Shown piece by piece: positions 1 to 60,035 of a DNA stretch of 60,035 nt (position 1 is the first letter of the stretch; each line of letters begins with the position of its first letter). The DNA lies in the NCBI GenBank assembly GCA_013166835.1, contig JABLTI010000004.1, positions 1-60,035 of the forward strand, given 5' to 3'. The DNA comes from Promethearchaeati archaeon. Its GTDB lineage: Archaea > Asgardarchaeota > Heimdallarchaeia > JABLTI01. The notes beneath the pieces were generated by a model. It was given only the letters and a program-made list of their open reading frames with translations. It made no database searches and was not told where the DNA came from. The position numbers and the translations under genes are program-made.

Positions 1-44
1 AAGATAAAAATGAATTAATGTCTGCTTTAAAGAAAATTGATGAA

Positions 45-2921
45 TTATGAGAGTTTAAATCCAGCCTCTGTCGGACTGGAATCATCTTCCTCTTCTCCAT
101 CTATTGGTTTTACAGTTGTTTCTCCAGCTTCTTTTGTTATGAAATAGGTTTTATCTGATATCCGTTCAAAATCAGGATCATGTGTTACAACAAACATTTG
201 TCTGACTAATCTGTTTCTCTCGAGTACGGTAACAAGTTCTCCTCTTCTTCGTTCATCCAAGAAAATCGTTGGTTCATCAAGTATGAGTGAATCTAATGTT
301 GAAAATTCTTTAGCAAATGCTAAACGTAAAGCCAAAGCTATGATTATAGTTTCTCCGCCACTTAAAACAGTGATATCTTCCAAATTTCCTAACCGTATTA
401 TGTTTAAAGAGTAATCCGCGTTTAAAATAATGCTTTGAATATCACTACCGGGTATAATGTTTTGTAAAATATCTGTTGCTGCATGATTAATTCTTTCAAT
501 AAAGTTAGGTAATAATCTATTAGGTAATTCTCTCATTAAGGCTCTAAGAATTATCGTAATTTCTCGCTTTTTGTTTTCGAGTTTGAGATTTCCATCTTTT
601 TCTTTTAGTTCAGATTCCTTTATTAAGAGATTGTTTTTTTGCTCAATTAATGGTGGAATAACTTCCTCACTTAAACTTGTAATCAAAGACTCTTTAGCTG
701 AAATATCGTTTCCTAAATTCTCTCTCTGGTATTTTATATCTTCCCAATCCTTGAAATTCTCTGTTGATTCGATTTCAGAAATCTTAACTGTATTTACTTC
801 GATTTTTCTCTTATTCTCTTCCAAATCTTGAAGATTCTCCACTAATTGTCTAATTAAGTCTTGAATTCCTATTTGTTGAGTATGTTCTTCGGTGTATTTA
901 CTAATTTTTTCTTGTATTTTATCCAGAGATTTTGTATCGAATTGAGTTTTTAATTCGTTTATCTCAGTTTCTGTTGTCTCAACTTCCTTAATATCTTCCT
1001 TGAGTTTTTGCTTATTTCTTAGTAATTTTGGAATCTGTTTCTTGATTAAAGAAATTTCATGAATTAATATTTCACATTCCTCAATTTTTGCTTCTAATTC
1101 ATCATATTCTTCCTGAGAATATTTTACCTTCAATTTGTCTATTTTTGATTTTAATTTTTGATAATCCTTATCAACAGACTCTTTCTCTTTTTCTAAATCC
1201 AACAAGTCATCATGAGTTGGCTCAATTTTAACATATAATTGATGGTTTTTGCTTAAGTTTCTCTCTTTCTTTTTTTGTTCTTCAATTGTTGAAGCGAATT
1301 TCTTTATCTCTTGTACGATTTCTTTCTTTTCCTCTTGGAATTTCCCTTTTTCCTCATTCAATGATTCACATAATTTTTCTAGTGTTTTGTCCGATAATTT
1401 CTGTTTACATGTTGGGCATGTTTCTTCGCCATCTAATTCTTTCAAATGTTGAAGATCACTTTGTGTTCGTCTTATTCCCTCGTCTAGAACAGATTTTCGA
1501 TTCATAGATTCTGAGTGATTACTCTCAATTTTGCTGATTTCAGATGCAAGACTAGCTAAATCTTCTTCAAAATTAACTTTGGAATATTCTTCTATTATCT
1601 CAGTCCAATTATCGCCTGCTTCTTTCGATAGGATCAATCTTTTCTTGACTATTCTGTTATTGTATTTACTACTTGCATCCTCAAGTGATTTCAGCTCAAC
1701 TTCTTGTGTTGTCACATCAGTCTTTATCTTATCTAATTTCTTATGTTGTTTTTCGAAAACATCCAAATTTTCTTTTTTCTGAGTTAAAATTTCAGGTAAT
1801 AATTCATTCCATGTTTCTATATTATTTTGCAGTTCTGGTAGTTTAGCTAAATATTCTTTTACGTCTGTTTCTAGAACTTCTTTCTTCTCTGAAATTGTGC
1901 TTCTTTGATAATGCAGATTTTCTTCCGTACTCCGAATTTTTTCAAACACAACTTTAATGTTACTCTCACTTTCTCTATGTTTTTCCAATAATTCGTTTAA
2001 TTGCTCAAGTCTCTTTTCCACTTTCTTCTGATGTTTTTGCATAACTGACATAGTGCATTTTTCTATTTCCTCGTTAATCTTTGATTCAAAAGTTTTGAAC
2101 AATTCCGAGATCTTTATTTCTAAATCTTCTAAAGCTTCTTCGAGTTCCCTTCTCCCACCAATAAGTCCTGTGTGTTGTTCAACAAGTTTCTCTAATTGCT
2201 TATATTGTTGATTAACTTTTTTGTATAATTTTTTTGATCCAACTAGTTGTTTCTTTTCAATTTCTAATTGTTCTTTTTTCTCATCGATTCTTTGTTCTAT
2301 TTTTGGAAGTTCTTCTAAATCCTTCTTCAAAATTACAATATGACTATTGAGACTCTTTATTTCTTGGTCAACCAGTTTCTGAACCTTTGCTAAATTGCTC
2401 CACGCTTTCTCATATCGATCAATCTGAAATAATTTGTCGAATAATTTTTTACGTTCCATATCTTTTGCTGTTACGATTTTTCCTATTTCTCCTTGAGAAG
2501 CATATACTGCACTAATAAAAGTTGTAGAATCAATATCTAATATTTCTTCCATTTTAGCTTTTACTGCGTTTTTTCCTTCAGCAATTGTTTCCTCTTGAGT
2601 TTCATTTACTAGTACTTGTGATTGTGTTGCGCGAGTTAGATCTTTTCTCACTAATTCATCTACAATTCGATAATTCGTACCATCCACATCGAATCTAATA
2701 GTGATTTTGCCTTGTTGCTCCCCATATCTTATCATATCTACAAGATTTCTTCCCGGAACAGTATCACCAAAGAGTGAAAGATAGATACTCTCGAGTATAG
2801 TACTCTTTCCCGCACCGTTCTCGCCAATTAAAACGTTATTTCCCTGTGAAAAAACGACTTTTTCGTATTTGTAAGTCTTAATGTTTTCAAGTTCAATGTC
2901 GGAAATCTCGAACGTTTTCAA
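45..2921 (-). CDS. rad50: DNA double-strand break repair ATPase Rad50
   Basis: Walker A GENGAGKS, long coiled coil with CPTC zinc hook, LSGGE signature, ILDEPT Walker B. The likely start is TTG at 2921, behind a GAGGAGG RBS and abutting the mre11 stop. Confidence 0.95.
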   Translation of the reverse strand: MKTFEISDIELENIKTYKYEKVVFSQGNNVLIGENGAGKSTILESIYLSLFGDTVPGRNLVDMIRYGEQQGKITIRFDVDGTNYRIVDELVRKDLTRATQSQVLVNETQEETIAEGKNAVKAKMEEILDIDSTTFISAVYASQGEIGKIVTAKDMERKKLFDKLFQIDRYEKAWSNLAKVQKLVDQEIKSLNSHIVILKKDLEELPKIEQRIDEKKEQLEIEKKQLVGSKKLYKKVNQQYKQLEKLVEQHTGLIGGRRELEEALEDLEIKISELFKTFESKINEEIEKCTMSVMQKHQKKVEKRLEQLNELLEKHRESESNIKVVFEKIRSTEENLHYQRSTISEKKEVLETDVKEYLAKLPELQNNIETWNELLPEILTQKKENLDVFEKQHKKLDKIKTDVTTQEVELKSLEDASSKYNNRIVKKRLILSKEAGDNWTEIIEEYSKVNFEEDLASLASEISKIESNHSESMNRKSVLDEGIRRTQSDLQHLKELDGEETCPTCKQKLSDKTLEKLCESLNEEKGKFQEEKKEIVQEIKKFASTIEEQKKKERNLSKNHQLYVKIEPTHDDLLDLEKEKESVDKDYQKLKSKIDKLKVKYSQEEYDELEAKIEECEILIHEISLIKKQIPKLLRNKQKLKEDIKEVETTETEINELKTQFDTKSLDKIQEKISKYTEEHTQQIGIQDLIRQLVENLQDLEENKRKIEVNTVKISEIESTENFKDWEDIKYQRENLGNDISAKESLITSLSEEVIPPLIEQKNNLLIKESELKEKDGNLKLENKKREITIILRALMRELPNRLLPNFIERINHAATDILQNIIPGSDIQSIILNADYSLNIIRLGNLEDITVLSGGETIIIALALRLAFAKEFSTLDSLILDEPTIFLDERRRGELVTVLERNRLVRQMFVVTHDPDFERISDKTYFITKEAGETTVKPIDGEEEDDSSPTEAGFKLS

Positions 2922-2922
2922 T

Positions 2923-4305
2923 TTACTTCCCCTCCTCAAAGTATGTTGCAAGATTAGACTGCGTTGAATTTTTTGGTTCTAGTTTCTCGCGTCTTTCAGA
3001 TGTTTCTTTTTTCTTGGTCTTCTTTGGTTTTTCACTAGGATTTTTTTTATAACTCTTTAATTCAGCATCCGATAAATTACTTGAGACTTCTGTTATTAAC
3101 CCATAAATTGATTTAATTTCCTCTTTTTCTTCTGAAGATATAGTTTTTTGTCCAAGAATTTTTACGGTTTCATTTGCTAAATCTAACCATTTGTTTATGG
3201 CAGCACTTTTGTATCCTTGAGATTTCAACAAATCTACAATTGCCTCATCAGATGTCAGACCAGCTTTTGCTTCTCCTAGCACAATATTCGATATTTCTTG
3301 ATTCGTTATTATGTGCAATGCTTCGGATTCCAAGATTGCTGGTAGCTTTGTGAAATTAACTAAGCTTTGTTTTCCAAAGGGTAGTTCTCCGATAAAATCA
3401 AATTTTACTATAGCTCCCTCTTGCTCATGTTTTTTTACAAATGAATTGGCTTTTTCGATAAGATCTTTTAGGGGGAGATCTTCCTGAATTTTAAATTTGA
3501 ACCGACCTTTTGGTCTTACCTCAAACTCCTTTCTTTTTACTTTCGAACTCCAAGTATTTTGCTCTTGATTTAGAGTTGCTTTTACACTATAACAACCTGA
3601 TTTCCTAAAGAACCCATCTTCATCTGGTTTTCCCCAATCATTCAAACTCGTATGCTCAGTTGAACCAGGGCAATAAATATTGCTTTCTTTTTCTTCCCAG
3701 ACTTTGTGATAGTGTCCTAATGCTATATAATTGAACCCTAGACTCGAGAGTTGGTAACCTGAAATATCGAAAATTGAATCACTTACTTGTCCTTGTAAGT
3801 ATCCATGAAGGGCTAAAATATTAAATTTGGATGTATCTAAGGGATTATTTCTCATTACTTCTTCAATTACATCCCCTGTTGTCTTTCCATACTCGCCTAT
3901 TCCTGTAAAATTGATATGATCATTAATCGCAATTGTTTCATCTTGGACGTAATGCAAATACTCTAAATCCTCAAGTAATTTGAGGATTGTTCCCCCAAAT
4001 CGTTGGGCTTGTGCTTTTGAAGCATCATGATTTCCTCGAATAACGTAGAACGGTATATTTGCTTGTTTGAATTTCTCGAAAATCTGTATTGCTATTCGAA
4101 CTGCTCCTGGTGTTGGTTTGAATTGATGAAAGAGATCGCCACAATGAATTACGAAATCCGGTTTTTCTTTTATCATTAACTTTGTGCATTCATTTGCAGC
4201 TTTGAAGAAATCATACCATCTTTCTTTTTTCTGGTATTGAAAATAATCTAGATGCCAATCTGCTGTATGGCAATATTTGTATTCAATACTCTTTTTTTCA
4301 CTAAT
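2923..4305 (-). CDS. mre11: DNA repair nuclease Mre11
   Basis: Phosphoesterase motifs DWHL (upstream of the track start), GDLF, GNHD, GHYH. The frame stays open to ATT at 4305; it lies between herA and rad50. Confidence 0.92.
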   Translation of the reverse strand: MSEKKSIEYKYCHTADWHLDYFQYQKKERWYDFFKAANECTKLMIKEKPDFVIHCGDLFHQFKPTPGAVRIAIQIFEKFKQANIPFYVIRGNHDASKAQAQRFGGTILKLLEDLEYLHYVQDETIAINDHINFTGIGEYGKTTGDVIEEVMRNNPLDTSKFNILALHGYLQGQVSDSIFDISGYQLSSLGFNYIALGHYHKVWEEKESNIYCPGSTEHTSLNDWGKPDEDGFFRKSGCYSVKATLNQEQNTWSSKVKRKEFEVRPKGRFKFKIQEDLPLKDLIEKANSFVKKHEQEGAIVKFDFIGELPFGKQSLVNFTKLPAILESEALHIITNQEISNIVLGEAKAGLTSDEAIVDLLKSQGYKSAAINKWLDLANETVKILGQKTISSEEKEEIKSIYGLITEVSSNLSDAELKSYKKNPSEKPKKTKKKETSERREKLEPKNSTQSNLATYFEEGK

Positions 4306-4366
4306 TTTTCATCACCTGCATTATTATTAGTGGAATTTTTTGTACACGCAAGATAATATTTTAATG

Positions 4367-6016
4367 TTAATCTAAATCGAAGTCATCTTCATATTTCTGT
4401 GGCTTTCTGGAGGAACTCTTTTGTCTCTCCAATGCTTTTTTCCATGATTCAGTTATTTCTACGCCTTTTCCTCCAAGTTTTCCATCAAATAACGCGATTT
4501 TTACTAAAGCAGGTATTGGTAAACTTGGACCGACAATAACTGCTTCACCAACATTTAATGCCGGTAAATCGTTTAATAAGTCCTCACTTAGACTTTCACT
4601 CGAGCGTAAAATCTGTTGTTGATCATATGGATTTACTATTTTTAATATAATTTGGGTATTACATTGTGATAAAACATCACTATCTAATCTTCCTGGACGC
4701 TGTGATACTAGTCCTAATCCCACACCAAATTTCCTTCCTTCTGCTGCAATTTGTTTAAGAATACCAGAAGATCGGCCTGAACCTGGAATGAAATTATGTG
4801 CTTCCTCTACAACCATTAGTACGGCACAAGGTAACTTATGTATTGTAGGTTCATTTCTTACTTGAGCTTTACCTGCATTGAAGATTTTTCTAGCAATTAA
4901 ATCTACAATTGTTTGTTGGGTTTTTGTTCCTAACCCTGTAAGAGTAATAATGCTAATTTGATTTGGTTTTGTAAGAGAAGGCCCACTTGGATTATAAACC
5001 GGTAATTCTGAACTTTTTGTTAATACATCTCTTGCAGGAGCAAGGTCTATTCGTGAAAACAACCCATATTTGGAATTCTCGAGACGATTTCCTTCCTTCT
5101 TTGTAGTATCCTCCGCTTTTAAGGCAGAAATAATTTCATCGATTTTACTTTTCAGATCAGTTAAATCCCAATCTTTTTGAGAATGCTGTAACTCCCAATA
5201 AGCTCTACTAAATAATTCTCGTTGAATAATGGCATTTTCTGGAATTTCCAGAAGGGACATTAATTCTCCATGATGAAAATTTCTCAATTTAAAAGCAATT
5301 CTTTGCCTTCCAGTAGTTTGTTTAGCAGAAAAAATGACCACATTTCCATGTATGTTTTTGTTTTTTGCGAATGGAACATAATCCTCGTGAGGATCAATAA
5401 TAACAACGGATCCTTGGAGTTTGTTGATTATTCTCGAGACAATTATAGCCACACTATAGGATTTACCTGCACCTGTAATTGCTAAAACTGCAAAATGTTT
5501 TGAGACGAGCTCATCTATATTGAGCTTTACTTTTACTCCTTCATGCGATCGTAAATCTCCTACTGTAATGTGTCCTTTACTGAAGATTTTTGATAAGATG
5601 TCTGAAGGTGCTCTGTAAACTTTAGCTCCTGGATAAGGAGGAAATCTTGGGGAGATTATTCTATCCTTTTCTTCATCTAAATAACCCAAAATTCTTGCTT
5701 CAGCTCCTAATCGCTCACCGTCTTCAATATGACCCAGTAATTTTAATCGCTCAATAGACTCTGGAGATTTGATTAGGCTCTCAATGAGATTTTCATTTGA
5801 TAATGCAATTCTGGAGATCATTGCAATAACTGGTTTCGGAACCAAATTACTTGGATAATCAACAACAACTAACTCACCTAATTCCAAAGGATGAGTTCGA
5901 GCCATTTTAGGATCAACTATAAGTGCAACTTCTGAGGGAGTTGAAATACCAATGATTGTGGCTACAGCTTTGTCGTTTTTTCGTGAACTTGCGATTTTAG
6001 ACACAGTAATGAACAC
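4367..6016 (-). CDS. herA: HerA-family bipolar DNA helicase/ATPase
   Basis: N-terminal HAS-barrel-like region, Walker A AITGAGKS, VEEAH, EGRKFGVGL and SQRP motifs; co-oriented with mre11-rad50. Confidence 0.9.
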   Translation of the reverse strand: MFITVSKIASSRKNDKAVATIIGISTPSEVALIVDPKMARTHPLELGELVVVDYPSNLVPKPVIAMISRIALSNENLIESLIKSPESIERLKLLGHIEDGERLGAEARILGYLDEEKDRIISPRFPPYPGAKVYRAPSDILSKIFSKGHITVGDLRSHEGVKVKLNIDELVSKHFAVLAITGAGKSYSVAIIVSRIINKLQGSVVIIDPHEDYVPFAKNKNIHGNVVIFSAKQTTGRQRIAFKLRNFHHGELMSLLEIPENAIIQRELFSRAYWELQHSQKDWDLTDLKSKIDEIISALKAEDTTKKEGNRLENSKYGLFSRIDLAPARDVLTKSSELPVYNPSGPSLTKPNQISIITLTGLGTKTQQTIVDLIARKIFNAGKAQVRNEPTIHKLPCAVLMVVEEAHNFIPGSGRSSGILKQIAAEGRKFGVGLGLVSQRPGRLDSDVLSQCNTQIILKIVNPYDQQQILRSSESLSEDLLNDLPALNVGEAVIVGPSLPIPALVKIALFDGKLGGKGVEITESWKKALERQKSSSRKPQKYEDDFDLD

Positions 6017-6100
6017 TCTCTACGTTTCTAATTTCTGGGAGTAAAATGTTAACTAATAATCTTTCGTATTACCTTTGCTTCTTCACTATTTAAATGAAGG

Positions 6101-6385
6101 TCAAAGATACATATATCCTGCCAGAATACCTCCACCGGATAATAACGAAATCCCTATTAAAACAATTCCTTTGACAACCGTTTTCTTTCCTCCACGATCA
6201 TCCCACCCAGTTGCCCACTGTATTGCCCCAACTATTGCTAAGATAACCCCCATTGCAAAACAGATTGCTATTAGAAATGCAATTGCATTTGTGAGAATTG
6301 TTTGTATGTTATCGGGAATTCCCTTGATATTTTCAATTATATCCAAATTCACGTGAAGAATTGGTTGAAGACGCCCTGAATACAT
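6101..6385 (-). CDS. small two-TM protein, VirB2/TrbC/CedA1-like pilin candidate
   Basis: Two hydrophobic helices joined by a short charged loop (WDDRGGKK). Confidence 0.5.
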   Translation of the reverse strand: MYSGRLQPILHVNLDIIENIKGIPDNIQTILTNAIAFLIAICFAMGVILAIVGAIQWATGWDDRGGKKTVVKGIVLIGISLLSGGGILAGYMYL

Positions 6386-6443
6386 TATAAATCAAGAAAA
6401 TGTAATCATTTGGGAATAAAAACCCCTTAAATTATAGTGGGGT

Positions 6444-7571
6444 TTACAATCCTACTTTTACAAAAGCTCCAATTAATGCTAGCATTACTGTCGAGAAAAC
6501 TATGATAAAGCTCGTAAGCGATCCAAGTTGCCAATGGCGCATTTTGGATTTTGATGTAACAACTACATAGAAGACATAAATCCATACAGTGTATTGCACG
6601 AGAAATACCCAGTAAAGTGAATTGAAAGCAATGAAAGTGAAGAGCATGCACTTGTAAATGTCTGTTTTCTTAACAAATGAAAGAATGATAATTGTTATCC
6701 ATACAACTACAATTGCTCCCGTTAAACAATATCTAATAATTGAATCTGCTCTGGCTGAAGAGAAGGGTAGGGAGAGGAGGGCAAAAATTGGACCCATATC
6801 ATGATCTCGAGTAACATGTACTCCAAGAACACCTTGGATATAGGTTATAGGATCATGCAGGAAGGGGGCACTAAATAATAGGAGGAGACCAACAATTATG
6901 CTTATTCTAGAGAAAATCTTTCTAAAATTCCTCTCCCGGAGGTTCTTACGGAAAAAGAAAGGTACGAGGATAAGTGCTATCGGTTTAGTTAAAACTGCTA
7001 AAGAAATGAAGATTGATTCTGGAATAAAATTATCACTCTCATAAAAAATACAAGCCAAAAGAATAAAGACAAACATCAAGGAATCAAATTTCCCATGCAT
7101 TGAGCTCGTCATCAAAACTATTGGAGTCACAAACCAAATCGCAATGGGAATTTTTAATCGCCAAGTATCCTTTACTTTGGGTTTTAAGATGGTATAGAGA
7201 AGAATTACTACTTGTATATCAAAAAGAAGGATTAATCCTTTAGTTAATGGAAAGAATGCTCCTTCAGGAAAGATCAGTAAGACAAGAGAACAAATGTACA
7301 TCCAGAGTGGAAAGTAAGCGTAAAAATGCTTAACGCCTTCTATCTGAAAGCTCTCGAGAGTTGTTTCATAAGGATTTTGACCATTCAAAAGCATCTCTGC
7401 AGCTTGTTTCCAAACAAGCATATCTGATGATGAGAAGTCCCAAAGAAAAATTCGAACAATAATACCAGCAAGAATAATTCCTCCAAAAACAACCCAGGAG
7501 GTATTTTTAGGAGTAAAAAATGCTTTTAATTTTGGAAATTTTGAATCTGTGATTATTCTATCTTCGTACAA
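6444..7571 (-). CDS. GT-C fold membrane glycosyltransferase (GT87/PIG-M-like)
   Basis: Polytopic membrane protein with SSDM...GQNPY, YAYFPL, HGKFDS and LTKP motifs. Confidence 0.75.
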   Translation of the reverse strand: MYEDRIITDSKFPKLKAFFTPKNTSWVVFGGIILAGIIVRIFLWDFSSSDMLVWKQAAEMLLNGQNPYETTLESFQIEGVKHFYAYFPLWMYICSLVLLIFPEGAFFPLTKGLILLFDIQVVILLYTILKPKVKDTWRLKIPIAIWFVTPIVLMTSSMHGKFDSLMFVFILLACIFYESDNFIPESIFISLAVLTKPIALILVPFFFRKNLRERNFRKIFSRISIIVGLLLLFSAPFLHDPITYIQGVLGVHVTRDHDMGPIFALLSLPFSSARADSIIRYCLTGAIVVVWITIIILSFVKKTDIYKCMLFTFIAFNSLYWVFLVQYTVWIYVFYVVVTSKSKMRHWQLGSLTSFIIVFSTVMLALIGAFVKVGL

Positions 7572-7786
7572 TTTTCCTAACCCAATCTAAAGTTTGGAAA
7601 TTATTATATATACCCCTACAAAAAGACGAAAATGTTGAGGAAAATCAGAGTTTAAATAATTTGATTTGTAAAGTTAATTCGATGAGAAAAATGTCGTTTT
7701 GTGAAGAAAAACACACAAACCCGATTTTTCATGCATTTTTTTCTTTATTGTGCTTTAAAAATAAGCAACTCCGAAATCTTCTTTTG

Positions 7787-7898
7787 AATTATTAAACGGA
7801 GACTCAAAAAACATGAAAAAAATGAATTCAAAAATCGTTGCAGTAGCATTCGTTTTACTAACACTCTTAGCTGGTGGTTTAGCAGCTAAACAAGCAAT
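7787..7898 (+). repeat. left arm of long inverted repeat (partner about 9856-9967)
   Basis: 7787-7877 (91 bp) is the exact reverse complement of 9877-9967, followed by 2 mismatches and identity to 7898. Confidence 0.95.
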
Positions 7899-7950
7899 TG
7901 CCCCAGGTACTGGTGGCGTTGGAATAGATCCTAATCCAGATCCAGTATAG
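7813..7950 (+). CDS. 45-aa secreted peptide precursor, copy 1 (MKKMNSKIVAVAFVLLTLLAGGLAAKQAIAPGTGGVGIDPNPDPV)
   Basis: Translated by hand (below the ORF-track cutoff). GGAG RBS, TTTAAAA box near 7754, signal-peptide-like N-terminus, equal-length paralog at 9804-9941 with synonymous differences. Confidence 0.85.
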   Translation: MKKMNSKIVAVAFVLLTLLAGGLAAKQAIAPGTGGVGIDPNPDPV

Positions 7951-7978
7951 GGATATTCCCTATATTATTTTATTTTTT
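7946..7978 (+). terminator. hairpin plus T-tract after peptide gene 1
   Basis: TATAGGGA-tat-TCCCTATA followed by ttattttatttttt. Confidence 0.6.
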
Positions 7979-9704
7979 ATAGAAACCATTTTCTACTGTC
8001 AAAATCATATAATTCTGAGTAGTCAATATACCTAAACACTTTGCTTTTCACTGAAAAAGTTTCACAAATTAATTCATTACTTTTTAAGAAATCCACTATT
8101 AATTCAGTAATTTTGTTGTTAAAATTTAGTCCAAAAACTAAGAAATAAACACCATCAAGAGTTACTAAACCAGGCATTAAGCCGAATATAGAAATTTCAT
8201 CAATAATTTTCGCATAATTATAATTTTCTTCTTTTGATTTTATTTTCAATATTAAAAGATCAGTGCCTGATGTTCCACTTAATGAAAAATTAAATCTAAA
8301 ATTACATAATTCCCTTTCTATTGTTTGATTTAGCAATTTATTCAGAAAATTAATTGTTTCTGAATAATTGTTGGGATCAATATTATTATCTCTGACAAAT
8401 TCATTCCATTTTGATTGACGGTGAGTTCCGAATAGGCCATATTTACTTATACTCTTAGAGAGTAAAAATGAAATTAATTTTAAAAGAGGTATATCTTTTC
8501 TTTCAAAATTCTCTTTTTCTTTGTTCAATATAAAATCAATATTCCAAAATGATATTTTTTTAACAGGAATTTCTTTATTTAACAGTTTTTTATAATTTTC
8601 AATAATTGGTCGAAATTTCGTATTTATAATTGCTGTTCTATAAAATCTATTTTTAGTTAGTTCTATCTCAAAAGAATTAAGTAATCTCTTTTCTTTCAAA
8701 TTTTCCAAGCTTTTAGCGATTCTTTCAGCTACCAAATGAGGGCAATTAAAAATTGTATAAATATAATAATAGTCATTATTTTGTCCTTCAAAAATTCTGT
8801 CAATATAATCAAAAGTAAGAAGTTTTTCAGAGACTGCATCTATATTATTCTTATTATCCTTTGTAAAACGTATTATAGATACATAAGTGTGTAAACCTAA
8901 TTTGAAGAAATTCTTCTCTAATCTCCAATTAGCTGAGAATTTCGATACAAGTTTTGCGATTTGTCTAGTAATAGTTGATTGATTTACATTTAGTTCTCTT
9001 GATAAATCAGATGTTGATGATTTAAAACCAAATTTTACTAGATTTAACAAGACTTCCATAGTATTTTTCTTTAAATAAATTGGAGCTGCAATTTCCTCAG
9101 GATCATTTGATATATAACGTCTTATATCATCAAGTGTCTCTTCTAAGTCTAATTCCTCTAATGGCGTTTCGCTTATAAAATTCATGTAGGTATTAAAAAG
9201 TAATTTATAGGAACTACCTTGCCTAATTACATCCGATAGAGAAACAATTTTAGAATAGATTTCTTTTTCCATTTCATCAAGATTTTCTTTCGGAAGCAAA
9301 AATCGACCTTGAATTGGCAAGAATTTTGTATCATGAGAACCATCAGGTTCCTTTAATTGTATATAACTCAAAGCTAAGAAATTCAGAATAAAACTCGTTA
9401 ATTGTGATAATTCACCAAATAAGATTTTTTCTTCTAAAAAGAAAGTAAAACATTCTCTTACTATCATAAACTCCCAAAAATAATTGCCAACAGTTTTGGG
9501 TTCTATTTCATTAATCCAATTACCAAAGACAATTTTATTCCTCTCTCTAACAACCCCGAAATTCTCATAATATTCAGGAGCATCACCAATTTCAAACTTA
9601 ATATCACTTGTTAATTTGGTAGACTCCCAACCAATATTTTCTTTTATATCTTCAAAGATGATCTGAATTTCTTCAAGAATATCTTTTGGTTTTTTTAGAC
9701 TCAA
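7977..9704 (-). CDS. large regulator: uncharacterised N-terminal domain + wHTH + tandem Lrp/AsnC-like modules
   Basis: HTH SSTSDLSRELNVNQSTITRQIAKL followed by the Lrp-type linker NFFKLGL and ferredoxin-like beta-alpha patterns, repeated in degenerate form at the C-terminus. Confidence 0.65.
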   Translation of the reverse strand: MSLKKPKDILEEIQIIFEDIKENIGWESTKLTSDIKFEIGDAPEYYENFGVVRERNKIVFGNWINEIEPKTVGNYFWEFMIVRECFTFFLEEKILFGELSQLTSFILNFLALSYIQLKEPDGSHDTKFLPIQGRFLLPKENLDEMEKEIYSKIVSLSDVIRQGSSYKLLFNTYMNFISETPLEELDLEETLDDIRRYISNDPEEIAAPIYLKKNTMEVLLNLVKFGFKSSTSDLSRELNVNQSTITRQIAKLVSKFSANWRLEKNFFKLGLHTYVSIIRFTKDNKNNIDAVSEKLLTFDYIDRIFEGQNNDYYYIYTIFNCPHLVAERIAKSLENLKEKRLLNSFEIELTKNRFYRTAIINTKFRPIIENYKKLLNKEIPVKKISFWNIDFILNKEKENFERKDIPLLKLISFLLSKSISKYGLFGTHRQSKWNEFVRDNNIDPNNYSETINFLNKLLNQTIERELCNFRFNFSLSGTSGTDLLILKIKSKEENYNYAKIIDEISIFGLMPGLVTLDGVYFLVFGLNFNNKITELIVDFLKSNELICETFSVKSKVFRYIDYSELYDFDSRKWFL

Positions 9705-9803
9705 ATTAATCTACATTATCAATTAAACAATGCAATTTTAAGCTTTCTTTTAAACGATAAAACAGCTAAGAAAAACAAAAAATAGGTGATAAGGATTAAT
9801 GCT

Positions 9804-9941
9804 TTATCCACCATCACTATTTGGATCGGGGCCAAAACCACCGTTTCCAGGAGCTATTGCTTGTTTAGCTGCTAGTCCACCAGCTAAGAGTGTTAGTAAA
9901 ACGAATGCTACTGCAACGATTTTTGAATTCATTTTTTTCAT
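9804..9941 (-). CDS. 45-aa secreted peptide precursor, copy 2 (MKKMNSKIVAVAFVLLTLLAGGLAAKQAIAPGNGGFGPDPNSDGG)
   Basis: Translated by hand. First 32 aa are identical to copy 1; same RBS and 5' leader. Confidence 0.85.
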   Translation of the reverse strand: MKKMNSKIVAVAFVLLTLLAGGLAAKQAIAPGNGGFGPDPNSDGG

Positions 9942-9967
9942 GTTTTTTGAGTCTCCGTTTAATAATT
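9856..9967 (-). repeat. right arm of long inverted repeat
   Basis: Reverse complement of 7787-7898. Confidence 0.95.
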
Positions 9968-10039
9968 ATAAGGAAAAGGACTATATTAGAATCTGAAAAG
10001 TGAAAAAAAGAAAATTAGGTTGATTTTGTCGTTAGAAAA

Positions 10040-10768
10040 TTACTCTGCTTCTTTTTCTATTCGTTCCGACTTGTCACCAAACTTCCGTTCTTCTTTTGCA
10101 AGTAATCGTTTGATATTATCTCGATGTCTGAATAAAATGAAAATTCCTGCTAGCAATCCACCAACCATTAAGGGTATACTTGTTATTATATCCAATCCCA
10201 TTATGTAACGTGTCTCCAGTAATATGAAGATTGGCAATGTTGGAGTGGTGACTATATTTGCTAAGGATGTGTATCTTGTTGTAAACACTACTGTAAACCA
10301 CACGATTGCTAATCCTGCAGCAGTTACTGGGACAAAACAAATGAATACTCCAGCAGTTGTAGCCATACCTTTACCACCTTTGAAACCTAACCACACTGGA
10401 TAGTTGTGTCCTAGCACAGACATTATTCCTGCTAATACTACCATTGCTTGAGGTAGAGGTTCTGTAAATCCTAACGTGTACACAAATCTTGGTCCTGCAG
10501 GCGGATTAATTACTACTAATCCCACTATTAATCTTGCAGCCCAAGCAACAACTCCTCCTTTTAGGACAATATCTCCGATAATCGTTAGTATTGCAGCTCG
10601 TTTGCCTAGTAAGCGATAAGCGTTCGAAAATCCAGTATTTCCACTCCCATGATCCCTAATATCTATCCCTTTCGTTATCTTTCCTAAAACCCATCCTGTT
10701 GGAAAGCTTCCAACTAAGTAACTACCTACAACTAGCAACACATATGTTGCCCAATCTGGAAATGCCAT
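10040..10768 (-). CDS. plsY: acyl-phosphate:glycerol-3-phosphate acyltransferase PlsY
   Basis: YLVGSFP, DIRDHGSGNTGFSNAYR, GHNYPVWLGFKGGKG, YTSLA and RHRDNIKRL, covering all PlsY motifs. Confidence 0.93.
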   Translation of the reverse strand: MAFPDWATYVLLVVGSYLVGSFPTGWVLGKITKGIDIRDHGSGNTGFSNAYRLLGKRAAILTIIGDIVLKGGVVAWAARLIVGLVVINPPAGPRFVYTLGFTEPLPQAMVVLAGIMSVLGHNYPVWLGFKGGKGMATTAGVFICFVPVTAAGLAIVWFTVVFTTRYTSLANIVTTPTLPIFILLETRYIMGLDIITSIPLMVGGLLAGIFILFRHRDNIKRLLAKEERKFGDKSERIEKEAE

Positions 10769-10835
10769 TTTTATTACTACTTCCTGTTTTCATCTACTTT
10801 TGTATTGTTTCTTAAAAGAGTTCTTATTATACGCA

Positions 10836-11684
10836 CTACTTTTTCATATAAGTGAAGAATAGTGATCCTGGACCTAAATGTGCTCCTACTACTGGTCCTA
10901 CTAATCCAGTATATTGCGGTTTGCACCCGAATGTTTCTTCTAATCGAATTTTGAACTGATTCGTTACATCTGGCATGTCACCATGTGTGAGAGCAACTAA
11001 TGATGTCGCATCTAACCCTTCCACTTTCATTTGTTCGATTATCCAATCCATTGCTCCCTCTCGACCTGGCACTGTTGCTAAACTATCTGTTTCTCCTTCA
11101 GTTACAGTTAATATTGGTACTCTTCCTAGTAATTGTCCAACTAATCCCCTTGCTCTCCCGATTCTTCCTCCCCTCACCAAGTATCTCAATGTGCTTGGGA
11201 ACCCAAGTACTACTACTTTTTCAATTGCTTCGTCTATGATTGCACAGACTTCATCAATATTCTTCCCTTCATTTACGGCCCAAGCAGCTTTTAATATTAT
11301 AAGTCCAAGTGAAGCTCCAGTTGTCAAGGAATCATACACTCGAATATCCATATGTGGGAGCATGCTTCTCGCTTGTTTTGCTGACTCAATTGTTAAACTC
11401 ATTAAACGAGAAATATGTATGGATATAATTGTCTCAGCTTCGTCTGCAGCATCCTCATATGCTTCAAAAAACAAAGCAGGTGAAGGAGGATTTGTTGATG
11501 GAGTATCCTTCAGTTTTGGCATTTTATCATAAAATTCTTCAGGTGTCAGATCTATTCCTGCAGTAAAGGTCTCATCATCCATATAAACCTTCAATGGAAC
11601 TACAATAATACCTAATGCTTCTATTACCTCATCTGGTAAATCGCAGGTACTATCTGATACAATTTTAACTTTTTTTAGAGACAT
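10836..11684 (-). CDS. fakB: DegV-family fatty-acid binding protein (FakB)
   Basis: IVSDSTCDLP, STNPPSP, YLVRGGRIG, VVGAHLGPG. Confidence 0.92.
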   Translation of the reverse strand: MSLKKVKIVSDSTCDLPDEVIEALGIIVVPLKVYMDDETFTAGIDLTPEEFYDKMPKLKDTPSTNPPSPALFFEAYEDAADEAETIISIHISRLMSLTIESAKQARSMLPHMDIRVYDSLTTGASLGLIILKAAWAVNEGKNIDEVCAIIDEAIEKVVVLGFPSTLRYLVRGGRIGRARGLVGQLLGRVPILTVTEGETDSLATVPGREGAMDWIIEQMKVEGLDATSLVALTHGDMPDVTNQFKIRLEETFGCKPQYTGLVGPVVGAHLGPGSLFFTYMKK

Positions 11685-11799
11685 TTATTATCTTATTCCA
11701 TTAAAGTCTGCAGCTTTAGCACTTATCCTCGAATAAAAGTTTTTAGTTAAAAAAAGGTATTATTTCCACCCAATTTCTTGGGGGAAATTAGATTTTAAA

Positions 11800-12741
11800 T
11801 TAGCTTGCTTCTTCTACGAACAAGAATTCTCTGTGTTGTTTTGTCATATCATCGATTTTAAGTCGAGATATTGCGCCGTGTTGTTTGCATTGCTTTATGA
11901 CTGCTTTTGGATCATTTGTGTGTATGTGAACTCTTATCATATCATCATTCTTTGCTACAACAAGTGATCCGCCCATTTTTCCTAGAAATTCTCTTGCGAA
12001 TTCAGCTGTCACATCTACTGATTCTATGATAAATTCAGTACAGAATTGGAATTCATCATCTTCTTCAGTGTCTTGTACTATTGCTTCAACTTCGACTGCT
12101 TCGCCAACATCATCGATGTCTTCATTCTTGTAGGCTTTTATCCATCCTTCCATTATGTAGACGAATCCTTGACCTCCAGCATCTACTACTCCTGCTTTTT
12201 TGAGCACAGGTAATAGCTCTGGTGTTTTCTCAAGGGTTCCTTGTGCTGCATCAAATGAAGTATCAAGCATTTCGATAAAACTTGAACCATTTTTTGCAGC
12301 CAAATTAGCTGCTTCAGCAGATTTTCTAATAACAGTTAGGATAGTTCCTTCTTGCGGATTAAGTACCGCTTCATATGCTTTTGCTGCTCCATCAACAAAA
12401 GCTTGTGAGAATTCGTTTGGTCCTATGTCCTCAAAATTATTCAAAGAACTGCTAAAACCACCAAAAAACTGTGATAATATAACGCCTGAATTACCGGTTG
12501 CTCCCATAAATGATCCCCGAGCAATTAGTTGAGCTGTTTCTTTTGCAGAGGAAGAATTATTATTTTCTAGTTCTTCAATGATTGCTTCAACTGTTAGATA
12601 CATATTTGCTCCGGTATCACCATCAGCAACTGGAAAAACATTTATTGCATTTAAGTGTCTACGATACTTTTTCAGTAGATTTGCAGAAGCTTGCATCATG
12701 TTATTTAATAATTTACCACTAAATAATTGGAGTGTTGCCAT
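11800..12741 (-). CDS. fakA: DAK2-domain fatty acid kinase subunit A (FakA-like, short form)
   Basis: LNAINVFPVADGDTGANM, GNSGVILSQ, EGTILTV, GVVDAGG, FCTEF, VHIHT. ATG at 12741 follows an AGGAG RBS. Confidence 0.88.
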   Translation of the reverse strand: MATLQLFSGKLLNNMMQASANLLKKYRRHLNAINVFPVADGDTGANMYLTVEAIIEELENNNSSSAKETAQLIARGSFMGATGNSGVILSQFFGGFSSSLNNFEDIGPNEFSQAFVDGAAKAYEAVLNPQEGTILTVIRKSAEAANLAAKNGSSFIEMLDTSFDAAQGTLEKTPELLPVLKKAGVVDAGGQGFVYIMEGWIKAYKNEDIDDVGEAVEVEAIVQDTEEDDEFQFCTEFIIESVDVTAEFAREFLGKMGGSLVVAKNDDMIRVHIHTNDPKAVIKQCKQHGAISRLKIDDMTKQHREFLFVEEAS

Positions 12742-13170
12742 TTTTTTATTTCTCCTGTTAATTTTTAATAAAAGACTGTTTTTAACCAACTACTAAGGAT
12801 TATTTAACTATGTCGAATTTAAACATTTCTTTTACGACTAAAAAATACTACGAAAGCGCACTAATTACCGCGAAATTCGTATACCTATAAGCGAAGTAAG
12901 ACGTAATTACAGCAAATTGGAGCATCAAAGTGCGAATATCGCTAAAAATTATGCGATAAATTTTGTTTTATATCTTCTTTTTTATTAATGAAAAACAATA
13001 ACATATTATTTGTTTACTGAATTTTTAAGACAAATTATGAATAAATGAAACATATTTAGTTTTAATTAAAGATTTGTTTGTGGTTCATTTAGAAAATGAC
13101 TTTGAAAGTGGAGCATATTATGAAAATTTTAACAAATCTTTTGAATTAAATTCATAGATAATGTGTTATT

Positions 13171-14016
13171 ATGAAATTTGGTGCTCATGTCTCTATTGCA
13201 GGATCTATTGAATTATCAATAAAGAGAGCAATGGTTATTGGATGTGATACCTTTCAAATTTTTACTCGTAATCCCAGAAGTTGGATCGCAAAAGAGCTAA
13301 CTGAAGATGTGATATCAAAATTCAGGAATAGTATTTTGGAATCTAATTTGTGGCCTATATACGCTCATATGCCTTATTTACCAAATATTGCTAGTCCTGA
13401 AACAGAAATGTGGAATAAATCAATTTTCCACTTAAAAGAAGAGCTTGTGAGATGCGATTCTCTAAAAATTCCATACATTATAATGCATCTTGGTAGTCTA
13501 AAAGGAGCAAAAAAAGAAAAAGGAATTTCAAACATTATTAAAGCATTAAACAAAGTATTCAAAAATTATAGAGGAAAATGTGTGATACTTCTTGAGAATA
13601 CTACAGGAAAAGATGGCAGCCTTGGTTCAAGCATTGAAGATATTTGTGATATTATTTCTAGGATAAAAAAACAAGAGAAAATAGGTTTTTGCTTAGATAC
13701 TTGTCATGCTTTTGCTTCAGGATATGACCTTAGAAAGTCAGAAGTCATTACTGAAATTCTAAATGGTATTGATGAGTGTGTTGGTTTAAACAAGCTTTTA
13801 TCAATTCACTGTAATGATTCAAAATTTGATTTAGGATCAGGAAGAGATAGACATGAACATATTGGTTTAGGAAGTATTGGAGAAACAGGCTTTAAAGCTC
13901 TTTTGGGGGACAAAAGACTAAGAAAAGTTCCTTTTGTATGTGAAACACCAGTTGATGAAAGACGAGATGATAAAGGAAACATAGAGTATCTCAGACAATT
14001 GCTTAAGAAAATTTAA
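13171..14016 (+). CDS. nfo: endonuclease IV
   Basis: FGAHVSIAG, HMPYLPN, LLENT, CLDTCH, HCNDS, DRHEHIG, ETP. Confidence 0.95.
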   Translation: MKFGAHVSIAGSIELSIKRAMVIGCDTFQIFTRNPRSWIAKELTEDVISKFRNSILESNLWPIYAHMPYLPNIASPETEMWNKSIFHLKEELVRCDSLKIPYIIMHLGSLKGAKKEKGISNIIKALNKVFKNYRGKCVILLENTTGKDGSLGSSIEDICDIISRIKKQEKIGFCLDTCHAFASGYDLRKSEVITEILNGIDECVGLNKLLSIHCNDSKFDLGSGRDRHEHIGLGSIGETGFKALLGDKRLRKVPFVCETPVDERRDDKGNIEYLRQLLKKI

Positions 14017-14032
14017 ACCCATCATTATTAGC

Positions 14033-15175
14033 TTATGCGAAAACATCATATGTACTGGCTTCTCTAGCAATGATTGGCGCCAAATAATCGATTTTCTTAG
14101 TAAATATTGGATTCATGCTTTTCGCTATTGTTACGATAATGCCCATTTTTTCACTATTAAACATAGGTGCAACGGTGCTAATATCACCTTTTGAGACTTC
14201 TTTTCTCATTGCTAATTCCGCTAAAATACTTGCACTTGTTATAATCTCGCTGATTTTGTCATTTACTTTCTGTACAACTGCACTTTCATCAATACCACGT
14301 AGGCTTGCTAAGAGGTTTTTACAGAATTTGCTTTGTTCTCCACCTGTAACCTTACCTTTTATAAGATCAACAATAACTGCATCGTCATATGCTTTTGCTA
14401 TGTTTCTTTTGGTACCGATTAAATCAGCTTCGACAATTTGGTTGGTCCAAAAAACTTTCTTCAAGTCTTTATGTGGAGCAAATATCTCAAGACTAGCTAT
14501 TGCAATTTCCGTCATAACTTCGTCACCAGTAACGACAACAGGTCGACCCATCAGAATTGCCAAAATCGCTTTATCTAAATCTTTCTTTATTACTTTATTT
14601 AGAAATTGCATACTACCCTTTGTTTTTGATTTTGTGATGGTAATTTTTCTTGCTGCATAAAATTCTTCAATTTCCACTTTATATGATTGAACATCTAGAA
14701 GATCATCAATTTTTTGTTTAACTAAATTTGGCATTGATTTTCCAAAAACGTATCTTTCTCTTACTAAATTACTAACTCGTTTGCATTGTGTTGATAAAAA
14801 TGGTGCTAAACGATACATTTGCAGTTGTTCTTTTGCGTCCATTAATATAATCAAAGAGCATGACCTCTGACCACCTCTTAATTTTGGGGCAGGTATCGTA
14901 AAGAAATAAGAAAAAGCAATTTTTTCCTGTTTACTAAAAGGTATTATAGATTCACCACAAAGTTCACTTTTATTATCTGTGTGTAGAGATAAGGAACCAA
15001 TCATTACCTTAACAGCTATTTCGCCTGCAGAATGATCATCCAAATGCTTGTGATAAGCGCTTATTGGTCCTATTGCATCATCAAATGTTGCAAAACACAC
15101 TGAGATTGAATTATTTTGTTGCAATTTATCATTACCACTTTTATTCAATTCAAGAAGTTGTGGATTAAATGTCAT
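14033..15175 (-). CDS. longin/uDENN + DENN-like domain protein
   Basis: N-terminal FATFDDAIGP uDENN/longin pattern, LRGG...LIIL, core LAILMGRPVVVTG. Confidence 0.6.
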   Translation of the reverse strand: MTFNPQLLELNKSGNDKLQQNNSISVCFATFDDAIGPISAYHKHLDDHSAGEIAVKVMIGSLSLHTDNKSELCGESIIPFSKQEKIAFSYFFTIPAPKLRGGQRSCSLIILMDAKEQLQMYRLAPFLSTQCKRVSNLVRERYVFGKSMPNLVKQKIDDLLDVQSYKVEIEEFYAARKITITKSKTKGSMQFLNKVIKKDLDKAILAILMGRPVVVTGDEVMTEIAIASLEIFAPHKDLKKVFWTNQIVEADLIGTKRNIAKAYDDAVIVDLIKGKVTGGEQSKFCKNLLASLRGIDESAVVQKVNDKISEIITSASILAELAMRKEVSKGDISTVAPMFNSEKMGIIVTIAKSMNPIFTKKIDYLAPIIAREASTYDVFA

Positions 15176-15456
15176 TGAACTTCACCCTTATTTTTTGAAT
15201 TGTATAAACATATTATTGAAGTCAAAGACCTACCGGAAAGATGCCTGCCTTTCATTTTTTGACAATATTGACAATTTTCGCAGTTTGAAACAATTATTCC
15301 ATCTTTTGTTAAGGGGCATAGAATTTCATTGTATTTGTTTGATTTTTCCAATGTTTTTTTGGTAATCTCTTTTTTTCTTAATTCAGAAAAATTCTCTATG
15401 TTATGCATCAACTTCTTACATTCCCAAATATGTTTACGATTGATATTACCACTCAC
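15172..15456 (-). CDS. small Cys-rich hypothetical protein
   Basis: CP..CENCQYC..C cluster; 4-nt overlap with the downstream gene. Confidence 0.55.
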   Translation of the reverse strand: MSGNINRKHIWECKKLMHNIENFSELRKKEITKKTLEKSNKYNEILCPLTKDGIIVSNCENCQYCQKMKGRHLSGRSLTSIICLYNSKNKGEVQ

Positions 15457-15520
15457 AAATTATTTGAGATTTGAATTTAAAAACCCAAAGTTTTCACTTA
15501 GGAAAGCATAACTATGTAAC

Positions 15521-16801
15521 CTATTTTTTACTCGCTATGATTTTAAACAGTTTTTCAGTGAATTTCGAATCTGAAAAATGAAGGATTTCAGCTTTTCCCC
15601 AACCGGTGTTTTTTATTGTTTTTTTGATTATATCTACATGATCTTTTTTATTAGTGATAATTAGAGCAAGACCTTCTTTCTTCATTTTAAGAGTTGCAGC
15701 AGCAATCAATGCTTTTAATTCATCTTTTTTCTCTTGTTTAATAGAATAATTTGTTGTGTCATTTGAAATTAGAAAGCAGTTATCATCCCATATGCAACCA
15801 ATAATAGATGGGAAGGAGATTTCAAAGTCAAATTGCCATATTTTCTTTGCCAGTCCAAATTCAATCCAGTTAGCGAATTCAATTTTTCTAATGATTGTTT
15901 TGAACCTTTTTTTTCTACATATACGTCTAATTGTGTCGTTTATAATTAGCTTTTCAACAATAGGAGAAGAAGCAAAAACAGTAAAGGGACCTGTTGGATG
16001 ATGTATTTTTTTCTTGTATATTTTTCCAGTTTTAATTAGTTTCTCCAAGTCAGTTAAGGATATTTTTGATTCATCAATTGCATTTTTATCAAATCCAATT
16101 CTCTCTCTGTCTACTGAATTTTCATATATCCAACCATTATTAACTATGTTCTGATAAAAAGCAAACTGGTATTCGCTTAAAGAATCCTGGGAGAGATTAC
16201 TCGTTTTTTGTTTATTTTCACTACCATCAATTTGGCTTACAATGGAATTGCTTTTTTCTGTAGGCTCATTCACTATTTCTTCATTAATAGCTAAGAAGCT
16301 AGGAGAGAAGTCTTGACCTTCATCAATTAGTAAAGATGTTTCTTGTTGAACAGACTCATTTTGCGAATCATTAGATATTAAATCTATAGCTTCTCTATCA
16401 TTTTGTTCTGTCCATATATCTATTTCGGAAAATAGCTCATCTATATCTTGATTAGTGTCATCTGAAAAAAGATTTGATTGTAATCTGGGTTCATCTTTAC
16501 TTTCTGCAATTAAATCTATAGCATAATTATCTTGATTGCCTTCTTGTAATAAACCACTCTTCTTATTTTTCATCCATGCAAGTATAACAATAAATATTTC
16601 TACAACGAGAAGTAGTAAAACTATGAGAATATTCTGTGAAATCACTTCTATTGGCAGAGCAATAAAAGATAGGGTGCTTGGAATAACATTGAATCCAACT
16701 AGAATATGCATTATAAAAGATAACAATAATAGAATATTAAAAATAAATAACCCTAGTAGAAGGTGTTTACTGGATATTTTCTCAAATTTGAAGAAAGCCA
16801 T
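15521..16801 (-). CDS. hypothetical membrane protein (2 TM, acidic linker, globular C-terminus)
   Basis: Long ORF and hydropathy pattern. Confidence 0.7.
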   Translation of the reverse strand: MAFFKFEKISSKHLLLGLFIFNILLLLSFIMHILVGFNVIPSTLSFIALPIEVISQNILIVLLLLVVEIFIVILAWMKNKKSGLLQEGNQDNYAIDLIAESKDEPRLQSNLFSDDTNQDIDELFSEIDIWTEQNDREAIDLISNDSQNESVQQETSLLIDEGQDFSPSFLAINEEIVNEPTEKSNSIVSQIDGSENKQKTSNLSQDSLSEYQFAFYQNIVNNGWIYENSVDRERIGFDKNAIDESKISLTDLEKLIKTGKIYKKKIHHPTGPFTVFASSPIVEKLIINDTIRRICRKKRFKTIIRKIEFANWIEFGLAKKIWQFDFEISFPSIIGCIWDDNCFLISNDTTNYSIKQEKKDELKALIAAATLKMKKEGLALIITNKKDHVDIIKKTIKNTGWGKAEILHFSDSKFTEKLFKIIASKK

Positions 16802-16839
16802 CTTAGTATACTCACAAATGTTAACAATTACTATTTAAA

Positions 16840-16870
16840 AAAAAGAAATAAAAACCCCAATTATTGGGGT
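16840..16870 (-). terminator. hairpin plus T-tract downstream of rpa
   Basis: ACCCCAA-tta-TTGGGGT (16854-16870), followed on the minus strand by T runs. Confidence 0.55.
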
Positions 16871-16892
16871 GTAAGGTTTTATAGCTGGATTC

Positions 16893-19040
16893 TTAGACTT
16901 TAAGAGAACCTTTGACTAATTCTATTTCAGCTTTTGAATCGGCATCTGAAAAAGTTGAAGCAATAATATCCATACCATCATCAAATTTATTTTTTCGACT
17001 TCGGCCACGAACGATTATTTCTCTTCCTTTTAATCTTTGTTCCAATTTTACAAGGAGTGATTGTATTCCTGTATTCTCAATTTCATCAATTAGATTATCA
17101 GTGGACATATCGAGGAGTTGTTCTGCCAACTCTCTGAAGAAAGTTATTCTAACGCAGCCTGTACCATCGTCTAATGCTAATGACATAAATATTGTTTTTT
17201 GAGGATCTATCTCGCCATGTTCATTACATAGCCATTTATCCTCTTGTTCGTTTACTTTCTTACGACATTCAGGGCAAGAATTGTAATACATCTTTCCTTC
17301 GTAAACCTTTAAGATGGTCCCTCTTACTTCTGAGAATTGACCTTCTTCCAAATCAACCATGTCAACTCGAGTTGCCTTAGAGCTTCTAGGTTCATCCTGT
17401 TCCATAGGTTTAATGTCAGATAAATCCTTAGCTTCAGATTTTTTCAAAATCTTAACTGTTGATAATGAACCAAGATGTATTTCAACCCCTTGATTACCTT
17501 CTTTTGTGTATCCATGTATAACTTCGATGGGGGTCATTTCTTCTAAATTTTCTAACTCTACTGCTTTATCATCCCATGCAACAAGTCTAACAGAACCTGT
17601 TTTATCACCCAAACCGATGTTAAGTACTTTCCCTTCGGACCCATCCTTTTTTGGAAAGGTTCTAATTTCTTGAACTCGCATAACCATTGCTCTAACATTT
17701 ACATCACGATTGTTTGGTTCAAGTGAAGAAAGGTCTATATAATCCAGTTTTATCTCCGGAATTGCATCTTTCAATAACTCGGGATTAATTTCAATAATGG
17801 CATTTCGTCCGACATGAACTTCGGGTTCACCTCTTAATCCTAAGCGAACATAAGCACCTTCAATGCGTATTACGTCACCGATTTCAACTTTTTTGATATA
17901 TTCAGCCATACTATTCCAAAGTGTTATTCGACCTGGACCAGAATTATCTGCAACCATTAAAGATCCTACAATACTGCTTGTACCATCTTTACGTTCAAAT
18001 TCCCTAATACTACTAGTGCCTGTAATTCTACCAATAATAGAAATATTCGACATGTTTTCATTTAGGTCTACCAATCTCACTTCAACGCTAGGTTCAGAGC
18101 TTTTTTTCGCAGTAGAACTAATGAGACTGTCACTTTTCAAGATTTCATCAGGTATTTCTAGCTTAGCTTTCGGTTTCTTACTTATGGTTCCATTTTTACC
18201 AAGATGAACTTCAATTGTATTACTGATTCCTTGGCGTATATAACCACCGATAATTTCAATGATTTCTTCTACTTTGTAGTTTTTCACTGATTCAGCTATA
18301 GTATCCCATAAAGTAATTTTGATTTTACCAGTTTCATCAGCAATTTCTAATGAAGATACTTGTCCTTCCGAACCATCTTTTCTTGTGAAAGTACTGACGG
18401 GTCTAATAGCAGTTATTTTACCAATTAAATCGACATCGACTTCACCCAATAATAACCCAGAAATCTTTTTAGAGTCAAGAAGTGATTTCGGAAAATCCTC
18501 TTTCGCTATATCTTTAGGATCGGTTTCAATTTGAGATCGAGAGCTCAAGTTTATTTCTTTTACTTGATCAAATTTACTCTCTTTTACATAAGCGCCATTT
18601 ATTTTGATTATATCACCAGATGATAATCCATAATCAGTGAATTGTCTTATTTGGTCATCCCATAAAACTAGTCTACAGAAACCTGTCTTATCTAATAAAT
18701 GGGCATTTTGTACTGCACCCTGAGTCCCATCATTTCTGGTAAATGTTTTTGGATCATAGATATGTTTAATCATTGCAGTTATTGTTACATTATTCATACC
18801 ACCCATTAAATCACTAATGGATGTTGGCTGTGGTTTTTGAATTTGTTGTGAATCATAGAGATTGATCTCTAATTCTCTAGCGATTATATGTGCAGCACCC
18901 TCAAGGGTAATTAATCCCCCTAATTCCTTAACTTTCTCATTGATGCGTTTTATTATTTCATCTTTGGAAAGTTCTGTTTCTGAAGTTATTCGTTCAACAA
19001 CTTCATCATATGGCATGTTTAAGGTCATTGATTTCACCAT
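16893..19040 (-). CDS. rpa: replication protein A large subunit (multiple OB folds + Zn finger)
   Basis: Repeated OB units (F.RKDG..G.V...DxTG.....W) and C-terminal CPEC...CNEH. Confidence 0.93.
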   Translation of the reverse strand: MVKSMTLNMPYDEVVERITSETELSKDEIIKRINEKVKELGGLITLEGAAHIIARELEINLYDSQQIQKPQPTSISDLMGGMNNVTITAMIKHIYDPKTFTRNDGTQGAVQNAHLLDKTGFCRLVLWDDQIRQFTDYGLSSGDIIKINGAYVKESKFDQVKEINLSSRSQIETDPKDIAKEDFPKSLLDSKKISGLLLGEVDVDLIGKITAIRPVSTFTRKDGSEGQVSSLEIADETGKIKITLWDTIAESVKNYKVEEIIEIIGGYIRQGISNTIEVHLGKNGTISKKPKAKLEIPDEILKSDSLISSTAKKSSEPSVEVRLVDLNENMSNISIIGRITGTSSIREFERKDGTSSIVGSLMVADNSGPGRITLWNSMAEYIKKVEIGDVIRIEGAYVRLGLRGEPEVHVGRNAIIEINPELLKDAIPEIKLDYIDLSSLEPNNRDVNVRAMVMRVQEIRTFPKKDGSEGKVLNIGLGDKTGSVRLVAWDDKAVELENLEEMTPIEVIHGYTKEGNQGVEIHLGSLSTVKILKKSEAKDLSDIKPMEQDEPRSSKATRVDMVDLEEGQFSEVRGTILKVYEGKMYYNSCPECRKKVNEQEDKWLCNEHGEIDPQKTIFMSLALDDGTGCVRITFFRELAEQLLDMSTDNLIDEIENTGIQSLLVKLEQRLKGREIIVRGRSRKNKFDDGMDIIASTFSDADSKAEIELVKGSLKV

Positions 19041-19255
19041 TTTATTTATTTTATATATCTTATTTTACTATTTAAGGCTCAAAGTTTTTTTAAGCCAATT
19101 TAGAACTTTAATGCAAAATCAATGAAAGAAATGTAATTTTTTTACTCAATCTGATTTCCATATTGAGTTATTTATTGCGTTTGGTTTCGTTTGAGGTTCC
19201 AAGTTAAAGTTCTGAAAATAAGTAGTTCTTTCTTCCTATTTAAACCTCCGTAAAG

Positions 19256-19272
19256 AGATGACCGAAAGTATT
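19256..19272. promoter_or_regulatory. 17-bp motif AGATGACCGAAAGTATT, copy 1
   Basis: Exact second copy at 36231-36247; both copies are intergenic. Confidence 0.55.
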
Positions 19273-19438
19273 TTTTAATGTTTTTTTGTGTGGAGAAGGT
19301 TTTATATTTTTGTTAGCAATATCTTTACATGTAGTTCATTATAGATCAAATTCAAAAATGTAAATAGTACTATAAATTACAAAATTTACTCCTTCATTTA
19401 GTGCAAAATATAGGTGACAGGTTAAAGAGGCGTATTTA

Positions 19439-19600
19439 ATGAGAACAATATCATTAGGCATTCCAGATTTGCTTTTGGATGAAATAGATCAATTGGTGGA
19501 AAAGAACAAGATTTATGACAATAGAAGTGATGTTCTCAGACAAGCTATTGAAGAACTACTTTCCAAAGAATTAGAATATTACAAATCAAAATCCACCTAG
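19439..19600 (+). CDS. 53-aa ribbon-helix-helix (CopG/NikR-like) regulator
   Basis: Hand translation MRTISLGIPDLLLDEIDQLVEKNKIYDNRSDVLRQAIEELL...; GAGG RBS. Confidence 0.85.
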   Translation: MRTISLGIPDLLLDEIDQLVEKNKIYDNRSDVLRQAIEELLSKELEYYKSKST

Positions 19601-19609
19601 AAGATAAAA

Positions 19610-19993
19610 TCAATTACGATATTTAGGTCTTTGATACTGAAAATATTTTATTCTTTCTTCGCTTAGTGATGATTTTACTTTTCTTTGATGCTCTGCTATA
19701 ACGCGATATTCTACTCGAGAGAAATCTTTAGTACGATATCTTTTACGATTATACCTACCAGGTGTTTTCTCTGAGTCTGCTGTCCCATCGAAAACAGGTT
19801 GAGGTAGCAAACCGCGATCATGAAGATTGTAAATAATAATTCCTGAGATTAATGCTAATACAATTAAAACGGATATCTCTATTGATGTTTCAATATCAAA
19901 ATAATCAAGAATAAACCAAAGCAAAACCCCAGATATAATAGATGCTATAATAAACACCAAAACATACTCGAACTTTAATTTCTTATAATTCAT
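19610..19993 (-). CDS. small membrane protein
   Basis: Two TM helices and a basic tail. Confidence 0.65.
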   Translation of the reverse strand: MNYKKLKFEYVLVFIIASIISGVLLWFILDYFDIETSIEISVLIVLALISGIIIYNLHDRGLLPQPVFDGTADSEKTPGRYNRKRYRTKDFSRVEYRVIAEHQRKVKSSLSEERIKYFQYQRPKYRN

Positions 19994-20090
19994 TGTTTAT
20001 ATGGAGTCTCCAGAAGTTACTGAAAAAATATTCTTTGGTCCTTTTGAATTTTGTTAATTGTTTCAATTGATATGATAGAAAAATTACTCA

Positions 20091-20912
20091 TTAACTTATA
20101 GTAACAATCCAAAACATGATTATACTACCAATAACAGGGAGAAAGATATTATCTAACCATTTCCAGCTAACAGCTTCAGCAATAGCACATAATATTCCTC
20201 CGAATAATATGATCCAAATACTTGATATTGAAAATGGTATTTTATATATAAGAGCTGTTACCACAAAACTCAGTAAGCTGAAAATAAAAACAGCGAATGT
20301 TCCTGAGGCTGTTTTTTGATTAAATATTTGATATTTTCCTAAAGGGAATTTCTTTCCAAAAACCTCTCCAGAAGTATCAGCCCACGATATTATTAATGCC
20401 CCAGCTACAAAAACTGGAAGGTTATCTCTAAAAATAATTAATAACACAAGTAAAGTGATTAAGGTTACTGAAGTATTTAGTATGAATGTGAAGTCTTTTT
20501 CATTGTCTCTACAATCTTTCAAAATAAAATACTCTTTTATTATTTCGAATTTTGAGAAGAAAATCAAGATAAGGAAAATAAATAGGAAAAAAGCAATTGC
20601 TAAAATAACACCGAAAATGGATTGGAAATAAAATATAATAAAAGCTATATATGTTCCTCCAATAGAGTGTATAATTTTCCTTGTAACCCAAATAGGAAAA
20701 TTTGAGTTTTTTAGAATTAATAAAATGATGAGAAAATAGAAGCCTGCTATTGCTGAAATTATCGTTAAAAAGAAATCCATTCTAGACAAAGACCATAAAT
20801 CAAGAGATAATATAGATATAAAATTACCGAGTGGATAATTTTGAGTTTTAAGGGAGAATATCCCATGTAAGTTAGGAATTATATTCAACATATTTTTACA
20901 AATGAAATTCAT
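20091..20912 (-). CDS. CTP-dependent polyprenol/dolichol/diacylglycerol kinase family protein
   Basis: TRKIIH, WADTSGEVFG, KTASGT, LDNIFLP. The true start may be downstream (for example ATG 20780). Confidence 0.8.
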   Translation of the reverse strand: MNFICKNMLNIIPNLHGIFSLKTQNYPLGNFISILSLDLWSLSRMDFFLTIISAIAGFYFLIILLILKNSNFPIWVTRKIIHSIGGTYIAFIIFYFQSIFGVILAIAFFLFIFLILIFFSKFEIIKEYFILKDCRDNEKDFTFILNTSVTLITLLVLLIIFRDNLPVFVAGALIISWADTSGEVFGKKFPLGKYQIFNQKTASGTFAVFIFSLLSFVVTALIYKIPFSISSIWIILFGGILCAIAEAVSWKWLDNIFLPVIGSIIMFWIVTIS

Positions 20913-21001
20913 TATTGATTATTTGTAAATTTTTCTAATAGAAATAATATCGTATAATTAGAAAAAATTGAAATGAAAGCTACAAATTTTATCGAATAAT
21001 T

Positions 21002-22096
21002 TCATTTTTCTTCGATTTTTTGAAAATGGCTTGATCCATATCGAGCAAAAATTGAGCAAGTGCCTTCATGAGATACCATACATGGTCCAATGGGTTTATC
21101 TGGAGAGCATTTTTTCAAAAATAATTTACATTCAGGTGGAAGCATATTCCCGAGCATGACTTCATGGCATTTGCAACCGGGATGAATGTCTACAGATTTT
21201 TCAAGCTCAATATCGAATTTCATAAACGCATCATAGTGTTCTAAATCCTTAGTAATTGCTAAACCACTATTTTCCACAAGTCCGATACCTCGCCAATTAG
21301 CGTCCACAATATCAAATGCTTCGTTCATTATTTCCTGAGCTTTAATATTACCTTTAGGCTTAACTACTCGAGAATATTCATTCACAACTGCTGGTTTATC
21401 ATTTCTTATCATTTTCAGAATTTGTATTAATCCAATAACCATGTCAATTGCTTCAAATCCAGTTATAACACAAGGCATTTTGTATTTATCACTAAATGGT
21501 TGGTAAGATTCCAAACCAATTATAACCGAAACATGACCTGGACAAATAAAACCTTTAGTTTTTTTTCTTTCAGATTTAAGTAATAGCTCCATAGCAGGCA
21601 CAGTTAATCGATGTGCAGAGAGTAAAGAGAAATTATTCGGAGGATTATCTAGTAAAGCTGCACCAGTCATTGGAGCAGTTGTTTCGAATCCGACCGCGAG
21701 GAAAACTACCTCTTTATTTGGATTTTTTTCTGCAATTTTTACTGCGTCTTGTGGTGAATAAACTATTCTTATATCATTTCCATCTCTTTTTGCATCAGAA
21801 AGGCTTTTTTTTGTTGCAGGAACTTTGAGCATATCACCAAATGTAGTAATAATTTTACCTTGTTCTGCAAGTTTTAAAGCATAATCAATTTCATAGGAAG
21901 GACAAACACAAACGGGACAACCTGGACCAGGTATAATACCAATAGTACTAGGAATTATTGATCTAATACCAAAACGTGATGCGGTCATTTCATGAGTTCC
22001 ACATACATGAGTGATTTTTATTTCTTCTTTTGGTGCTATGGCTTCTAATCGTTTTATAGCACCTGAAATTAGTTCTTTATTTTTCGCTATTACCAT
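21002..22096 (-). CDS. hypD: [NiFe]-hydrogenase maturation protein HypD
   Basis: VCGTH, GPGCPVC, GFETT, PGHVS, GPCMVSHEGTC. Confidence 0.96.
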   Translation of the reverse strand: MVIAKNKELISGAIKRLEAIAPKEEIKITHVCGTHEMTASRFGIRSIIPSTIGIIPGPGCPVCVCPSYEIDYALKLAEQGKIITTFGDMLKVPATKKSLSDAKRDGNDIRIVYSPQDAVKIAEKNPNKEVVFLAVGFETTAPMTGAALLDNPPNNFSLLSAHRLTVPAMELLLKSERKKTKGFICPGHVSVIIGLESYQPFSDKYKMPCVITGFEAIDMVIGLIQILKMIRNDKPAVVNEYSRVVKPKGNIKAQEIMNEAFDIVDANWRGIGLVENSGLAITKDLEHYDAFMKFDIELEKSVDIHPGCKCHEVMLGNMLPPECKLFLKKCSPDKPIGPCMVSHEGTCSIFARYGSSHFQKIEEK

Positions 22097-22156
22097 AAAA
22101 TATCAACATCATTTTATGAAATTTTTTATCTTTTAATGAGATTATGTTCAACTAAT

Positions 22157-22558
22157 TCATTCTTTTATAAAATACTCATTTTCGATTTTACCCGAGATTG
22201 CCTTCATTTTTATAAAGGCTTGAAGAGCTTTTTCGAGATTGTCCTCGCTTAATGATAATTCAGCAGCTAATTCAGTTAGTAAGAATTTCTTATCTGCTTT
22301 TTCAATGAATTCAACTATTAGCTCTTTTTTAGAGGGGCCTGTTGTTCCCTCATCTTTATGTTTACCTTTCAATCCCATAGTGCTTTTCCCACAACTAGGA
22401 CAGGTCCAAGTTGCCATAATCATAACTGTTACTCTTCCCTCAGAATCTGGCATAGGTGCTACTTTTGTCCATTCTTTGTTTGTCGGAACCTCAGTTGGTA
22501 ACCAGCTTTCGCCACATTTTTTACAGTTGACTCTTTTTATTTTAGTTTTTTTAGCCAA
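22157..22558 (-). CDS. Zn-ribbon + PCI-like winged-helix protein
   Basis: CKKC...CPSC, then LTELAAELSLSEDNLEKAL...ISGKIE. Confidence 0.6.
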   Translation of the reverse strand: MAKKTKIKRVNCKKCGESWLPTEVPTNKEWTKVAPMPDSEGRVTVMIMATWTCPSCGKSTMGLKGKHKDEGTTGPSKKELIVEFIEKADKKFLLTELAAELSLSEDNLEKALQAFIKMKAISGKIENEYFIKE

Positions 22559-22725
22559 TTTTCACGCCTCTACTGAAGAAATATTATAACTTTTTACTTG
22601 TTAAACTCTTCTATTCAATAATTATTATTTAATGTTTGTTCTGCAAAAACTAAATGATAATTTTATTAAAAACGGTTAAATTTTTAACCTTTATATGTGA
22701 ATGAGATTTAGTTGGGATTACATAT

Positions 22726-23409
22726 ATGCCTAAAACAACCATCCTTTTAGTTGATTCATCTATTGAGTTAATGCCGTCAAATTTGACTAATAATGAAATA
22801 ATAAAAAGACATGCAAAGAAAAGAGGTAAACAGCCTTCAACAGTCATTCTAGATTCATCATATCATCATAAAGCAATGGTAAAGATTCCTGATTCAAAAA
22901 AGAGAGGTAGACCAGATATTCTACATTTCTGTTTACAAAATCTAATTGGTTCACCATTAGTGAGAAGTAACCCAGGATCAATAGAAATTTATGTACATAC
23001 AATCAATAATCAAATTTTAAAAATAAATCCTGAAACAAGACTTCCAAAGAATTTTAACAGATTCATTGGTCTTATGGAACAAGTATTTAGTAAAAAAGTA
23101 ATTAAAAGCAATGAAAAAACACTCATCGAAATGATAGAGAACACATCCATTGAAGAATTAATAGGAGATATTCCAAAGGAGAATAGATTAATCTTCTCAT
23201 CAAAAGGATCACTAATTAAATTGCCAGAATACTTCATCGACTATGCAAAAAAAGATTTAGTTTTAATAATTGGAGCATTTCCTCATGGTAGTTTTTCCGA
23301 GAAAATTTTGAGAACATCAAATAAAATACTGTCAATTTACCCACAATCAATAGAAGCATGGGTTGTTCTAAATCGTGTTATTTTCTCGAGAGAGATTGCT
23401 ATGCTTTAA
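22726..23409 (+). CDS. nep1: Nep1/Emg1 rRNA pseudouridine N1-methyltransferase
   Basis: LDSSYHH, RGRPDILH, RLPKNFNRF.GLMEQ, IGAFPHG. Confidence 0.94.
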   Translation: MPKTTILLVDSSIELMPSNLTNNEIIKRHAKKRGKQPSTVILDSSYHHKAMVKIPDSKKRGRPDILHFCLQNLIGSPLVRSNPGSIEIYVHTINNQILKINPETRLPKNFNRFIGLMEQVFSKKVIKSNEKTLIEMIENTSIEELIGDIPKENRLIFSSKGSLIKLPEYFIDYAKKDLVLIIGAFPHGSFSEKILRTSNKILSIYPQSIEAWVVLNRVIFSREIAML

Positions 23410-23522
23410 ATCATTTGTTAGGCATTTACATTTTATCAAATCTTTCCGTCAATATTATAGACTACCCAATAATATAAGCGGTGTTTAAAGGATGTTTTTT
23501 GTATTTTATTTAGAGGGGCAAA

Positions 23523-26408
23523 ATGAACAGCGAAGTAAAACAAAAAAATACTAAGAGAAAAAAAATAACAGGTATTATTACTCTTAGTCTATTTATTATC
23601 ATAGCATTTGTTTTCTTATTTCAAATGGAAATAATTAGAGATCTAATTGGTTTTGAAGGATCAATTTCATTAAATTTCAAAAAAATATTAACCTACATGT
23701 TTAGTTCGATAGGAACAATTGGTGTTACTGTTAGTATATTCTTTGCTATTAAATTTGCATATAGAAAAGTTCCACTTCAAGGAGAACTCGTTTCCTCAGA
23801 TGAAATAATCCAGAAAAAGAAATTCTTTCCTCAATACCGAGTTACACATATATTGAAAATAAAAGGTTTGCCTAGAAAATTTATTGAAAAGATGAAGAAG
23901 GACAACTCATCTGATGAATTACTTTATTTGAGAAATTGGGATGTAATAGCAAGTTTAGCTCAAGTTTGTGATGAGATTTCTTTTTGGGTTGTGAAAAATA
24001 AAAATCAGATTCAAATTTATTTTTCAATTTCAGGTTGGAGTTGGTTCACCAAAGAAAAAGCTTCAAAAAAAGCAATCAATAGTGTTTTATCATTTAAGGC
24101 AGCATTTAATAATATTTATCCTTCTATTTTATTTGAAAATGCATCTCTTCAAGATTCAAAGGTCTTGCTTAATGTTATTAACAAGTGTGATTTTGGTTTA
24201 CTTACAAAAGGTATACCAGCTCTCAAAACAAATCAAACACAGATTGATAGATTAATTAATACTTTTAGTTCTATAGGAGAAGATTGCTTCTATGTTACTA
24301 GTTTTAGTGGCATAAGAAAAGGTTCTGAAAAACGACAAAGCTCAAAGACTTTTATTCGGAAAGAAATCAGTAATGAATTTGATAATGATTTTTTTGATTC
24401 AAAGAAAACTGGCCAAAGCAAAATAGGAACATATGCCTTTTCGGAAACTGAAAGTGGTATGCACATAATTTTAGCTGCATTACTAAGTATTTGGTCAGGA
24501 ACACATACTTTTGATGTAGAAAAATTAGGTGATTGCACAAATAAAACATACTATAAAAGAATACAAAAACTTAATCCAATAAAAAATACTCGATTGAGTA
24601 ATAAAACTTTGAGCAGCTTTGTGCATTTACCGGAAAAACCTTTCTTAACTGAAGATACAGGACAGCCTATTTTTGAAATACCTTCTCAAAAAGAAGAAAT
24701 ACATCCTGATATTGTATTAGGTAATATTGTTCAAAATGATCGAATTTTAGATGAATACACAATTCCGCTTGAGAATTTCTTGTTTAATACTGAAATTGTT
24801 GGTATGATTGGTAGAGGAAAATCCTATCTTGTAGCGTCAATTATTGAGCAATTATTAAATAAGAATCTAGGTTGTTTAATTTTTGATTTGAAAGGAGAAT
24901 ATGCAGAATTCTTTGTCAATGATCCAGATGTCTTTGTTTACACAATTGGTAATCCAGCACCGCTAGGAATTAATCTGTTTCAAATGAACTCAAATGATGA
25001 TGTTCAAAATATAATAGCGTTAATTTGTGAAATGTTGACAATTGCTGGATCACCATTTAGTCCAACAATGCTAAATATTTTCGAGTCAGCATTGCAAAAG
25101 GTTACTAAAAGGGAAGAGAAAAATCTAGAAATCTTTATGCATTGCTTGTATCAAAGCTCAGAGGAATATTCAAGCAGCATGAAAACATCATATTCAAGAG
25201 ATTCTATTGATGCTATTCTTAATAGATTAAATTATATTTTTGGGGGAGTGAATTATGAAGTTTTTAGTGCCATGAGTAATACATTAGACTTTTCAATGCT
25301 TGATCAAGGTAAGAAGATAATTCTAGACTTTAGTGAATATCTTAGAAGAGGAGCAAATACAGCCTCTTTATTTCTAGTTTGTAATTTAATTTTACATTTA
25401 TTATCAAAACATGCATCTCAAAAAGGAATCACTAACAGCTTGAGGTATTTAGTTATACTGGAGGAAGCTATGTATTTGATCCCTAAGAGATTTAATCTGG
25501 ATTCGACAGCAAGTATTGGTTATTCAGAACAAAACTTCATAACGGGAAGATCCTTAGGAATTGGAACTATAACAATATATCAACTATGGGATAGTGTGAG
25601 TTCCGTTGTACATGCGAATTCTTTAACTAAAGTTCTATTTAGGGGGGAGGAAACTGAAAAAATCCGAAATGCGATAATTCTAACTGATGAGCAATTTAAT
25701 TATTTACCACACTTACCTGAGAGGAACTTCATTTTAAAGTCAAAAACATTATCAGGTCCTGCTTTAATGAAAACAAAAACATTTGAACGGAGACCATATT
25801 CAAAAAATGAATATTTACAATTAGCGAAAGAAAAATTCAATAGAAGTGGTTTTAGATATGAAATGATATCACAGAATTTACTGGAATTGAGAAAATGTAT
25901 ATTTGAAAAAAGAAATTATAAACCAAAAAAATCTAACTTTGATGCAGTTACTAAAGAGTTTACTAAAAATGAGAAAACTACAAATACTGAGAAAATCCCA
26001 AGAAAAAGACAATTTAATAACTATTCTTGGGAATGGTGTATAAATATATGTCCAGTAAGATACGAGTACAAAGATAAGAGTTCTAATTGGATAAAAGAGA
26101 ATATATGTTTGAAAATACAAGATATTGCTCAAGAAATTTCAAAGCAGTTGATGACAAGACAAGAATTGGGATCAATGATTGATATTTTTGAGAAAAATCC
26201 TGATTATATAACTGAGAAAATTCTGGATTACTATAATGGACACTTTGAGGGCATAAATCCTAAGATGTTAACTTTTTGTACGATAAATCTAATATTGAAT
26301 GACCTTAAGAAGGAATTTAATCTAAGTAATACTTGGAAAAATAACTCATTAGTTAGATTAAAAAGCTCATTGAAAGACAAATCAATATCAGATTATTCTG
26401 TACATTAG
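23523..26408 (+). CDS. membrane-anchored HerA/VirB4/VirD4-like ATPase
   Basis: Two N-terminal TMs, GMIGRGKS, IFDLKGEY, VILEEA, GRSLGIG. Confidence 0.75.
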   Translation: MNSEVKQKNTKRKKITGIITLSLFIIIAFVFLFQMEIIRDLIGFEGSISLNFKKILTYMFSSIGTIGVTVSIFFAIKFAYRKVPLQGELVSSDEIIQKKKFFPQYRVTHILKIKGLPRKFIEKMKKDNSSDELLYLRNWDVIASLAQVCDEISFWVVKNKNQIQIYFSISGWSWFTKEKASKKAINSVLSFKAAFNNIYPSILFENASLQDSKVLLNVINKCDFGLLTKGIPALKTNQTQIDRLINTFSSIGEDCFYVTSFSGIRKGSEKRQSSKTFIRKEISNEFDNDFFDSKKTGQSKIGTYAFSETESGMHIILAALLSIWSGTHTFDVEKLGDCTNKTYYKRIQKLNPIKNTRLSNKTLSSFVHLPEKPFLTEDTGQPIFEIPSQKEEIHPDIVLGNIVQNDRILDEYTIPLENFLFNTEIVGMIGRGKSYLVASIIEQLLNKNLGCLIFDLKGEYAEFFVNDPDVFVYTIGNPAPLGINLFQMNSNDDVQNIIALICEMLTIAGSPFSPTMLNIFESALQKVTKREEKNLEIFMHCLYQSSEEYSSSMKTSYSRDSIDAILNRLNYIFGGVNYEVFSAMSNTLDFSMLDQGKKIILDFSEYLRRGANTASLFLVCNLILHLLSKHASQKGITNSLRYLVILEEAMYLIPKRFNLDSTASIGYSEQNFITGRSLGIGTITIYQLWDSVSSVVHANSLTKVLFRGEETEKIRNAIILTDEQFNYLPHLPERNFILKSKTLSGPALMKTKTFERRPYSKNEYLQLAKEKFNRSGFRYEMISQNLLELRKCIFEKRNYKPKKSNFDAVTKEFTKNEKTTNTEKIPRKRQFNNYSWEWCINICPVRYEYKDKSSNWIKENICLKIQDIAQEISKQLMTRQELGSMIDIFEKNPDYITEKILDYYNGHFEGINPKMLTFCTINLILNDLKKEFNLSNTWKNNSLVRLKSSLKDKSISDYSVH

Positions 26409-26527
26409 TAATCTCACTTAAATCAAATAATACTTTAGGTTAACTCCCCCTTTGAGAGGATTTTTTAATAGGTAAATAATTATGTTGAATGAGTTAATAT
26501 TGACCTTTTAGGGCAAGGGCAAACGCA

Positions 26528-27730
26528 ATGGATGAATTGTTAGAAAAAGAACTAAGAAAACCAACTCTAATTAAAAATCCCAGAGTACTGGATTTAAAAT
26601 ATATTCCAAAAAAGCTTTTACATAGAGAAGAAGAGCAAAAAATGCTTATACAGTATTTTAAACCAGTGATTGAAAAACCGGGAGAGTACTCACAAAGAGT
26701 TTCAATCATCGGAGCAATAGGTAGTGGAAAAACTGCAATTGCTTTGAAATTTGGGGAAATGGTTAAGGTCTATTCGACTCAAAAAAATTTGAACTTAGAA
26801 TATGTACATGTAAATTGTCGTAGAGCTAGATCTGCTTTCTTAACACTTCTTGAAATTGTTCGTAAATTTAATCCACATATACCTGTAAGAGGATTTTCAC
26901 CGGAAGAAATTTTGAATATGTTAACTGAAATTCTCAATAGAAAGAGGCTCTATTTAATTGTAACCTTGGATGAAATTGATTTTGTTATCAGAAAAGATGG
27001 CCCTGATTTGTTATATGATCTTACTCGCTTGACTGATGATGAAATTGATATGAAAGAACGAGTGTCTATAATCACAATTGTAAGAGATATAGCTTTTAGA
27101 ACTATGCTCGATGAAAGTACATTAAGTACTTTAAGACAAAATACTATTTTTTTGGAACCATATACCGAAGATCAGCTTAGAGATATAATAGCTGATAGAA
27201 TAAAGGAAGCCTTTTATGAAGATGTTGTTTCTAAAGAAGCTGCTGACCTTATAGCAGATATTGCATCAAAGAATGGTGATGCGCGATACGCAATTGAATT
27301 ATTGGAACGCGCAGGAATGCATGCGGATCATAGACAATCATTAAAGGTTTTACCAGAACATGTTCGTCATGCAAATGCATCTATCCATCCAGTCATTAGG
27401 CAAGAAATCGTGAAAGATTTAACAACACAACAAAAATTAATTCTTCTAGCAATTTCAATAAAATTAAAGACAACACAGAAAGCATATACTACAATGGGAG
27501 AGGTGGAAGAAACATATAAGAGACTATGTGAAGAATTCACTTTTCCGGTTAGAAGTCACACTCAATTATGGGAATATATTCAATATCTTCAAAATTGTGA
27601 TGTAATTACTACTAAGATTAGTAGTAAGGGACAAAGAGGGCAAACTACGCTAATCGGATTACCAGATGTCTCTGCAGAAAAAATTGAGAACGCTATCAGG
27701 GAGCAGTTGGAGAAACAGGCAGATAAATAA
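26528..27730 (+). CDS. cdc6: Orc1/Cdc6 replication initiator
   Basis: YIPKKLLHRE, GAIGSGKT, VNC, LDEID, GDARYAI, C-terminal wHTH with GQRGQT. Confidence 0.95.
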   Translation: MDELLEKELRKPTLIKNPRVLDLKYIPKKLLHREEEQKMLIQYFKPVIEKPGEYSQRVSIIGAIGSGKTAIALKFGEMVKVYSTQKNLNLEYVHVNCRRARSAFLTLLEIVRKFNPHIPVRGFSPEEILNMLTEILNRKRLYLIVTLDEIDFVIRKDGPDLLYDLTRLTDDEIDMKERVSIITIVRDIAFRTMLDESTLSTLRQNTIFLEPYTEDQLRDIIADRIKEAFYEDVVSKEAADLIADIASKNGDARYAIELLERAGMHADHRQSLKVLPEHVRHANASIHPVIRQEIVKDLTTQQKLILLAISIKLKTTQKAYTTMGEVEETYKRLCEEFTFPVRSHTQLWEYIQYLQNCDVITTKISSKGQRGQTTLIGLPDVSAEKIENAIREQLEKQADK

Positions 27731-27766
27731 TATAATTACTATTTGTGAAAGAGGTAGACAATCTAG

Positions 27767-28141
27767 ATGTATAGAGATACAACACATCGTTTGAATGAAA
27801 ATAAAGCAGAAACTGCAGAAGATGAGCTTATACAAGATTATGCTGAAAAAGAAATCGAAATCATAGATTTTGGAATAGAAGACGTTCTCTCATCAAGAGG
27901 ACGAATACTAATTCTCAAGACACTCGCTGAGATGGAAGAGCTAAATATTTCTGCAATTGCTAGAGTAGCTAATTTAAATCATAGTACAACAACGCAGCAT
28001 CTTAGTTTTTTAACAAAAGTAGGTTTGGTACAAGAAAAAAAATTCGGACGTATTAAGATTTTTAGATACAAAATAGAAAATGTAAAGGCTCGCTCATTGA
28101 AAAGATTGTTTGAAATATGGAAAAATGAAAACAAGTATTAA
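27767..28141 (+). CDS. ArsR-like winged-helix protein
   Basis: SSRGRILILK..LNISAIAR..LNHSTTTQHL..GLV. Confidence 0.8.
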   Translation: MYRDTTHRLNENKAETAEDELIQDYAEKEIEIIDFGIEDVLSSRGRILILKTLAEMEELNISAIARVANLNHSTTTQHLSFLTKVGLVQEKKFGRIKIFRYKIENVKARSLKRLFEIWKNENKY

Positions 28142-28159
28142 TAATTTTATGAAGCCTGA

Positions 28160-31024
28160 TTATAATTGTACCTCAAGTGAAACTGCTGATTTCTTCTTGA
28201 AAAGTAATATTGTAGATACAACTGTTAATGCTATAGTTCCAATTCCTAGTATGATTGTTGTAGAATCCATTTGAATCAGATTACTTTGAGTGCCCCTTAA
28301 ATGATATATAATAGAACTAGAGTTTCCTGACGTATAAATCTTAAATTTGAAATAATTATCTGTAATTTCCAATTCACTTTCTTCAGTAATAATTATTTCA
28401 TTTTGATATAACTCCCATTCTGCATAATTTAACCAATCATTTTTTCTCCCGAGAGTGATCTCTAGACCATCATAGAGTAAATTATTGATATTTAATGAAA
28501 TCTCTATAATGATTTCTGACTTTACAGTTTCTACTTTATATGTTGGTACAGGTTTTCTTGTTTCAAGAAGTAAAATATCGAAATCAGCAGAGATATTTGA
28601 TACATCTCTAGTCCAAGTAATGATATCAATTGGTGTTATGTTTGCAGTTATGTTAGCTGATTGCGTCATTATAACTGCAGAGATTGGATCATATTCAGAT
28701 GGGATATTAATATACCAATTTGTTCCCACTGTTGGGTAATCAATGTTAAAAACAAAATATGTTGTTTCATTGTTATTTGAATCAAAATGATTGGAATTTC
28801 CCAGATTTGCTTGTCTTGGAATATCACTGAGTTCTATATTTATACTTTTAGAGGTTTGAAGGAATTCAATCTCACTTATTATTACATAGCTAGTAATATT
28901 TAAAGTATTAAACTGGTAAATCGGTGAAATAAAGTATAATATTGAAGCAAATCCGCTTGAATTCGTCCAGGTTTCCAAATATGGACTATTATTTATGTCA
29001 AATTTAATTTCTACATCTGAAACAGGAATTGATGTATTATCTTCTACGTATGCATTTATTGTGATAGTTTCACTTGGGTATCCTGTTTCTGGAGCATACA
29101 GTATCAAATCGAAATCTGTAAAGACTATTGTAACCTCTATAATTAGAAAAGCTGTAGCATAGTTATTTCTGCTAGCTTGAATTGTCAGAAAATATATTCC
29201 AGGAGTAGCTTCATCATTTAATACATTTGCATCGTATTTTTTCAGTGGATTCTGTAGTAAACTACCTATTCCATAATCCCAGGAGTAATCAACTGTTGCA
29301 AAATCAATTGAATCACTAATTTCTATATCAAGATAATCAATTTCGACAACAAAATTCTGTTTATAATTTACCGTAATTTGATTTTGTGTTGGAGTGATTT
29401 TAGTAGGGATTGAAGTTATGTCAAAATTTAATTCACCAATACCAGCTCTATCCAAAATTTTCCAGAACACAATAACTTTGTAAGTAGCTCTTGGTAAAGA
29501 GCTATTGAAATTAACATCTGTGAAGCTTGTAGCACCATTAATGTCTGAGATATTAGAATTTGAATAGATAGTATTTTCTTCTACATCTATTACGAAGATC
29601 TCAACATCTTCCTGGTAAATTCTAGATTCAATTACTACGTTCAACACTTCGTTATGAGTAATTTGATAGTCTGATAAAATCATGTTATCAATTAGATTAT
29701 CAGATATAAATCGGAATTCAACATGATTATAAAGTAAACAAGAAAAGATTATTTGTTGATGTGTTGAATTTTCCAGATTGCTAATATAATTTGTATCTAT
29801 ATCATCAACCAAAATTTGATCTATAATCCAATCTTTTGATATTGAGATGCTCAGTGTTATGTTATTTATACTAAGAGGTGTTATATAAGATTCATTTGAA
29901 GTTTCAATCCACAAGATTTCATCCCAATTATTAAATTCACTAATCCTTTTACTGGTGCATTTACCTACACCTAGAATTGAATAACTACAATCGTAAAAAA
30001 TTTGCTCAGTAGAAGTATATTGAATAATATATTCTAATTGTGAAGATGGTTGATTGTAAAGAGAAATCGTGCCACTCCCAAAATTACCATTTACTTGTTG
30101 TGAATTAATTACTAAACTTATGTCTGAAGGAGAAACATTATCAGTTAAGGAAATATCATCCATAATGAATTCCATTTGATATGGAATCTCACCCCAAGTC
30201 TCCACAGCTAAGCTTCTTAATTGATCTGGTTTTTGACTAAATAGTTCCAAACCTAATGCAGTTATGTTTAATGAATACTCATGATTTGTTCCATCAAACG
30301 TTGCTTCATTAATTAATAAATCAGCATAACCTCCTGGACCAGTTACGTTGGATAAAACCCCTAGATTCCCATCAAACCAAATGAATATATAAAGATCAAA
30401 TTGGAAAAATAAACGAATGCAAATATTTGAATCATAACTAGAACCAAGATTATTACGTAATAATGAATATGAGAAACTGAAAATTACTGAGTCACTATAG
30501 ACATCTATTGGATCATCAAAACCAACTATTGTAGTGTGATCATTAGAGACAACATCAAAATACCAAGAATAATTTCCATCAATAACATCACCATTCGGAG
30601 GATTGCTTTCTCTTGTTACATTTCCATCATAATGTGAAGGAATGTAATCAGTCCACAATGTGTCTTCTGATTCAGCATTTCCATTGTTTATTTTCTGACT
30701 TCTTAAATCAGAAAATTGAAAAGTACTATTAAGAGCCCAATCGTCACATTTGTCTATAGTTATTGAGTCAATGGATTCATTAATATCATTGCTATATTGA
30801 AACTCTCTATTGAATGTGCTCGACTCAGAATTATCCAAAGTATTTGTTGCCAAGTGATCACTTATAATTTGTTGATCCAACTGCTTTAGGTTCTGTATAG
30901 GATCAAACTGAAAAGAATCTTCAGGAATGAAATTATTCTCATAATAGTGGATTCCCTGAATATATGATGTACTTAGAAAGACCAGAATTGTCACAATGGT
31001 AAGGAATTGTTTTGTTTTCTTCAT
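28160..31024 (-). CDS. large cell-surface protein with Ig-like beta domains and a C-terminal TM anchor
   Basis: Signal peptide, N/S/T/I-rich beta patterns, many N-x-S/T sequons, TM followed by KKK. Confidence 0.75.
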   Translation of the reverse strand: MKKTKQFLTIVTILVFLSTSYIQGIHYYENNFIPEDSFQFDPIQNLKQLDQQIISDHLATNTLDNSESSTFNREFQYSNDINESIDSITIDKCDDWALNSTFQFSDLRSQKINNGNAESEDTLWTDYIPSHYDGNVTRESNPPNGDVIDGNYSWYFDVVSNDHTTIVGFDDPIDVYSDSVIFSFSYSLLRNNLGSSYDSNICIRLFFQFDLYIFIWFDGNLGVLSNVTGPGGYADLLINEATFDGTNHEYSLNITALGLELFSQKPDQLRSLAVETWGEIPYQMEFIMDDISLTDNVSPSDISLVINSQQVNGNFGSGTISLYNQPSSQLEYIIQYTSTEQIFYDCSYSILGVGKCTSKRISEFNNWDEILWIETSNESYITPLSINNITLSISISKDWIIDQILVDDIDTNYISNLENSTHQQIIFSCLLYNHVEFRFISDNLIDNMILSDYQITHNEVLNVVIESRIYQEDVEIFVIDVEENTIYSNSNISDINGATSFTDVNFNSSLPRATYKVIVFWKILDRAGIGELNFDITSIPTKITPTQNQITVNYKQNFVVEIDYLDIEISDSIDFATVDYSWDYGIGSLLQNPLKKYDANVLNDEATPGIYFLTIQASRNNYATAFLIIEVTIVFTDFDLILYAPETGYPSETITINAYVEDNTSIPVSDVEIKFDINNSPYLETWTNSSGFASILYFISPIYQFNTLNITSYVIISEIEFLQTSKSINIELSDIPRQANLGNSNHFDSNNNETTYFVFNIDYPTVGTNWYINIPSEYDPISAVIMTQSANITANITPIDIITWTRDVSNISADFDILLLETRKPVPTYKVETVKSEIIIEISLNINNLLYDGLEITLGRKNDWLNYAEWELYQNEIIITEESELEITDNYFKFKIYTSGNSSSIIYHLRGTQSNLIQMDSTTIILGIGTIALTVVSTILLFKKKSAVSLEVQL

Positions 31025-31222
31025 TTGATCTCAACTCAATGACCATAATGAGAAAAAATAACAGAGATTGTTTACTCTCGATATTTTTCAAGTAACTATT
31101 CTAAAGAAACTATAAAAACACCCGTAGAAACAACTTGACACCTTAAATTGTGATTTAAAATATTGAAGAAATTTCCACATGTTATCACGCTTTATATATT
31201 ATTAAGTAAACGGATATATTGA

Positions 31223-31960
31223 GTGAGAAAAATGACTATAAAACTAGAAATAGAAGGAAATAAAAATTTCAAAGATAATACGTTTATTACTGGATTTCAT
31301 GGAATTGGAACAACTGGTTTTATTGCTGTGAAATATGTTGTTAATGAGCTTCAAGCAGAAAAAATTGGAACTATAATTAGTGATTTCTTACCACCCTTTG
31401 TTACAACAAAAGATGGTAAATTGTCTTTGCCTTTTGAGTTTTTTCAGTTTGAGGATAATATCATGTTAGTTCCTCAGTTTCAACCATATCGTCATGAACA
31501 TAAAGAATTTGCAGAAAAACTTGTTGATTGGACTATTCAATCTAAATTCCAACAATCGATTCTTATTGGAGGTTTAGATTCAAGATTAAAAAAAGAAGAA
31601 GATGAAAAAATCCGTGTAGTAGCTACATCTGCTTATTTAGAGAGCAATGATTTGGAATTACCTCTATTAGAAGATGGATTATTTGTAACAGGTCCAATTG
31701 CATTAATGTTAGCATATTATGAAGTCAGCAATTTTCCAGCAATTGCATTATTACCATATGCTGAAAGCTCTCGAGCAGATCCTTTAGCAGCATCAATTGC
31801 AGTAGAGTTAGTGAATAAAGTAACCAAACTAAAAATTGATACGAATAAATTAGTGCAAGATGCTGAACTAATTGAACGTAATTTACAAGAAGTAATAACC
31901 CAGACTAAAAGTCAGGATATTGATGAAAAAGAACAAGGCGCAAAAAGATTGTTTATATAA
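31223..31960 (+). CDS. PAC2-family proteasome assembly chaperone
   Basis: ITGFHGIGTTGFIA, IGGLD, VTGPIALML, DPLAA. Confidence 0.85.
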   Translation: MRKMTIKLEIEGNKNFKDNTFITGFHGIGTTGFIAVKYVVNELQAEKIGTIISDFLPPFVTTKDGKLSLPFEFFQFEDNIMLVPQFQPYRHEHKEFAEKLVDWTIQSKFQQSILIGGLDSRLKKEEDEKIRVVATSAYLESNDLELPLLEDGLFVTGPIALMLAYYEVSNFPAIALLPYAESSRADPLAASIAVELVNKVTKLKIDTNKLVQDAELIERNLQEVITQTKSQDIDEKEQGAKRLFI

Positions 31961-31962
31961 AT

Positions 31963-32604
31963 TCACAATACAAGTAGTAAAATCCCCTTAGCAATAAAGA
32001 ATGAACAAACATATGCTATAGTTGTAAATATAATTGTTTTAAAATTAATCTTACCAAATCCTATATCGGAAATAAAATAAATTGATGATATTGCAATAAA
32101 ATAAAGAGAAAACGGCATTATATTCAATGTTGATTGACTTATAGTTATATTTCTAAAAATAGCAACAAATGTTACAAATAATGGAGCTAAACCTGCTAGG
32201 ATTCCCAAGAAAATAGATGTAGCGGAACCAAGGAATAGCGTCTTATATCTTTGAGCTTTTAGGATTGAATTACGTTTTTCCATTAATTTCCTATTTGTCT
32301 CTAGATTATCAGCAATCTCGAGTATTTTCTCACCGGTTTCATATGAACTAATTCCCATTAGTTTTGATAACAAGAGCCAAACTCTCGAAAGTGATTTATC
32401 TTCGGTATAATCAGCTAATTTCACTAAGAGTTCTTTATATCCTAATCCTAAATTCAATAACTTTATCCAATTTTCTTTATTTTGATTATTTTCTTGGAGG
32501 TTTTTTATTGCTAAAAAAATACTATTTTCAATACTCCGCCCTAATATTAAATTATTAGCAATTGTTTTGAGTAAAAATATTACTTCTTCATTTGTTAAAG
32601 CCAT
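31963..32604 (-). CDS. TadC/T2SS-F-like pilus platform protein
   Basis: L.LGRSIENSI helix, C-terminal TMs, co-oriented with the secretion ATPase. Confidence 0.6.
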   Translation of the reverse strand: MALTNEEVIFLLKTIANNLILGRSIENSIFLAIKNLQENNQNKENWIKLLNLGLGYKELLVKLADYTEDKSLSRVWLLLSKLMGISSYETGEKILEIADNLETNRKLMEKRNSILKAQRYKTLFLGSATSIFLGILAGLAPLFVTFVAIFRNITISQSTLNIMPFSLYFIAISSIYFISDIGFGKINFKTIIFTTIAYVCSFFIAKGILLLVL

Positions 32605-32609
32605 CTTGA

Positions 32610-33425
32610 TTAACCTCCGAGTAATTCAACTTTGCCACTATTAAATATCTCAACAGCAATTAGATCAAAAACTAAGAAAACTAATGGTAGAAAAACCAAC
32701 ATACTTACGTTAATATAACCCATTATTACAAGAAGCATTGAAACAGTAATTGGGATGATTGTAGTTATTGCAAGAAACAAACTCATTTTACCTTCTAATT
32801 GAGACATATAGGAATCAAAGTTTTTTCTAATACGCCATTGTGCTTCGAAATTCTTTGTTTTATCAATAGTAAGTTGACCATTAGCAATTGGAACTATTAA
32901 TTCAAGAATAAATTCTTTAATGGTTTCTGAAGGTTGTTTTAATGCAAATGTTTGTAATAAGGAAATTGGAGAGTCACCGATATTCATTCTTTGAATTAGT
33001 TGTGTTATCATAGGTGAAATAATAGGATAAGATCCTTGTGCTAAATATTCAATAACCATTGAAAGAGAATTTGTTGTCGATAAAATAAGTAGTATTTCAC
33101 GACAAATCAAATCCGAATTTTGTTCAACTTCCAAGATTTTTTCGAAGTATATCTTTCTAATTTTTCTTAGCAAAAACAAAATTATTGCTAATATTACAAT
33201 GATAAATATCAATAGGCTAAATACTGCATTGAAAAATAGAACGCCACAGGAAACTATTGTTGCCAAAATTAATGAAAACAAAATTATTGCACCATTAATA
33301 TTGCTTCTTTTTATACCATAATTATCAACGAAGTATTCATTAGGTATGTCTTCTAAGAATTTATTGTACCTTATTTTTTTGCAGAGGTTTGTTTTTGCTA
33401 ATGGAATAATGATTTTTTCAATCAT
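32610..33425 (-). CDS. TadB/T2SS-F-like pilus platform protein
   Basis: TM pair, RMNIGDSP..LL.......PS motif, C-terminal TMs. Confidence 0.65.
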   Translation of the reverse strand: MIEKIIIPLAKTNLCKKIRYNKFLEDIPNEYFVDNYGIKRSNINGAIILFSLILATIVSCGVLFFNAVFSLLIFIIVILAIILFLLRKIRKIYFEKILEVEQNSDLICREILLILSTTNSLSMVIEYLAQGSYPIISPMITQLIQRMNIGDSPISLLQTFALKQPSETIKEFILELIVPIANGQLTIDKTKNFEAQWRIRKNFDSYMSQLEGKMSLFLAITTIIPITVSMLLVIMGYINVSMLVFLPLVFLVFDLIAVEIFNSGKVELLGG

Positions 33426-33501
33426 ATGGTATCACATTTTAGAAATTAGCACTCAATTATTAGTAAGAAGGAATGCATTTAAGCATCTATAATTAGAAAA
33501 A

Positions 33502-35001
33502 CTAAGTTAAAGATTTATTAGATATTTTTTCCTTTTTTGAAAGTAATTTACTCTGATCATACAATAAATAGTTCATAACTTTAACTGGATCAAAGATTTT
33601 GTTTTTCAATAAATTTTCGAGTTTTTTCTTAATATTATCCATTTCACTTTCAAATTTAGCTCTACTTATTTTCTCTTTCTGTCTTATCATATTTAGTGTG
33701 GGAGTTTCAAATAAATCGTGATTTTTTGTTAAACAATCACCCTTTAGATCAAAACGAAATGTTTCAAATAAATCAATGTCACTTAATGAGCTGATAATTT
33801 GTTTGCTAAATAATGGTTCTTTTGAAATTTCAACGATACGAAAGACATTTCTTTTTATCCTCCAATCTTCAAAGAAACAATTGACTTCTATCAAAATATC
33901 AAGTGTCAAGATACTCGATAAAGGTATTTCGTGTTGATTTATCCATCTTAAAATCATCATTTCAGCAGATCTACCATGACATGTTTGAATACCAACTAAA
34001 CCAGCACTAAGTGCTTCAAATAGAGCTTTACTGTGTTCAGCTGTTTGGATTTCCCCCAAAAACACCCAATTTGGTGATCTATGAAGTAGTTTTATTATTT
34101 CCTGGCTTTTTGAGTTCTTACTCATTTTTGTTTCAAAAGGAGAAACAGAATATCTAGTTTGAAATTTCTTGAAGCGGGTTTGTTCAATACTTTCTATAAC
34201 ATCTTCAACAGTAATTTTCCGCCATTCTGGAGGAGTTAAAAGATCTATTGCATTTGCTAAAGTAGTTTTTCCCGAACCAGGTTCGCCAATAATTGTAATA
34301 TTATATCTTCTCTTAAGAATAAAGAGTAAATAAGCTGTAGCTTCTATTGAAAGCATGTTTTTTTGTATTAATTCAGGTAAAGTCCAAATTTTATTTCTAA
34401 GTTTTCTAATATTCATACTCATACCATCAGAAGCAAGAGGAGGAATATCAATAGCAGCACGAATGTGAAAACTATTTGTTTTTAATTCGACTTTTAAAGA
34501 TGGATTTAGTATATTTAAAACAACATCTTTCTCTAGACACAATCTTGTTTTAAATTGATTTAGTTCTTCCTCAGATAAAATGATATTAGTAATACAACGA
34601 CCAAAGTCTTGATGATCCAAATATAATGGAGTATTTGGTTTGTCAAGATAGATTTCTTGAACACGATCATCAATTAATAATGGCATTAATCTTTCTAAGC
34701 CTATTATTTTGTAAGACATCCAATCTCTTATGAAGGTAAATAATTTTGAATTATCAAAAGAATAAGTTTTTAATTTCTCCTCAATAGATCCCTGTAAATT
34801 CTTGAGTAAAAACTGTAAATCAACAACCTCTAAATCCAAAAATCCTTTATCATTAAGTATTTGTTTCTCAATTGTATTTGTCAAAGAAAAATACTTTGAT
34901 GTATCAAAAACAACCTCAGTAGTATAAAATTGTCTATCTAATTTATCCTTACCAATTTGGATTTTATAAGGAGGAACAAGATATTTATCTTGAATGCTCA
35001 T
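33502..35001 (-). CDS. type II/IV secretion (CpaF/TadA/FlaI-like) ATPase
   Basis: PLLIDDRVQEI, IRK, GEPGSGKTT, TVED, LHRSP...GEI, TCHG. Confidence 0.9.
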   Translation of the reverse strand: MSIQDKYLVPPYKIQIGKDKLDRQFYTTEVVFDTSKYFSLTNTIEKQILNDKGFLDLEVVDLQFLLKNLQGSIEEKLKTYSFDNSKLFTFIRDWMSYKIIGLERLMPLLIDDRVQEIYLDKPNTPLYLDHQDFGRCITNIILSEEELNQFKTRLCLEKDVVLNILNPSLKVELKTNSFHIRAAIDIPPLASDGMSMNIRKLRNKIWTLPELIQKNMLSIEATAYLLFILKRRYNITIIGEPGSGKTTLANAIDLLTPPEWRKITVEDVIESIEQTRFKKFQTRYSVSPFETKMSKNSKSQEIIKLLHRSPNWVFLGEIQTAEHSKALFEALSAGLVGIQTCHGRSAEMMILRWINQHEIPLSSILTLDILIEVNCFFEDWRIKRNVFRIVEISKEPLFSKQIISSLSDIDLFETFRFDLKGDCLTKNHDLFETPTLNMIRQKEKISRAKFESEMDNIKKKLENLLKNKIFDPVKVMNYLLYDQSKLLSKKEKISNKSLT

Positions 35002-35031
35002 AACTAATCCTCCTTATGTTAAAAAGAAATA

Positions 35032-36090
35032 CTAAAAAAGCATCGGAAATCGAGATTCGGGTTCATCGATTTCTGAATCGCTTTCAGGAACGATTTCTTT
35101 TATCTTTTCAATTAATTTCTCTTTCAGTACAGTTCTATGATGATCACGAATTGAATATTCGGCTACATTGCATATATCAGCTAGAGCTTTTTGAGTCAAA
35201 ATTTGTCTATGCGCGCTTATTTTTCCGATTATCCGATCTGCACAGTAAACAACGGATACTGCGAAGATATATGGATTTCTTCCGCCTCTTGCTCTAAGAT
35301 TAGTTTCGCAAAGAATCTCCCTGGATAATTGTATAAGTTTATTTTCATATTCCTTCTTATTAACTTCAAGTTGTTTAAGTCGTCCACAGACTTCTAGGTT
35401 CTCGACTATTGATGAAGTGATTCGTTGTAAATAATCTTCACTTTTTCGAATTTTTAAGGAGACACCTAATTCTGAGGGAAGTATTTGTGCTAGCTTCACG
35501 ATAGATTTTCCACTTACTCGATGACCAAGATCCTTAAAAATATTAACGATTTCGCTTAACCGAATTGGGGCATTCGAAGCAGACTCTCTTATTGAAACCA
35601 TTAAACATAAAGCTACTAGAACAATATGATTAGAAATTTTGTTTATTTTCTTACTGTTCTCCGCAGTAGTAACTATTTTGTACAAATACGCAGCTCTCTT
35701 CTTTACTCCGTCAGATATTCCGAGATATCCAGATACCCGATTAAGACTCATAAGTGATCTATAATCTGTCTCATGATTTCCTATCTTAATCCTCAGATTG
35801 TATTTTCTTTTTAGTTTTCTGAATTTGTATTGTTCCTTAGATGGTAAGATAGATCCTTTACCGTCATGAAAATAACCATCATTGTGATAACCTATATAGC
35901 TTCCAAGGCCATCAACAATATGAACTCTCTTGCCAGGAGACATTTCATGATCCCAAGGGATATGAGAATCGTTTTTTTCCGAAATTATTACAGAATTATT
36001 AACGACACCACAATCAGAACAAACTAATTCACCTCTCGTTTGTATAAGAGGGCCATTACAATGTTTGCATAATCCATTATTCTTTTCCAA
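35032..36090 (-). CDS. tfb: divergent transcription initiation factor IIB paralog
   Basis: CKHC...GELVCSDCG Zn ribbon, two cyclin folds, GRNP...A, TQK.LA....VAEYSIR. Confidence 0.8.
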   Translation of the reverse strand: MEKNNGLCKHCNGPLIQTRGELVCSDCGVVNNSVIISEKNDSHIPWDHEMSPGKRVHIVDGLGSYIGYHNDGYFHDGKGSILPSKEQYKFRKLKRKYNLRIKIGNHETDYRSLMSLNRVSGYLGISDGVKKRAAYLYKIVTTAENSKKINKISNHIVLVALCLMVSIRESASNAPIRLSEIVNIFKDLGHRVSGKSIVKLAQILPSELGVSLKIRKSEDYLQRITSSIVENLEVCGRLKQLEVNKKEYENKLIQLSREILCETNLRARGGRNPYIFAVSVVYCADRIIGKISAHRQILTQKALADICNVAEYSIRDHHRTVLKEKLIEKIKEIVPESDSEIDEPESRFPMLF

Positions 36091-36230
36091 TTTAAGAACA
36101 CCAAGATTATCAACACAAAAAATTCATTTTTACCTTCTTGAGTTAAAATATTCTCTTAAAATAAGATGACATTCTATTAATATGATAAAGAACAAGCTTA
36201 AGCTTATTCTCATATACCTAAATGTGGGGA

Positions 36231-36247
36231 AGATGACCGAAAGTATT
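36231..36247. promoter_or_regulatory. 17-bp motif AGATGACCGAAAGTATT, copy 2
   Basis: Identical to 19256-19272. Confidence 0.55.
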
Positions 36248-36265
36248 CCTGGAAGGAAGAATAGT

Positions 36266-36338
36266 GTTGGGTCAGATTTCTATTATAGGTCATCGCAATA
36301 AAGCATGCTCTTCCAAATGCCTTCCCATCATACCCAAC
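36266..36338 (-). ncRNA. box C/D methylation-guide sRNA
   Basis: Terminal stem GUUGGG/CCCAAC, box C-like AUGAUGG, C'-like CGAUGA, box D CUGA. The guide AAGGCAUUUGG is complementary to the LSU rRNA motif CCAAAUGCCUU (recalled from memory). Confidence 0.7.
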
Positions 36339-36394
36339 AATATAAAGTAGTATTAGGTGGAATAATAATATTCTTAAAACTAAAGAAAAAGTCT

Positions 36395-36589
36395 TCAGGG
36401 ATTCAAACCTTGAAGTTTTTCTGAGACATCTTGAAAAATGTTTTGTGTAAATCCAAGAATATCTGATACAATAGCAACTAAGAGAACAAAGGCAAACAAA
36501 GCAAGACCAATTAATATACCCTCCTCAATTAAGGGTGAAGCTCGATGATCCTTTTTTAGCTTCTTTAAAATAAATCGTCTTTTTCTCAT
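36395..36589 (-). CDS. Flp-like type IV pilin
   Basis: Basic leader, RA/SPLIE class III signal peptide with Glu at +5, hydrophobic helix; upstream of Tad-like genes. Confidence 0.75.
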   Translation of the reverse strand: MRKRRFILKKLKKDHRASPLIEEGILIGLALFAFVLLVAIVSDILGFTQNIFQDVSEKLQGLNP

Positions 36590-36656
36590 GATATTTCCTC
36601 AATAGAAATATCACATCTTATATTAAAAACACCACTTTTTTTAAAAAATAAATTAA

Positions 36657-36734
36657 TGGTGCCCCGACCGGGATTTGAACCCGAGTCCACGACTCGAGAG
36701 GCCGTGATGATTGACCGAACTACACTACCGGGGC
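36657..36734 (-). tRNA. tRNA-Glu(CUC)
   Basis: Cloverleaf GCCCCGG...TCGGGGC-A-CCA, anticodon loop CT-CTC-GA, T arm GGTTCAAATCCC. Confidence 0.95.
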
Positions 36735-36810
36735 ATAATATTATTTTATCACAAGTAATTATTTACATTAAATGATTTTCTATTATTGTGCAATTAGAAA
36801 GAAGGGAAGA

Positions 36811-37371
36811 TTAAGCACTTAACCTTGTTTCCCAATCCATAGCTTTTTCTAGGAGATCCTGTTTGTCACTCGCTTGAAAATCATTGTCTCCTTTTCTAAT
36901 TAAACCATTACCTATTCTACGAATTTCATAGAAAACACGGCTAAATGAAAAGCTTGATTCAATCTGTTCTAGAGCTTCGATTAAGATTTCTCCAGCTTCC
37001 TTGAATTTTTCCGATTCATTTATTTTCTTAGTTAAATCAACAAAAATAGGATGTTGTGCATCGGTCGTTGTAGTATATTGTGCAGCATCAGCAATTACTT
37101 CTTTTGTTGTTGTTTTAGCTTTTTCTTTTACAACTTTCTCAGCTGTTGGTTGTTTAGGCATTTTTTCGACTTTCGTTGAAAGAGTTTCTACTTTGTTACC
37201 AAGATTGGTTAATTGTGAATTTATATTAGTTAAACCAGTTCCAAGTCCATCAATTGAAAGATGGATATTTTCAACGGTTTTTTTTAACGAATCTAAAGTA
37301 GTATCAATCTTTGTTAGAACTTCTATCATTTGAGTAAATGTTTTTAGAAATACATCATCTTCACTTGACAT
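36811..37371 (-). CDS. coiled-coil hypothetical protein
   Basis: Heptad-rich N-terminus and helical C-terminal domain. Confidence 0.7.
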   Translation of the reverse strand: MSSEDDVFLKTFTQMIEVLTKIDTTLDSLKKTVENIHLSIDGLGTGLTNINSQLTNLGNKVETLSTKVEKMPKQPTAEKVVKEKAKTTTKEVIADAAQYTTTTDAQHPIFVDLTKKINESEKFKEAGEILIEALEQIESSFSFSRVFYEIRRIGNGLIRKGDNDFQASDKQDLLEKAMDWETRLSA

Positions 37372-37565
37372 TAAATCATCTCATATTCTTTTGTATATCA
37401 GAATAATTCGTTTCCATTATTATTTATTCCCATTTAGACATTTTTTGTTTTATAATCTAAGATTTGTCAGTTAAATCCACTCAAGAATACCGACACTTTT
37501 TTAATAAAAAAAATGTTATCTAATAATTAGTTCTAGAAATAAGAAATACATGTATTACAGAATGG

Positions 37566-38531
37566 GTGAAATCATTGTCAGGAATCCAAAAAAAAGTATC
37601 ACCTTTTACCAAGCATTTTGAGGCTAGAAAAGAAATCCTAGATTCATGGATAAAACATATGGAATTTAGAAGAAATCCTTTTTTGGGATTTACATTACCA
37701 AATCCAGAATTATTAGTGGAAATGTCTGAATTCCTTGAATCATTAGTAGATATTGTTGTATCAAATGAAAGACCTGCAATATTCTTGCGAGGTCCTGTAG
37801 GTGTCGGTAAATCAACTCATTTAATTTTAATTCGAAGAGACATACAAAATTTACAAGATCTAAATGGTAATGCCTTTAGAACTGCTTATATTGATAGATC
37901 AGGATTACACGCTCGACAATTTGCTAGATTATGCGCAATTGGTTTTAATGTGAAATTCAACAAAACTGATGATTCCGATGAAATAATGGATTCTGTAGGA
38001 AAAGACATTATAGAAAAATATGAAAAAGAAAAAATAAGATCAGTTTTGTTAGCTGAGGATATAAGTGAAAATCAACATGAGATTTTTAGTAAGCTTCAAT
38101 ATTTAGCTGATTTGAATGCAGAGAAAACTGAAGAACCAATTGCTACAATTATTATGACTGGAACTAGTGAATATTTCCAAGCATTAACTGCAGTTTTACC
38201 ACAGATAGCAGACAGAAGCGAACCAATAGACGTTCCCCGATTTGAATTGAAACATTCCCGTGAATTCATTGGAAGAAGAATAGCTTATGCAAAAGGGGAA
38301 ATCAGTAGTTTTGATATCAATGATTTTTCCATTTACCCTTTTGAGGAAGATGCTGCAAAGATTTTGGCTGATAGCTCACAAGGAATACCTAGAGATTTAA
38401 GATTGTTATGTAGAGCCGCGGTTAGCGTTACTGCAGATGATCTCTTACGAAAAGAAGGAAAAGGTGAAATTACTTACGAAATTGCAAAGGTTGTCTCAGA
38501 GTACTATCAATCTTTCTTAAGTGAAGTATAG
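37566..38531 (+). CDS. AAA+ ATPase (ExeA/Cdc6-like clade, no C-terminal wHTH evident)
   Basis: FRRNPF, Walker A GPVGVGKS, degenerate Walker B LLAED, IADR, YPF, GIPR sensor. Confidence 0.8.
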   Translation: MKSLSGIQKKVSPFTKHFEARKEILDSWIKHMEFRRNPFLGFTLPNPELLVEMSEFLESLVDIVVSNERPAIFLRGPVGVGKSTHLILIRRDIQNLQDLNGNAFRTAYIDRSGLHARQFARLCAIGFNVKFNKTDDSDEIMDSVGKDIIEKYEKEKIRSVLLAEDISENQHEIFSKLQYLADLNAEKTEEPIATIIMTGTSEYFQALTAVLPQIADRSEPIDVPRFELKHSREFIGRRIAYAKGEISSFDINDFSIYPFEEDAAKILADSSQGIPRDLRLLCRAAVSVTADDLLRKEGKGEITYEIAKVVSEYYQSFLSEV

Positions 38532-38595
38532 AATATCTGAGTAATATTTATATTTCATGTATTACAAGTATTAATTACAAAAGAAGGTAAATGAG

Positions 38596-38925
38596 ATGAG
38601 CTTGTTACAGAAATATAGAAAAGATGAAACCAGAAAAACTTCTACTGAAGAAGAAAGAAAAACAATTAAACAACCACCAAAGAAAGAAGAAAAACCCATA
38701 GCTCCAAAAGAAAGTGTAAAGAAAGCTGAAAGGAGAAAAGTTGAAGGTGGACCAGGTATAAGAAGTAGACCAGTGATCTCAGCTACCGTAAGATCAGAAC
38801 TAGTTGATGCATTAAACACTTTAACAGATGAAAAATATTTGAATAGATCAAAATTTATAGAAGATGCATTAATACGAACAATAAAAACGGAGTTTCCTGA
38901 TATAGCATCAAAATACGGATTCTAA
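38596..38925 (+). CDS. RHH DNA-binding protein with a disordered charged N-terminal tail
   Basis: PVISATVRSELVDALN......NRSKFIEDAL; about 55 aa K/E-rich tail. Confidence 0.8.
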   Translation: MSLLQKYRKDETRKTSTEEERKTIKQPPKKEEKPIAPKESVKKAERRKVEGGPGIRSRPVISATVRSELVDALNTLTDEKYLNRSKFIEDALIRTIKTEFPDIASKYGF

Positions 38926-38931
38926 TTAAAC

Positions 38932-39834
38932 ATTATTACAGCTATTTCAAGTATTACATGTATTACAAATAATTCATGTAATATTGATTATTATTATTTT
39001 CATTTTAATTACATGATCTAAGACATAAAAATCAAAAATTAAAACTTATTCTAAATAATAATCTATATAATATTATATAGGTACATAGGATATATTATGT
39101 ATTACTTGTAATGCAAGTAATATAATAGATATTTCAACGTTTTGATAATATAAAGAGTGAACAGGGGTACATATAGGTACACATTTTGGGATATTATAGA
39201 ATTAGCATAATAGTAATGCATATAATATTGTGTGTATGATAAATAATATTTGTAATACAAGTATTATTTATATTTTAAATAATTCAAGTATTGTGAATAT
39301 TAGTAATATTACTATCCTATTTAAATAAATCCTAGATAATATCCGTTAGGACAAAAGTTTGGGAGAAAATAAATATTCCTCACTTATTTCGGCAATTCCT
39401 CATCATTTGGAAACATTACGACGTTGGATCTAATTAATAAGAATTAATTTTTAATGTTAAAAATATTAAGAATAATACAAGTCATACATGTAATACAGTA
39501 GACAACTTGTTATCTGAAAAAACAATCTTTTAGTAATACTTTGTACTAGTTTCTGATGAAAACTAACGTATTTTTAATTGGTTTTTATCAAAACCATATA
39601 ATTAAGCTAAAATCAAGGCTTTATCTCAAGTAATAGTCTAATATTATTCAATTAAGCAGGATTATTCTATATCATATACCATATAAATTGATATTTTCAT
39701 ATTTTTTGTGCCTGAAATTAACTAAAAGCTAAAACTTGAAATAATAACCCGATCAATTTTATATTTCTAATGATTTCTGAGTGTATAACATCATATTTTA
39801 TGTATTATGTATTATTTGTAATACAAATATTACT
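38932..39834. repeat. arrays of tandem 9-bp TGTA(T/A)TACA-like units
   Basis: Clusters at 38932-38985, 39098-39124, 39242-39295, 39471-39497 and 39808-39834; further copies at 37551, 38558 and 40524-40550. Confidence 0.85.
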
Positions 39835-40024
39835 TAAATTGTCTATTTTTATAACAAAAGGGCGATGTTTTCGTGAAAAATGCCATGTTAGCAATTATAG
39901 ATTTTATGGACAATATGTCGGATTATGAAGGAATATTTAGACATTTTTTCAGTTATTCATGATAAACGGAAACGTTTTATAGTCATAGTTAATAGTCGTA
40001 TTATATTGTATACTTGGTGATTCG

Positions 40025-40528
40025 ATGAGTAAAATTGAAATAAAAGATATAAAGTTAAGAGTTAAAGAAATACAAGAGAATCCAATAATTAAATTATTTT
40101 ATGAAGATGCTAAATCTACAGGTAAAGGCTCGAAAGAGTGGACAAATCTTACCAAAATACAGCTGGAAACTCTAATTGTGGATCTTGTTACAGATGAAAT
40201 AAATCCAAAACTTGGTTATTTGGAAAGAGGGAAATTAAGAGGAGTCACTAAAAGATCATTTTATAGGACATTAGAACAAGCTAGATTGAATCTAATAAGA
40301 GCAATTTTTACAATAATGGTTGCAGCATTTCTAAATATAATAGATTCACCGAGATTATCAGATTTCAATGAATTATCACAAAACTTCCTGGATTTGGTTA
40401 CTATTAATAACTTGGAAAATCAAACTCCTGAAGAAAAAGAGAAATGGATAAAAATCTATACAAAAATGATATTTGATAATGTACAAAATCTTAAGAAACA
40501 AACAGCTTTAGCAAATCAAGATAAGTAA
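40025..40528 (+). CDS. helical putative DNA-binding protein (HTH/Tfx-like)
   Basis: LTKIQLETLIVD...RGVTKRSFYRTLEQAR..LIRAIFT pattern. Confidence 0.55.
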   Translation: MSKIEIKDIKLRVKEIQENPIIKLFYEDAKSTGKGSKEWTNLTKIQLETLIVDLVTDEINPKLGYLERGKLRGVTKRSFYRTLEQARLNLIRAIFTIMVAAFLNIIDSPRLSDFNELSQNFLDLVTINNLENQTPEEKEKWIKIYTKMIFDNVQNLKKQTALANQDK

Positions 40529-40563
40529 TGCTTGTAATACATATATTACACAATCACCTTAAT

Positions 40564-42885
40564 TTAATCTTTAACTTTCAACGCTGCAATTATTGCTTGA
40601 CCACTACTGATACTACCATCTCCACATGGCAAAGATTTGTGCTGTAAAAATTCCAAATTGGCGGTATTTACCTTTTTGGCTATTTGACGACTGATTATAT
40701 CATTGTAGGCAACACCACCTGTAAAACCAATTTTCTTAATAGAATTAGATAATGCATAGTCAATTGCTGAGTCTGCAAATTGATTTGCTAAGTAATGATG
40801 AATAGCTAAGGCAATATCAGCGGGTTGCTTATCTGAGATTAAATATTCATAAGCTTGATATAACATTGAAGTTGTGTTGATTATTCCAGAATTCTTTTCA
40901 GGTAAATCAAAAACTATTTTTCCTAATCTACCTTTATGGGCTAATGCTTCGAGAATTATCGCTGGTTCTCCCTCATATGTTCTTTCATAACAAGCTTTAA
41001 GCAAAGCACTTGACGCAGCTAAAATTCTGCCTGTGCTTGTAGTATTGAAAACATTTATTCCTTTTTTTAATTGCGAGAGAACTACTTGTATTTCATTTTC
41101 TCCGCCGGGCAAACTATTTGGATAAATATTCAATAGCAAATCAGATAATTCATTTTCGGAGAACCTTTTTGATAAAATACCTACAACCATTCTAATAGGA
41201 TAAAAGGTAGCACGATCTCCACCTATCATTGATTGTTCTTCGAGATGTCCTATTCTTTTAAATTCTGTATAGGAATTATGAAAGATTTCTCCACCCCAAA
41301 TTTTACCATCGGAACCATAACCAACTCCATCAGCAATAATTGATATTATTTCTTCTTCTTTTGGTACTTTATTATCTAACATTAAGGTAGTAGCATGAGC
41401 ATGATGGTGCTGTATTCTAAATAGTTGAGCATCATGTTCTTTCCTGTATTTCTCTGCTAATCTTGTAGAGAGAAAATTAGGATGCAAATCACTTCCAATT
41501 GAATCATAGGAATTTACATCTAATAATGAAGTCATGTGATTTATAGCCGATTCAAGAAAAGCAAGAGTTTCAAGAGTATCTACATCACCGATAAATTGAG
41601 TAGGAAAACATCGATTTGTTTTAGCGATTGCTCCTGTTGATGTTAAAAGTGGTCCAACACCTACTGAAGAAAGCTTGCCTAGATCAAATGGGAGATTAAT
41701 AGGTTCTGGAACCCAACCTCGAGATCTTCTAATTAAAACTGGATTATCATTAGCAAAACGTACAACGCTATCATCCGCACGTTGGAAAATTCTTCTATTA
41801 TGTAACAAAAAATAATCTGCAAGTTCACCTGTATTTTCTAGGATCTCATCATTTTCAATATACATTGGAATTTCGGAAGGATTCGCACTTGTTAATATCA
41901 ATGCCGGATCTTTAATTTCATCTAGAATTAATGAATGAATCCCAGAATATGGGAGCATTACGCCTACATTAAATAATTTTGGAGCAATCCACTCTGATAA
42001 AGGAAAAGGTACTTTTTTCTCGAGTAATACAATGGGTCTTCGATAACTTGTTATTATTTCTTCTTCATTGGTATTGACTTTCGCATACTTCTTCACATCT
42101 GTAATTGAACTTGAGATAATAGCAAAAGGTTTGTATTTCCTTTTACCTTTGCGGGTTCTTAATTTTAATATCGTTTCATCGTTATTTACTGAGCATGCTA
42201 AATGAGTGCCACCTATTCCCTTAAGTGCTATTATATTCCCTTCAGAGATTAATTCACTAATTTCTTTGAATATATTTTGTAATTCTAATTTTTCCCCATT
42301 TTTATTATAAAGTGATAATGTTGGTCCACATCTAATACAGCAAGTAGTCTGTGCATGATGTCGACGATCAAGTGGATCATTGTATTCTTTACTACATGAT
42401 TCACAAAATGGAAATTCTATCATAGTTGTATTAGGTCTATCATATGGAAGTTTAGTGATTGTTGTATAACGAGGTCCACAAATCGCACATGAAGTAAAGG
42501 CATATTTGAATCGATAATCTTTACGATTTTCCATATCACTTAAACATTTTTCACAAATAGAAATATCAGGCGGAAGGTAAGAAACACCTCCAATTTTTCG
42601 TTTTGAGCTTTTTTGAATCTCAAAAATTGAAAATTCATCTTGGGAACTACTCCAAGTAACTTGAAAATCCTCATACTTGGCTAAATAAGGCTTATCGTAC
42701 TTTAAAGAATCAACAAATTTCAGAAGAACTTTCTTTAATCCCTCAGCTACGATTAATACTCCAGCATCACCTTGGTTTCTTACAAATCCTGTTAATCCTA
42801 ATTTCATTGCCGTTTGATAGACAAAAGGTCGAAAGCCAATGCCCTGAACGATACCACTACAAATGACTTTTACTCGAGACCTCAA
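40564..42885 (-). CDS. hypF: carbamoyltransferase HypF
   Basis: GIVQGIGFRP acylphosphatase domain, Zn fingers with CGPRY, KGIGG, QHHHAH, DGVGYG, PCGDG. Confidence 0.96.
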   Translation of the reverse strand: MRSRVKVICSGIVQGIGFRPFVYQTAMKLGLTGFVRNQGDAGVLIVAEGLKKVLLKFVDSLKYDKPYLAKYEDFQVTWSSSQDEFSIFEIQKSSKRKIGGVSYLPPDISICEKCLSDMENRKDYRFKYAFTSCAICGPRYTTITKLPYDRPNTTMIEFPFCESCSKEYNDPLDRRHHAQTTCCIRCGPTLSLYNKNGEKLELQNIFKEISELISEGNIIALKGIGGTHLACSVNNDETILKLRTRKGKRKYKPFAIISSSITDVKKYAKVNTNEEEIITSYRRPIVLLEKKVPFPLSEWIAPKLFNVGVMLPYSGIHSLILDEIKDPALILTSANPSEIPMYIENDEILENTGELADYFLLHNRRIFQRADDSVVRFANDNPVLIRRSRGWVPEPINLPFDLGKLSSVGVGPLLTSTGAIAKTNRCFPTQFIGDVDTLETLAFLESAINHMTSLLDVNSYDSIGSDLHPNFLSTRLAEKYRKEHDAQLFRIQHHHAHATTLMLDNKVPKEEEIISIIADGVGYGSDGKIWGGEIFHNSYTEFKRIGHLEEQSMIGGDRATFYPIRMVVGILSKRFSENELSDLLLNIYPNSLPGGENEIQVVLSQLKKGINVFNTTSTGRILAASSALLKACYERTYEGEPAIILEALAHKGRLGKIVFDLPEKNSGIINTTSMLYQAYEYLISDKQPADIALAIHHYLANQFADSAIDYALSNSIKKIGFTGGVAYNDIISRQIAKKVNTANLEFLQHKSLPCGDGSISSGQAIIAALKVKD

Positions 42886-42977
42886 TTATTTTTCCTCAGC
42901 ATATGATAGATATTGCTAGTTAAATAATTAATTAACAACTCGTATAAAACGACAGCTGTTTACATGCTAAGAAAACT

Positions 42978-44462
42978 TTACTCTATTTCGTTGAATAAAA
43001 AGAAATTATCTGGAAATACCCACTTATTTTCTTTGTAAAATTTGTAAGGAATAGGACGAAAAATACCACTTGTTTTAGATGCTAGAGAAAATTGAGTGTT
43101 TTTTATTGTTGGAAGAGTTTCGCAAACCAAATCATTTAATCGATGGGCGCCATTCATTAAATCAACTGTTATTATTGCTCCTCCATTTCTAAATGTATAC
43201 GAAAAAGTTTGAGGCATTCTAAGAATAATTTTTTCAATAGAATTTAGATTTTCTTTTGAAATTTTTTCGAAAAATAAGATTGCAGATTGGTTTAAACCCA
43301 TATAATATAATAAAATCATTGGGAACATTAATTCCTTAATTTTCTCAATGTGAAAATTAGTATCATCCCAGGAAAGTGATAATCTTTTGGAAATTGTACG
43401 AACAGAACTATCTAAATCTCTTCTAAATAATGTCATAACTTTCAGATCTCTTTCAGAGAATTTTACTGGATTACCCTCGAAAGAGAAACGGTGAAATGCT
43501 TTAGTGGAATCATCAGAGCTTTCAGTCAAACTTAAAATTCGTTCTTTAAACCAATCAATAAAGAATCCAGGCTTATTAGCTGATAAAACAGAAGGTCTTT
43601 TTGAATACGTATAATAAGTGAAATTAAGATTGTTTGAGATAGTTTTTACTTCATCACAATAAAAAGATCTAATTTTGTTTGAGTCACTTAATTTTACAAG
43701 ATATTCGAATAACTTCTTTTCATGAATTTTTGGAATTGTTAAAGAGACAATGTAGTCAAATCGCTGATTTGGACATCGACGGATAGTTCTTGTATATGGA
43801 GAAGAGAAATATTGGGGAATAGATTCTTGAAATTCAGGTGTAGACTCAATAAGAATGATATACAAATTCAAACCAATTCTAGGAAAATTGACGGTTCCAG
43901 TAACTCGAAAATAAGCATTATTTCGTAGATAGCCGATTCGTCGACTGATATAATTAGAACGTACTTGCAATTTTTTTGATAGCAATTCATTAGTGTAATA
44001 TTGTTGCGTGTCAATTAAATCTCTAATTGTTTTAATAATCCTAACATCCATTTCTGACAAAGGAACAACATAATATCTTTCTAAATCAAATAGGATAGCA
44101 CATGATTCATAAAAGGATAAATTCTGAAATTTCGACATTTGTTCTAGTACAGTCTCAATAAATAAACCATTCATGATCTTATCTAGATAGATGAAATCAA
44201 TGTATGGTCTATAATGAAATTCACCCATAGGAAGTTGTACAATTTTGTGAGTAGATTTTTCCCGCCAAAAATCTAACAAATCATACTTTTCATCATCATC
44301 CTCAAGATGTCTATAAATGAAGAGAAAACCTAAATCTAATGCTATCTGAGAGTTTAACTCTTTGACTTTTGGATACAATTCCAACATCATTTTTTCGAAA
44401 ATATTGGAGAAATTTAAATCATTACTGATTGATTCAAGATTTTCGAATAGTTGTTGTGACAT
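42978..44462 (-). CDS. tandem wHTH-Lrp/AsnC-like regulator
   Basis: Two HTH + (V)NFPRIGL / YYMGL linker + RAM-like units after an N-terminal helical domain. Confidence 0.65.
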   Translation of the reverse strand: MSQQLFENLESISNDLNFSNIFEKMMLELYPKVKELNSQIALDLGFLFIYRHLEDDDEKYDLLDFWREKSTHKIVQLPMGEFHYRPYIDFIYLDKIMNGLFIETVLEQMSKFQNLSFYESCAILFDLERYYVVPLSEMDVRIIKTIRDLIDTQQYYTNELLSKKLQVRSNYISRRIGYLRNNAYFRVTGTVNFPRIGLNLYIILIESTPEFQESIPQYFSSPYTRTIRRCPNQRFDYIVSLTIPKIHEKKLFEYLVKLSDSNKIRSFYCDEVKTISNNLNFTYYTYSKRPSVLSANKPGFFIDWFKERILSLTESSDDSTKAFHRFSFEGNPVKFSERDLKVMTLFRRDLDSSVRTISKRLSLSWDDTNFHIEKIKELMFPMILLYYMGLNQSAILFFEKISKENLNSIEKIILRMPQTFSYTFRNGGAIITVDLMNGAHRLNDLVCETLPTIKNTQFSLASKTSGIFRPIPYKFYKENKWVFPDNFFLFNEIE

Positions 44463-44692
44463 TAATAATCATAATCCTCTTCTCATTTTTCATTGTACCC
44501 TTCGATTTATGTGGAACAATGTATTATGATATCATTTGAGCTAATCGACCAAGAGTTAATTAAAAAAGAGCTATAAAAACACCAAGAGAAGGACTTTAGA
44601 TTTAAATAATGTAAAAATGATAATTAACTACAATATCTTATAAATTAGAGTAAAAGAAGTTTAAAGATTATAATAATAAAAAGTGAAAATAA

Positions 44693-46543
44693 TTGACTGC
44701 TGAAGATAAGGATAGTTTATTACTACGAATAAAGTCTTTTCCAGATAAACCAGGAATTTATTCTTTTAAGGATGATAAAGGGAGAGCAATCTATATCGGA
44801 AAAGCAAAATCATTGAAAAAGAGAATTACCTCTTATTTTGTTGAAGGAGCTCTTGATAGAAAGACATTATCAATTAAAAGATTGGCAAGAGATGTGGAAT
44901 TTATAGTTACAAATACAGAAACTGATGCATTAATACTCGAAAACAGTTTAATAAAACTACATAAACCCAAACTAAATGTTAGACTAAAAGATGATAAAAC
45001 ATATCCTTACCTAAAAATAACTACTAGTGAAAAATATCCAAGAGTTGAAATTATAAGAAACAGGAAGGACAATAATGATCTTTATTTTGGACCATACACT
45101 GATGTGAAAACATTAAGAATAGCATTAAAAAAAGCTTTAACAATATTTCCAATTGCAAGATGTAAAAAACCAATAATTGATGGTAAAATTAATCGTTCTT
45201 GCTTGTTTTTTCAACTAGACAGATGTTTAGCACCATGTGTTGATAAAGTTGAACAAAAAAAATACCTGAAAGCAGTTAAGCAATTCATTAAATTATTTGA
45301 GGGAAAACAAAGAGAGCTTATAAAAGAGTTAAAGGAAGAAATGCAAAAAGCTTCTAAGCAATTGAATTATGAAAAAGCAGCTCTATTGAGAGATAAGGTT
45401 CTTGCTTTAGAAAAACTGGTTCAAAAACAAACAATTATTTCAAAAGATGTGAATGCTGAATATGATATAATTGGTTTATATCAAACTCAAAAGGTATCAT
45501 TAGCTCAAATACTAGCAATGAGACAAGGAAGGATTACTGAACAAAAGCATTTTGTTATGGATTTACCTTATGATTTGAATGAGGATGAAATATTAACGTC
45601 ATTTATTAAACAATATTATTCGAAAACAGATTTTATTCCAAGAAGAATTTTAACAAAGATAGAAATTGAGGATGAAATTACTATCAACAATTGGTTAAAA
45701 GATAAACAAAAACTAGAGAAAATAGGAATAATATTTGTAAGACCAAAAACTCGTGAACAGAAGGCATTTATTGAGCTTGCGTATTCAAATGCTAAAATTA
45801 ACTATCATACAAAAACTAAAGTGCAAGAAATGAGAGAGGAAAAAATTTCTGAGGCATTACAAGAACTAAAAGATGTTTTAGACCTTAAGGAAGAACCAAA
45901 AAGAATTGAAGGATATGATGTATCAACTTTACTTGGAACCGATACTGTTGGTTCTTGCGTTGTTTTTGAGAATGGATTACCTAAGAAAAAAGATTATCGA
46001 AAATTCATAATAAAAACAGTTGAGGGACAAGATGATTACGCATCAATGAGAGAAATGATCAAGAGAAGATTTACTGGTAGTTTAGCCAAAAAAAATCCAA
46101 ATCCTGATCTCATTCTTATTGATGGTGGACCGGGTCAAATAAGTTCTGTTTTAACAGTATTGGCTGAAACTAGTATAAACATTCCCATTATTGGACTCTC
46201 AAAAGAATTTGAAGAAATTCATTTCACTGATGATAGAAACTCAATTATTTTAGATGAAAAATCTAATGCTTTGAAGGTTTTACAAAGAGTGAGGGATGAA
46301 GCTCATAGATTTGCTGTAAGCTTTCACAGGCAAAGAAGAACTAAAAAAATGATCAAATCCTCTCTTGAAGAGATTCCTAATCTTGGAGAGAAAAGAATTA
46401 AAATGTTAATTGAGCATTTTGGCAGCATTGAAAACATCAAAAATGCAAATGTAGATGATTTAGTAAAAGTAAAAGGTATAAGTCAAAAACTTGCTTTAAA
46501 AATTTTTGAATATTATAGTAAAAATGAATTTACATTTAGCTAA
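44693..46543 (+). CDS. uvrC: excinuclease ABC subunit C
   Basis: GIY-YIG, UVR domain YEKAALLRD, RIEGYDVS, DDYASM, LIDGG, RDEAHRFA, HhH. Confidence 0.96.
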   Translation: MTAEDKDSLLLRIKSFPDKPGIYSFKDDKGRAIYIGKAKSLKKRITSYFVEGALDRKTLSIKRLARDVEFIVTNTETDALILENSLIKLHKPKLNVRLKDDKTYPYLKITTSEKYPRVEIIRNRKDNNDLYFGPYTDVKTLRIALKKALTIFPIARCKKPIIDGKINRSCLFFQLDRCLAPCVDKVEQKKYLKAVKQFIKLFEGKQRELIKELKEEMQKASKQLNYEKAALLRDKVLALEKLVQKQTIISKDVNAEYDIIGLYQTQKVSLAQILAMRQGRITEQKHFVMDLPYDLNEDEILTSFIKQYYSKTDFIPRRILTKIEIEDEITINNWLKDKQKLEKIGIIFVRPKTREQKAFIELAYSNAKINYHTKTKVQEMREEKISEALQELKDVLDLKEEPKRIEGYDVSTLLGTDTVGSCVVFENGLPKKKDYRKFIIKTVEGQDDYASMREMIKRRFTGSLAKKNPNPDLILIDGGPGQISSVLTVLAETSINIPIIGLSKEFEEIHFTDDRNSIILDEKSNALKVLQRVRDEAHRFAVSFHRQRRTKKMIKSSLEEIPNLGEKRIKMLIEHFGSIENIKNANVDDLVKVKGISQKLALKIFEYYSKNEFTFS

Positions 46544-46723
46544 TTTGGGAAAAATTTGTTAAATAAAACCCTTTTTTTCTTTGGATATATAGTTTTTATT
46601 ATCTATCGCAATACCTATATATGAGCAATGAGATATATTATAAAGTTATAAAAGTTTAAAAAAGAAAAAAATATGAAATTTGTAGTTATGAATTTACAAA
46701 TTTGAAAATGAGATGTTAAAAAA

Positions 46724-48169
46724 ATGTCTATGAGAAGCTATGCAATAAGGCGTTTTCTTTATATGCTCCCTACTTTACTTGGAATTTCTATGGTTAGCTT
46801 TGCGTTGATAGCTGCATCTCCTGGGGATCCTATTCAGATTAGAATGGGGTTGTTTAAAGGAGAACAAACGGATTACATACGAAGATACAATGAAATCGGT
46901 ATATCAATGGGTATGCTGGAAAAAGTTGGACAAGATGCAGTTTCATTTGATATTACAATGGATACAACAACTGGGTTTTCATTAAAAGAATTCAACGTTA
47001 CGGGACCGGAAACAGGCTACATTGATTTTACAACAGTTACGTTAAACCTAAGAAGTGATATAGCGCGGAACTTTAGTATAACGGGATATGGTACTACATA
47101 TGGATATGATATCCATCTTGAACTTCCCGGAGATAATACTCTTTTTACCTATATTTTCTTAGCGGACAGACTTTCTTATGATCAAAATTTCAACACATCC
47201 AACAATGAAATTTATTATACACTGGAAAGACCATTCAACTATACTGCCACAGGTATTAGTGAAACTGGTAAAATGATAATTGAATATACACAATATACAA
47301 GAATTGGTGGATTTGTCCGATATCTACAATGGCTTGGATTAGTGAAGAAATTCCTCATTGAAGATTTAGACGGCGATGGAACTGTAGAAAGAGTTTACAG
47401 ACGTCGTGGAATTCTACAAGGAGATTTTGGACGATCTTGGCACTGGGTAGAAGGTAGTGCAGATCAAGGAAAGCCAATTATGGATATCATTGTAGGAAGG
47501 ATGTGGTACACACTATTTCTGACTACACCGGCATTTATCATAAGCACCATTTTAGCAACGGTTATTGGAGTTATCCAAGCAACAAGACAATATTCTATTT
47601 GGGATAAAGGAGTCACTCTGGCCTCACTTATAGGATATTCAATGCCAACGTTTTGGTTGGCTAAACTTGTAATGCTTGCATCATTTTATATCTTCAATTT
47701 CACCGGAGCAACTACAGGTGAAGCTTTTACGGAACCCTTTATACTAAATGGTACATTTTACGTCTTTCTTATATTACCGACAATTACATTAGTCCTAACA
47801 GGATTAGTATTTCTGGCAAGACTAACAAGATCGCAATTACTTGACATTCTGCGGCAAGACTACATTACAACGGCAAGGGCAAAAGGATTATCAGAACGCT
47901 CAGTAATTTACAAACACGCATTCAGAAATGCGATGCTGCCTATAATAACAGTAGTAGGTATGGCCCTACCTGGTTTATTGGGTGGAGCAGTCATGACTGA
48001 AGGTGTATTTGGTTGGCCTGGTTTAGGAACAGTGTTCTTAACAAGTGCTTTGCAAAGAGATCATCCAATGATGATGGCTACGAACTTCATCTTTGGTGCA
48101 ATGTTTCTTGCATTCAGACTGTTAGTTGACTTGAGTTATGCTCTAGTTGATCCGAGGATACGGTATTAG
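46724..48169 (+). CDS. peptide/nickel ABC transporter permease (DppB/OppB) with a large extracellular insertion
   Basis: PGDP, GDFGRS, DYITTARAKGL, HAFRNA, DPRI. Confidence 0.9.
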   Translation: MSMRSYAIRRFLYMLPTLLGISMVSFALIAASPGDPIQIRMGLFKGEQTDYIRRYNEIGISMGMLEKVGQDAVSFDITMDTTTGFSLKEFNVTGPETGYIDFTTVTLNLRSDIARNFSITGYGTTYGYDIHLELPGDNTLFTYIFLADRLSYDQNFNTSNNEIYYTLERPFNYTATGISETGKMIIEYTQYTRIGGFVRYLQWLGLVKKFLIEDLDGDGTVERVYRRRGILQGDFGRSWHWVEGSADQGKPIMDIIVGRMWYTLFLTTPAFIISTILATVIGVIQATRQYSIWDKGVTLASLIGYSMPTFWLAKLVMLASFYIFNFTGATTGEAFTEPFILNGTFYVFLILPTITLVLTGLVFLARLTRSQLLDILRQDYITTARAKGLSERSVIYKHAFRNAMLPIITVVGMALPGLLGGAVMTEGVFGWPGLGTVFLTSALQRDHPMMMATNFIFGAMFLAFRLLVDLSYALVDPRIRY

Positions 48170-48183
48170 GAGATGTTTAGAAT

Positions 48184-49221
48184 ATGGCTACAGTGAATGA
48201 AACAAGCGTTGATCGAGAAACACGAATCCTAGAAGAAATCAAACTTGTAGAAGGTTCAAATCTTTGGGCGCTTGTTATGAGACGAATGCGTAAAGATCAG
48301 ATGGGCATGATAGGATTTTATATCGTTGCTTTTCTGGTTATTATTGCAATTGTAGCGTTTCTTATTCAACAATATGATGCATTATTCGGTTTGAATAATC
48401 CTACCCATGATCCTTATGATATTCTTAATTACTACATTGAAATTTGGATTCCTGGAACTCAGAAATATCTGCGTTTGATAGCACATCCAAAATACATTAT
48501 TCCCGGAGATCAAACACTAGCACCAAATGCACAATACCCATTTGGCACTGATACAAGAGGTTTTGATATACTATCCAGAACATTCTTTGGATCCTCACTA
48601 TCATTAGTCCTAGGTTTTATAGGTCAAATGACAACAAGCATTTTGGGTATGATAATTGGATCATTTTCAGGCTATTATGGTGGATTTTTCGATGATATAG
48701 TACAAAGAATCAATGAAATCATAAGCGCAATGCCAGGATTTATCCTATTCATCTTCATCGTTGCTATCTTCAGAGATATAGCTGGTAATATCCCAGGCGG
48801 AATATATATGGTGGTAATAGTAATATTTGCACTGATTGGCTGGGGTGGAACTAGTCTGATTGTGCGGAGTACGATTCTTTCGCTGAAAAACACGGAATTC
48901 ATAGAAGCTGAACGGGCACTAGGTGCCAAGGATTCAAGAATAATATTTAGACATATTATTCCAAATTCACTATCCCCTGTAATTGTCATTACCACTTTAG
49001 GAATTGCAAACACATTGATGTTCATTGCAGCACTTGCATTCTTCGGTTTAGGAGATGCTACAGCTGTTTCGTGGGGCGATGATTTAGCATACCATCGAGA
49101 TCATTTACTGACTTATTGGTGGATGCCAACGTGGCCTGCGACGATGATATTCATAACAATTCTTGGTTTTAACCTAATGGGAGATGCATTAAGAGACGCA
49201 TTAGATCCGAAACTAAAATGA
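48184..49221 (+). CDS. peptide/nickel ABC transporter permease (DppC/OppC)
   Basis: PFGTDTRGFDI, EFIEAERALGA, HIIPN, GDALRDALDPK. Confidence 0.92.
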   Translation: MATVNETSVDRETRILEEIKLVEGSNLWALVMRRMRKDQMGMIGFYIVAFLVIIAIVAFLIQQYDALFGLNNPTHDPYDILNYYIEIWIPGTQKYLRLIAHPKYIIPGDQTLAPNAQYPFGTDTRGFDILSRTFFGSSLSLVLGFIGQMTTSILGMIIGSFSGYYGGFFDDIVQRINEIISAMPGFILFIFIVAIFRDIAGNIPGGIYMVVIVIFALIGWGGTSLIVRSTILSLKNTEFIEAERALGAKDSRIIFRHIIPNSLSPVIVITTLGIANTLMFIAALAFFGLGDATAVSWGDDLAYHRDHLLTYWWMPTWPATMIFITILGFNLMGDALRDALDPKLK

Positions 49222-49229
49222 TAAAAAAT

Positions 49230-49262
49230 AGACGCTTAGGCGTCTTAATTTTTTCTTTTTTC
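49230..49262 (+). terminator. hairpin plus T-tract
   Basis: AGACGC-ttag-GCGTCT followed by long T runs. Confidence 0.65.
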
Positions 49263-49580
49263 ATTTATAACTAATCTTTTTAAGTTAAGAAATAATGGTT
49301 TTTACTCGAAAAGCACTACTCAAATAAATATTTTTTCGAAACTTTTATATATGAAGTTCTAACAAAAACGTTAGAAGTAATATAAAAGTCTTTCCCGAAA
49401 TGATAAAATCTTATGTAAAATAATGTGGGGCCATTTTAAATAGAAAATATAATCTTCTATTTTAGACTGCCTTCTTTGTCCAATTAATAATGGGTTATTG
49501 GATTCTATCGTTTACAGGATAAAAAAAGATATAGAAAAAGAGTATGAGTCTGATTCAATAAAGGAGTGGCTTATTAAATA

Positions 49581-50516
49581 ATGTCTAAAGAAGATTTTCA
49601 AGAAGAAAAAGCTCAAATTGTATGTTCTGAATGTGGATCGTCAGATATCATTAGTGATTCAACAAGAGGAGAAAGAATATGCACAAATTGTGGCGCAGTA
49701 ATTGATGAGCACATTATAGATGAAGGGCCTGAATGGAGAGCTTTTACATCAGAAGAAAGAAACAAAAGAAGTAGAGTTGGTTCCCCAACATCTTTTGCAG
49801 TTCATGATAAAGGTCTAGCAACTCAGATAGGATGGGAAGATAGAGACGTCTATGGTAAAAAACTATCACCAAGAAGAAGAGCCCAAATTTATAGATTAAG
49901 AAAATGGCAAATTAGAACAAGGGTTCACTCATCAATGGACAGAAATTTAGCATATGCTATGAGTGAGCTAGACAGATTAAGCTCTCAGATTGGTATACCA
50001 AGAACTGTGAAAGAAACTGCAGCAGTAATTTACCGGAAAGCAATCGAAAGACATCTAATTCGTGGTAGAAGTATTGAAGCAATGATAGCAGCAGCTGTTT
50101 ATGCAGCAGCTAGAATTAGAAGAGTTCCAAGAACATTAGATGAAATCGCTAAAAACAGCAGAATTTCCAAAAAAGAACTTGGTAGATGTTACAGGTTAAT
50201 TATCAGAGAATTGCAAATACGTATTCCTTTAGCAAATCCAAATGATTATATTATAAGATTCAGTGCTGAGCTTAGATTATCTGGTCATACAGCACAAAGA
50301 GCAATAGAAATCATAGATCAAGCTAAGGAAAATGGTCTTACTGCAGGTAAAGATCCAACAGGATTAGCAGCTGCATCAATATATATAGCTGGAATCATCG
50401 AAGGCGAAAGAAGAACTCAAAGAGAAATCGCAGAAACCGCTACTGTTACTGAAGTTACTGTCAGGAATAGATACAAAGAACTTGTACGAAAATTAGGGAT
50501 TGAAATAACAGTATAA
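49581..50516 (+). CDS. tfb: transcription initiation factor IIB (canonical)
   Basis: CSEC..CTNCG, GPEWRAF, RLRKWQ, RGRSIE, GKDPTG, TEVTVRNRYKE. Confidence 0.97.
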   Translation: MSKEDFQEEKAQIVCSECGSSDIISDSTRGERICTNCGAVIDEHIIDEGPEWRAFTSEERNKRSRVGSPTSFAVHDKGLATQIGWEDRDVYGKKLSPRRRAQIYRLRKWQIRTRVHSSMDRNLAYAMSELDRLSSQIGIPRTVKETAAVIYRKAIERHLIRGRSIEAMIAAAVYAAARIRRVPRTLDEIAKNSRISKKELGRCYRLIIRELQIRIPLANPNDYIIRFSAELRLSGHTAQRAIEIIDQAKENGLTAGKDPTGLAAASIYIAGIIEGERRTQREIAETATVTEVTVRNRYKELVRKLGIEITV

Positions 50517-50528
50517 TGATTCTCAGTT

Positions 50529-50550
50529 TGATTCTGAAATTTCAGAATCA
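50529..50550. repeat. perfect 22-bp palindrome (terminator or operator)
   Basis: TGATTCTGAAATTTCAGAATCA between tfb and cofE, followed by T-rich sequence. Confidence 0.7.
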
Positions 50551-50575
50551 CTCTTTATTTTTATCTAGTTAGGGA

Positions 50576-51334
50576 TTGTTTAAGATGTTAGAAATTTTTT
50601 CACTAAAGCATTTTCCAATTATTAAACAAGATGATAATATTGCTCAAGAAATTTTGACAGGTCTGAGAAAGAATAATCTTGAGATAAAAAAGGGGGATAT
50701 ATTAATTATAGCGCAATCAATTATCTCGAGAGCAGAAGGTAGACTCATCAAACTCGATGAAATAAATCCCTCGGATTTTGCGATTGAAATAGCAAAACAA
50801 AGTAATAAGGATCCTAGACATGTCGAAATGATATTGAAAGAAGCAAAAAACATATGTAAAAATCGAAATGGTGTTTTAGTTACGGAAACGAAACATGGAT
50901 TTGTTTGTGCAAATAGTGGGATAGATAAATCAAATGTACCAGGAGAGAATACAATATCATTACTACCTGTCGATTCCGATAATTCAGCAAAAAAAATACG
51001 AAAATATATTAAAAAACAAGCTAAAAAAGATGTAGCTGTAATAATTTCAGATACACATAATAGACCGTTTAGATTAGGTGCTATAAATATCGCAATTGGA
51101 TGTTCAGGAATCGATCCAATAAAGAGTTACTTAAAAGAAACGGATTTATTCGGATACTCCTTAAAAAAATCAACAGTTTCAGTTGTTGATCAATTATGCT
51201 CAGCGGCTGGTTTAATAATGGGAGAAGCTAGGGAAGGAACACCTGTCATAATAATTCGTGGTTACAAATTTTCTGATAAGGATATTTCAGCAAAAACTTT
51301 GATTCGACCAGCAGAAAGAGATTATTTTAGATGA
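50576..51334 (+). CDS. cofE: coenzyme F420-0:L-glutamate ligase
   Basis: ISRAEGR, CANSGIDKSN, VIISDT.NRPFR.G, MGEAREGTP. Confidence 0.92.
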   Translation: MFKMLEIFSLKHFPIIKQDDNIAQEILTGLRKNNLEIKKGDILIIAQSIISRAEGRLIKLDEINPSDFAIEIAKQSNKDPRHVEMILKEAKNICKNRNGVLVTETKHGFVCANSGIDKSNVPGENTISLLPVDSDNSAKKIRKYIKKQAKKDVAVIISDTHNRPFRLGAINIAIGCSGIDPIKSYLKETDLFGYSLKKSTVSVVDQLCSAAGLIMGEAREGTPVIIIRGYKFSDKDISAKTLIRPAERDYFR

Positions 51335-53267
51335 AATCTCTCGAAGTAAAGAAGATTACTTGAAAAATTGTGACTATATTTTCTAATTGAGTATCAGAAG
51401 AAACTAATTCATAAAGACTTATTGTGAAAAGAGGATTGGATATTCTTATAGTTCCAAAATTGGGATAAGGGTTACTCGAGGTAATATTCACACTACTAGT
51501 AACAATAACGCCTGTTTCAACAAAGCTTAGAGGAACATATCTTAAATCATATGTTGGAGTTCGAATACCTTGCCACTCAGCAGATATATAATGCAATCCA
51601 CTAGCTGCGTCAACAGGATATGAATAACTAATCGTAGCTTCACCGGCAATATTAGTAAGAGCAGAGTCAAGTACATCGTTTGTTGTAGTGTCTATGAAAG
51701 TGATTTGTTCTCCTTGAATAAACTCTAAGTCACCAGGTCCAAAACCTAAAATATAATTAAAGAAATCTTGATCATTTCCATTGGCTAAATAGGCCGTTAG
51801 AGAAAAGGATTGTGATCTATTAATATAAGGACCATACCAATTTCCAGGATTATATGGATCATTGTACCAAGCAGTAGAGAGAGGATTTGGAACAAAATAC
51901 GGATACGAAGGTTGTGGTAACATATGCATGGGAGAGATAAAGAATTCATTTGTACAATAGAAAACAGTTTCAAAACCAATGGTGTTTACACCAAATTGAT
52001 CACGTAAACCGGGAATTAAAGGTGATGGATCAAATGCAACCCAATAACCACCACTAGCTGTAGGAATAAAAACCTCAACCCATGAATGGATGTGTTTTGC
52101 TCTTATTATGAATTCGCTACCAACTTGATCACCAGAAGAGAAGCCTAAAACAATTCGTGATGGAATATTTTGTAAACGACAAATAATAGATAAGGCAGCT
52201 GCATAATGGGCAGCAGTGCCCATTCGACGATCCAAAAACCATTCAACATAATCCTCGCCTGGGGCAGGTGCTTCAGTAGAAAGACCTAACAACATATCAA
52301 TATCATAACTACAATTATTTGCAAGCCAAAACATATCTCTGTAAACTTGATCATATATAGTGTTAGAAGTATTAAGCAAACTATTTGCTATTTGTACGGT
52401 ATCTGGTGCTTGAGTTGAATAATCAGTAGGAAGCTGAAGATATCTATCACTTAAAGTGGAATCAGAAGCAACTAGAGTTGCTAGAGAACTGAAGCCTTCA
52501 CTTCCTTGTCTAATATCCGAATTATTTTGTAAAGTATAATAAGTATCATAGTAAATTGTAGTGTTTCCTAGTGTAGGTTCAAATTGAGCACTAATTACTT
52601 TGCTTCCATACATATCTTCTTGTAAAATTGTATAGGGTTCTACCCACTCACTATCAGGTTCAAAATATGTATTATTTGCAAAAATTTCATTGTATTGATA
52701 ATGATAAGGAGCAGGAAAATTACTTGCGATAATACCACCACCGTAAGCAAGATCAGCTTGAACAGTAAAGATTCCATCGTCATCAGCAGCAGGATGAAAT
52801 GGATATCCGAAAATTTCTGTTGTTGATATGTTTTTGGCCCAGCTATCCATAAGGTATTCATCAAAAACTTCTAACCGCCAATAGAAATACTCATCTGCAG
52901 GTGTTATTCGAAACATAATTCGTTCAGGATCAGCCACACCATTTGTAAAACCATCCATAAAATCTTGTGTGCCATTTAGATCATCTGGATCTATATCAAG
53001 ACCAGGGGTTCCATCATTAAATAAATCATACAGACCATCTGGAAAGGGTGCGTCTATTATATCATCAATTCTTTGATGACGAGTATTGAAAGCTTCAAAA
53101 AGAACAGGGGTTAAGATAATAGCAATCAAGAAAAGAGAGGGTAAGAAAATCTTGGTAAAATTAGACTTAGTAAAGATTTTACTCTTTTTTGGAGCAACTT
53201 GTTCTTTAGGACTCCTAGGAACGGGGCCTCGTTGAGACTTTCCTCTATCTTGAGACAAATAGATCAC
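51327..53267 (-). CDS. membrane-anchored transglutaminase-like domain protein (catalytic Cys absent)
   Basis: YWR..FD, G-T-A-A-H-Y-A...R..IPSR.V.G, HSWVEV, FDP. Confidence 0.8.
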   Translation of the reverse strand: MIYLSQDRGKSQRGPVPRSPKEQVAPKKSKIFTKSNFTKIFLPSLFLIAIILTPVLFEAFNTRHQRIDDIIDAPFPDGLYDLFNDGTPGLDIDPDDLNGTQDFMDGFTNGVADPERIMFRITPADEYFYWRLEVFDEYLMDSWAKNISTTEIFGYPFHPAADDDGIFTVQADLAYGGGIIASNFPAPYHYQYNEIFANNTYFEPDSEWVEPYTILQEDMYGSKVISAQFEPTLGNTTIYYDTYYTLQNNSDIRQGSEGFSSLATLVASDSTLSDRYLQLPTDYSTQAPDTVQIANSLLNTSNTIYDQVYRDMFWLANNCSYDIDMLLGLSTEAPAPGEDYVEWFLDRRMGTAAHYAAALSIICRLQNIPSRIVLGFSSGDQVGSEFIIRAKHIHSWVEVFIPTASGGYWVAFDPSPLIPGLRDQFGVNTIGFETVFYCTNEFFISPMHMLPQPSYPYFVPNPLSTAWYNDPYNPGNWYGPYINRSQSFSLTAYLANGNDQDFFNYILGFGPGDLEFIQGEQITFIDTTTNDVLDSALTNIAGEATISYSYPVDAASGLHYISAEWQGIRTPTYDLRYVPLSFVETGVIVTSSVNITSSNPYPNFGTIRISNPLFTISLYELVSSDTQLENIVTIFQVIFFTSRDFI

Positions 53268-53330
53268 CCATTAAGCAGAATAAAATATAATCATTAAACT
53301 ATATCAATATACGCTTTGGAACATATTTCA

Positions 53331-53846
53331 CTATGTTATAGAAATACGAGAAATTATCTGTTCTACAATATTTTCAGGAATAAGATCAGAAGTATCTATT
53401 TCAAGAATAAGGGAACTTGGTAGTTGTTCTTGCATTGCAATAAGACATTCATCCATAATTTCTGCTTGAACGTTTTCCTCTATTTTGCTGTGAGAATAGT
53501 CTCGAGATAAAGACAGTCGTTCTCGTAAAATACTCGGATTGCACCTTAATATGAACGCAAACTTTACAAATTCCATAGGAACAATTTCAGAAGTATGACC
53601 TTCTATGAATAGTAACCCTGAAAATTGCTCAAGTTCTTTTTCAATTTTAATTTTTAAGACATTTTCATCGATAATAACACTCGCTCGAGAGTAATCATAA
53701 CCAAAGTATAAACCATGTTGAATTATAAAATCATTGAGATTTATAACAGAGTATTCTTTTAATCTCAATAAATCACTAATAGTTGTTTTACCTACACCAG
53801 GTGTTCCGGAAAGCAGAATTACTCGAGATGATTGTTTTCTGGACAT
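53331..53846 (-). CDS. AK6/Fap7-type adenylate kinase
   Basis: SGTPGVGKTT, FIEGH, LRCNP..L..RL, KIEENVQAE. Confidence 0.88.
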   Translation of the reverse strand: MSRKQSSRVILLSGTPGVGKTTISDLLRLKEYSVINLNDFIIQHGLYFGYDYSRASVIIDENVLKIKIEKELEQFSGLLFIEGHTSEIVPMEFVKFAFILRCNPSILRERLSLSRDYSHSKIEENVQAEIMDECLIAMQEQLPSSLILEIDTSDLIPENIVEQIISRISIT

Positions 53847-53910
53847 TAATTACATCACAATATATGTAAGAAACTATGAAATAAAAAAAATATTGGAAAA
53901 AAAGGAAAAA

Positions 53911-54276
53911 TTACCCTGCACTCTTAGGTTCAAGCTCAATTGAAAGTAAGTCTTCGCTATCTTCAATGACTTGTACTGCTGCCGAAGGAGCTACTACAGT
54001 GTATTTTGCATCATTATTTTGAGGTAATTTTTTGAAGAACCTTCTAGATTCTGTAGGACCACGATTCCAATTGAAAAACTCAACACCAATAAAGTTATCA
54101 AAATCAATAACCATCATGGTTTGTTTTATTAATTCAGCTTGTTCTTCAGATGTTAATCCACTTTCAATAATTAAGACTCTATTCTGTCGTACTAAACGAA
54201 TAATCATCTTAATTTTCTCAAAAGGAGTAAGTTTATCTGTGGCATTTTTGGTAATAAAATCTACGTAATACTTCAT
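53911..54276 (-). CDS. oapB: origin-associated protein B (DUF2073 family)
   Basis: EKIKMII..V....VLIIESGLTSEEQAELIKQTM..I..DNF.G.E; downstream of oapA. Confidence 0.75.
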   Translation of the reverse strand: MKYYVDFITKNATDKLTPFEKIKMIIRLVRQNRVLIIESGLTSEEQAELIKQTMMVIDFDNFIGVEFFNWNRGPTESRRFFKKLPQNNDAKYTVVAPSAAVQVIEDSEDLLSIELEPKSAG

Positions 54277-54285
54277 TTTTTCACC

Positions 54286-54897
54286 TCAAGACATCTTCTT
54301 AATTGCTTCATACAATGCACTAACATTGTCCCCTGTTTTAGCAGAAACAGCAACAATCATTTGATCAGAAAATGTTTGCCGTACTAATTCAGGTCGTGAA
54401 TCAGGGAGATCAGTTTTGTTGGCAATAATAATAATTGGAATTTTTTGTAATTGTAAATTCCCAATGATTGTTAAATTAACTTGTTCAAAGGGTGTTTTTG
54501 TGGAATCTAAGATTACTAGTGCAACATCAACTTGATCAATCATTTTTATGGCTTCAAGAATTCCTTTCGTAGCTTCTTTTGCTCTCTGTATGGCTTCGTT
54601 TTCTGTTAACCCGAATTTTACAAAATTACGATAGTCAACAGTCGTAGCTATTCCTGGCATATCCATTAAAGTAAAATTTAATTCATAGCCATCCTTTTTT
54701 AACCGTGCATTCTCTAATTTGACTACTTTTCGCGTTTCATGTGGTATCTCAGATACTGGACCTAAGTCTTCATGACCTAGATCATTGGCAATACGATTAG
54801 CCAAAGTAGTTTTTCCTGCATTTACCTCACCGTAAAACGCAAGTCTTATGTCTTTTTTCTTTTTTCTACTGAGGATTTTGCTAATCCAATTAGACAA
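54286..54897 (-). CDS. oapA: origin-associated Era-like GTPase
   Basis: GEVNAGKTTLANRI, SEIPHETR, DMPGIAT.VDY, RAKEATKG, NKTD, SAK. TTG start at 54897 follows GGAGG. Confidence 0.85.
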   Translation of the reverse strand: MSNWISKILSRKKKKDIRLAFYGEVNAGKTTLANRIANDLGHEDLGPVSEIPHETRKVVKLENARLKKDGYELNFTLMDMPGIATTVDYRNFVKFGLTENEAIQRAKEATKGILEAIKMIDQVDVALVILDSTKTPFEQVNLTIIGNLQLQKIPIIIIANKTDLPDSRPELVRQTFSDQMIVAVSAKTGDNVSALYEAIKKMS

Positions 54898-55374
54898 ATA
54901 TAGACCTCCATTACATAATAACAAGCTAAGTAGAACAAAATAAGCACATAAGAAGTGTTATTATCTACATATTTTCCTCATAAGATTTCGAGAAAAAAGT
55001 TAGAATTTTTACAAGTTATTCACGGAAATTGTGTATACACGTGAACACAGTATACACTATATACACAGTATATACAAGATATCCGTTGAAAAGTTAATAA
55101 ATCAATATTTTACTCGAGATACTAATAGGGAAAGTAATGAAAAAGCAGGATCTTAGTATTAATAAGCTGTAAATTTATACTATTTTTATCATATTTACTC
55201 AAAACAATGTATATTATTTGTAAAAATTAAAGATTTTTTGTATAATTGATTAAGAAAAGAAGGTTTCTCTGGCTTTCTTTTCACAAAAGGACAATGTTCT
55301 CCTATTCTTTTGTGAATTCACAGATTTTCTGTGAACGTGTGAACAAAACAGGAAATATCTGTATCTAGTTTGAT

Positions 55375-55396
55375 TTTCCAGTGGAAATTAAGGGGT
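55375..55396 (+). promoter_or_regulatory. canonical ORB
   Basis: TTTCCAGTGGAAATTAAGGGGT matches the archaeal ORB dyad plus G-string. Confidence 0.9.
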
Positions 55397-55540
55397 TTTA
55401 ATAAATGATAATAAGAAAAGAGTATTTTTGTCGGGTTATTTTCTTTTTTTGTTAAAAGAAATTTAGTGTTCACAAATAAACAAATAGTTATTCACAAAAT
55501 AAGGGTTTCTGACTGCTCTTGGATCAAATTTTTAGTACCT

Positions 55541-55561
55541 CCCCATCTCTTCTATTGGAAC
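55541..55561 (-). promoter_or_regulatory. ORB
   Basis: GTTCCAATAGAAGAGATGGGG on the minus strand. Confidence 0.75.
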
Positions 55562-55695
55562 TAGTATATTTTTCCTAATAGCCTATTCTCATTAAATAAT
55601 ATATAATATATAAATCTCAGTTTGGTACTTAAGATACTATCTAATATATTAATCTTTTCTTTAATTAAATAGATAATATTTAAATAAAATAAATA

Positions 55696-55717
55696 TTTCC
55701 AATAGAAATATACGGGT
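55696..55717 (+). promoter_or_regulatory. ORB
   Basis: TTTCCAATAGAAATATACGGGT. Confidence 0.75.
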
Positions 55718-55828
55718 CTAAGACCTTAAAAATCAGGATCACATATTAGTAACAATGAAAAAATAAGTAGGGAAAAAATATAATATCCTCATAATATTCA
55801 GATATTAAAATATAATATAAGTTAACTT

Positions 55829-55847
55829 ACCTATACTTCTATTGGAG
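55829..55847 (-). promoter_or_regulatory. mini-ORB
   Basis: CTCCAATAGAAGTATAGGT on the minus strand. Confidence 0.6.
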
Positions 55848-55855
55848 ACAAGCCA

Positions 55856-56293
55856 TTGAGTAAGAGAAAAATTAAAGTTGAAATGAGTGACGAGCAAGAT
55901 AATAAAGTCACAATAACATTTGAAGGAACTTTAGATGAAAAAAGCTTGAAATCTTTAGTTGTCTCTGCCAATAATATATTAGGGAAAAGTCCTGGATCAT
56001 TAGAAGATTCACCTGATATCCCAATAGAAGATGCATTAGATATGCCGGTTTTTGATCGAGTTAAATTGTTAATTTCAACAGCTTATGGAACAGGAGCCTT
56101 GTTTACAACAAATGATATCTGCGATTCATATCAAGACCTATTTAATACCAGGTTGAAAATAACAACAGGAAGTACATATTTATCAAGATTATATGAAGAT
56201 GGATTCTTAACTCGCAGTGGAAATAGAAATGAACGAAAATATCAATTAAAGAAAGAAATCCGAGAGAAACTCCCAAAATTAATAACTCAATGA
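55856..56293 (+). CDS. origin-adjacent winged-helix protein
   Basis: N-terminal beta-hairpin (KIKVE...VTITFEG) and C-terminal wHTH FTT.DI...Y......STYLSRL...G.L.R. Confidence 0.75.
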   Translation: MSKRKIKVEMSDEQDNKVTITFEGTLDEKSLKSLVVSANNILGKSPGSLEDSPDIPIEDALDMPVFDRVKLLISTAYGTGALFTTNDICDSYQDLFNTRLKITTGSTYLSRLYEDGFLTRSGNRNERKYQLKKEIREKLPKLITQ

Positions 56294-56294
56294 A

Positions 56295-56603
56295 TTAATG
56301 ATCATAATTGATATTATTAGCTATTTCAATCTCATTTTGAAATAAATTACCAAGTGAATCAAACACTTTCTTTCCAAATTCAGATAAATATACAATTCCA
56401 GGAGCATTTTCAATTAAACTTGCTTTCCCATATTCTTGCAAGTATCTTGAGATAGTAATGTTAGAGAAGCCGGTCCAGTCAGTTAATTCATTTCTGGTAC
56501 AAAAGTCGCTTTTTGATATAAGAGTAAATATTAACCTGGAACTATACGTACTAAAACAATTTTTTGTAATATTAACAAGTAATAACTCTTGAATCATAGT
56601 CAT
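56295..56603 (-). CDS. small wHTH protein
   Basis: TRNELTDWTGFSNITISRYL...LI.....YLSEFG. Confidence 0.7.
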   Translation of the reverse strand: MTMIQELLLVNITKNCFSTYSSRLIFTLISKSDFCTRNELTDWTGFSNITISRYLQEYGKASLIENAPGIVYLSEFGKKVFDSLGNLFQNEIEIANNINYDH

Positions 56604-56652
56604 CTAAAATACATCTAAAATTTAAGAATAAAAACACAGCAATAATAAAAGA

Positions 56653-58263
56653 TTAAATTAGAATAATGTCAAAAATAGCTGATAATTCTTCAAAGTTATC
56701 CTCATTAATGCTAAAACCAAATGTCTTAATCTTAGTCTTTAAGTCTGATAGAAGATTCATTTCTTTTTCTAATCTAATAAATTCCTTAATTTCACCAAGT
56801 AAAAATATCTCCTGAAAAGACCGCTTCTTCACAAGATCTATACTATCAGAGATTATTGCTTGCATTTTCTCCTTGGAAATATCCTTGACTAATACTGATT
56901 GTGTTAAAGGATAAACTTCACTAACCTCAATAGGCAAAAGACCAAAATATGGGGCAACAATCCAAATCTCAAATTTCTTAATTAGATCTGGGTATTTAGT
57001 AATATAATTTCGAATAATTTTGTAGATTTGATATGTTTCTTTAATCTCATCATTCAATAATGAAATGAGTAAAAGCTTCTTTCTCTTTCTTGAAGATAAA
57101 TTGTTCAGTCGATCTTTATGAAGTAAAATCTCAGGTCGATTTAAATCAGATTCAGAAGTAAACAAGATACCCTTTTTCTTTGTAGAAGCTGTATTCTTAG
57201 ATAATTGTCTCGAGTATTTCTGTAACCTATCAAAACCTCTTCTTAAACTTGGATGAACTCTAGATCTACTCTCAAGTAAATTCCAGAAAGTACCGGAAGA
57301 GATTGAATTCCTAATATGCTTAATCTCAGTTTGACAGACATGCAAATTATGAGCAGATAATAATTTCTTTCTTTCAAATTTTTCTAGCTTCATAAGATCC
57401 TTTGGATTAATGCTAGAGCAAATGGGGCAATTGCAAGGAAATTCATTAAGATCTGCTAATTGGTAAGTATAATTATTAGTCATATATCGATTATCTTGAG
57501 CATATAAAGCATAGGCCGCTGAATCAAAAGTATCACACCCAGCAGCAACTATCAATGGAAACATAGAGGGGTGTCCCGCTCCAAATAAATGGATGGGTTT
57601 CGCAGGATTGAGAATCTGTTTAGCTGTAAGAATAATATCAACTAAAGTATCATATTTGTAATCATTCATTAATTCAACTACACTACCAATGGCGAACATA
57701 TTAAAGCAATCAACTTTGTTCGCTTCAATGGCTGTCTTCTTTACTAGATCGAGAAATCTTCCGCCCTGAATGGGACCCACCCAAATGGTTTTTTGAGATT
57801 TAATTAATGAAGGAACTTTTTGATTTCGCAAAATAGTTTCTTGAACTTTAGATTTAGCAATTTCATAAGAGTCAGTTTTTGATATTGGAATATCCAAAGG
57901 AACAGCAAAATCAGAACCAATCATTTCTTGATACTCAATTACATTTTCCGGGGTCAAATCAATCTCACCATAAACTAATGATTGATACGCTCCAGAATCG
58001 GTCATAATTGGACCTTGAAAATTAGTAAGATCATGAAGATTAATCTCACTATCCGAAAATCTTTTCTTTAAAATATAAGAACTTGTAATAATTAAATCAA
58101 CATCAAACTTTGATTGAAAATCTGCAACATTTATAAGATTCTTCGAAACTTCTGGATGAACTACGGGAACAAAACTAGGAGTTCTAATCTTGCCTTTTAA
58201 GGAATGAATTATTCCATTTCTTCCTAGTAAATCACTTTCAGATATTTCAAACAAAACAATCAC
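56653..58263 (-). CDS. tgtA: archaeosine tRNA-guanine(15) transglycosylase
   Basis: TPSFVPV, MTDSGAYQ, PIQGG, HLFGAGHP, FDSAAY, CNCPIC..HNL. Confidence 0.93.
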   Translation of the reverse strand: MIVLFEISESDLLGRNGIIHSLKGKIRTPSFVPVVHPEVSKNLINVADFQSKFDVDLIITSSYILKKRFSDSEINLHDLTNFQGPIMTDSGAYQSLVYGEIDLTPENVIEYQEMIGSDFAVPLDIPISKTDSYEIAKSKVQETILRNQKVPSLIKSQKTIWVGPIQGGRFLDLVKKTAIEANKVDCFNMFAIGSVVELMNDYKYDTLVDIILTAKQILNPAKPIHLFGAGHPSMFPLIVAAGCDTFDSAAYALYAQDNRYMTNNYTYQLADLNEFPCNCPICSSINPKDLMKLEKFERKKLLSAHNLHVCQTEIKHIRNSISSGTFWNLLESRSRVHPSLRRGFDRLQKYSRQLSKNTASTKKKGILFTSESDLNRPEILLHKDRLNNLSSRKRKKLLLISLLNDEIKETYQIYKIIRNYITKYPDLIKKFEIWIVAPYFGLLPIEVSEVYPLTQSVLVKDISKEKMQAIISDSIDLVKKRSFQEIFLLGEIKEFIRLEKEMNLLSDLKTKIKTFGFSINEDNFEELSAIFDIILI

Positions 58264-58302
58264 CAGAAGTTAAAATAAAATTAGGAAGAAGACAAAAATA
58301 AA

Positions 58303-58755
58303 TTATTCATCTTTTTCTTCTTCTTCAGCTAGACTTTCCATGAATTGTTCGAAAACAACTCTGACTCTATCTGCTACAGGACCTGTACCTTCGACTCCTT
58401 TCTCTGTAACCTTGACTTTGTTTAAAACTTGGATCATACGAGCATCCTCATATAGTTTAACATCAGCCTCAAGTAAATTCAATCTTTCTTGTAATTCCGA
58501 AGCGAGTCCACTTAAATCAAAAGGTTGTTCAGAAATTAAAATCTCAGAAATGATAGGTCCTCTAAGAAAAACTTTGAAGTAAGAGTTTTTACCCTCATTA
58601 ACGTTTGATAAGCATAAATCAAAAGTATCAGGGTTCCAGGCTTTTAACAAACCATTAAAGCTTTTCCCAGAAGTTGTAACAACTGTGATATATTTTCCTT
58701 TTAAATCGGCTAATTCTTTATTGAAAACCCATTTTGGGGTTGTGGTAGTTGACAT
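58303..58755 (-). CDS. Sm-like (Lsm, SmAP3-type) RNA-binding protein
   Basis: Sm1/Sm2 motifs (GKSFNGLL...LCL..., FLRG..I) plus a C-terminal domain (V.V.E.GVEG.GP.A.RV). Confidence 0.85.
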   Translation of the reverse strand: MSTTTTPKWVFNKELADLKGKYITVVTTSGKSFNGLLKAWNPDTFDLCLSNVNEGKNSYFKVFLRGPIISEILISEQPFDLSGLASELQERLNLLEADVKLYEDARMIQVLNKVKVTEKGVEGTGPVADRVRVVFEQFMESLAEEEEKDE

Positions 58756-58860
58756 TAATATTCTCCGTCCTATGTTCTAATTCGAAGGAATTTTCTTCTA
58801 GGTTAAAAAAAATTCGGTCGCTTCCTTTTTGAAACAGAATAAGGAAGCACATTTATTGTA

Positions 58861-59565
58861 TTATTTGAAGAGATAATCATCATTATTTGTACTTTCGACT
58901 AAGATTCGTTGTCCACATTTTGGACAAGAATTCCAAGTAGCATTTATATCATAACCGCATCTTTTGCAATATGAATTAGAGAGCTCTTCAGTTTTATAAT
59001 CATCATAATCATAGACCTGTTTCTCTTGAGAGTATTCCTTCTCTGGGTATTTCTTACTCTGGAAAAGTGAATCCTCAAATTGTTTCTCTCGAGGATTATC
59101 ATAGAAACTTTCATCTTCAAATTGAGGTCGTTCCTCTCTTTCCGGTTCCTCATAGAAATTCGATCTATCCGAAATATTTCCCTCAAACAAATCATGATTA
59201 TTTGGTTGTATAAAATCACGTCTCGAAGGTTCTTTTCTATAATCTGATGAGTCACTACGTTCTTGCATAGGACGAGCTAAAGGTGGCTCATAATCATAGC
59301 TATCTGCTTCTTGAGTAGCTTGAGTCTTTTGTAGTTTTAAGAATTCAACAAGAGCAATTCTTTTGTCACAAGCAGAAGCCAAAGGACACCTATTTCCGTC
59401 TAAATTAGAAATTGATGTAATTTGTTCACCATCGATTGTTAAACCGTTTTTGTTCAAATGGATTCGAATACCATGACGACGTATAATACTAATTAAATCA
59501 TTTACAGAGAAAATTTGACCGTTAAGTACAAAAATTCCTTCAGGGTTATCCTCGTAATTAATCAT
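58861..59565 (-). CDS. hypothetical protein with acidic disordered linker and C-terminal zinc ribbon
   Basis: CKRCG.....WNSCPKCG. Confidence 0.7.
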   Translation of the reverse strand: MINYEDNPEGIFVLNGQIFSVNDLISIIRRHGIRIHLNKNGLTIDGEQITSISNLDGNRCPLASACDKRIALVEFLKLQKTQATQEADSYDYEPPLARPMQERSDSSDYRKEPSRRDFIQPNNHDLFEGNISDRSNFYEEPEREERPQFEDESFYDNPREKQFEDSLFQSKKYPEKEYSQEKQVYDYDDYKTEELSNSYCKRCGYDINATWNSCPKCGQRILVESTNNDDYLFK

Positions 59566-59738
59566 TTGGAAACACCACTACAAAGGATACTTTTACGGAA
59601 GTAATACATAAAAATACGGTATTTCCAGATGTTATCTTAATATTCCCAGCAACAATACGTTAGTATTTAAAATTTTGTTTTCCTAACAAAACATTAAAAA
59701 GAGACTGTATCAGCAAACATAATTACCCACTAAAAAAC

Positions 59739-59826
59739 GCGGGGGTGTCCTAGTTAGGTCAATGGAGTAGCGCTGAGGTCGCTATGGTGTAGGCCTCCGT
59801 GGGTTCAAATCCCATCCCCCGCACCA
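59739..59826 (+). tRNA. tRNA-Leu(GAG)
   Basis: GCGGGGG...CCCCCGC-A-CCA, anticodon arm TAGCG-CTGAGGT-CGCTA, long variable arm. Confidence 0.95.
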
Positions 59827-59919
59827 GTTTTCTAATCACTTTTTCTCGAGTAAATAGACCTAAATGCATTTAATTTTATAAGAAATAAAAAAAAAAATAA
59901 ATAAAAAAAGAAAAAGAAA

Positions 59920-60035
59920 CTATTTTCTTCCTCTTTTACGACCAGATTGCCTGGCTGCTATTAACCCAACTTTTGCTCCAGGAGGAGCATTTCTTGAAAC
60001 AGTTCGTGTACCACTTCCACCACCATGAGGATGGC
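59920..60035 (-). CDS. rpl2: 50S ribosomal protein uL2, C-terminal fragment (runs off the window)
   Basis: HPHGGG...[24 protein letters not shown]. Confidence 0.9.

Follow-up and report, generated by a model that had tools for sequence, protein, structure and literature searches.

A conserved kinase, DegV and PlsY gene cluster as a putative acyl-phosphate pathway in Heimdall-group Asgard archaea

Three neighbouring genes of a Heimdallarchaeia archaeon, encoding a FakA-like kinase, a DegV/FakB protein and a PlsY acyltransferase, probably form a functioning acyl-phosphate pathway in Heimdall-group Asgard archaea, fed by free fatty acids. We analysed these genes in a 60,035-nucleotide stretch of contig JABLTI010000004.1 (the window), and their domain content, conserved catalytic and ligand residues, synteny and co-distribution were directly observed. 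Asgard PlsY has been cited for years in the lipid-divide debate (Villanueva 2017, as cited elsewhere; passages of Manoharan 2019, Coleman 2019, Sun 2021, Wu 2022 and Rieche 2026). Acyl-phosphate, its only known donor, lacked a visible source, because archaea are described as being without PlsX (Coleman 2019, in excerpt) and PlsX over the cut-off was found in 0 of 61 class genomes here. The conserved, class-wide link between PlsY and the kinase would supply this donor on paper. Earlier publications have described PlsY and PlsC in Asgard genomes (excerpts of PMC6737245, PMC6431249, PMC13400652 and PMC8813620), and the passages available from this literature do not name FakA, FakB or DegV as the acyl-phosphate source. 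What is new here is Fak as a candidate donor source, the separation of canonical from clamp-less PlsY, the DegV expansion and the enzyme gaps. In place of a vague "bacterial-like gene" stand three small, cloneable proteins with testable activities and stereochemistry.

Locus, origin and distribution

The trio spans positions 10040 to 12741, and its genes are co-oriented on the minus strand in the ORF listing. The features of the locus are as follows.

11800..12741, minus strand: fakA_NL, putative fatty-acid-kinase catalytic subunit with a Dak2/DhaL ATP-binding domain and a FakA middle (Zn/dimerisation) domain
11749..11785, minus strand: C-rich/G-rich inverted repeat followed by T7, just past the fakA stop; possible archaeal terminator within the cluster (sequence reading)
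10836..11684, minus strand: degV/fakB, putative fatty-acid-binding protein and conserved kinase partner (PF02645, TIGR00762)
10040..10768, minus strand: plsY, putative acyl-phosphate:glycerol-phosphate acyltransferase, the genome's only canonical copy (TIGR00023, similarity to 5XJ5)
10003..10009, minus strand: T7 run 3' of the plsY stop; possible end of the transcription unit (sequence reading)

The three gene families, their order and their coordinates agree with an earlier note on this DNA. The genes are separated by 115 and 67 nt in a conserved order, and transcription may end at the T7 run behind fakA, leaving two separate transcripts. Contigs from four RNA-library runs of four studies covered fakA at 90–100% identity (span 11735–12739), a weak hint of expression. 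In the same runs degV and plsY had no contig cover, which is uninformative on their expression, and transcript ends are not readable from such contigs.

The source genome is 84.75% complete with an estimated contamination of 6.79%, and the GC content of the trio (0.37–0.40) is slightly higher than that of its neighbours; both would suit bacterial contamination or a chimeric join in the metagenome bin. However, the flanking genes are archaeal (RPA, Cdc6, TFIIB, EMG1, PAC2, arcTGT, Lsm and HerA/Mre11/Rad50), and an independent Heimdallarchaeota assembly (L030) carries the same archaeal genes in the same order on both sides (RPA-...-nfo-fakA-degV-plsY-HTH-GT87). A third assembly (L031) keeps nfo-fakA-degV-plsY-GT87, with nfo and GT87 immediately flanking the cluster, and RPA is matched close to where the locus ends. 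GC3 of the trio (0.22–0.26) matched that of the flanks (0.19–0.31). Homologues at 72–97% identity carry Heimdallarchaeota or Asgard names, with contigs that in some cases reach 1.55 Mb, and all three proteins were found on same-size contigs in at least 10 assemblies. Because gene order is kept in both assemblies and GC3 is like that of the flanks, the contig is not chimeric, as the earlier note had expected. Together with the tree below, these results contradict contamination, which we regard as vanishingly improbable.

In the tree, all 19 Heimdall FakA sequences lay on one side of a branch from 75 bacterial FakA sequences, and the genes occur across the class; the trio is therefore not a one-off bacterial import. 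No bacterial group was placed with support within the Heimdall clade or as its neighbour, so that neither a recent Firmicute or Chloroflexota donor nor any other can be named from these trees, which came from "quick" searches, have long branches, are unrooted and give no direction of transfer. Judged from these comparisons, the module is class-wide and old, and not a recent Firmicute transfer. The link to eukaryogenesis suggested in the earlier note is indirect, since PlsY is described as without eukaryotic homologs (PMC5700162, in excerpt). The available passages of Coleman et al. report no specific archaeon–eukaryote relationship for these genes.

Among 151 Asgard genomes, FakA_M was found in 21 and DegV over the cut-off in 25, every one a member of the class to which the window belongs. 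The DegV and PlsY families agreed in presence or absence in 28 of 28 class genomes; four class genomes that have both, among them the only other member of the genus in this sample, gave no FakA_M match. Another family of the class also has fakA beside degV, with a PlsY-family ORF directly next in one genome (G139), and by match coordinates FakA_M lies about 1 kb from PlsY in three genomes (G102, G130 and G136). Since no PlsX over the cut-off was found in the 61 class genomes, Fak is the only visible source of acyl-phosphate. The earlier note had reported plsC and plsX as absent from the window, and neither was found in the rest of the 84.75%-complete genome.

The two-domain kinase and its DegV partner

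The kinase comprises 313 aa from its ATG; the ORF extends to a TTG at 12789, yet homologues begin at the ATG in the alignment. Pfam searches detected Dak2 (PF02734, 146.7 bits, profile positions 1–173 of 174) and the FakA-like middle domain FakA-like_M (PF21645, 85.1 bits). The Dak2 motifs DGDTG and GNSG were invariant in the alignment, as were C234, H272 and H274 of the middle domain in both 14 and 28 aligned sequences. The protein matched PDB 7W7H chain A with 217 bits (residues 7–322) and the FakA_N structures 8VIP and 7RM7 with 157 bits, and it covered positions 1–299 of the 530-position YloV model. FakA-like_C (PF13684) was absent from the kinase, and its sole match genome-wide was a 23-bit cross-hit on a DegV gene. 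Scores below the NCBIfam cut-offs (NF038248, 253.6 vs 975; TIGR03599, 339.9 vs 396.1) fit this missing C domain. The 44 closest protein clusters (72–97% identity, 312–328 aa) contained PF02734 and PF21645 only, and every aligned Heimdall kinase stopped where the L domain would give way to the C domain. None of the Heimdall homologues examined has the C domain on which FakB docks, and the short form is the rule in the class. The intact motifs claimed previously are present, in that Dak2, middle-domain, DegV and PlsY residues are kept, but the kinase is not a whole FakA.

By its domain content, the kinase is a natural "FakA_NL". In excerpts of work on S. aureus (PMC9136124), the engineered FakA_NL is catalytically active with a Km for FakB1 of 0.99 µM against 0.09 µM for intact FakA, activity also returns when the N and L domains are supplied as separate proteins, and C240, H282 and H284 are required. 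The equivalents of these three residues are invariant in the archaeal kinase. Both proteins thus share the domain content for which, in the same excerpts, the C domain is unneeded for catalysis; the S. aureus form was made in the laboratory and has an 11-fold poorer FakB1 Km, whereas the archaeal form is natural, conserved in the class and may dock DegV directly. FakB is bound by the C domain of FakA in both solved systems. Since the archaeal kinase has no C domain, DegV would dock directly on its N and middle domains, as DhaK pairs with DhaL, or would bind with lower affinity. In DhaK–DhaL, one subunit holds the substrate and the ATP-binding DhaL (Dak2) domain of the other acts on it, and a free DegV on FakA_N would repeat this layout; Shi et al. 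described FakA_N/FakA_C as a DhaK–DhaL mimic. The archaeal case differs in that the predicted substrate holder is DegV, Dak1 was not found in the genus and there is an extra middle domain. A natural two-domain kinase and a family with both domains as separate genes may bear on the mechanism of FakA and on its evolution from a DhaL-like ancestor.

The Dak2 protein might instead be the DhaL subunit of a dihydroxyacetone kinase that lies beside DegV incidentally, and weak NCBIfam matches to DhaL and glycerone kinase (31–41 bits) point that way. However, no Dak1/DhaK turned up among 11 genomes of the genus, and the Dak2 domain is accordingly not read as a dihydroxyacetone-kinase subunit; the FakA-specific middle domain with its Cys/His/His set is present, and the linkage to DegV and PlsY is conserved. 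We consider this identity very improbable and retain the fatty-acid kinase reading.

The DegV protein (282 aa) scored 241.6 bits against PF02645 (cut-off 27) and 257.3 against TIGR00762 (cut-off 99.7), and matched the solved DegV/FakB structures 2DT8 and 4X9X with 107–125 bits. Across 28 sequences T64, S92 and R174 were invariant and H269 nearly so, and by sequence alignment these four residues fall on the corresponding motifs of 2DT8 and 4X9X. In S. suis FakB2, T61, S93 and H264 bind the carboxyl group and R170 lies at the tunnel entrance (PMC10848957). The score against the FakB1 equivalog NF038249 was below its cut-off (127.7 vs 350), and by sequence the window protein is a DegV protein outside the Firmicute FakB1 orthologue group. 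Its orthologues grouped as a separate clade (SH-aLRT 100), and of the 16 other DegV genes of the genome that the tree included, 15 fell outside it. Eighteen DegV genes were counted in the genome; Firmicutes have two to four.

PlsY, its paralogues and the acceptor

PlsY (242 aa) scored 163.3 bits against PF02660, exceeded the curated cut-off of TIGR00023 (153.6 vs 137.2) and matched Aquifex PlsY (PDB 5XJ5) with 103 bits. In the Aquifex enzyme, as excerpted from PMC5700162, Ser35, Arg45, Lys104 and Asn180 form the phosphate clamp and Ser142 contacts the glycerol 2-OH. The clamp is kept in the archaeal protein as S42, R52, K133 and N218. At the acyl-phosphate site, His92 corresponds to H121 and the Gly102–Gly105 loop to G131-G132-K133-G134, and Thr41 is replaced by Ser48; the same excerpts give about half activity for Aquifex T41S. 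Among the 2-OH ligands, His177 is kept as H215 and Ser142 is replaced by Asn171.

The genome contains 10 PlsY-family genes, and the clamp is kept in the window's PlsY alone; all nine paralogues lose clamp residues, and the five that were scanned scored 81–113 bits against TIGR00023, under its cut-off. In another Asgard class, PlsY-family proteins of about 400 aa were without the glycerol-phosphate clamp (6 sequences from 3 genomes), so that, within this sample, the combination of canonical PlsY and Fak marks the Heimdall class. Archaeal "PlsY" genes fall into two groups, canonical clamp-keepers and a larger clade predicted to be unable to bind glycerol phosphate in the same way, which changes how gene-presence tables should be read.

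The substitution at position 142 bears on the stereochemistry of the acceptor. Asn occupied this position in 18 of 18 canonical Heimdall rows, against Ser in 35 of 37 bacterial-like rows, and the residue contacts the 2-OH at the chiral centre. An archaeal PlsY that prefers sn-glycerol-1-phosphate over G3P, giving an ester lipid on the archaeal backbone, would accord with this change, with the use of both stereoisomers by bacterial PlsY in vitro (PMC13400652, in excerpt) and with strong G1PDH matches in 49 of 49 genomes of the class's other families. However, position 142 varies in bacteria (Ser 52.6%, Ala 33%, Gly 5.2%) and S142A retains about 32% activity, so the change may be neutral, and no G1PDH was found in 12 of 12 genomes of the window's family. 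We therefore hold a preference for G1P to be unlikely. Asn142 was also seen in two other PlsY proteins.

The enzymes around the acceptor were sparse. PlsC, G1PDH, GpsA and PcrB-type GGGPS were not found in the 12 genomes of the window's family, and two GDPD phosphodiesterases were the only visible glycerol-phosphate sources in the genome. Several candidates were rejected. The single FGGY kinase scored 364.8 against a GlpK cut-off of 590 and passed the XylB cut-off, and a "GpsA" match on another contig (C197) was a PanE/ApbA ketopantoate reductase. Three "G1PDH" matches of about 30 bits covered only the first two-thirds of the model in proteins of 394–447 aa and were taken as generic iron alcohol dehydrogenases; jackhmmer with two Heimdall G1PDHs retrieved nothing from the genome's ORFs. 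Two weak "GGGPS" candidates were a HisA/F-type protein and a triose-phosphate isomerase. The PcrB model is itself weak, reaching about 50 bits where it matched in another family of the class and giving no match in both single-contig genomes of a sister family, and it may have missed a divergent GGGPS. The genome search for plsC, gpsA, glpK and egsA proposed in the earlier note found none of them, and the complete route to lysophosphatidic acid that it had envisaged was only partly visible: GpsA and G1PDH were not found, the FGGY kinase was XylB-grade and PlsC was found in 0 of 12 family genomes.

The proposed pathway and its products

In the pathway that we favour, DegV would capture a free fatty acid as a FakB-like protein, and the two-domain kinase (FakA_N plus FakA_M/L) would phosphorylate the bound fatty acid with ATP to yield acyl-phosphate. 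Membrane PlsY would then move the acyl group onto glycerol phosphate, giving a product of the lysophosphatidic-acid type. Because no PlsX was found in the class and the kinase is the only visible donor source, the supply would be free fatty acids, scavenged or recycled. Every activity is predicted from sequence, as are the nature and stereochemistry of the glycerol-phosphate acceptor and what becomes of the product.

Compared with the Firmicute FakA/FakB–PlsY route (S. aureus, S. suis 7W7H, 7RM7, 4X9X; Aquifex 5XJ5), the likeness lies in the three families, the predicted chemistry and the conserved residues. The archaeal system differs in its host, in a kinase without FakA_C, in about 40–43% identity to the bacterial proteins, in lacking a PlsX or PlsC partner, in T41S and S142N of PlsY and in its 18 DegV genes. 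Several observations count against the pathway, namely the kinase without a FakB-binding domain and below the FakA and YloV cut-offs, DegV below the FakB1 cut-off and the two PlsY substitutions, as well as the failure to find GpsA, a GlpK-grade kinase and G1PDH for the acceptor and PlsC for a diacyl lipid. The T7 run behind fakA, the four class genomes with DegV and PlsY but no FakA_M match, and the incompleteness and contamination of the genome also weigh against it. In the available text of PMC13400652, moreover, the one lipid analysis cited for a cultured Asgard archaeon detected archaeal phospholipids alone.

A more far-reaching reading, to which we give little credence, is that the family, in which G1PDH, GpsA, PlsC and PlsX were not found, builds a substantial part of its membrane by salvage, combining glycerol phosphate from phosphodiesters, fatty-acid capture by 18 DegV proteins, the two-domain kinase, the PlsY with its lineage-specific Asn at the putative chirality-reading site and nine clamp-less PlsY-like enzymes for other acceptors, including a PlsC-type second acylation. 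If true, the membrane lipids of a living archaeon would be ester-linked and might be mixed or heterochiral.

Somewhat less doubtful, though still improbable, is that acyl-phosphate is made mainly for uses other than bulk membrane glycerolipid, the canonical PlsY product being minor. The PlsY-like paralogues would then acylate minor lipids or sphingoid or sterol-like alcohols or serve remodelling, or the system would buffer or detoxify fatty acids. The 18 DegV genes and nine clamp-less paralogues fit such uses, as do the neighbours of the latter: two adjoin a DegV and an alpha/beta-hydrolase, one of these also a neutral ceramidase, and others lie beside APH-type kinases, a 3-beta-HSD-type dehydrogenase and an EXPERA/EBP protein. 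The lack of PlsC in the family points the same way. CarS was found in 11 of 12 family genomes and five UbiA-family genes in the window's genome, so isoprenoid lipids are probably still made. Against non-bulk use, the window's PlsY keeps the full phosphate clamp, passes the equivalog cut-off and is the copy whose linkage to the kinase persists in two families of the class.

The gene cluster and its archaeal setting

The genome under study is a metagenome-assembled genome of 3.56 Mb in 260 contigs (84.75% complete, 6.79% contamination), and the contig has a GC content of ~0.32. Three ORFs, all on the minus strand, fill positions 10040-12741, and their Pfam and NCBIfam matches bore out the co-oriented fakA-fakB-plsY genes described in an earlier note on this DNA.

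Genes of the kinase-DegV-PlsY cluster
11800-12741, minus strand: FakA-like kinase (Pfam Dak2, 146.7 bits; FakA-like_M, 85.1 bits)
10836-11684, minus strand: DegV (Pfam, 241.6 bits)
10040-10768, minus strand: PlsY (PF02660, 163.3 bits; NCBIfam TIGR00023, 153.6 against a cut-off of 137.2)

The interpretation in the earlier note holds in part: a kinase-DegV-PlsY pathway is plausible, but its kinase is short of one domain, its acceptor supply is unproven and it has no second acyltransferase. Beyond the fakA stop lie a GC-rich inverted repeat and seven consecutive T, and plsY too is followed by a T7 run; "conserved gene cluster" is a safer term than "operon". Contigs of four RNA-library runs from four studies covered fakA at 90-100% identity, which gives only a weak hint of expression because such libraries can contain DNA.

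The genes around the cluster are plainly archaeal, as had been claimed, and include RPA, Cdc6/Orc1, TFIIB, EMG1/Nep1, PAC2, archaeosine TGT, an Lsm protein and HerA-Mre11-Rad50. In their source records, the nearest homologues of the kinase, DegV and PlsY carry the names Heimdallarchaeota or "Asgard group", except for two with bacterial or other archaeal bin names; this places the organism in the Heimdall class of the Asgard archaea. At L030, a locus of another Heimdallarchaeota assembly, the kinase is 86% identical to that of the window and ten genes stand in identical order (RPA, two unknowns, a folliculin-like protein, nfo, fakA, degV, plsY, a 575-aa HTH protein and a GT87-like protein), and L031, from a third assembly, keeps the order nfo-fakA-degV-plsY-GT87. 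The third-position GC of fakA, degV and plsY (0.22-0.26) lies inside the range of the flanks (0.19-0.31). The cluster is neither a chimera nor a recent import, in line with the earlier view that contamination was unlikely.

In the protein database, the runs of orthologues spanned 72-97% identity for the kinase, 57-99% for DegV and 51-95% for PlsY, beyond which identity to bacterial homologues drops to ~40-43%. In a 94-row tree of the kinase N and L domains, a single branch (SH-aLRT 87) split 19 Heimdall from 75 bacterial sequences; this was a quick, unrooted search with two long Heimdall branches, and its bacterial rows were the best matches to the archaeal profile, not a balanced sample. The phylogeny proposed earlier as a check thus yielded a Heimdall-bacterial split for the kinase that is compatible with one old origin, but it named no donor.

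The kinase and its proposed DegV partner

The kinase aligned to the first 299 of the 530 positions in the YloV model, with scores below both NCBIfam cut-offs (FakA and YloV). A genome-wide profile search detected no FakA-like_C domain in the kinase or elsewhere in the genome. In the alignment, the archaeal kinases end just past the DDMxxQH motif, whereas bacterial FakA runs on into the linker and C domain, and the 44 closest protein clusters were all 312-328 aa long with identical two-domain content. By its domain content, the window kinase is a natural FakA_NL, a form named after a truncation construct of S. aureus FakA. The FakA identity assigned earlier therefore stands for the N and middle domains with their invariant C234, H272 and H274, but not for a whole FakA, as the C domain is missing.

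These three residues are the equivalents of C240, H282 and H284, which are needed for S. aureus FakA activity in the account of Subramanian et al. (PMC9136124). The same account describes S. aureus FakA_NL as active, although its Km for FakB1 is ten times poorer, and reports that separately supplied N and L domains restore activity. Since S. aureus FakA_NL is active and the required residues are invariant here, catalysis should survive the loss of the C domain. FakA_C is presented by Shi et al. (PMC10848957) as a DegV-fold module that binds FakB and whose pairing with the N domain of the second protomer resembles that of DhaK and DhaL. By analogy, we infer that a free DegV may take the place of FakA_C in Heimdall archaea and dock directly on the kinase.

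The Thr, Ser and His that bind the carboxyl group (T64, S92 and H269 in the alignment) and the Arg at the entrance (R174) are all present in the cluster DegV (residue roles as described in PMC10848957). Its orthologues formed their own clade in the DegV tree (SH-aLRT 100). The genome carries 18 DegV, 10 PlsY-family and one Dak2 gene, and 15 of the 16 other DegV genes placed in the tree formed a separate clade (SH-aLRT 98), which indicates a lineage-specific expansion.

In 10 genomes of the sister family (f2), FakA_M is encoded on its own, as a protein of ~99-124 aa, for example at the loci L110 (G026:C1:57702-58022) and L111, and no Dak2-type ORF was found within ~7.5 kb of it at these two loci. 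The Dak2 domain occurs there in separate proteins of ~196-261 aa, two per genome in 14/18 genomes, and the kinase of this family is naturally split. Two short N+L kinases of Chloroflexota (~314-330 aa) are nested among full-length Chloroflexota sequences, and short forms arose independently in that phylum. Proteins of ~600 aa with a DegV-matching region after the N and L domains were seen in KSB1, Pseudomonadota and Desulfovibrionaceae; the loci of these fusions and of the short forms are L039, L056, L095 and L066, L087. On a Saccharibacteria contig (L108:5956-9045), a fakA-degV-plsY-like cluster shares the gene order of the window; unlike in the window, its FakA is full-length and its PlsY-like protein lacks the glycerol-phosphate clamp.

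PlsY and the surrounding lipid genes

Aligned to Aquifex PlsY (PDB 5XJ5), with residue roles as described by Li et al. (PMC5700162), the window PlsY keeps the glycerol-phosphate clamp (S35, R45, K104 and N180), His177, His92 and the glycine loop. The intact motifs noted earlier were thus confirmed, with two changes, Thr41 to Ser and Ser142 to Asn. Ser142 is described as one of two ligands of the glycerol 2-OH; the site is reported as Ser in 52.6%, Ala in 33% and Gly in 5.2% of sequences, and the S142A protein as retaining about a third of activity (Li et al., PMC5700162). Asn occupied site 142 in all 18 canonical (clamp-keeping) Heimdall PlsY rows and in 2 further rows grouping with them, and Ser in all 35 other bacterial-like rows. 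Asn142 cleanly marks the lineage, its meaning being uncertain.

The distribution of the three components was surveyed in 151 Asgard genomes, 28 of them in the window's class.

Distribution of the components in 151 Asgard genomes
FakA_M: 21 genomes, all in the window's class
DegV, over cut-off: 25 genomes, all in the window's class
PlsY family: 41 genomes, 25 in the class and 16 in two other families

Presence or absence of DegV and of the PlsY family agreed in 28/28 class genomes, and PlsX over cut-off was found in 0/61 class genomes. In the genomes sampled, canonical PlsY and the kinase system occur together, and no further source of acyl-phosphate came to light.

The genes plsC, gpsA, glpK and egsA had been named for a genome search. 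PlsC was found in 0/12 genomes of the window's own family and 0/18 of the sister family, and in 30/31 remaining class genomes. A G1PDH-grade PF13685 match was found in none of the 12 own-family genomes (best 41 bits) and in 49/49 other class genomes (E <= 1e-22). The GpsA C domain was likewise found in 0/12 own-family genomes, as was PcrB-type GGGPS, whose model is weak across the class; CarS was present in 11/12. The window's genome holds five UbiA-family genes, two GDPD phosphodiesterases and one FGGY kinase, which is xylulokinase-grade, not GlpK-grade. With GpsA, G1PDH, a GlpK-grade kinase and PlsC not found in these searches, the acceptor supply is undemonstrated, so the complete route to lysophosphatidic acid was not upheld, and the diacyl step is unaccounted for.

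Villanueva (2017) is said to have reported Asgard homologues of PlsY and PlsC. Such homologues are already in print (PMC6737245, PMC6431249, PMC9723677, PMC8813620, PMC13400652), and bacterial PlsY is described as accepting both G3P and G1P (Rieche et al. 2026, PMC13400652). Full-text literature searches gave no report of an Asgard fatty acid kinase, though supplementary tables may hold these genes under generic names.

Paralogues and their neighbours

Each of the other nine PlsY-family proteins of the genome has lost clamp residues; five of them were compared with TIGR00023, and all five fell below the PlsY cut-off. Three of the nine keep S35, R45 and K104 with N180 changed to Asp or Glu; the other six lack S35, K104, H177 and N180, five of them also R45. 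All nine keep His92 and the glycine loop. In a 76-row tree these paralogues stood apart from canonical PlsY and joined two sister-family paralogues, ~400-aa PlsY-family proteins of another Asgard class and one Saccharibacteria protein (SH-aLRT 95). Genomes of that other class (family f13) carry tandem arrays of such ~400-aa proteins at L144 (G083:C106), L149 and L150; their PlsY-like part lacks the clamp (S35 to Thr; H177 to Ile, Val, Ala or Phe), and is followed by ~150-200 additional C-terminal residues.

On contig C203 of the window's genome (L120:1874-7108), a 659-aa neutral/alkaline ceramidase (PF04734, 447 bits) is encoded in a co-oriented cluster with a DegV, a 291-aa alpha/beta-hydrolase and a PlsY-like protein that lacks the clamp; the group resembles a module for lipid hydrolysis and re-acylation. 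Another group of PlsY-like, alpha/beta-hydrolase and DegV genes lies on C74 (L123:1664-4252). Families better known from eukaryotic sterol or lipid metabolism adjoin PlsY-like or DegV genes at L121:3837-6101 (C80), L124:4422-7392 (C28) and L159:1437-3196 (C122); for example, one PlsY-like gene is preceded by an EXPERA/EBP protein and an APH-type kinase, another has a 3-beta-HSD-type dehydrogenase on one side and a choline-kinase-like APH on the other, and a DegV overlaps with a DUF1295/steroid-reductase-like protein. In the window itself, a 380-aa protein (14033-15175, minus strand) matched Folliculin at 22.3 bits, below the cut-off of 23.3; at 88% identity in L030 it is conserved above its neighbours, and it may be a eukaryotic-signature protein of the longin/DENN type.

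Follow-up and report, generated by a model that had tools for sequence, protein, structure and literature searches.

A stretch of tightly repeated 9-base boxes, accompanied by an ATPase gene and the genes of two small DNA-binding proteins and located beside the replication origin, has the appearance of a hitherto undescribed means of managing the origin region of an Asgard archaeal chromosome. It lies in a window of 60,035 nt, by which we mean the whole stretch of DNA that was analysed (Promethearchaeati archaeon, assembly GCA_013166835.1, contig JABLTI010000004.1, positions 1–60,035, forward strand). An earlier note on this DNA had proposed a partition system consisting of an AAA-type ATPase, a tailed ribbon-helix-helix (RHH) protein and repeated boxes sited at promoters, an arrangement that is supported by profile matches and by an alignment across the genus. 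Our best reading, which we hold tentatively and with less than even confidence, is that of a centromere-like nucleoprotein domain near the origin, which is autoregulated and has an AAA+ protein as its partner.

Table 1. Features of the box-bearing locus and of the nearby origin, in window coordinates.
Feature	Position	Strand	Description
Promoter-like element	37489–37510	+	ACCGACACTTTTTTA and A/T run, 5′ of the ATPase gene; kept in the genus
Box cluster A	37542–37559		Two phased 9-mers (AGAAATACA TGTATTACA) between promoter element and ribosome-binding site
AAA+ ATPase	37575–38531	+	318 aa from TTG 37575; ExeA/TniB/ORC-like
TATA-like element, then box cluster B	38546–38575		TTTATATT, then three phased 9-mers (38549–38575), 21 bp 5′ of the RHH start codon
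Tailed RHH protein	38596–38925	+	109 aa: invariant peptide at the N-terminus, variable-length linker rich in K, E and P, ribbon-helix-helix at the C-terminus
Box cluster C	38932–38985		Six phased 9-mers directly 3′ of the RHH stop codon; place kept in the genus
Perfect palindrome	39063–39084		CTATATAATATTATATAG, then GTAC; within the gene-free gap; nearly invariant in six genus loci
Box cluster D	39098–39124		Three phased 9-mers; place kept in the genus
Box cluster E	39242–39313		About eight phased 9-mers, partly degenerate; Tandem Repeats Finder period 9/18/27 at 39233–39312
Box cluster F	39471–39497		Three phased 9-mers
Box cluster G	39801–39843		Three to four phased 9-mers (39808–39843) and one copy offset by 7 bp; place kept in the genus
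p167 promoter region	39940–40013	+	GACATTTTTT (39940–39949); BRE/TATA-like GGAAACGTTTTATA (39968–39981); GTCGTATNATATTGTATAC (39995–40013) just 5′ of the ribosome-binding site
p167	40025–40528	+	167 aa; helix-turn-helix signature like sigma-70 region 4/DUF134
Box cluster I	40524–40550		Three phased 9-mers over the p167 stop codon, facing the hypF 3′ end; kept in the genus
Candidate canonical oriC	54924–55856		Perfect ORB core TTCCAGTGGAAAT, then GGGG within a few bases, at 55376

The clusters of 9-mers described in the earlier note are real and even more marked than claimed. TGTAWTACA occurs 8 times in the window, compared to a mean of 0.72 and a maximum of 4 in 100 dinucleotide shuffles, none of which reaches 8. 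Seven copies belong to the locus (37551, 38558, 38959, 39251, 39489, 39817 and 40533), and the eighth, at 17282, lies within an RPA-like ORF (16893–19040). Throughout the 3.56 Mb assembly the 9-mer is found 30 times, 7 of them in 37551–40541, and no other two copies come closer to each other than 1.5 kb. The 7-mer core GTAWTAC has 413 genomic copies, of which the locus holds 10 and thereby represents the top 3.2-kb window, the runner-up holding 4. A genome-wide count had been suggested to find out whether the arrays are scattered, which they are not, as all ten phased double boxes of the assembly (GTAWTACNNGTAWTAC, i.e. GTAWTAC-NN-GTAWTAC with at most one mismatch) fall within 37543–40549; the reversed control pattern gave 5 matches on 5 different contigs. 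Since the assembly is about 85 % complete, this uniqueness is valid for its assembled part, and it was reproduced in single-contig genomes of other lineages.

In total, the locus carries about 30 boxes in 8–9 arrays over 3 kb. Parsing in 9-bp phase reproduced the claimed cluster of six units (cluster C) and resolved clusters C, D, E, F and G across the 1.1-kb gap between the RHH and p167 genes, for which at least five had been announced, and Tandem Repeats Finder reported arrays with a period of 9, 18 or 27 at 38551–38573, 38934–38980, 39233–39312, 39473–39497 and 39794–39820. The cluster said to follow the third gene (cluster I) is present, but overlaps the stop codon instead of lying behind it. 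The gap has a GC content of 22.7 %, with stretches of 12 % or less between the arrays, and five or six arrays are followed by neither a gene nor a conserved ORF. As the NCBI locus tags of the RHH and p167 homologues are consecutive, the gap is without an annotated gene in those MAGs as well. One guess for the palindrome within it is a pair of divergent TATA boxes.

Genes, gene order, the gene-free gap of about 1.1 kb and the array positions are kept in the same-genus genomes examined (Heimdallarchaeota MAGs), whereby the synteny check proposed in the earlier note turned out in its favour: gene order and gap are conserved in the five of six fetched loci that extend far enough, and the sixth, from a short contig, ends just past the RHH gene. 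The module is present as a single copy. Its arrays hold their positions although the surrounding non-coding DNA has diverged. Across all six loci, 15 of 15 bases of the promoter-like element before the ATPase gene, probably a BRE/TATA element, are identical between diverged flanks, and the cores of cluster A, GAAATAC(A/T)TGTATTACA, and cluster B, GTAATATTTATATTTCA(A/T)GTA(A/T)TACA(A/T)GTA(A/T)TA, are likewise retained in every locus. The same is true for the blocks upstream of p167, which we infer to be a promoter with its operator. A degenerate box pair is seen at 39995–40013, before the p167 gene. The share of a genome's double boxes that falls at the locus is 11 of 12 in G010, 11 of 11 in G005, 10 of 10 in G003, 9 of 9 in G001 and 15 of 17 in G009. 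ATPase and RHH protein are present together in 8 of 10 other genomes of the genus, 7 of these 8 also having p167; in G011, a p167 fragment lies beside boxes, and boxes occur inside hypF and other coding sequence. Box clustering is missing from genomes that do not have the module (no double box in G006, two on two contigs in G008, five in G016 and five in G077, over megabases).

The ATPase is predicted from its profile matches to be an AAA+ protein of the ExeA/TniB/ORC-like kind that lacks a winged helix. Its start is most likely TTG 37575 and not GTG 37566, because the GTG frame is interrupted by a stop codon in one relative and because a ribosome-binding-site-like GGGTGA (37562–37567) overlaps the GTG. 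Pfam AAA_22 (PF13401) matches it with 19 bits against a cut-off of 27, next to ATPase_2 and AAA_16. Among 22 homologues, P0064 (34.4 bits), P0069 (52.8), P0073 (59.9) and more distant ones exceed this cut-off, P0063 reaches 26.4 bits and P0061 has no match. NCBIfam TIGR03015 covers residues 30–281 with 30.5 bits. By profile, the closest proteins of known structure are AAA+ proteins loaded on DNA, namely ORC1 (E 1.6e-4 over residues 67–309), ORC4, RFC and, weakly, TnsC (residues 155–293), the Pfam match to TniB being weak as well; hhalign to the window's own Orc1/Cdc6 gives a probability of 58 % with an E value of 1e-4 and 19 % identity. Walker A GxGK, D179, R214 and R273 are invariant, leaving the catalytic set intact. 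As the earlier note had stated, Pfam, NCBIfam and PDB profile matches speak for neither ParA nor actin: a ParA/MinD type is ruled out as no CbiA/ParA family appears among the Pfam and NCBIfam matches, and the protein is no tubulin either. It also lacks the domain set of an Orc1/Cdc6 initiator, given that neither Cdc6_C nor Cdc6_lid matches, the chain ends after the lid at 318 aa and TIGR02928 scores 15.2 bits (cut-off 181.3) on residues 49–109 only.

The RHH fold of the second protein is indicated by RHH_1 (PF01402; E 0.008, 16.5 bits against a cut-off of 20.5) over residues 61–93, corresponding to model positions 2–34 of 39, and its homologue P0053 carries a precomputed match to the same family. 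An alignment of 27 sequences shows a conserved core and, in the roughly 58-residue tail, residues L4, K6, Y7 and R8 that are invariant across Heimdall- and Thorarchaeota, with a linker that differs in both length and sequence. Phage records yielded no relative. The third protein, p167, matches DUF134 with an E value of 0.046, an Atlas search gave a lead to Sigma70_r4, and some homologues bear the name DUF134/UPF0251 in their source records; its conserved signature reads LTxxQLETL...GV(T/S)(K/R)...QAR.N. With its gene located within a few kb of the ATPase gene at 8 of 8 loci of other lineages, p167, for which the earlier note offered no explanation, accompanies the ATPase more constantly than any other protein among Asgard lineages.

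The trio of ATPase, tailed RHH protein and p167 is found again in Thorarchaeota and in four or more further Asgard families, and a box domain unique in its genome surrounds the module in each lineage tested. The Thorarchaeota ATPases are 41–44 % identical, and their boxes are spread over about 10 kb, some of them inside coding sequences including hypF. Of the Thorarchaeota double boxes, all 8 in G083 lie on one contig (7 within 9 kb), all 5 in G085 lie at the domain, as do 9 of 10 in G084, where box pairs are no more numerous than in the control and unusual only in their clustering. In the single-contig genome G371, 8 of 9 fall within 11.7 kb around the ATPase gene, with none for the control. 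The box changes where the β-strand of the RHH protein changes: families f13 and f14 have NFNVR(L/M)P in place of PVISATV/PIVSFSI, and their box domain consists of GATATC boxes about 13 bp apart. The complete f14 genome G119 has 9 of its 10 GATATC pairs within 11.4 kb that hold orc1/cdc6 and the ATPase gene (control 2), followed by G121 with 5 of 6 and G122 with 3 of 3, the latter again no more than in the control and unusual only in clustering. In f13, where only some 4–8 boxes lie within about 2 kb, the domain holds 4 of 4 pairs in G114, 4 of 5 in G115, 3 of 4 in G116, 3 of 6 in G117 and 1 of 3 in G118. G119, G117, G306 and G303 show no clustering of GTAWTAC double boxes. At the thresholds used, and with most of the compared genomes being incomplete MAGs, the module was not found in any of 135 f20 genomes nor in 71 of 82 other genomes of the window's own class, so that it is no general Asgard requirement.

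The distance of about 15 kb to oriC given in the earlier note proved to be right. The canonical, ORB-bearing candidate contains an inverted pair of ORB-like elements (55550–55580 and 55677–55707) flanking an AT-rich stretch and adjoins genes for a GTPase and OapB; the Orc1/Cdc6 of the window (26528–27730) carries both Cdc6_C and Cdc6_lid. In the lineages examined, the module is always found some 3–35 kb from an orc1/cdc6 gene or an ORB-type oriC. The best-scoring orc1/cdc6 gene lies 2.7–5 kb from it in G117, G119, G306 and G303, and orc1/cdc6 is 10 kb from the ATPase gene in the genus and 25–35 kb in Thorarchaeota; a perfect ORB core is found at 15 kb from the domain in the window, and the corresponding distances are about 5 kb for G083 and about 1 kb for G084. 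In G119, a 3.2-kb stretch free of ORFs that separates orc1 from the ATPase gene contains both GATATC boxes and three ORB-like elements. There, 31 boxes were counted compared to a shuffle mean of 6.4, 28 of them outside ORFs of at least 90 aa. In G084, an inverted ORB pair that encloses an AT-rich stretch has single boxes on either side. Since the f14 boxes lie amid ORB-like elements beside orc1, replication is indicated as much as segregation.

These arrangements, together with the AT-rich gap, make control of the origin a possible, albeit rather doubtful, alternative. The ATPase would then work with the RHH protein and/or p167 on iteron-like boxes at oriC, be it as an auxiliary initiator or loader, as a timer by sequestration or titration, or at an Orc-independent second origin in the gap. 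An initiator-like AAA+ protein and repeats in AT-rich, gene-free DNA at or near oriC are reminiscent of Orc1/Cdc6 and its ORB elements, and among solved structures ORC1 and ORC4 are the best full-length matches to the ATPase, but the ORC similarity is weak, and NCBIfam and Pfam favour an AAA_22 protein of the ExeA/TniB type. Furthermore, Orc1/Cdc6 has the winged helix Cdc6_C that is missing here, the boxes bear no relation to ORB, and the window's gap and the region 5′ of the ATPase gene contain no ORB-like element (two mismatches or fewer). The same genome has an ordinary Orc1/Cdc6 and a complete oriC with ORB elements and oapB 15 kb away, and the spread of the Thorarchaeota boxes into coding DNA is unlike iterons.

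Plain regulation, which we consider unlikely, would make the tailed RHH protein or a small aCcr1/CdrS-like RHH protein a transcription factor and the arrays its operators for tight or cell-cycle-timed repression of ATPase, RHH protein, p167 and unannotated transcripts from the gap, the job of the ATPase being unrelated. The aCcr1 box of the Sulfolobales, a 9-bp pseudo-palindrome described as AGTAATACN/AGTATTA/TGTATTAT in the material available from the cited papers (PMC9976878, PMC9976892, PMC7439475), is practically the same as the locus unit (A/T)GTA(A/T)TACA and belongs to a transcription factor, which counts against our best reading. According to the same material, boxes between TATA element and start codon and an RHH fold are further shared traits, whereas aCcr1 is a tailless protein of 58 aa with hundreds of dispersed promoter sites (PMC9976878, PMC9976892, PMC7439475). 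The protein studied here has 109 aa and a conserved tail, so that it is no RHH-only protein of about 50–60 aa of the aCcr1/CdrS type, and it is paired with an ATPase and with phased arrays at one locus only, its likeness to aCcr1 being that of the generic RHH fold. Aligned by hhalign with the aCcr1 homologue ATV gp29, which was picked by gene order, its family reaches a probability of just 25 % over 40 columns. Small CdrS/aCcr1-like RHH ORFs are, however, also encoded at 19439–19600 of the window and on contig C54 and could be the binders instead, and the sparse boxes of f13 resemble operators more than a centromere.

As expected for operators, promoters are the sites of cluster A, cluster B and the pair preceding p167, cluster D comes after the conserved TATA-like palindrome, and single boxes are found 9–90 bp upstream of some 20 other genes. 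These genes, however, share no theme and include no cell-division gene according to Pfam, phased double boxes are absent from the rest of the genome, and five or six arrays have neither a gene nor a conserved ORF behind them. Boxes within hypF and other coding DNA in Thorarchaeota and G011 fit promoter control poorly, which moreover leaves the origin linkage across lineages unexplained.

A function of the three proteins in regulating or assisting hypF, and hence in hydrogenase maturation, appears very improbable. The hypF gene adjoins the module or sits a few kb from it in four lineages, i.e. the Heimdall genus, Thorarchaeota, f13 and f14, with differing gene orders, and hypD is also encoded in the window; yet hypF was not found in the 19-kb loci of f26 and f27 despite the presence of ATPase, RHH protein and p167, none of which resembles known Hyp factors, and the boxes inside hypF make this gene look like a passenger of the domain. 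Least credible is that a TniB/TnsC-like ATPase and an RHH antitoxin here make up a mobile-element remnant, a toxin-antitoxin pair or a defence system: RHH proteins are common as antitoxins and the ATPase has its weak TniB and TnsC similarities, but the module is single-copy and syntenic without a transposase or integrase nearby, none of 158 pattern matches in viral contigs was confirmed, no relative turned up in plasmids, and PADLOC gave no match for ATPase or RHH protein and one weak match for p167.

The centromere-like reading, for its part, draws on known partition systems. In type Ib systems, such as ParF-ParG of TP228 and δ-ω of pSM19035, a small RHH protein with a flexible N-terminal tail is encoded directly 3′ of the NTPase and short boxes form contiguous tandem arrays at several spots including the promoter of their own operon, a layout that is also seen here and that makes type Ib systems autoregulated. 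Their NTPase is a ParA with deviant Walker A motif instead of an AAA+ protein of the AAA_22 or ExeA-TniB-ORC kind, and the present module differs in being chromosomal and origin-linked and in having a third, HTH-like protein and a 9-bp unit. SegAB of the Sulfolobales is, as far as the accounts at hand describe it, archaeal and chromosomal, with short repeats ([AGNGTNN]x3) just 5′ of its operon, a full site occurring once per chromosome and an origin no more than a few per cent of the genome length away (PMC12139799, PMC8682754). Promoter-side repeats, a unique site and a position near the origin are thus shared, but on the same accounts SegA is ParA-like and SegAB has one triple repeat, compared to about 30 boxes in 8–9 arrays over 3 kb here and 10 kb in other lineages. 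SegAB and the module showed no relation in sequence. The partition reading of the earlier note therefore stands as regards gene set, unique arrays, proximity to oriC and an NTPase that is neither ParA nor actin; it is weakened by a box identical to that of aCcr1 and by the interleaving of boxes and ORB elements in one lineage, for which reasons origin control and plain regulation stay serious rivals.

To our knowledge, AAA+ proteins have not been described as partition NTPases. The AAA+ proteins MuB, TnsC and TniB coat DNA and are turned off by a peptide of their partner; under stimulation by MuA, MuB forms diffusion-ratchet patterns on DNA that resemble those of ParA. TnsC and TniB match the ATPase weakly, and the three proteins offer a known route by which an AAA+ protein may do the job of ParA, although the present module has no transposase, shows no mobility and lies in conserved chromosomal synteny. 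RHH dimers of ω, ParG and MetJ bind tandem boxes of 7–8 bp as arrays, and the tails of ParG and ω stimulate their ATPases. By analogy, the tailed RHH protein would bind the (A/T)GTA(A/T)TACA arrays within its own domain as a platform, its dimers occupying adjacent boxes next to each other. By binding to clusters A and B and to the degenerate pair before p167, it would shut off the ATPase-RHH operon and p167 and thereby autoregulate the module, whereas on the five or six promoter-less arrays of the gap and the array after p167 it would form a large nucleoprotein complex marking the origin region. The invariant peptide MSLL(Q/G)KYRK of the flexible, basic tail may contact and stimulate the AAA+ ATPase, with the helix-turn-helix protein p167 as third constant component. 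Centromere, adaptor and NTPase would then, similar to ParABS of type Ib and SegAB, position or segregate the replicated origins, with an AAA+ engine taking the place of ParA.

The 9-bp pseudo-palindrome (A/T)GTA(A/T)TACA accumulates around a module of three genes encoding a predicted AAA+ ATPase, a 109-aa putative ribbon-helix-helix (RHH) protein with an N-terminal tail and the 167-aa protein p167. TGTAWTACA occurs eight times in the window against 0.72 expected, a count attained by none of 100 shuffles, and seven of these copies lie within 37551-40541. The whole assembly (3.56 Mb in 260 contigs, 33.7% GC) holds 30 copies, with pairs less than 1.5 kb apart at this locus only. The core GTAWTAC, present 413 times in the assembly, reaches ten in one 3.2-kb window at the locus, the runner-up window containing four. 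The clustering shows most sharply in the phased double box GTAWTAC-NN-GTAWTAC (one mismatch allowed): all ten in the assembly fall within 37543-40549, and its reversed control gives five matches on five contigs. As Tandem Repeats Finder reports periods of 9, 18 and 27, and in-phase parsing resolves eight clusters of about 31 units plus a degenerate pair 5' of p167, the 9-bp-phased clusters described in the earlier note are real. They are also confined to this locus rather than scattered genome-wide; the assembly being about 85% complete, uniqueness of the arrays is claimed for the assembled part only.

Positions of the module, its neighbours and origin-related features in the window
Feature	Position	Direction	Remark
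Orc1/Cdc6	26528-27730		
tRNA gene	36660-36734	(-)	Rfam 49.3 bits; between a 64-aa ORF and the coiled-coil gene, left of the module
Coiled-coil gene	36811-37371	leftward	left flank of the module
ATPase gene	start listed as GTG 37566, more likely TTG 37575	rightward	
Putative tailed RHH gene	38596-38925	rightward	109 aa
Gap, 1.1 kb	38926-40024		22.7% GC; no ORF conserved in relatives
p167 gene	40025-40528	rightward	167 aa
hypF	40564-42885	leftward	right flank of the module
OapB gene	53911-54276		beside candidate oriC
GTPase gene	54286-54924		adjoins candidate oriC
Candidate canonical oriC	54924-55856		0.93 kb, gene-free; beside GTPase and OapB genes

Close homologues of the window's proteins carry the source labels Heimdallarchaeota or Asgard MAGs. 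The ATPase is single-copy and present in eight of the ten other genomes of the genus, where five of six fetched loci keep the order pilus-type ATPase, TFB-like gene, small gene, coiled-coil gene, ATPase, RHH, a gap of 1.10-1.15 kb, p167, hypF, a 494-aa gene and uvrC; the sixth lies on a short contig ending just past the RHH gene, the other five extending far enough. Protein identities across these loci range from 51% to 99%, and in the non-coding alignment the arrays are fixed in place while the intervening DNA has diverged, even where the proteins are about 96% identical. Also conserved are the 15-mer ACCGACACTTTTTTA about 40 bp upstream of box cluster A, a TATA-like TTTATATT running into cluster B, a perfect 18-bp palindrome plus GTAC upstream of cluster D, and what appear to be BRE/TATA-like and operator-like blocks upstream of p167. 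Almost all double boxes of the relatives lie at the locus (11/12 in G010, 11/11 in G005, 10/10 in G003, 9/9 in G001 and 15/17 in G009). The gene-free AT-rich gap noted earlier has no conserved ORF, and synteny in relatives extends to gene order, gap and array positions; the finding as a whole is real, conserved and unusual.

Several observations concern the flanks. In an Rfam scan of 36000-41000 the tRNA alone attained its gathering score, and the sole match inside the gap, a histone stem-loop at 39575-39621 (23.3 bits vs a gathering score of 34), was taken as chance. The 352-aa protein at 35032-36090 (-) begins with a TFIIB-like zinc-ribbon pattern, has no Pfam match at E 1e-5 and is syntenic with the module throughout the genus as a divergent TFIIB-like copy; a standard TFB (TFIIB repeats and Zn ribbon) lies at 49581-50516. 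In relatives, double boxes occur past the p167 end (G010:C6:94676, G009:C47:48350, G005:C69:49495, G001:C416:10017, and also G011:C221 of the sister genus), at positions that should be within the coding part of hypF. In the window, by contrast, hypF contains a single core only, at 42024. hypF remains beside the module in four lineages despite rearrangements.

The assignment of the three proteins to the AAA+, RHH and HTH classes is read from their sequences only. In the ATPase the Walker A motif is classical, the Walker B region is acidic, and R214 and R273 are invariant; its Pfam scores are below the cut-off (AAA_22, 19 bits vs 27), although relatives do attain AAA_22, and the NCBIfam match to ExeA-type TIGR03015 (30.5 bits) is near-full-length yet weak. 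Against solved structures the family profile matches ORC1 (E 1.6e-4, residues 67-309), TnsC, ORC4, RFC and Cdc6, and hhalign gives 58% probability with the window's own Orc1/Cdc6; no winged-helix domain was found after the ATPase lid. The family is small, with 61 matches at E<=1e-3 and 11 at E<=1e-10 among 1.84 billion representatives, and the homologue P0061 in the Atlas finds its orthologues from Thorarchaeota-labelled (Thor) genomes and AAA_22 clusters only. The C-terminus of the 109-aa protein probably forms a ribbon-helix-helix (RHH_1, E 0.008, below the cut-off). Across 27 aligned Heimdall and Thor sequences its N-terminus MSLL(Q/G)KYRK(D/E) is invariant or nearly so and the RHH core is conserved, and the K/E/P-rich linker varies in length and sequence. 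The p167 pattern LTxxQLETL ... GV(T/S)(K/R)xxFxRxLxQARxN, judging from weak hits and source names, may be typical of sigma-70 region 4 or a DUF134-type helix-turn-helix; its profile gave no PDB match below E 0.2.

The module resembles type Ib partition systems and SegAB (features of the latter after PMC12139799) in its NTPase gene, its putative tailed adaptor and the repeats on and around the promoter, which are replicon-unique and origin-near. The earlier note's comparison with these systems stands for the arrangement of genes and repeats and fails for family membership, because the defining ParA-type NTPase is absent; as that note had proposed, the NTPase is of another kind, matching AAA_22/ExeA-type proteins, ORC1 and TnsC. 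A second likeness concerns the box itself: it equals the site published for aCcr1, the 58-aa cell-cycle repressor of the RHH class in Sulfolobales, in the forms A(T/G)G(A)TA(G)A(T/G)TACN, AGTATTA and the ccr-2 box TGTATTAT (PMC9976878 and PMC9976892). The aCcr1 homologue of Acidianus two-tailed virus resembles the tailed RHH family no more than RHH proteins in general resemble one another (25% probability), and in the window's genome it finds two small RHH ORFs, not the tailed RHH. The better match is a 49-aa ORF on contig C54 (19560-19709) with a single box about 150 bp upstream; the second is a 53-aa ORF at 19439-19600 (+) of the window, in a 570-bp gap between an RPA-like gene and the next gene, with the small RHH pattern MRTISLGIP...NRSDVLRQAIEELL. 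Both may be true CdrS/aCcr1 counterparts. CdrL, the haloarchaeal 'long' RHH, has a zinc-ribbon domain (PMC7439475) and is a different protein from the tailed RHH.

Beyond the genus, a scan of species representatives revealed ATPases of 41-44% identity in Thor genomes and one 'uncultured archaeon', with the RHH gene immediately downstream at four of the six loci (tblastn), p167 nearby at all six and hypF at five, in other arrangements. The ATPase profile matched 121 of 400 Asgard genomes at E<=1e-10, with strong orthologues in 8/10 genomes of the genus, 78/89 of the Thor-containing group and, among other Asgard families, 5/5 of f13, 5/6 of f14, 3/3 of f26 and 4/4 of f27; the scan found none in the 135 genomes of family f20 and none in the majority of genomes of the class to which the window belongs. 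Within that class, every genome with the ATPase also has the RHH and vice versa, and p167 occurs in seven of these eight genomes, as a fragment in G011 and in one 38% relative. At all of eight additional loci, no more than a few kb separate p167 from the ATPase gene; hypF is similarly close in f13, f14 and Thor and was not found within the 19-kb loci of f26 and f27. Tailed RHH ORFs follow the ATPase in f14, f13 and f27 with different beta-strands (TNFNVRMP, NFNVRLP and VKISLWIP, respectively). No match was found for the RHH in phage records (tblastn) or for the ATPase in plasmids, none of 158 pattern matches in viral contigs was confirmed, and PADLOC returned nothing for either protein.

Thor genomes retain the GTAWTAC core, and their double boxes are similarly confined. 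All eight double boxes of G083 are on the ATPase contig, seven within 9 kb, and G085 has five of five; in G084 nine of ten are clustered and, since the control count of 13 exceeds that observed, the clustering alone is unusual. In the single-contig genome G371, an 11.7-kb region around the ATPase gene holds eight of nine (control 0), and the outlier of G371 is identical in sequence to outliers in three other Thor genomes. This recurrent double-box-like 16-mer, outside or at the edge of the domain (G083:C17:177863, G084:C54:77575, G085:C16:248841, G371:C1:54380), was taken as a coding-sequence coincidence; the G083 copy lies within a gatE-like ORF. Thor boxes are intergenic and also occur within hypF and an acetyl-CoA-synthetase-like gene. 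In G011, from a sister genus, all four double boxes lie together with hypF and the p167 end on a contig of 2.5 kb, and genomes lacking the module have none or scattered ones (0, 2, 5 and 5 in G006, G008, G016 and G077). In f13 and f14 GTAWTAC double boxes are unclustered and GATATC boxes cluster instead. The 19-kb locus of the complete f14 genome G119 contains 31 GATATC (shuffle mean 6.4), 28 of them outside ORFs of at least 90 aa, and nine of the ten GATATC-N5-9-GATATC pairs of this genome fall within 11.4 kb including orc1/cdc6 and the ATPase gene (control 2). Two other f14 genomes have 5/6 and 3/3 pairs at the locus, the latter with a control also of 3; f13 genomes, with 4/4, 4/5, 3/4, 3/6 and 1/3, have fewer boxes overall and one group within the ATPase coding sequence. 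In f26 and f27, k-mer enrichment yielded weak candidates only, such as GAAATAC. The box switches where the RHH strand switches, and this is the strongest indirect argument at hand for the tailed RHH as the reader of the boxes.

Origin linkage is general across lineages. The distance of about 15 kb from oriC given in the earlier note agrees with the candidate oriC beside the OapB gene: it has a perfect core of the origin recognition element of Orc1/Cdc6 (ORB) at 55376, one of two in the genome, with GGGG following after a few bases. The stretch also contains AT-rich DNA bracketed by an inverted ORB-like pair (55550-55580 / 55677-55707), and short repeats of the GTGAAC/TTCACA type are numerous in it; in a Thor genome, too, the ORB lies among similar TTCACA-type repeats (G083:C17, ~154.7-155.0 kb). 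The sole perfect ORB core of G083 is about 5 kb from its box domain, and in G084 two inverted ORBs enclosing an AT-rich stretch lie about 1 kb from the domain and have single boxes on their flanks. The orc1/cdc6-ATPase distance is 10 kb in the genus, 25-35 kb in three Thor genomes and 2.7-5 kb in G117, G119, G306 and G303; the 3.2-kb ORF-free stretch that separates the two genes in G119 contains three ORB-like elements along with a dozen GATATC boxes. The window is rich in DNA-handling genes (45-7571 and 16893-28141): Rad50-like, Mre11-like, HerA with a likely NurA partner, a multi-OB RPA-like protein, a second, 961-aa HerA-domain protein, Orc1/Cdc6 and an ArsR-type HTH. Beside the Rad50-Mre11-HerA cluster, a 157-nt inverted repeat (89% complementary, 7779-7935 / 9819-9975) flanks a 575-aa ORF without Pfam match (7977-9704), a segment that could be mobile or invertible.

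Our tentative preference, held at somewhat less than even confidence, is an autoregulated, centromere-like complex at the origin domain with an AAA+ partner. Such a complex would account for arrays without promoters, the in-gene boxes of Thor, the restriction to one domain per genome, the linkage to the origin and the conservation of the tail peptide. Control of the origin ranks second as a less likely reading; the ORC-like flavour of the ATPase and the f14 arrangement, with boxes and ORB-like elements between orc1 and the ATPase gene, speak for it. Plain regulation, suggested by a box identical to that of aCcr1, we consider improbable: isolated boxes elsewhere lie upstream of unrelated genes (202 WGTAWTACW sites in the genome, 42 intergenic by a crude ORF call), and a regulon built on them was dropped because 20 scanned downstream genes shared no function. 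Segregation, origin control and regulation would not be mutually exclusive, since bacterial ParAB regulates initiation too.

Asgard archaea are the closest known relatives of eukaryotes, and to our knowledge the mechanism by which they organize and separate their chromosomes has not been described. A literature search at the level of paper listings found no such system with an AAA+ protein at its base and no archaeal combination of an AAA+ ATPase with a centromere-binding RHH. It is conceivable, if doubtful, that a lineage-specific, centromere-like box domain, tailed RHH adaptor, HTH protein and ORC/TnsC-like AAA+ engine form a new class of ancient, origin-anchored chromosome-handling machine shared by Thorarchaeota, a single genus of Heimdallarchaeota and four or more other families. 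If so, DNA segregation would have one more NTPase type in addition to the ParA, actin-like and tubulin-like ones, or the machine would couple origin firing to origin separation. The candidate is compact and testable, with three small proteins, a 9-bp box (6-bp in other lineages), natural specificity swaps between lineages and a fixed position beside oriC, and could be reconstituted in vitro without culturing its carriers. Should the ATPase respond to the RHH tail on box DNA, this would represent a new way to build a segregation or origin-control machine and would connect chromosome mechanics with the cell-cycle box of aCcr1 type known from Sulfolobales.
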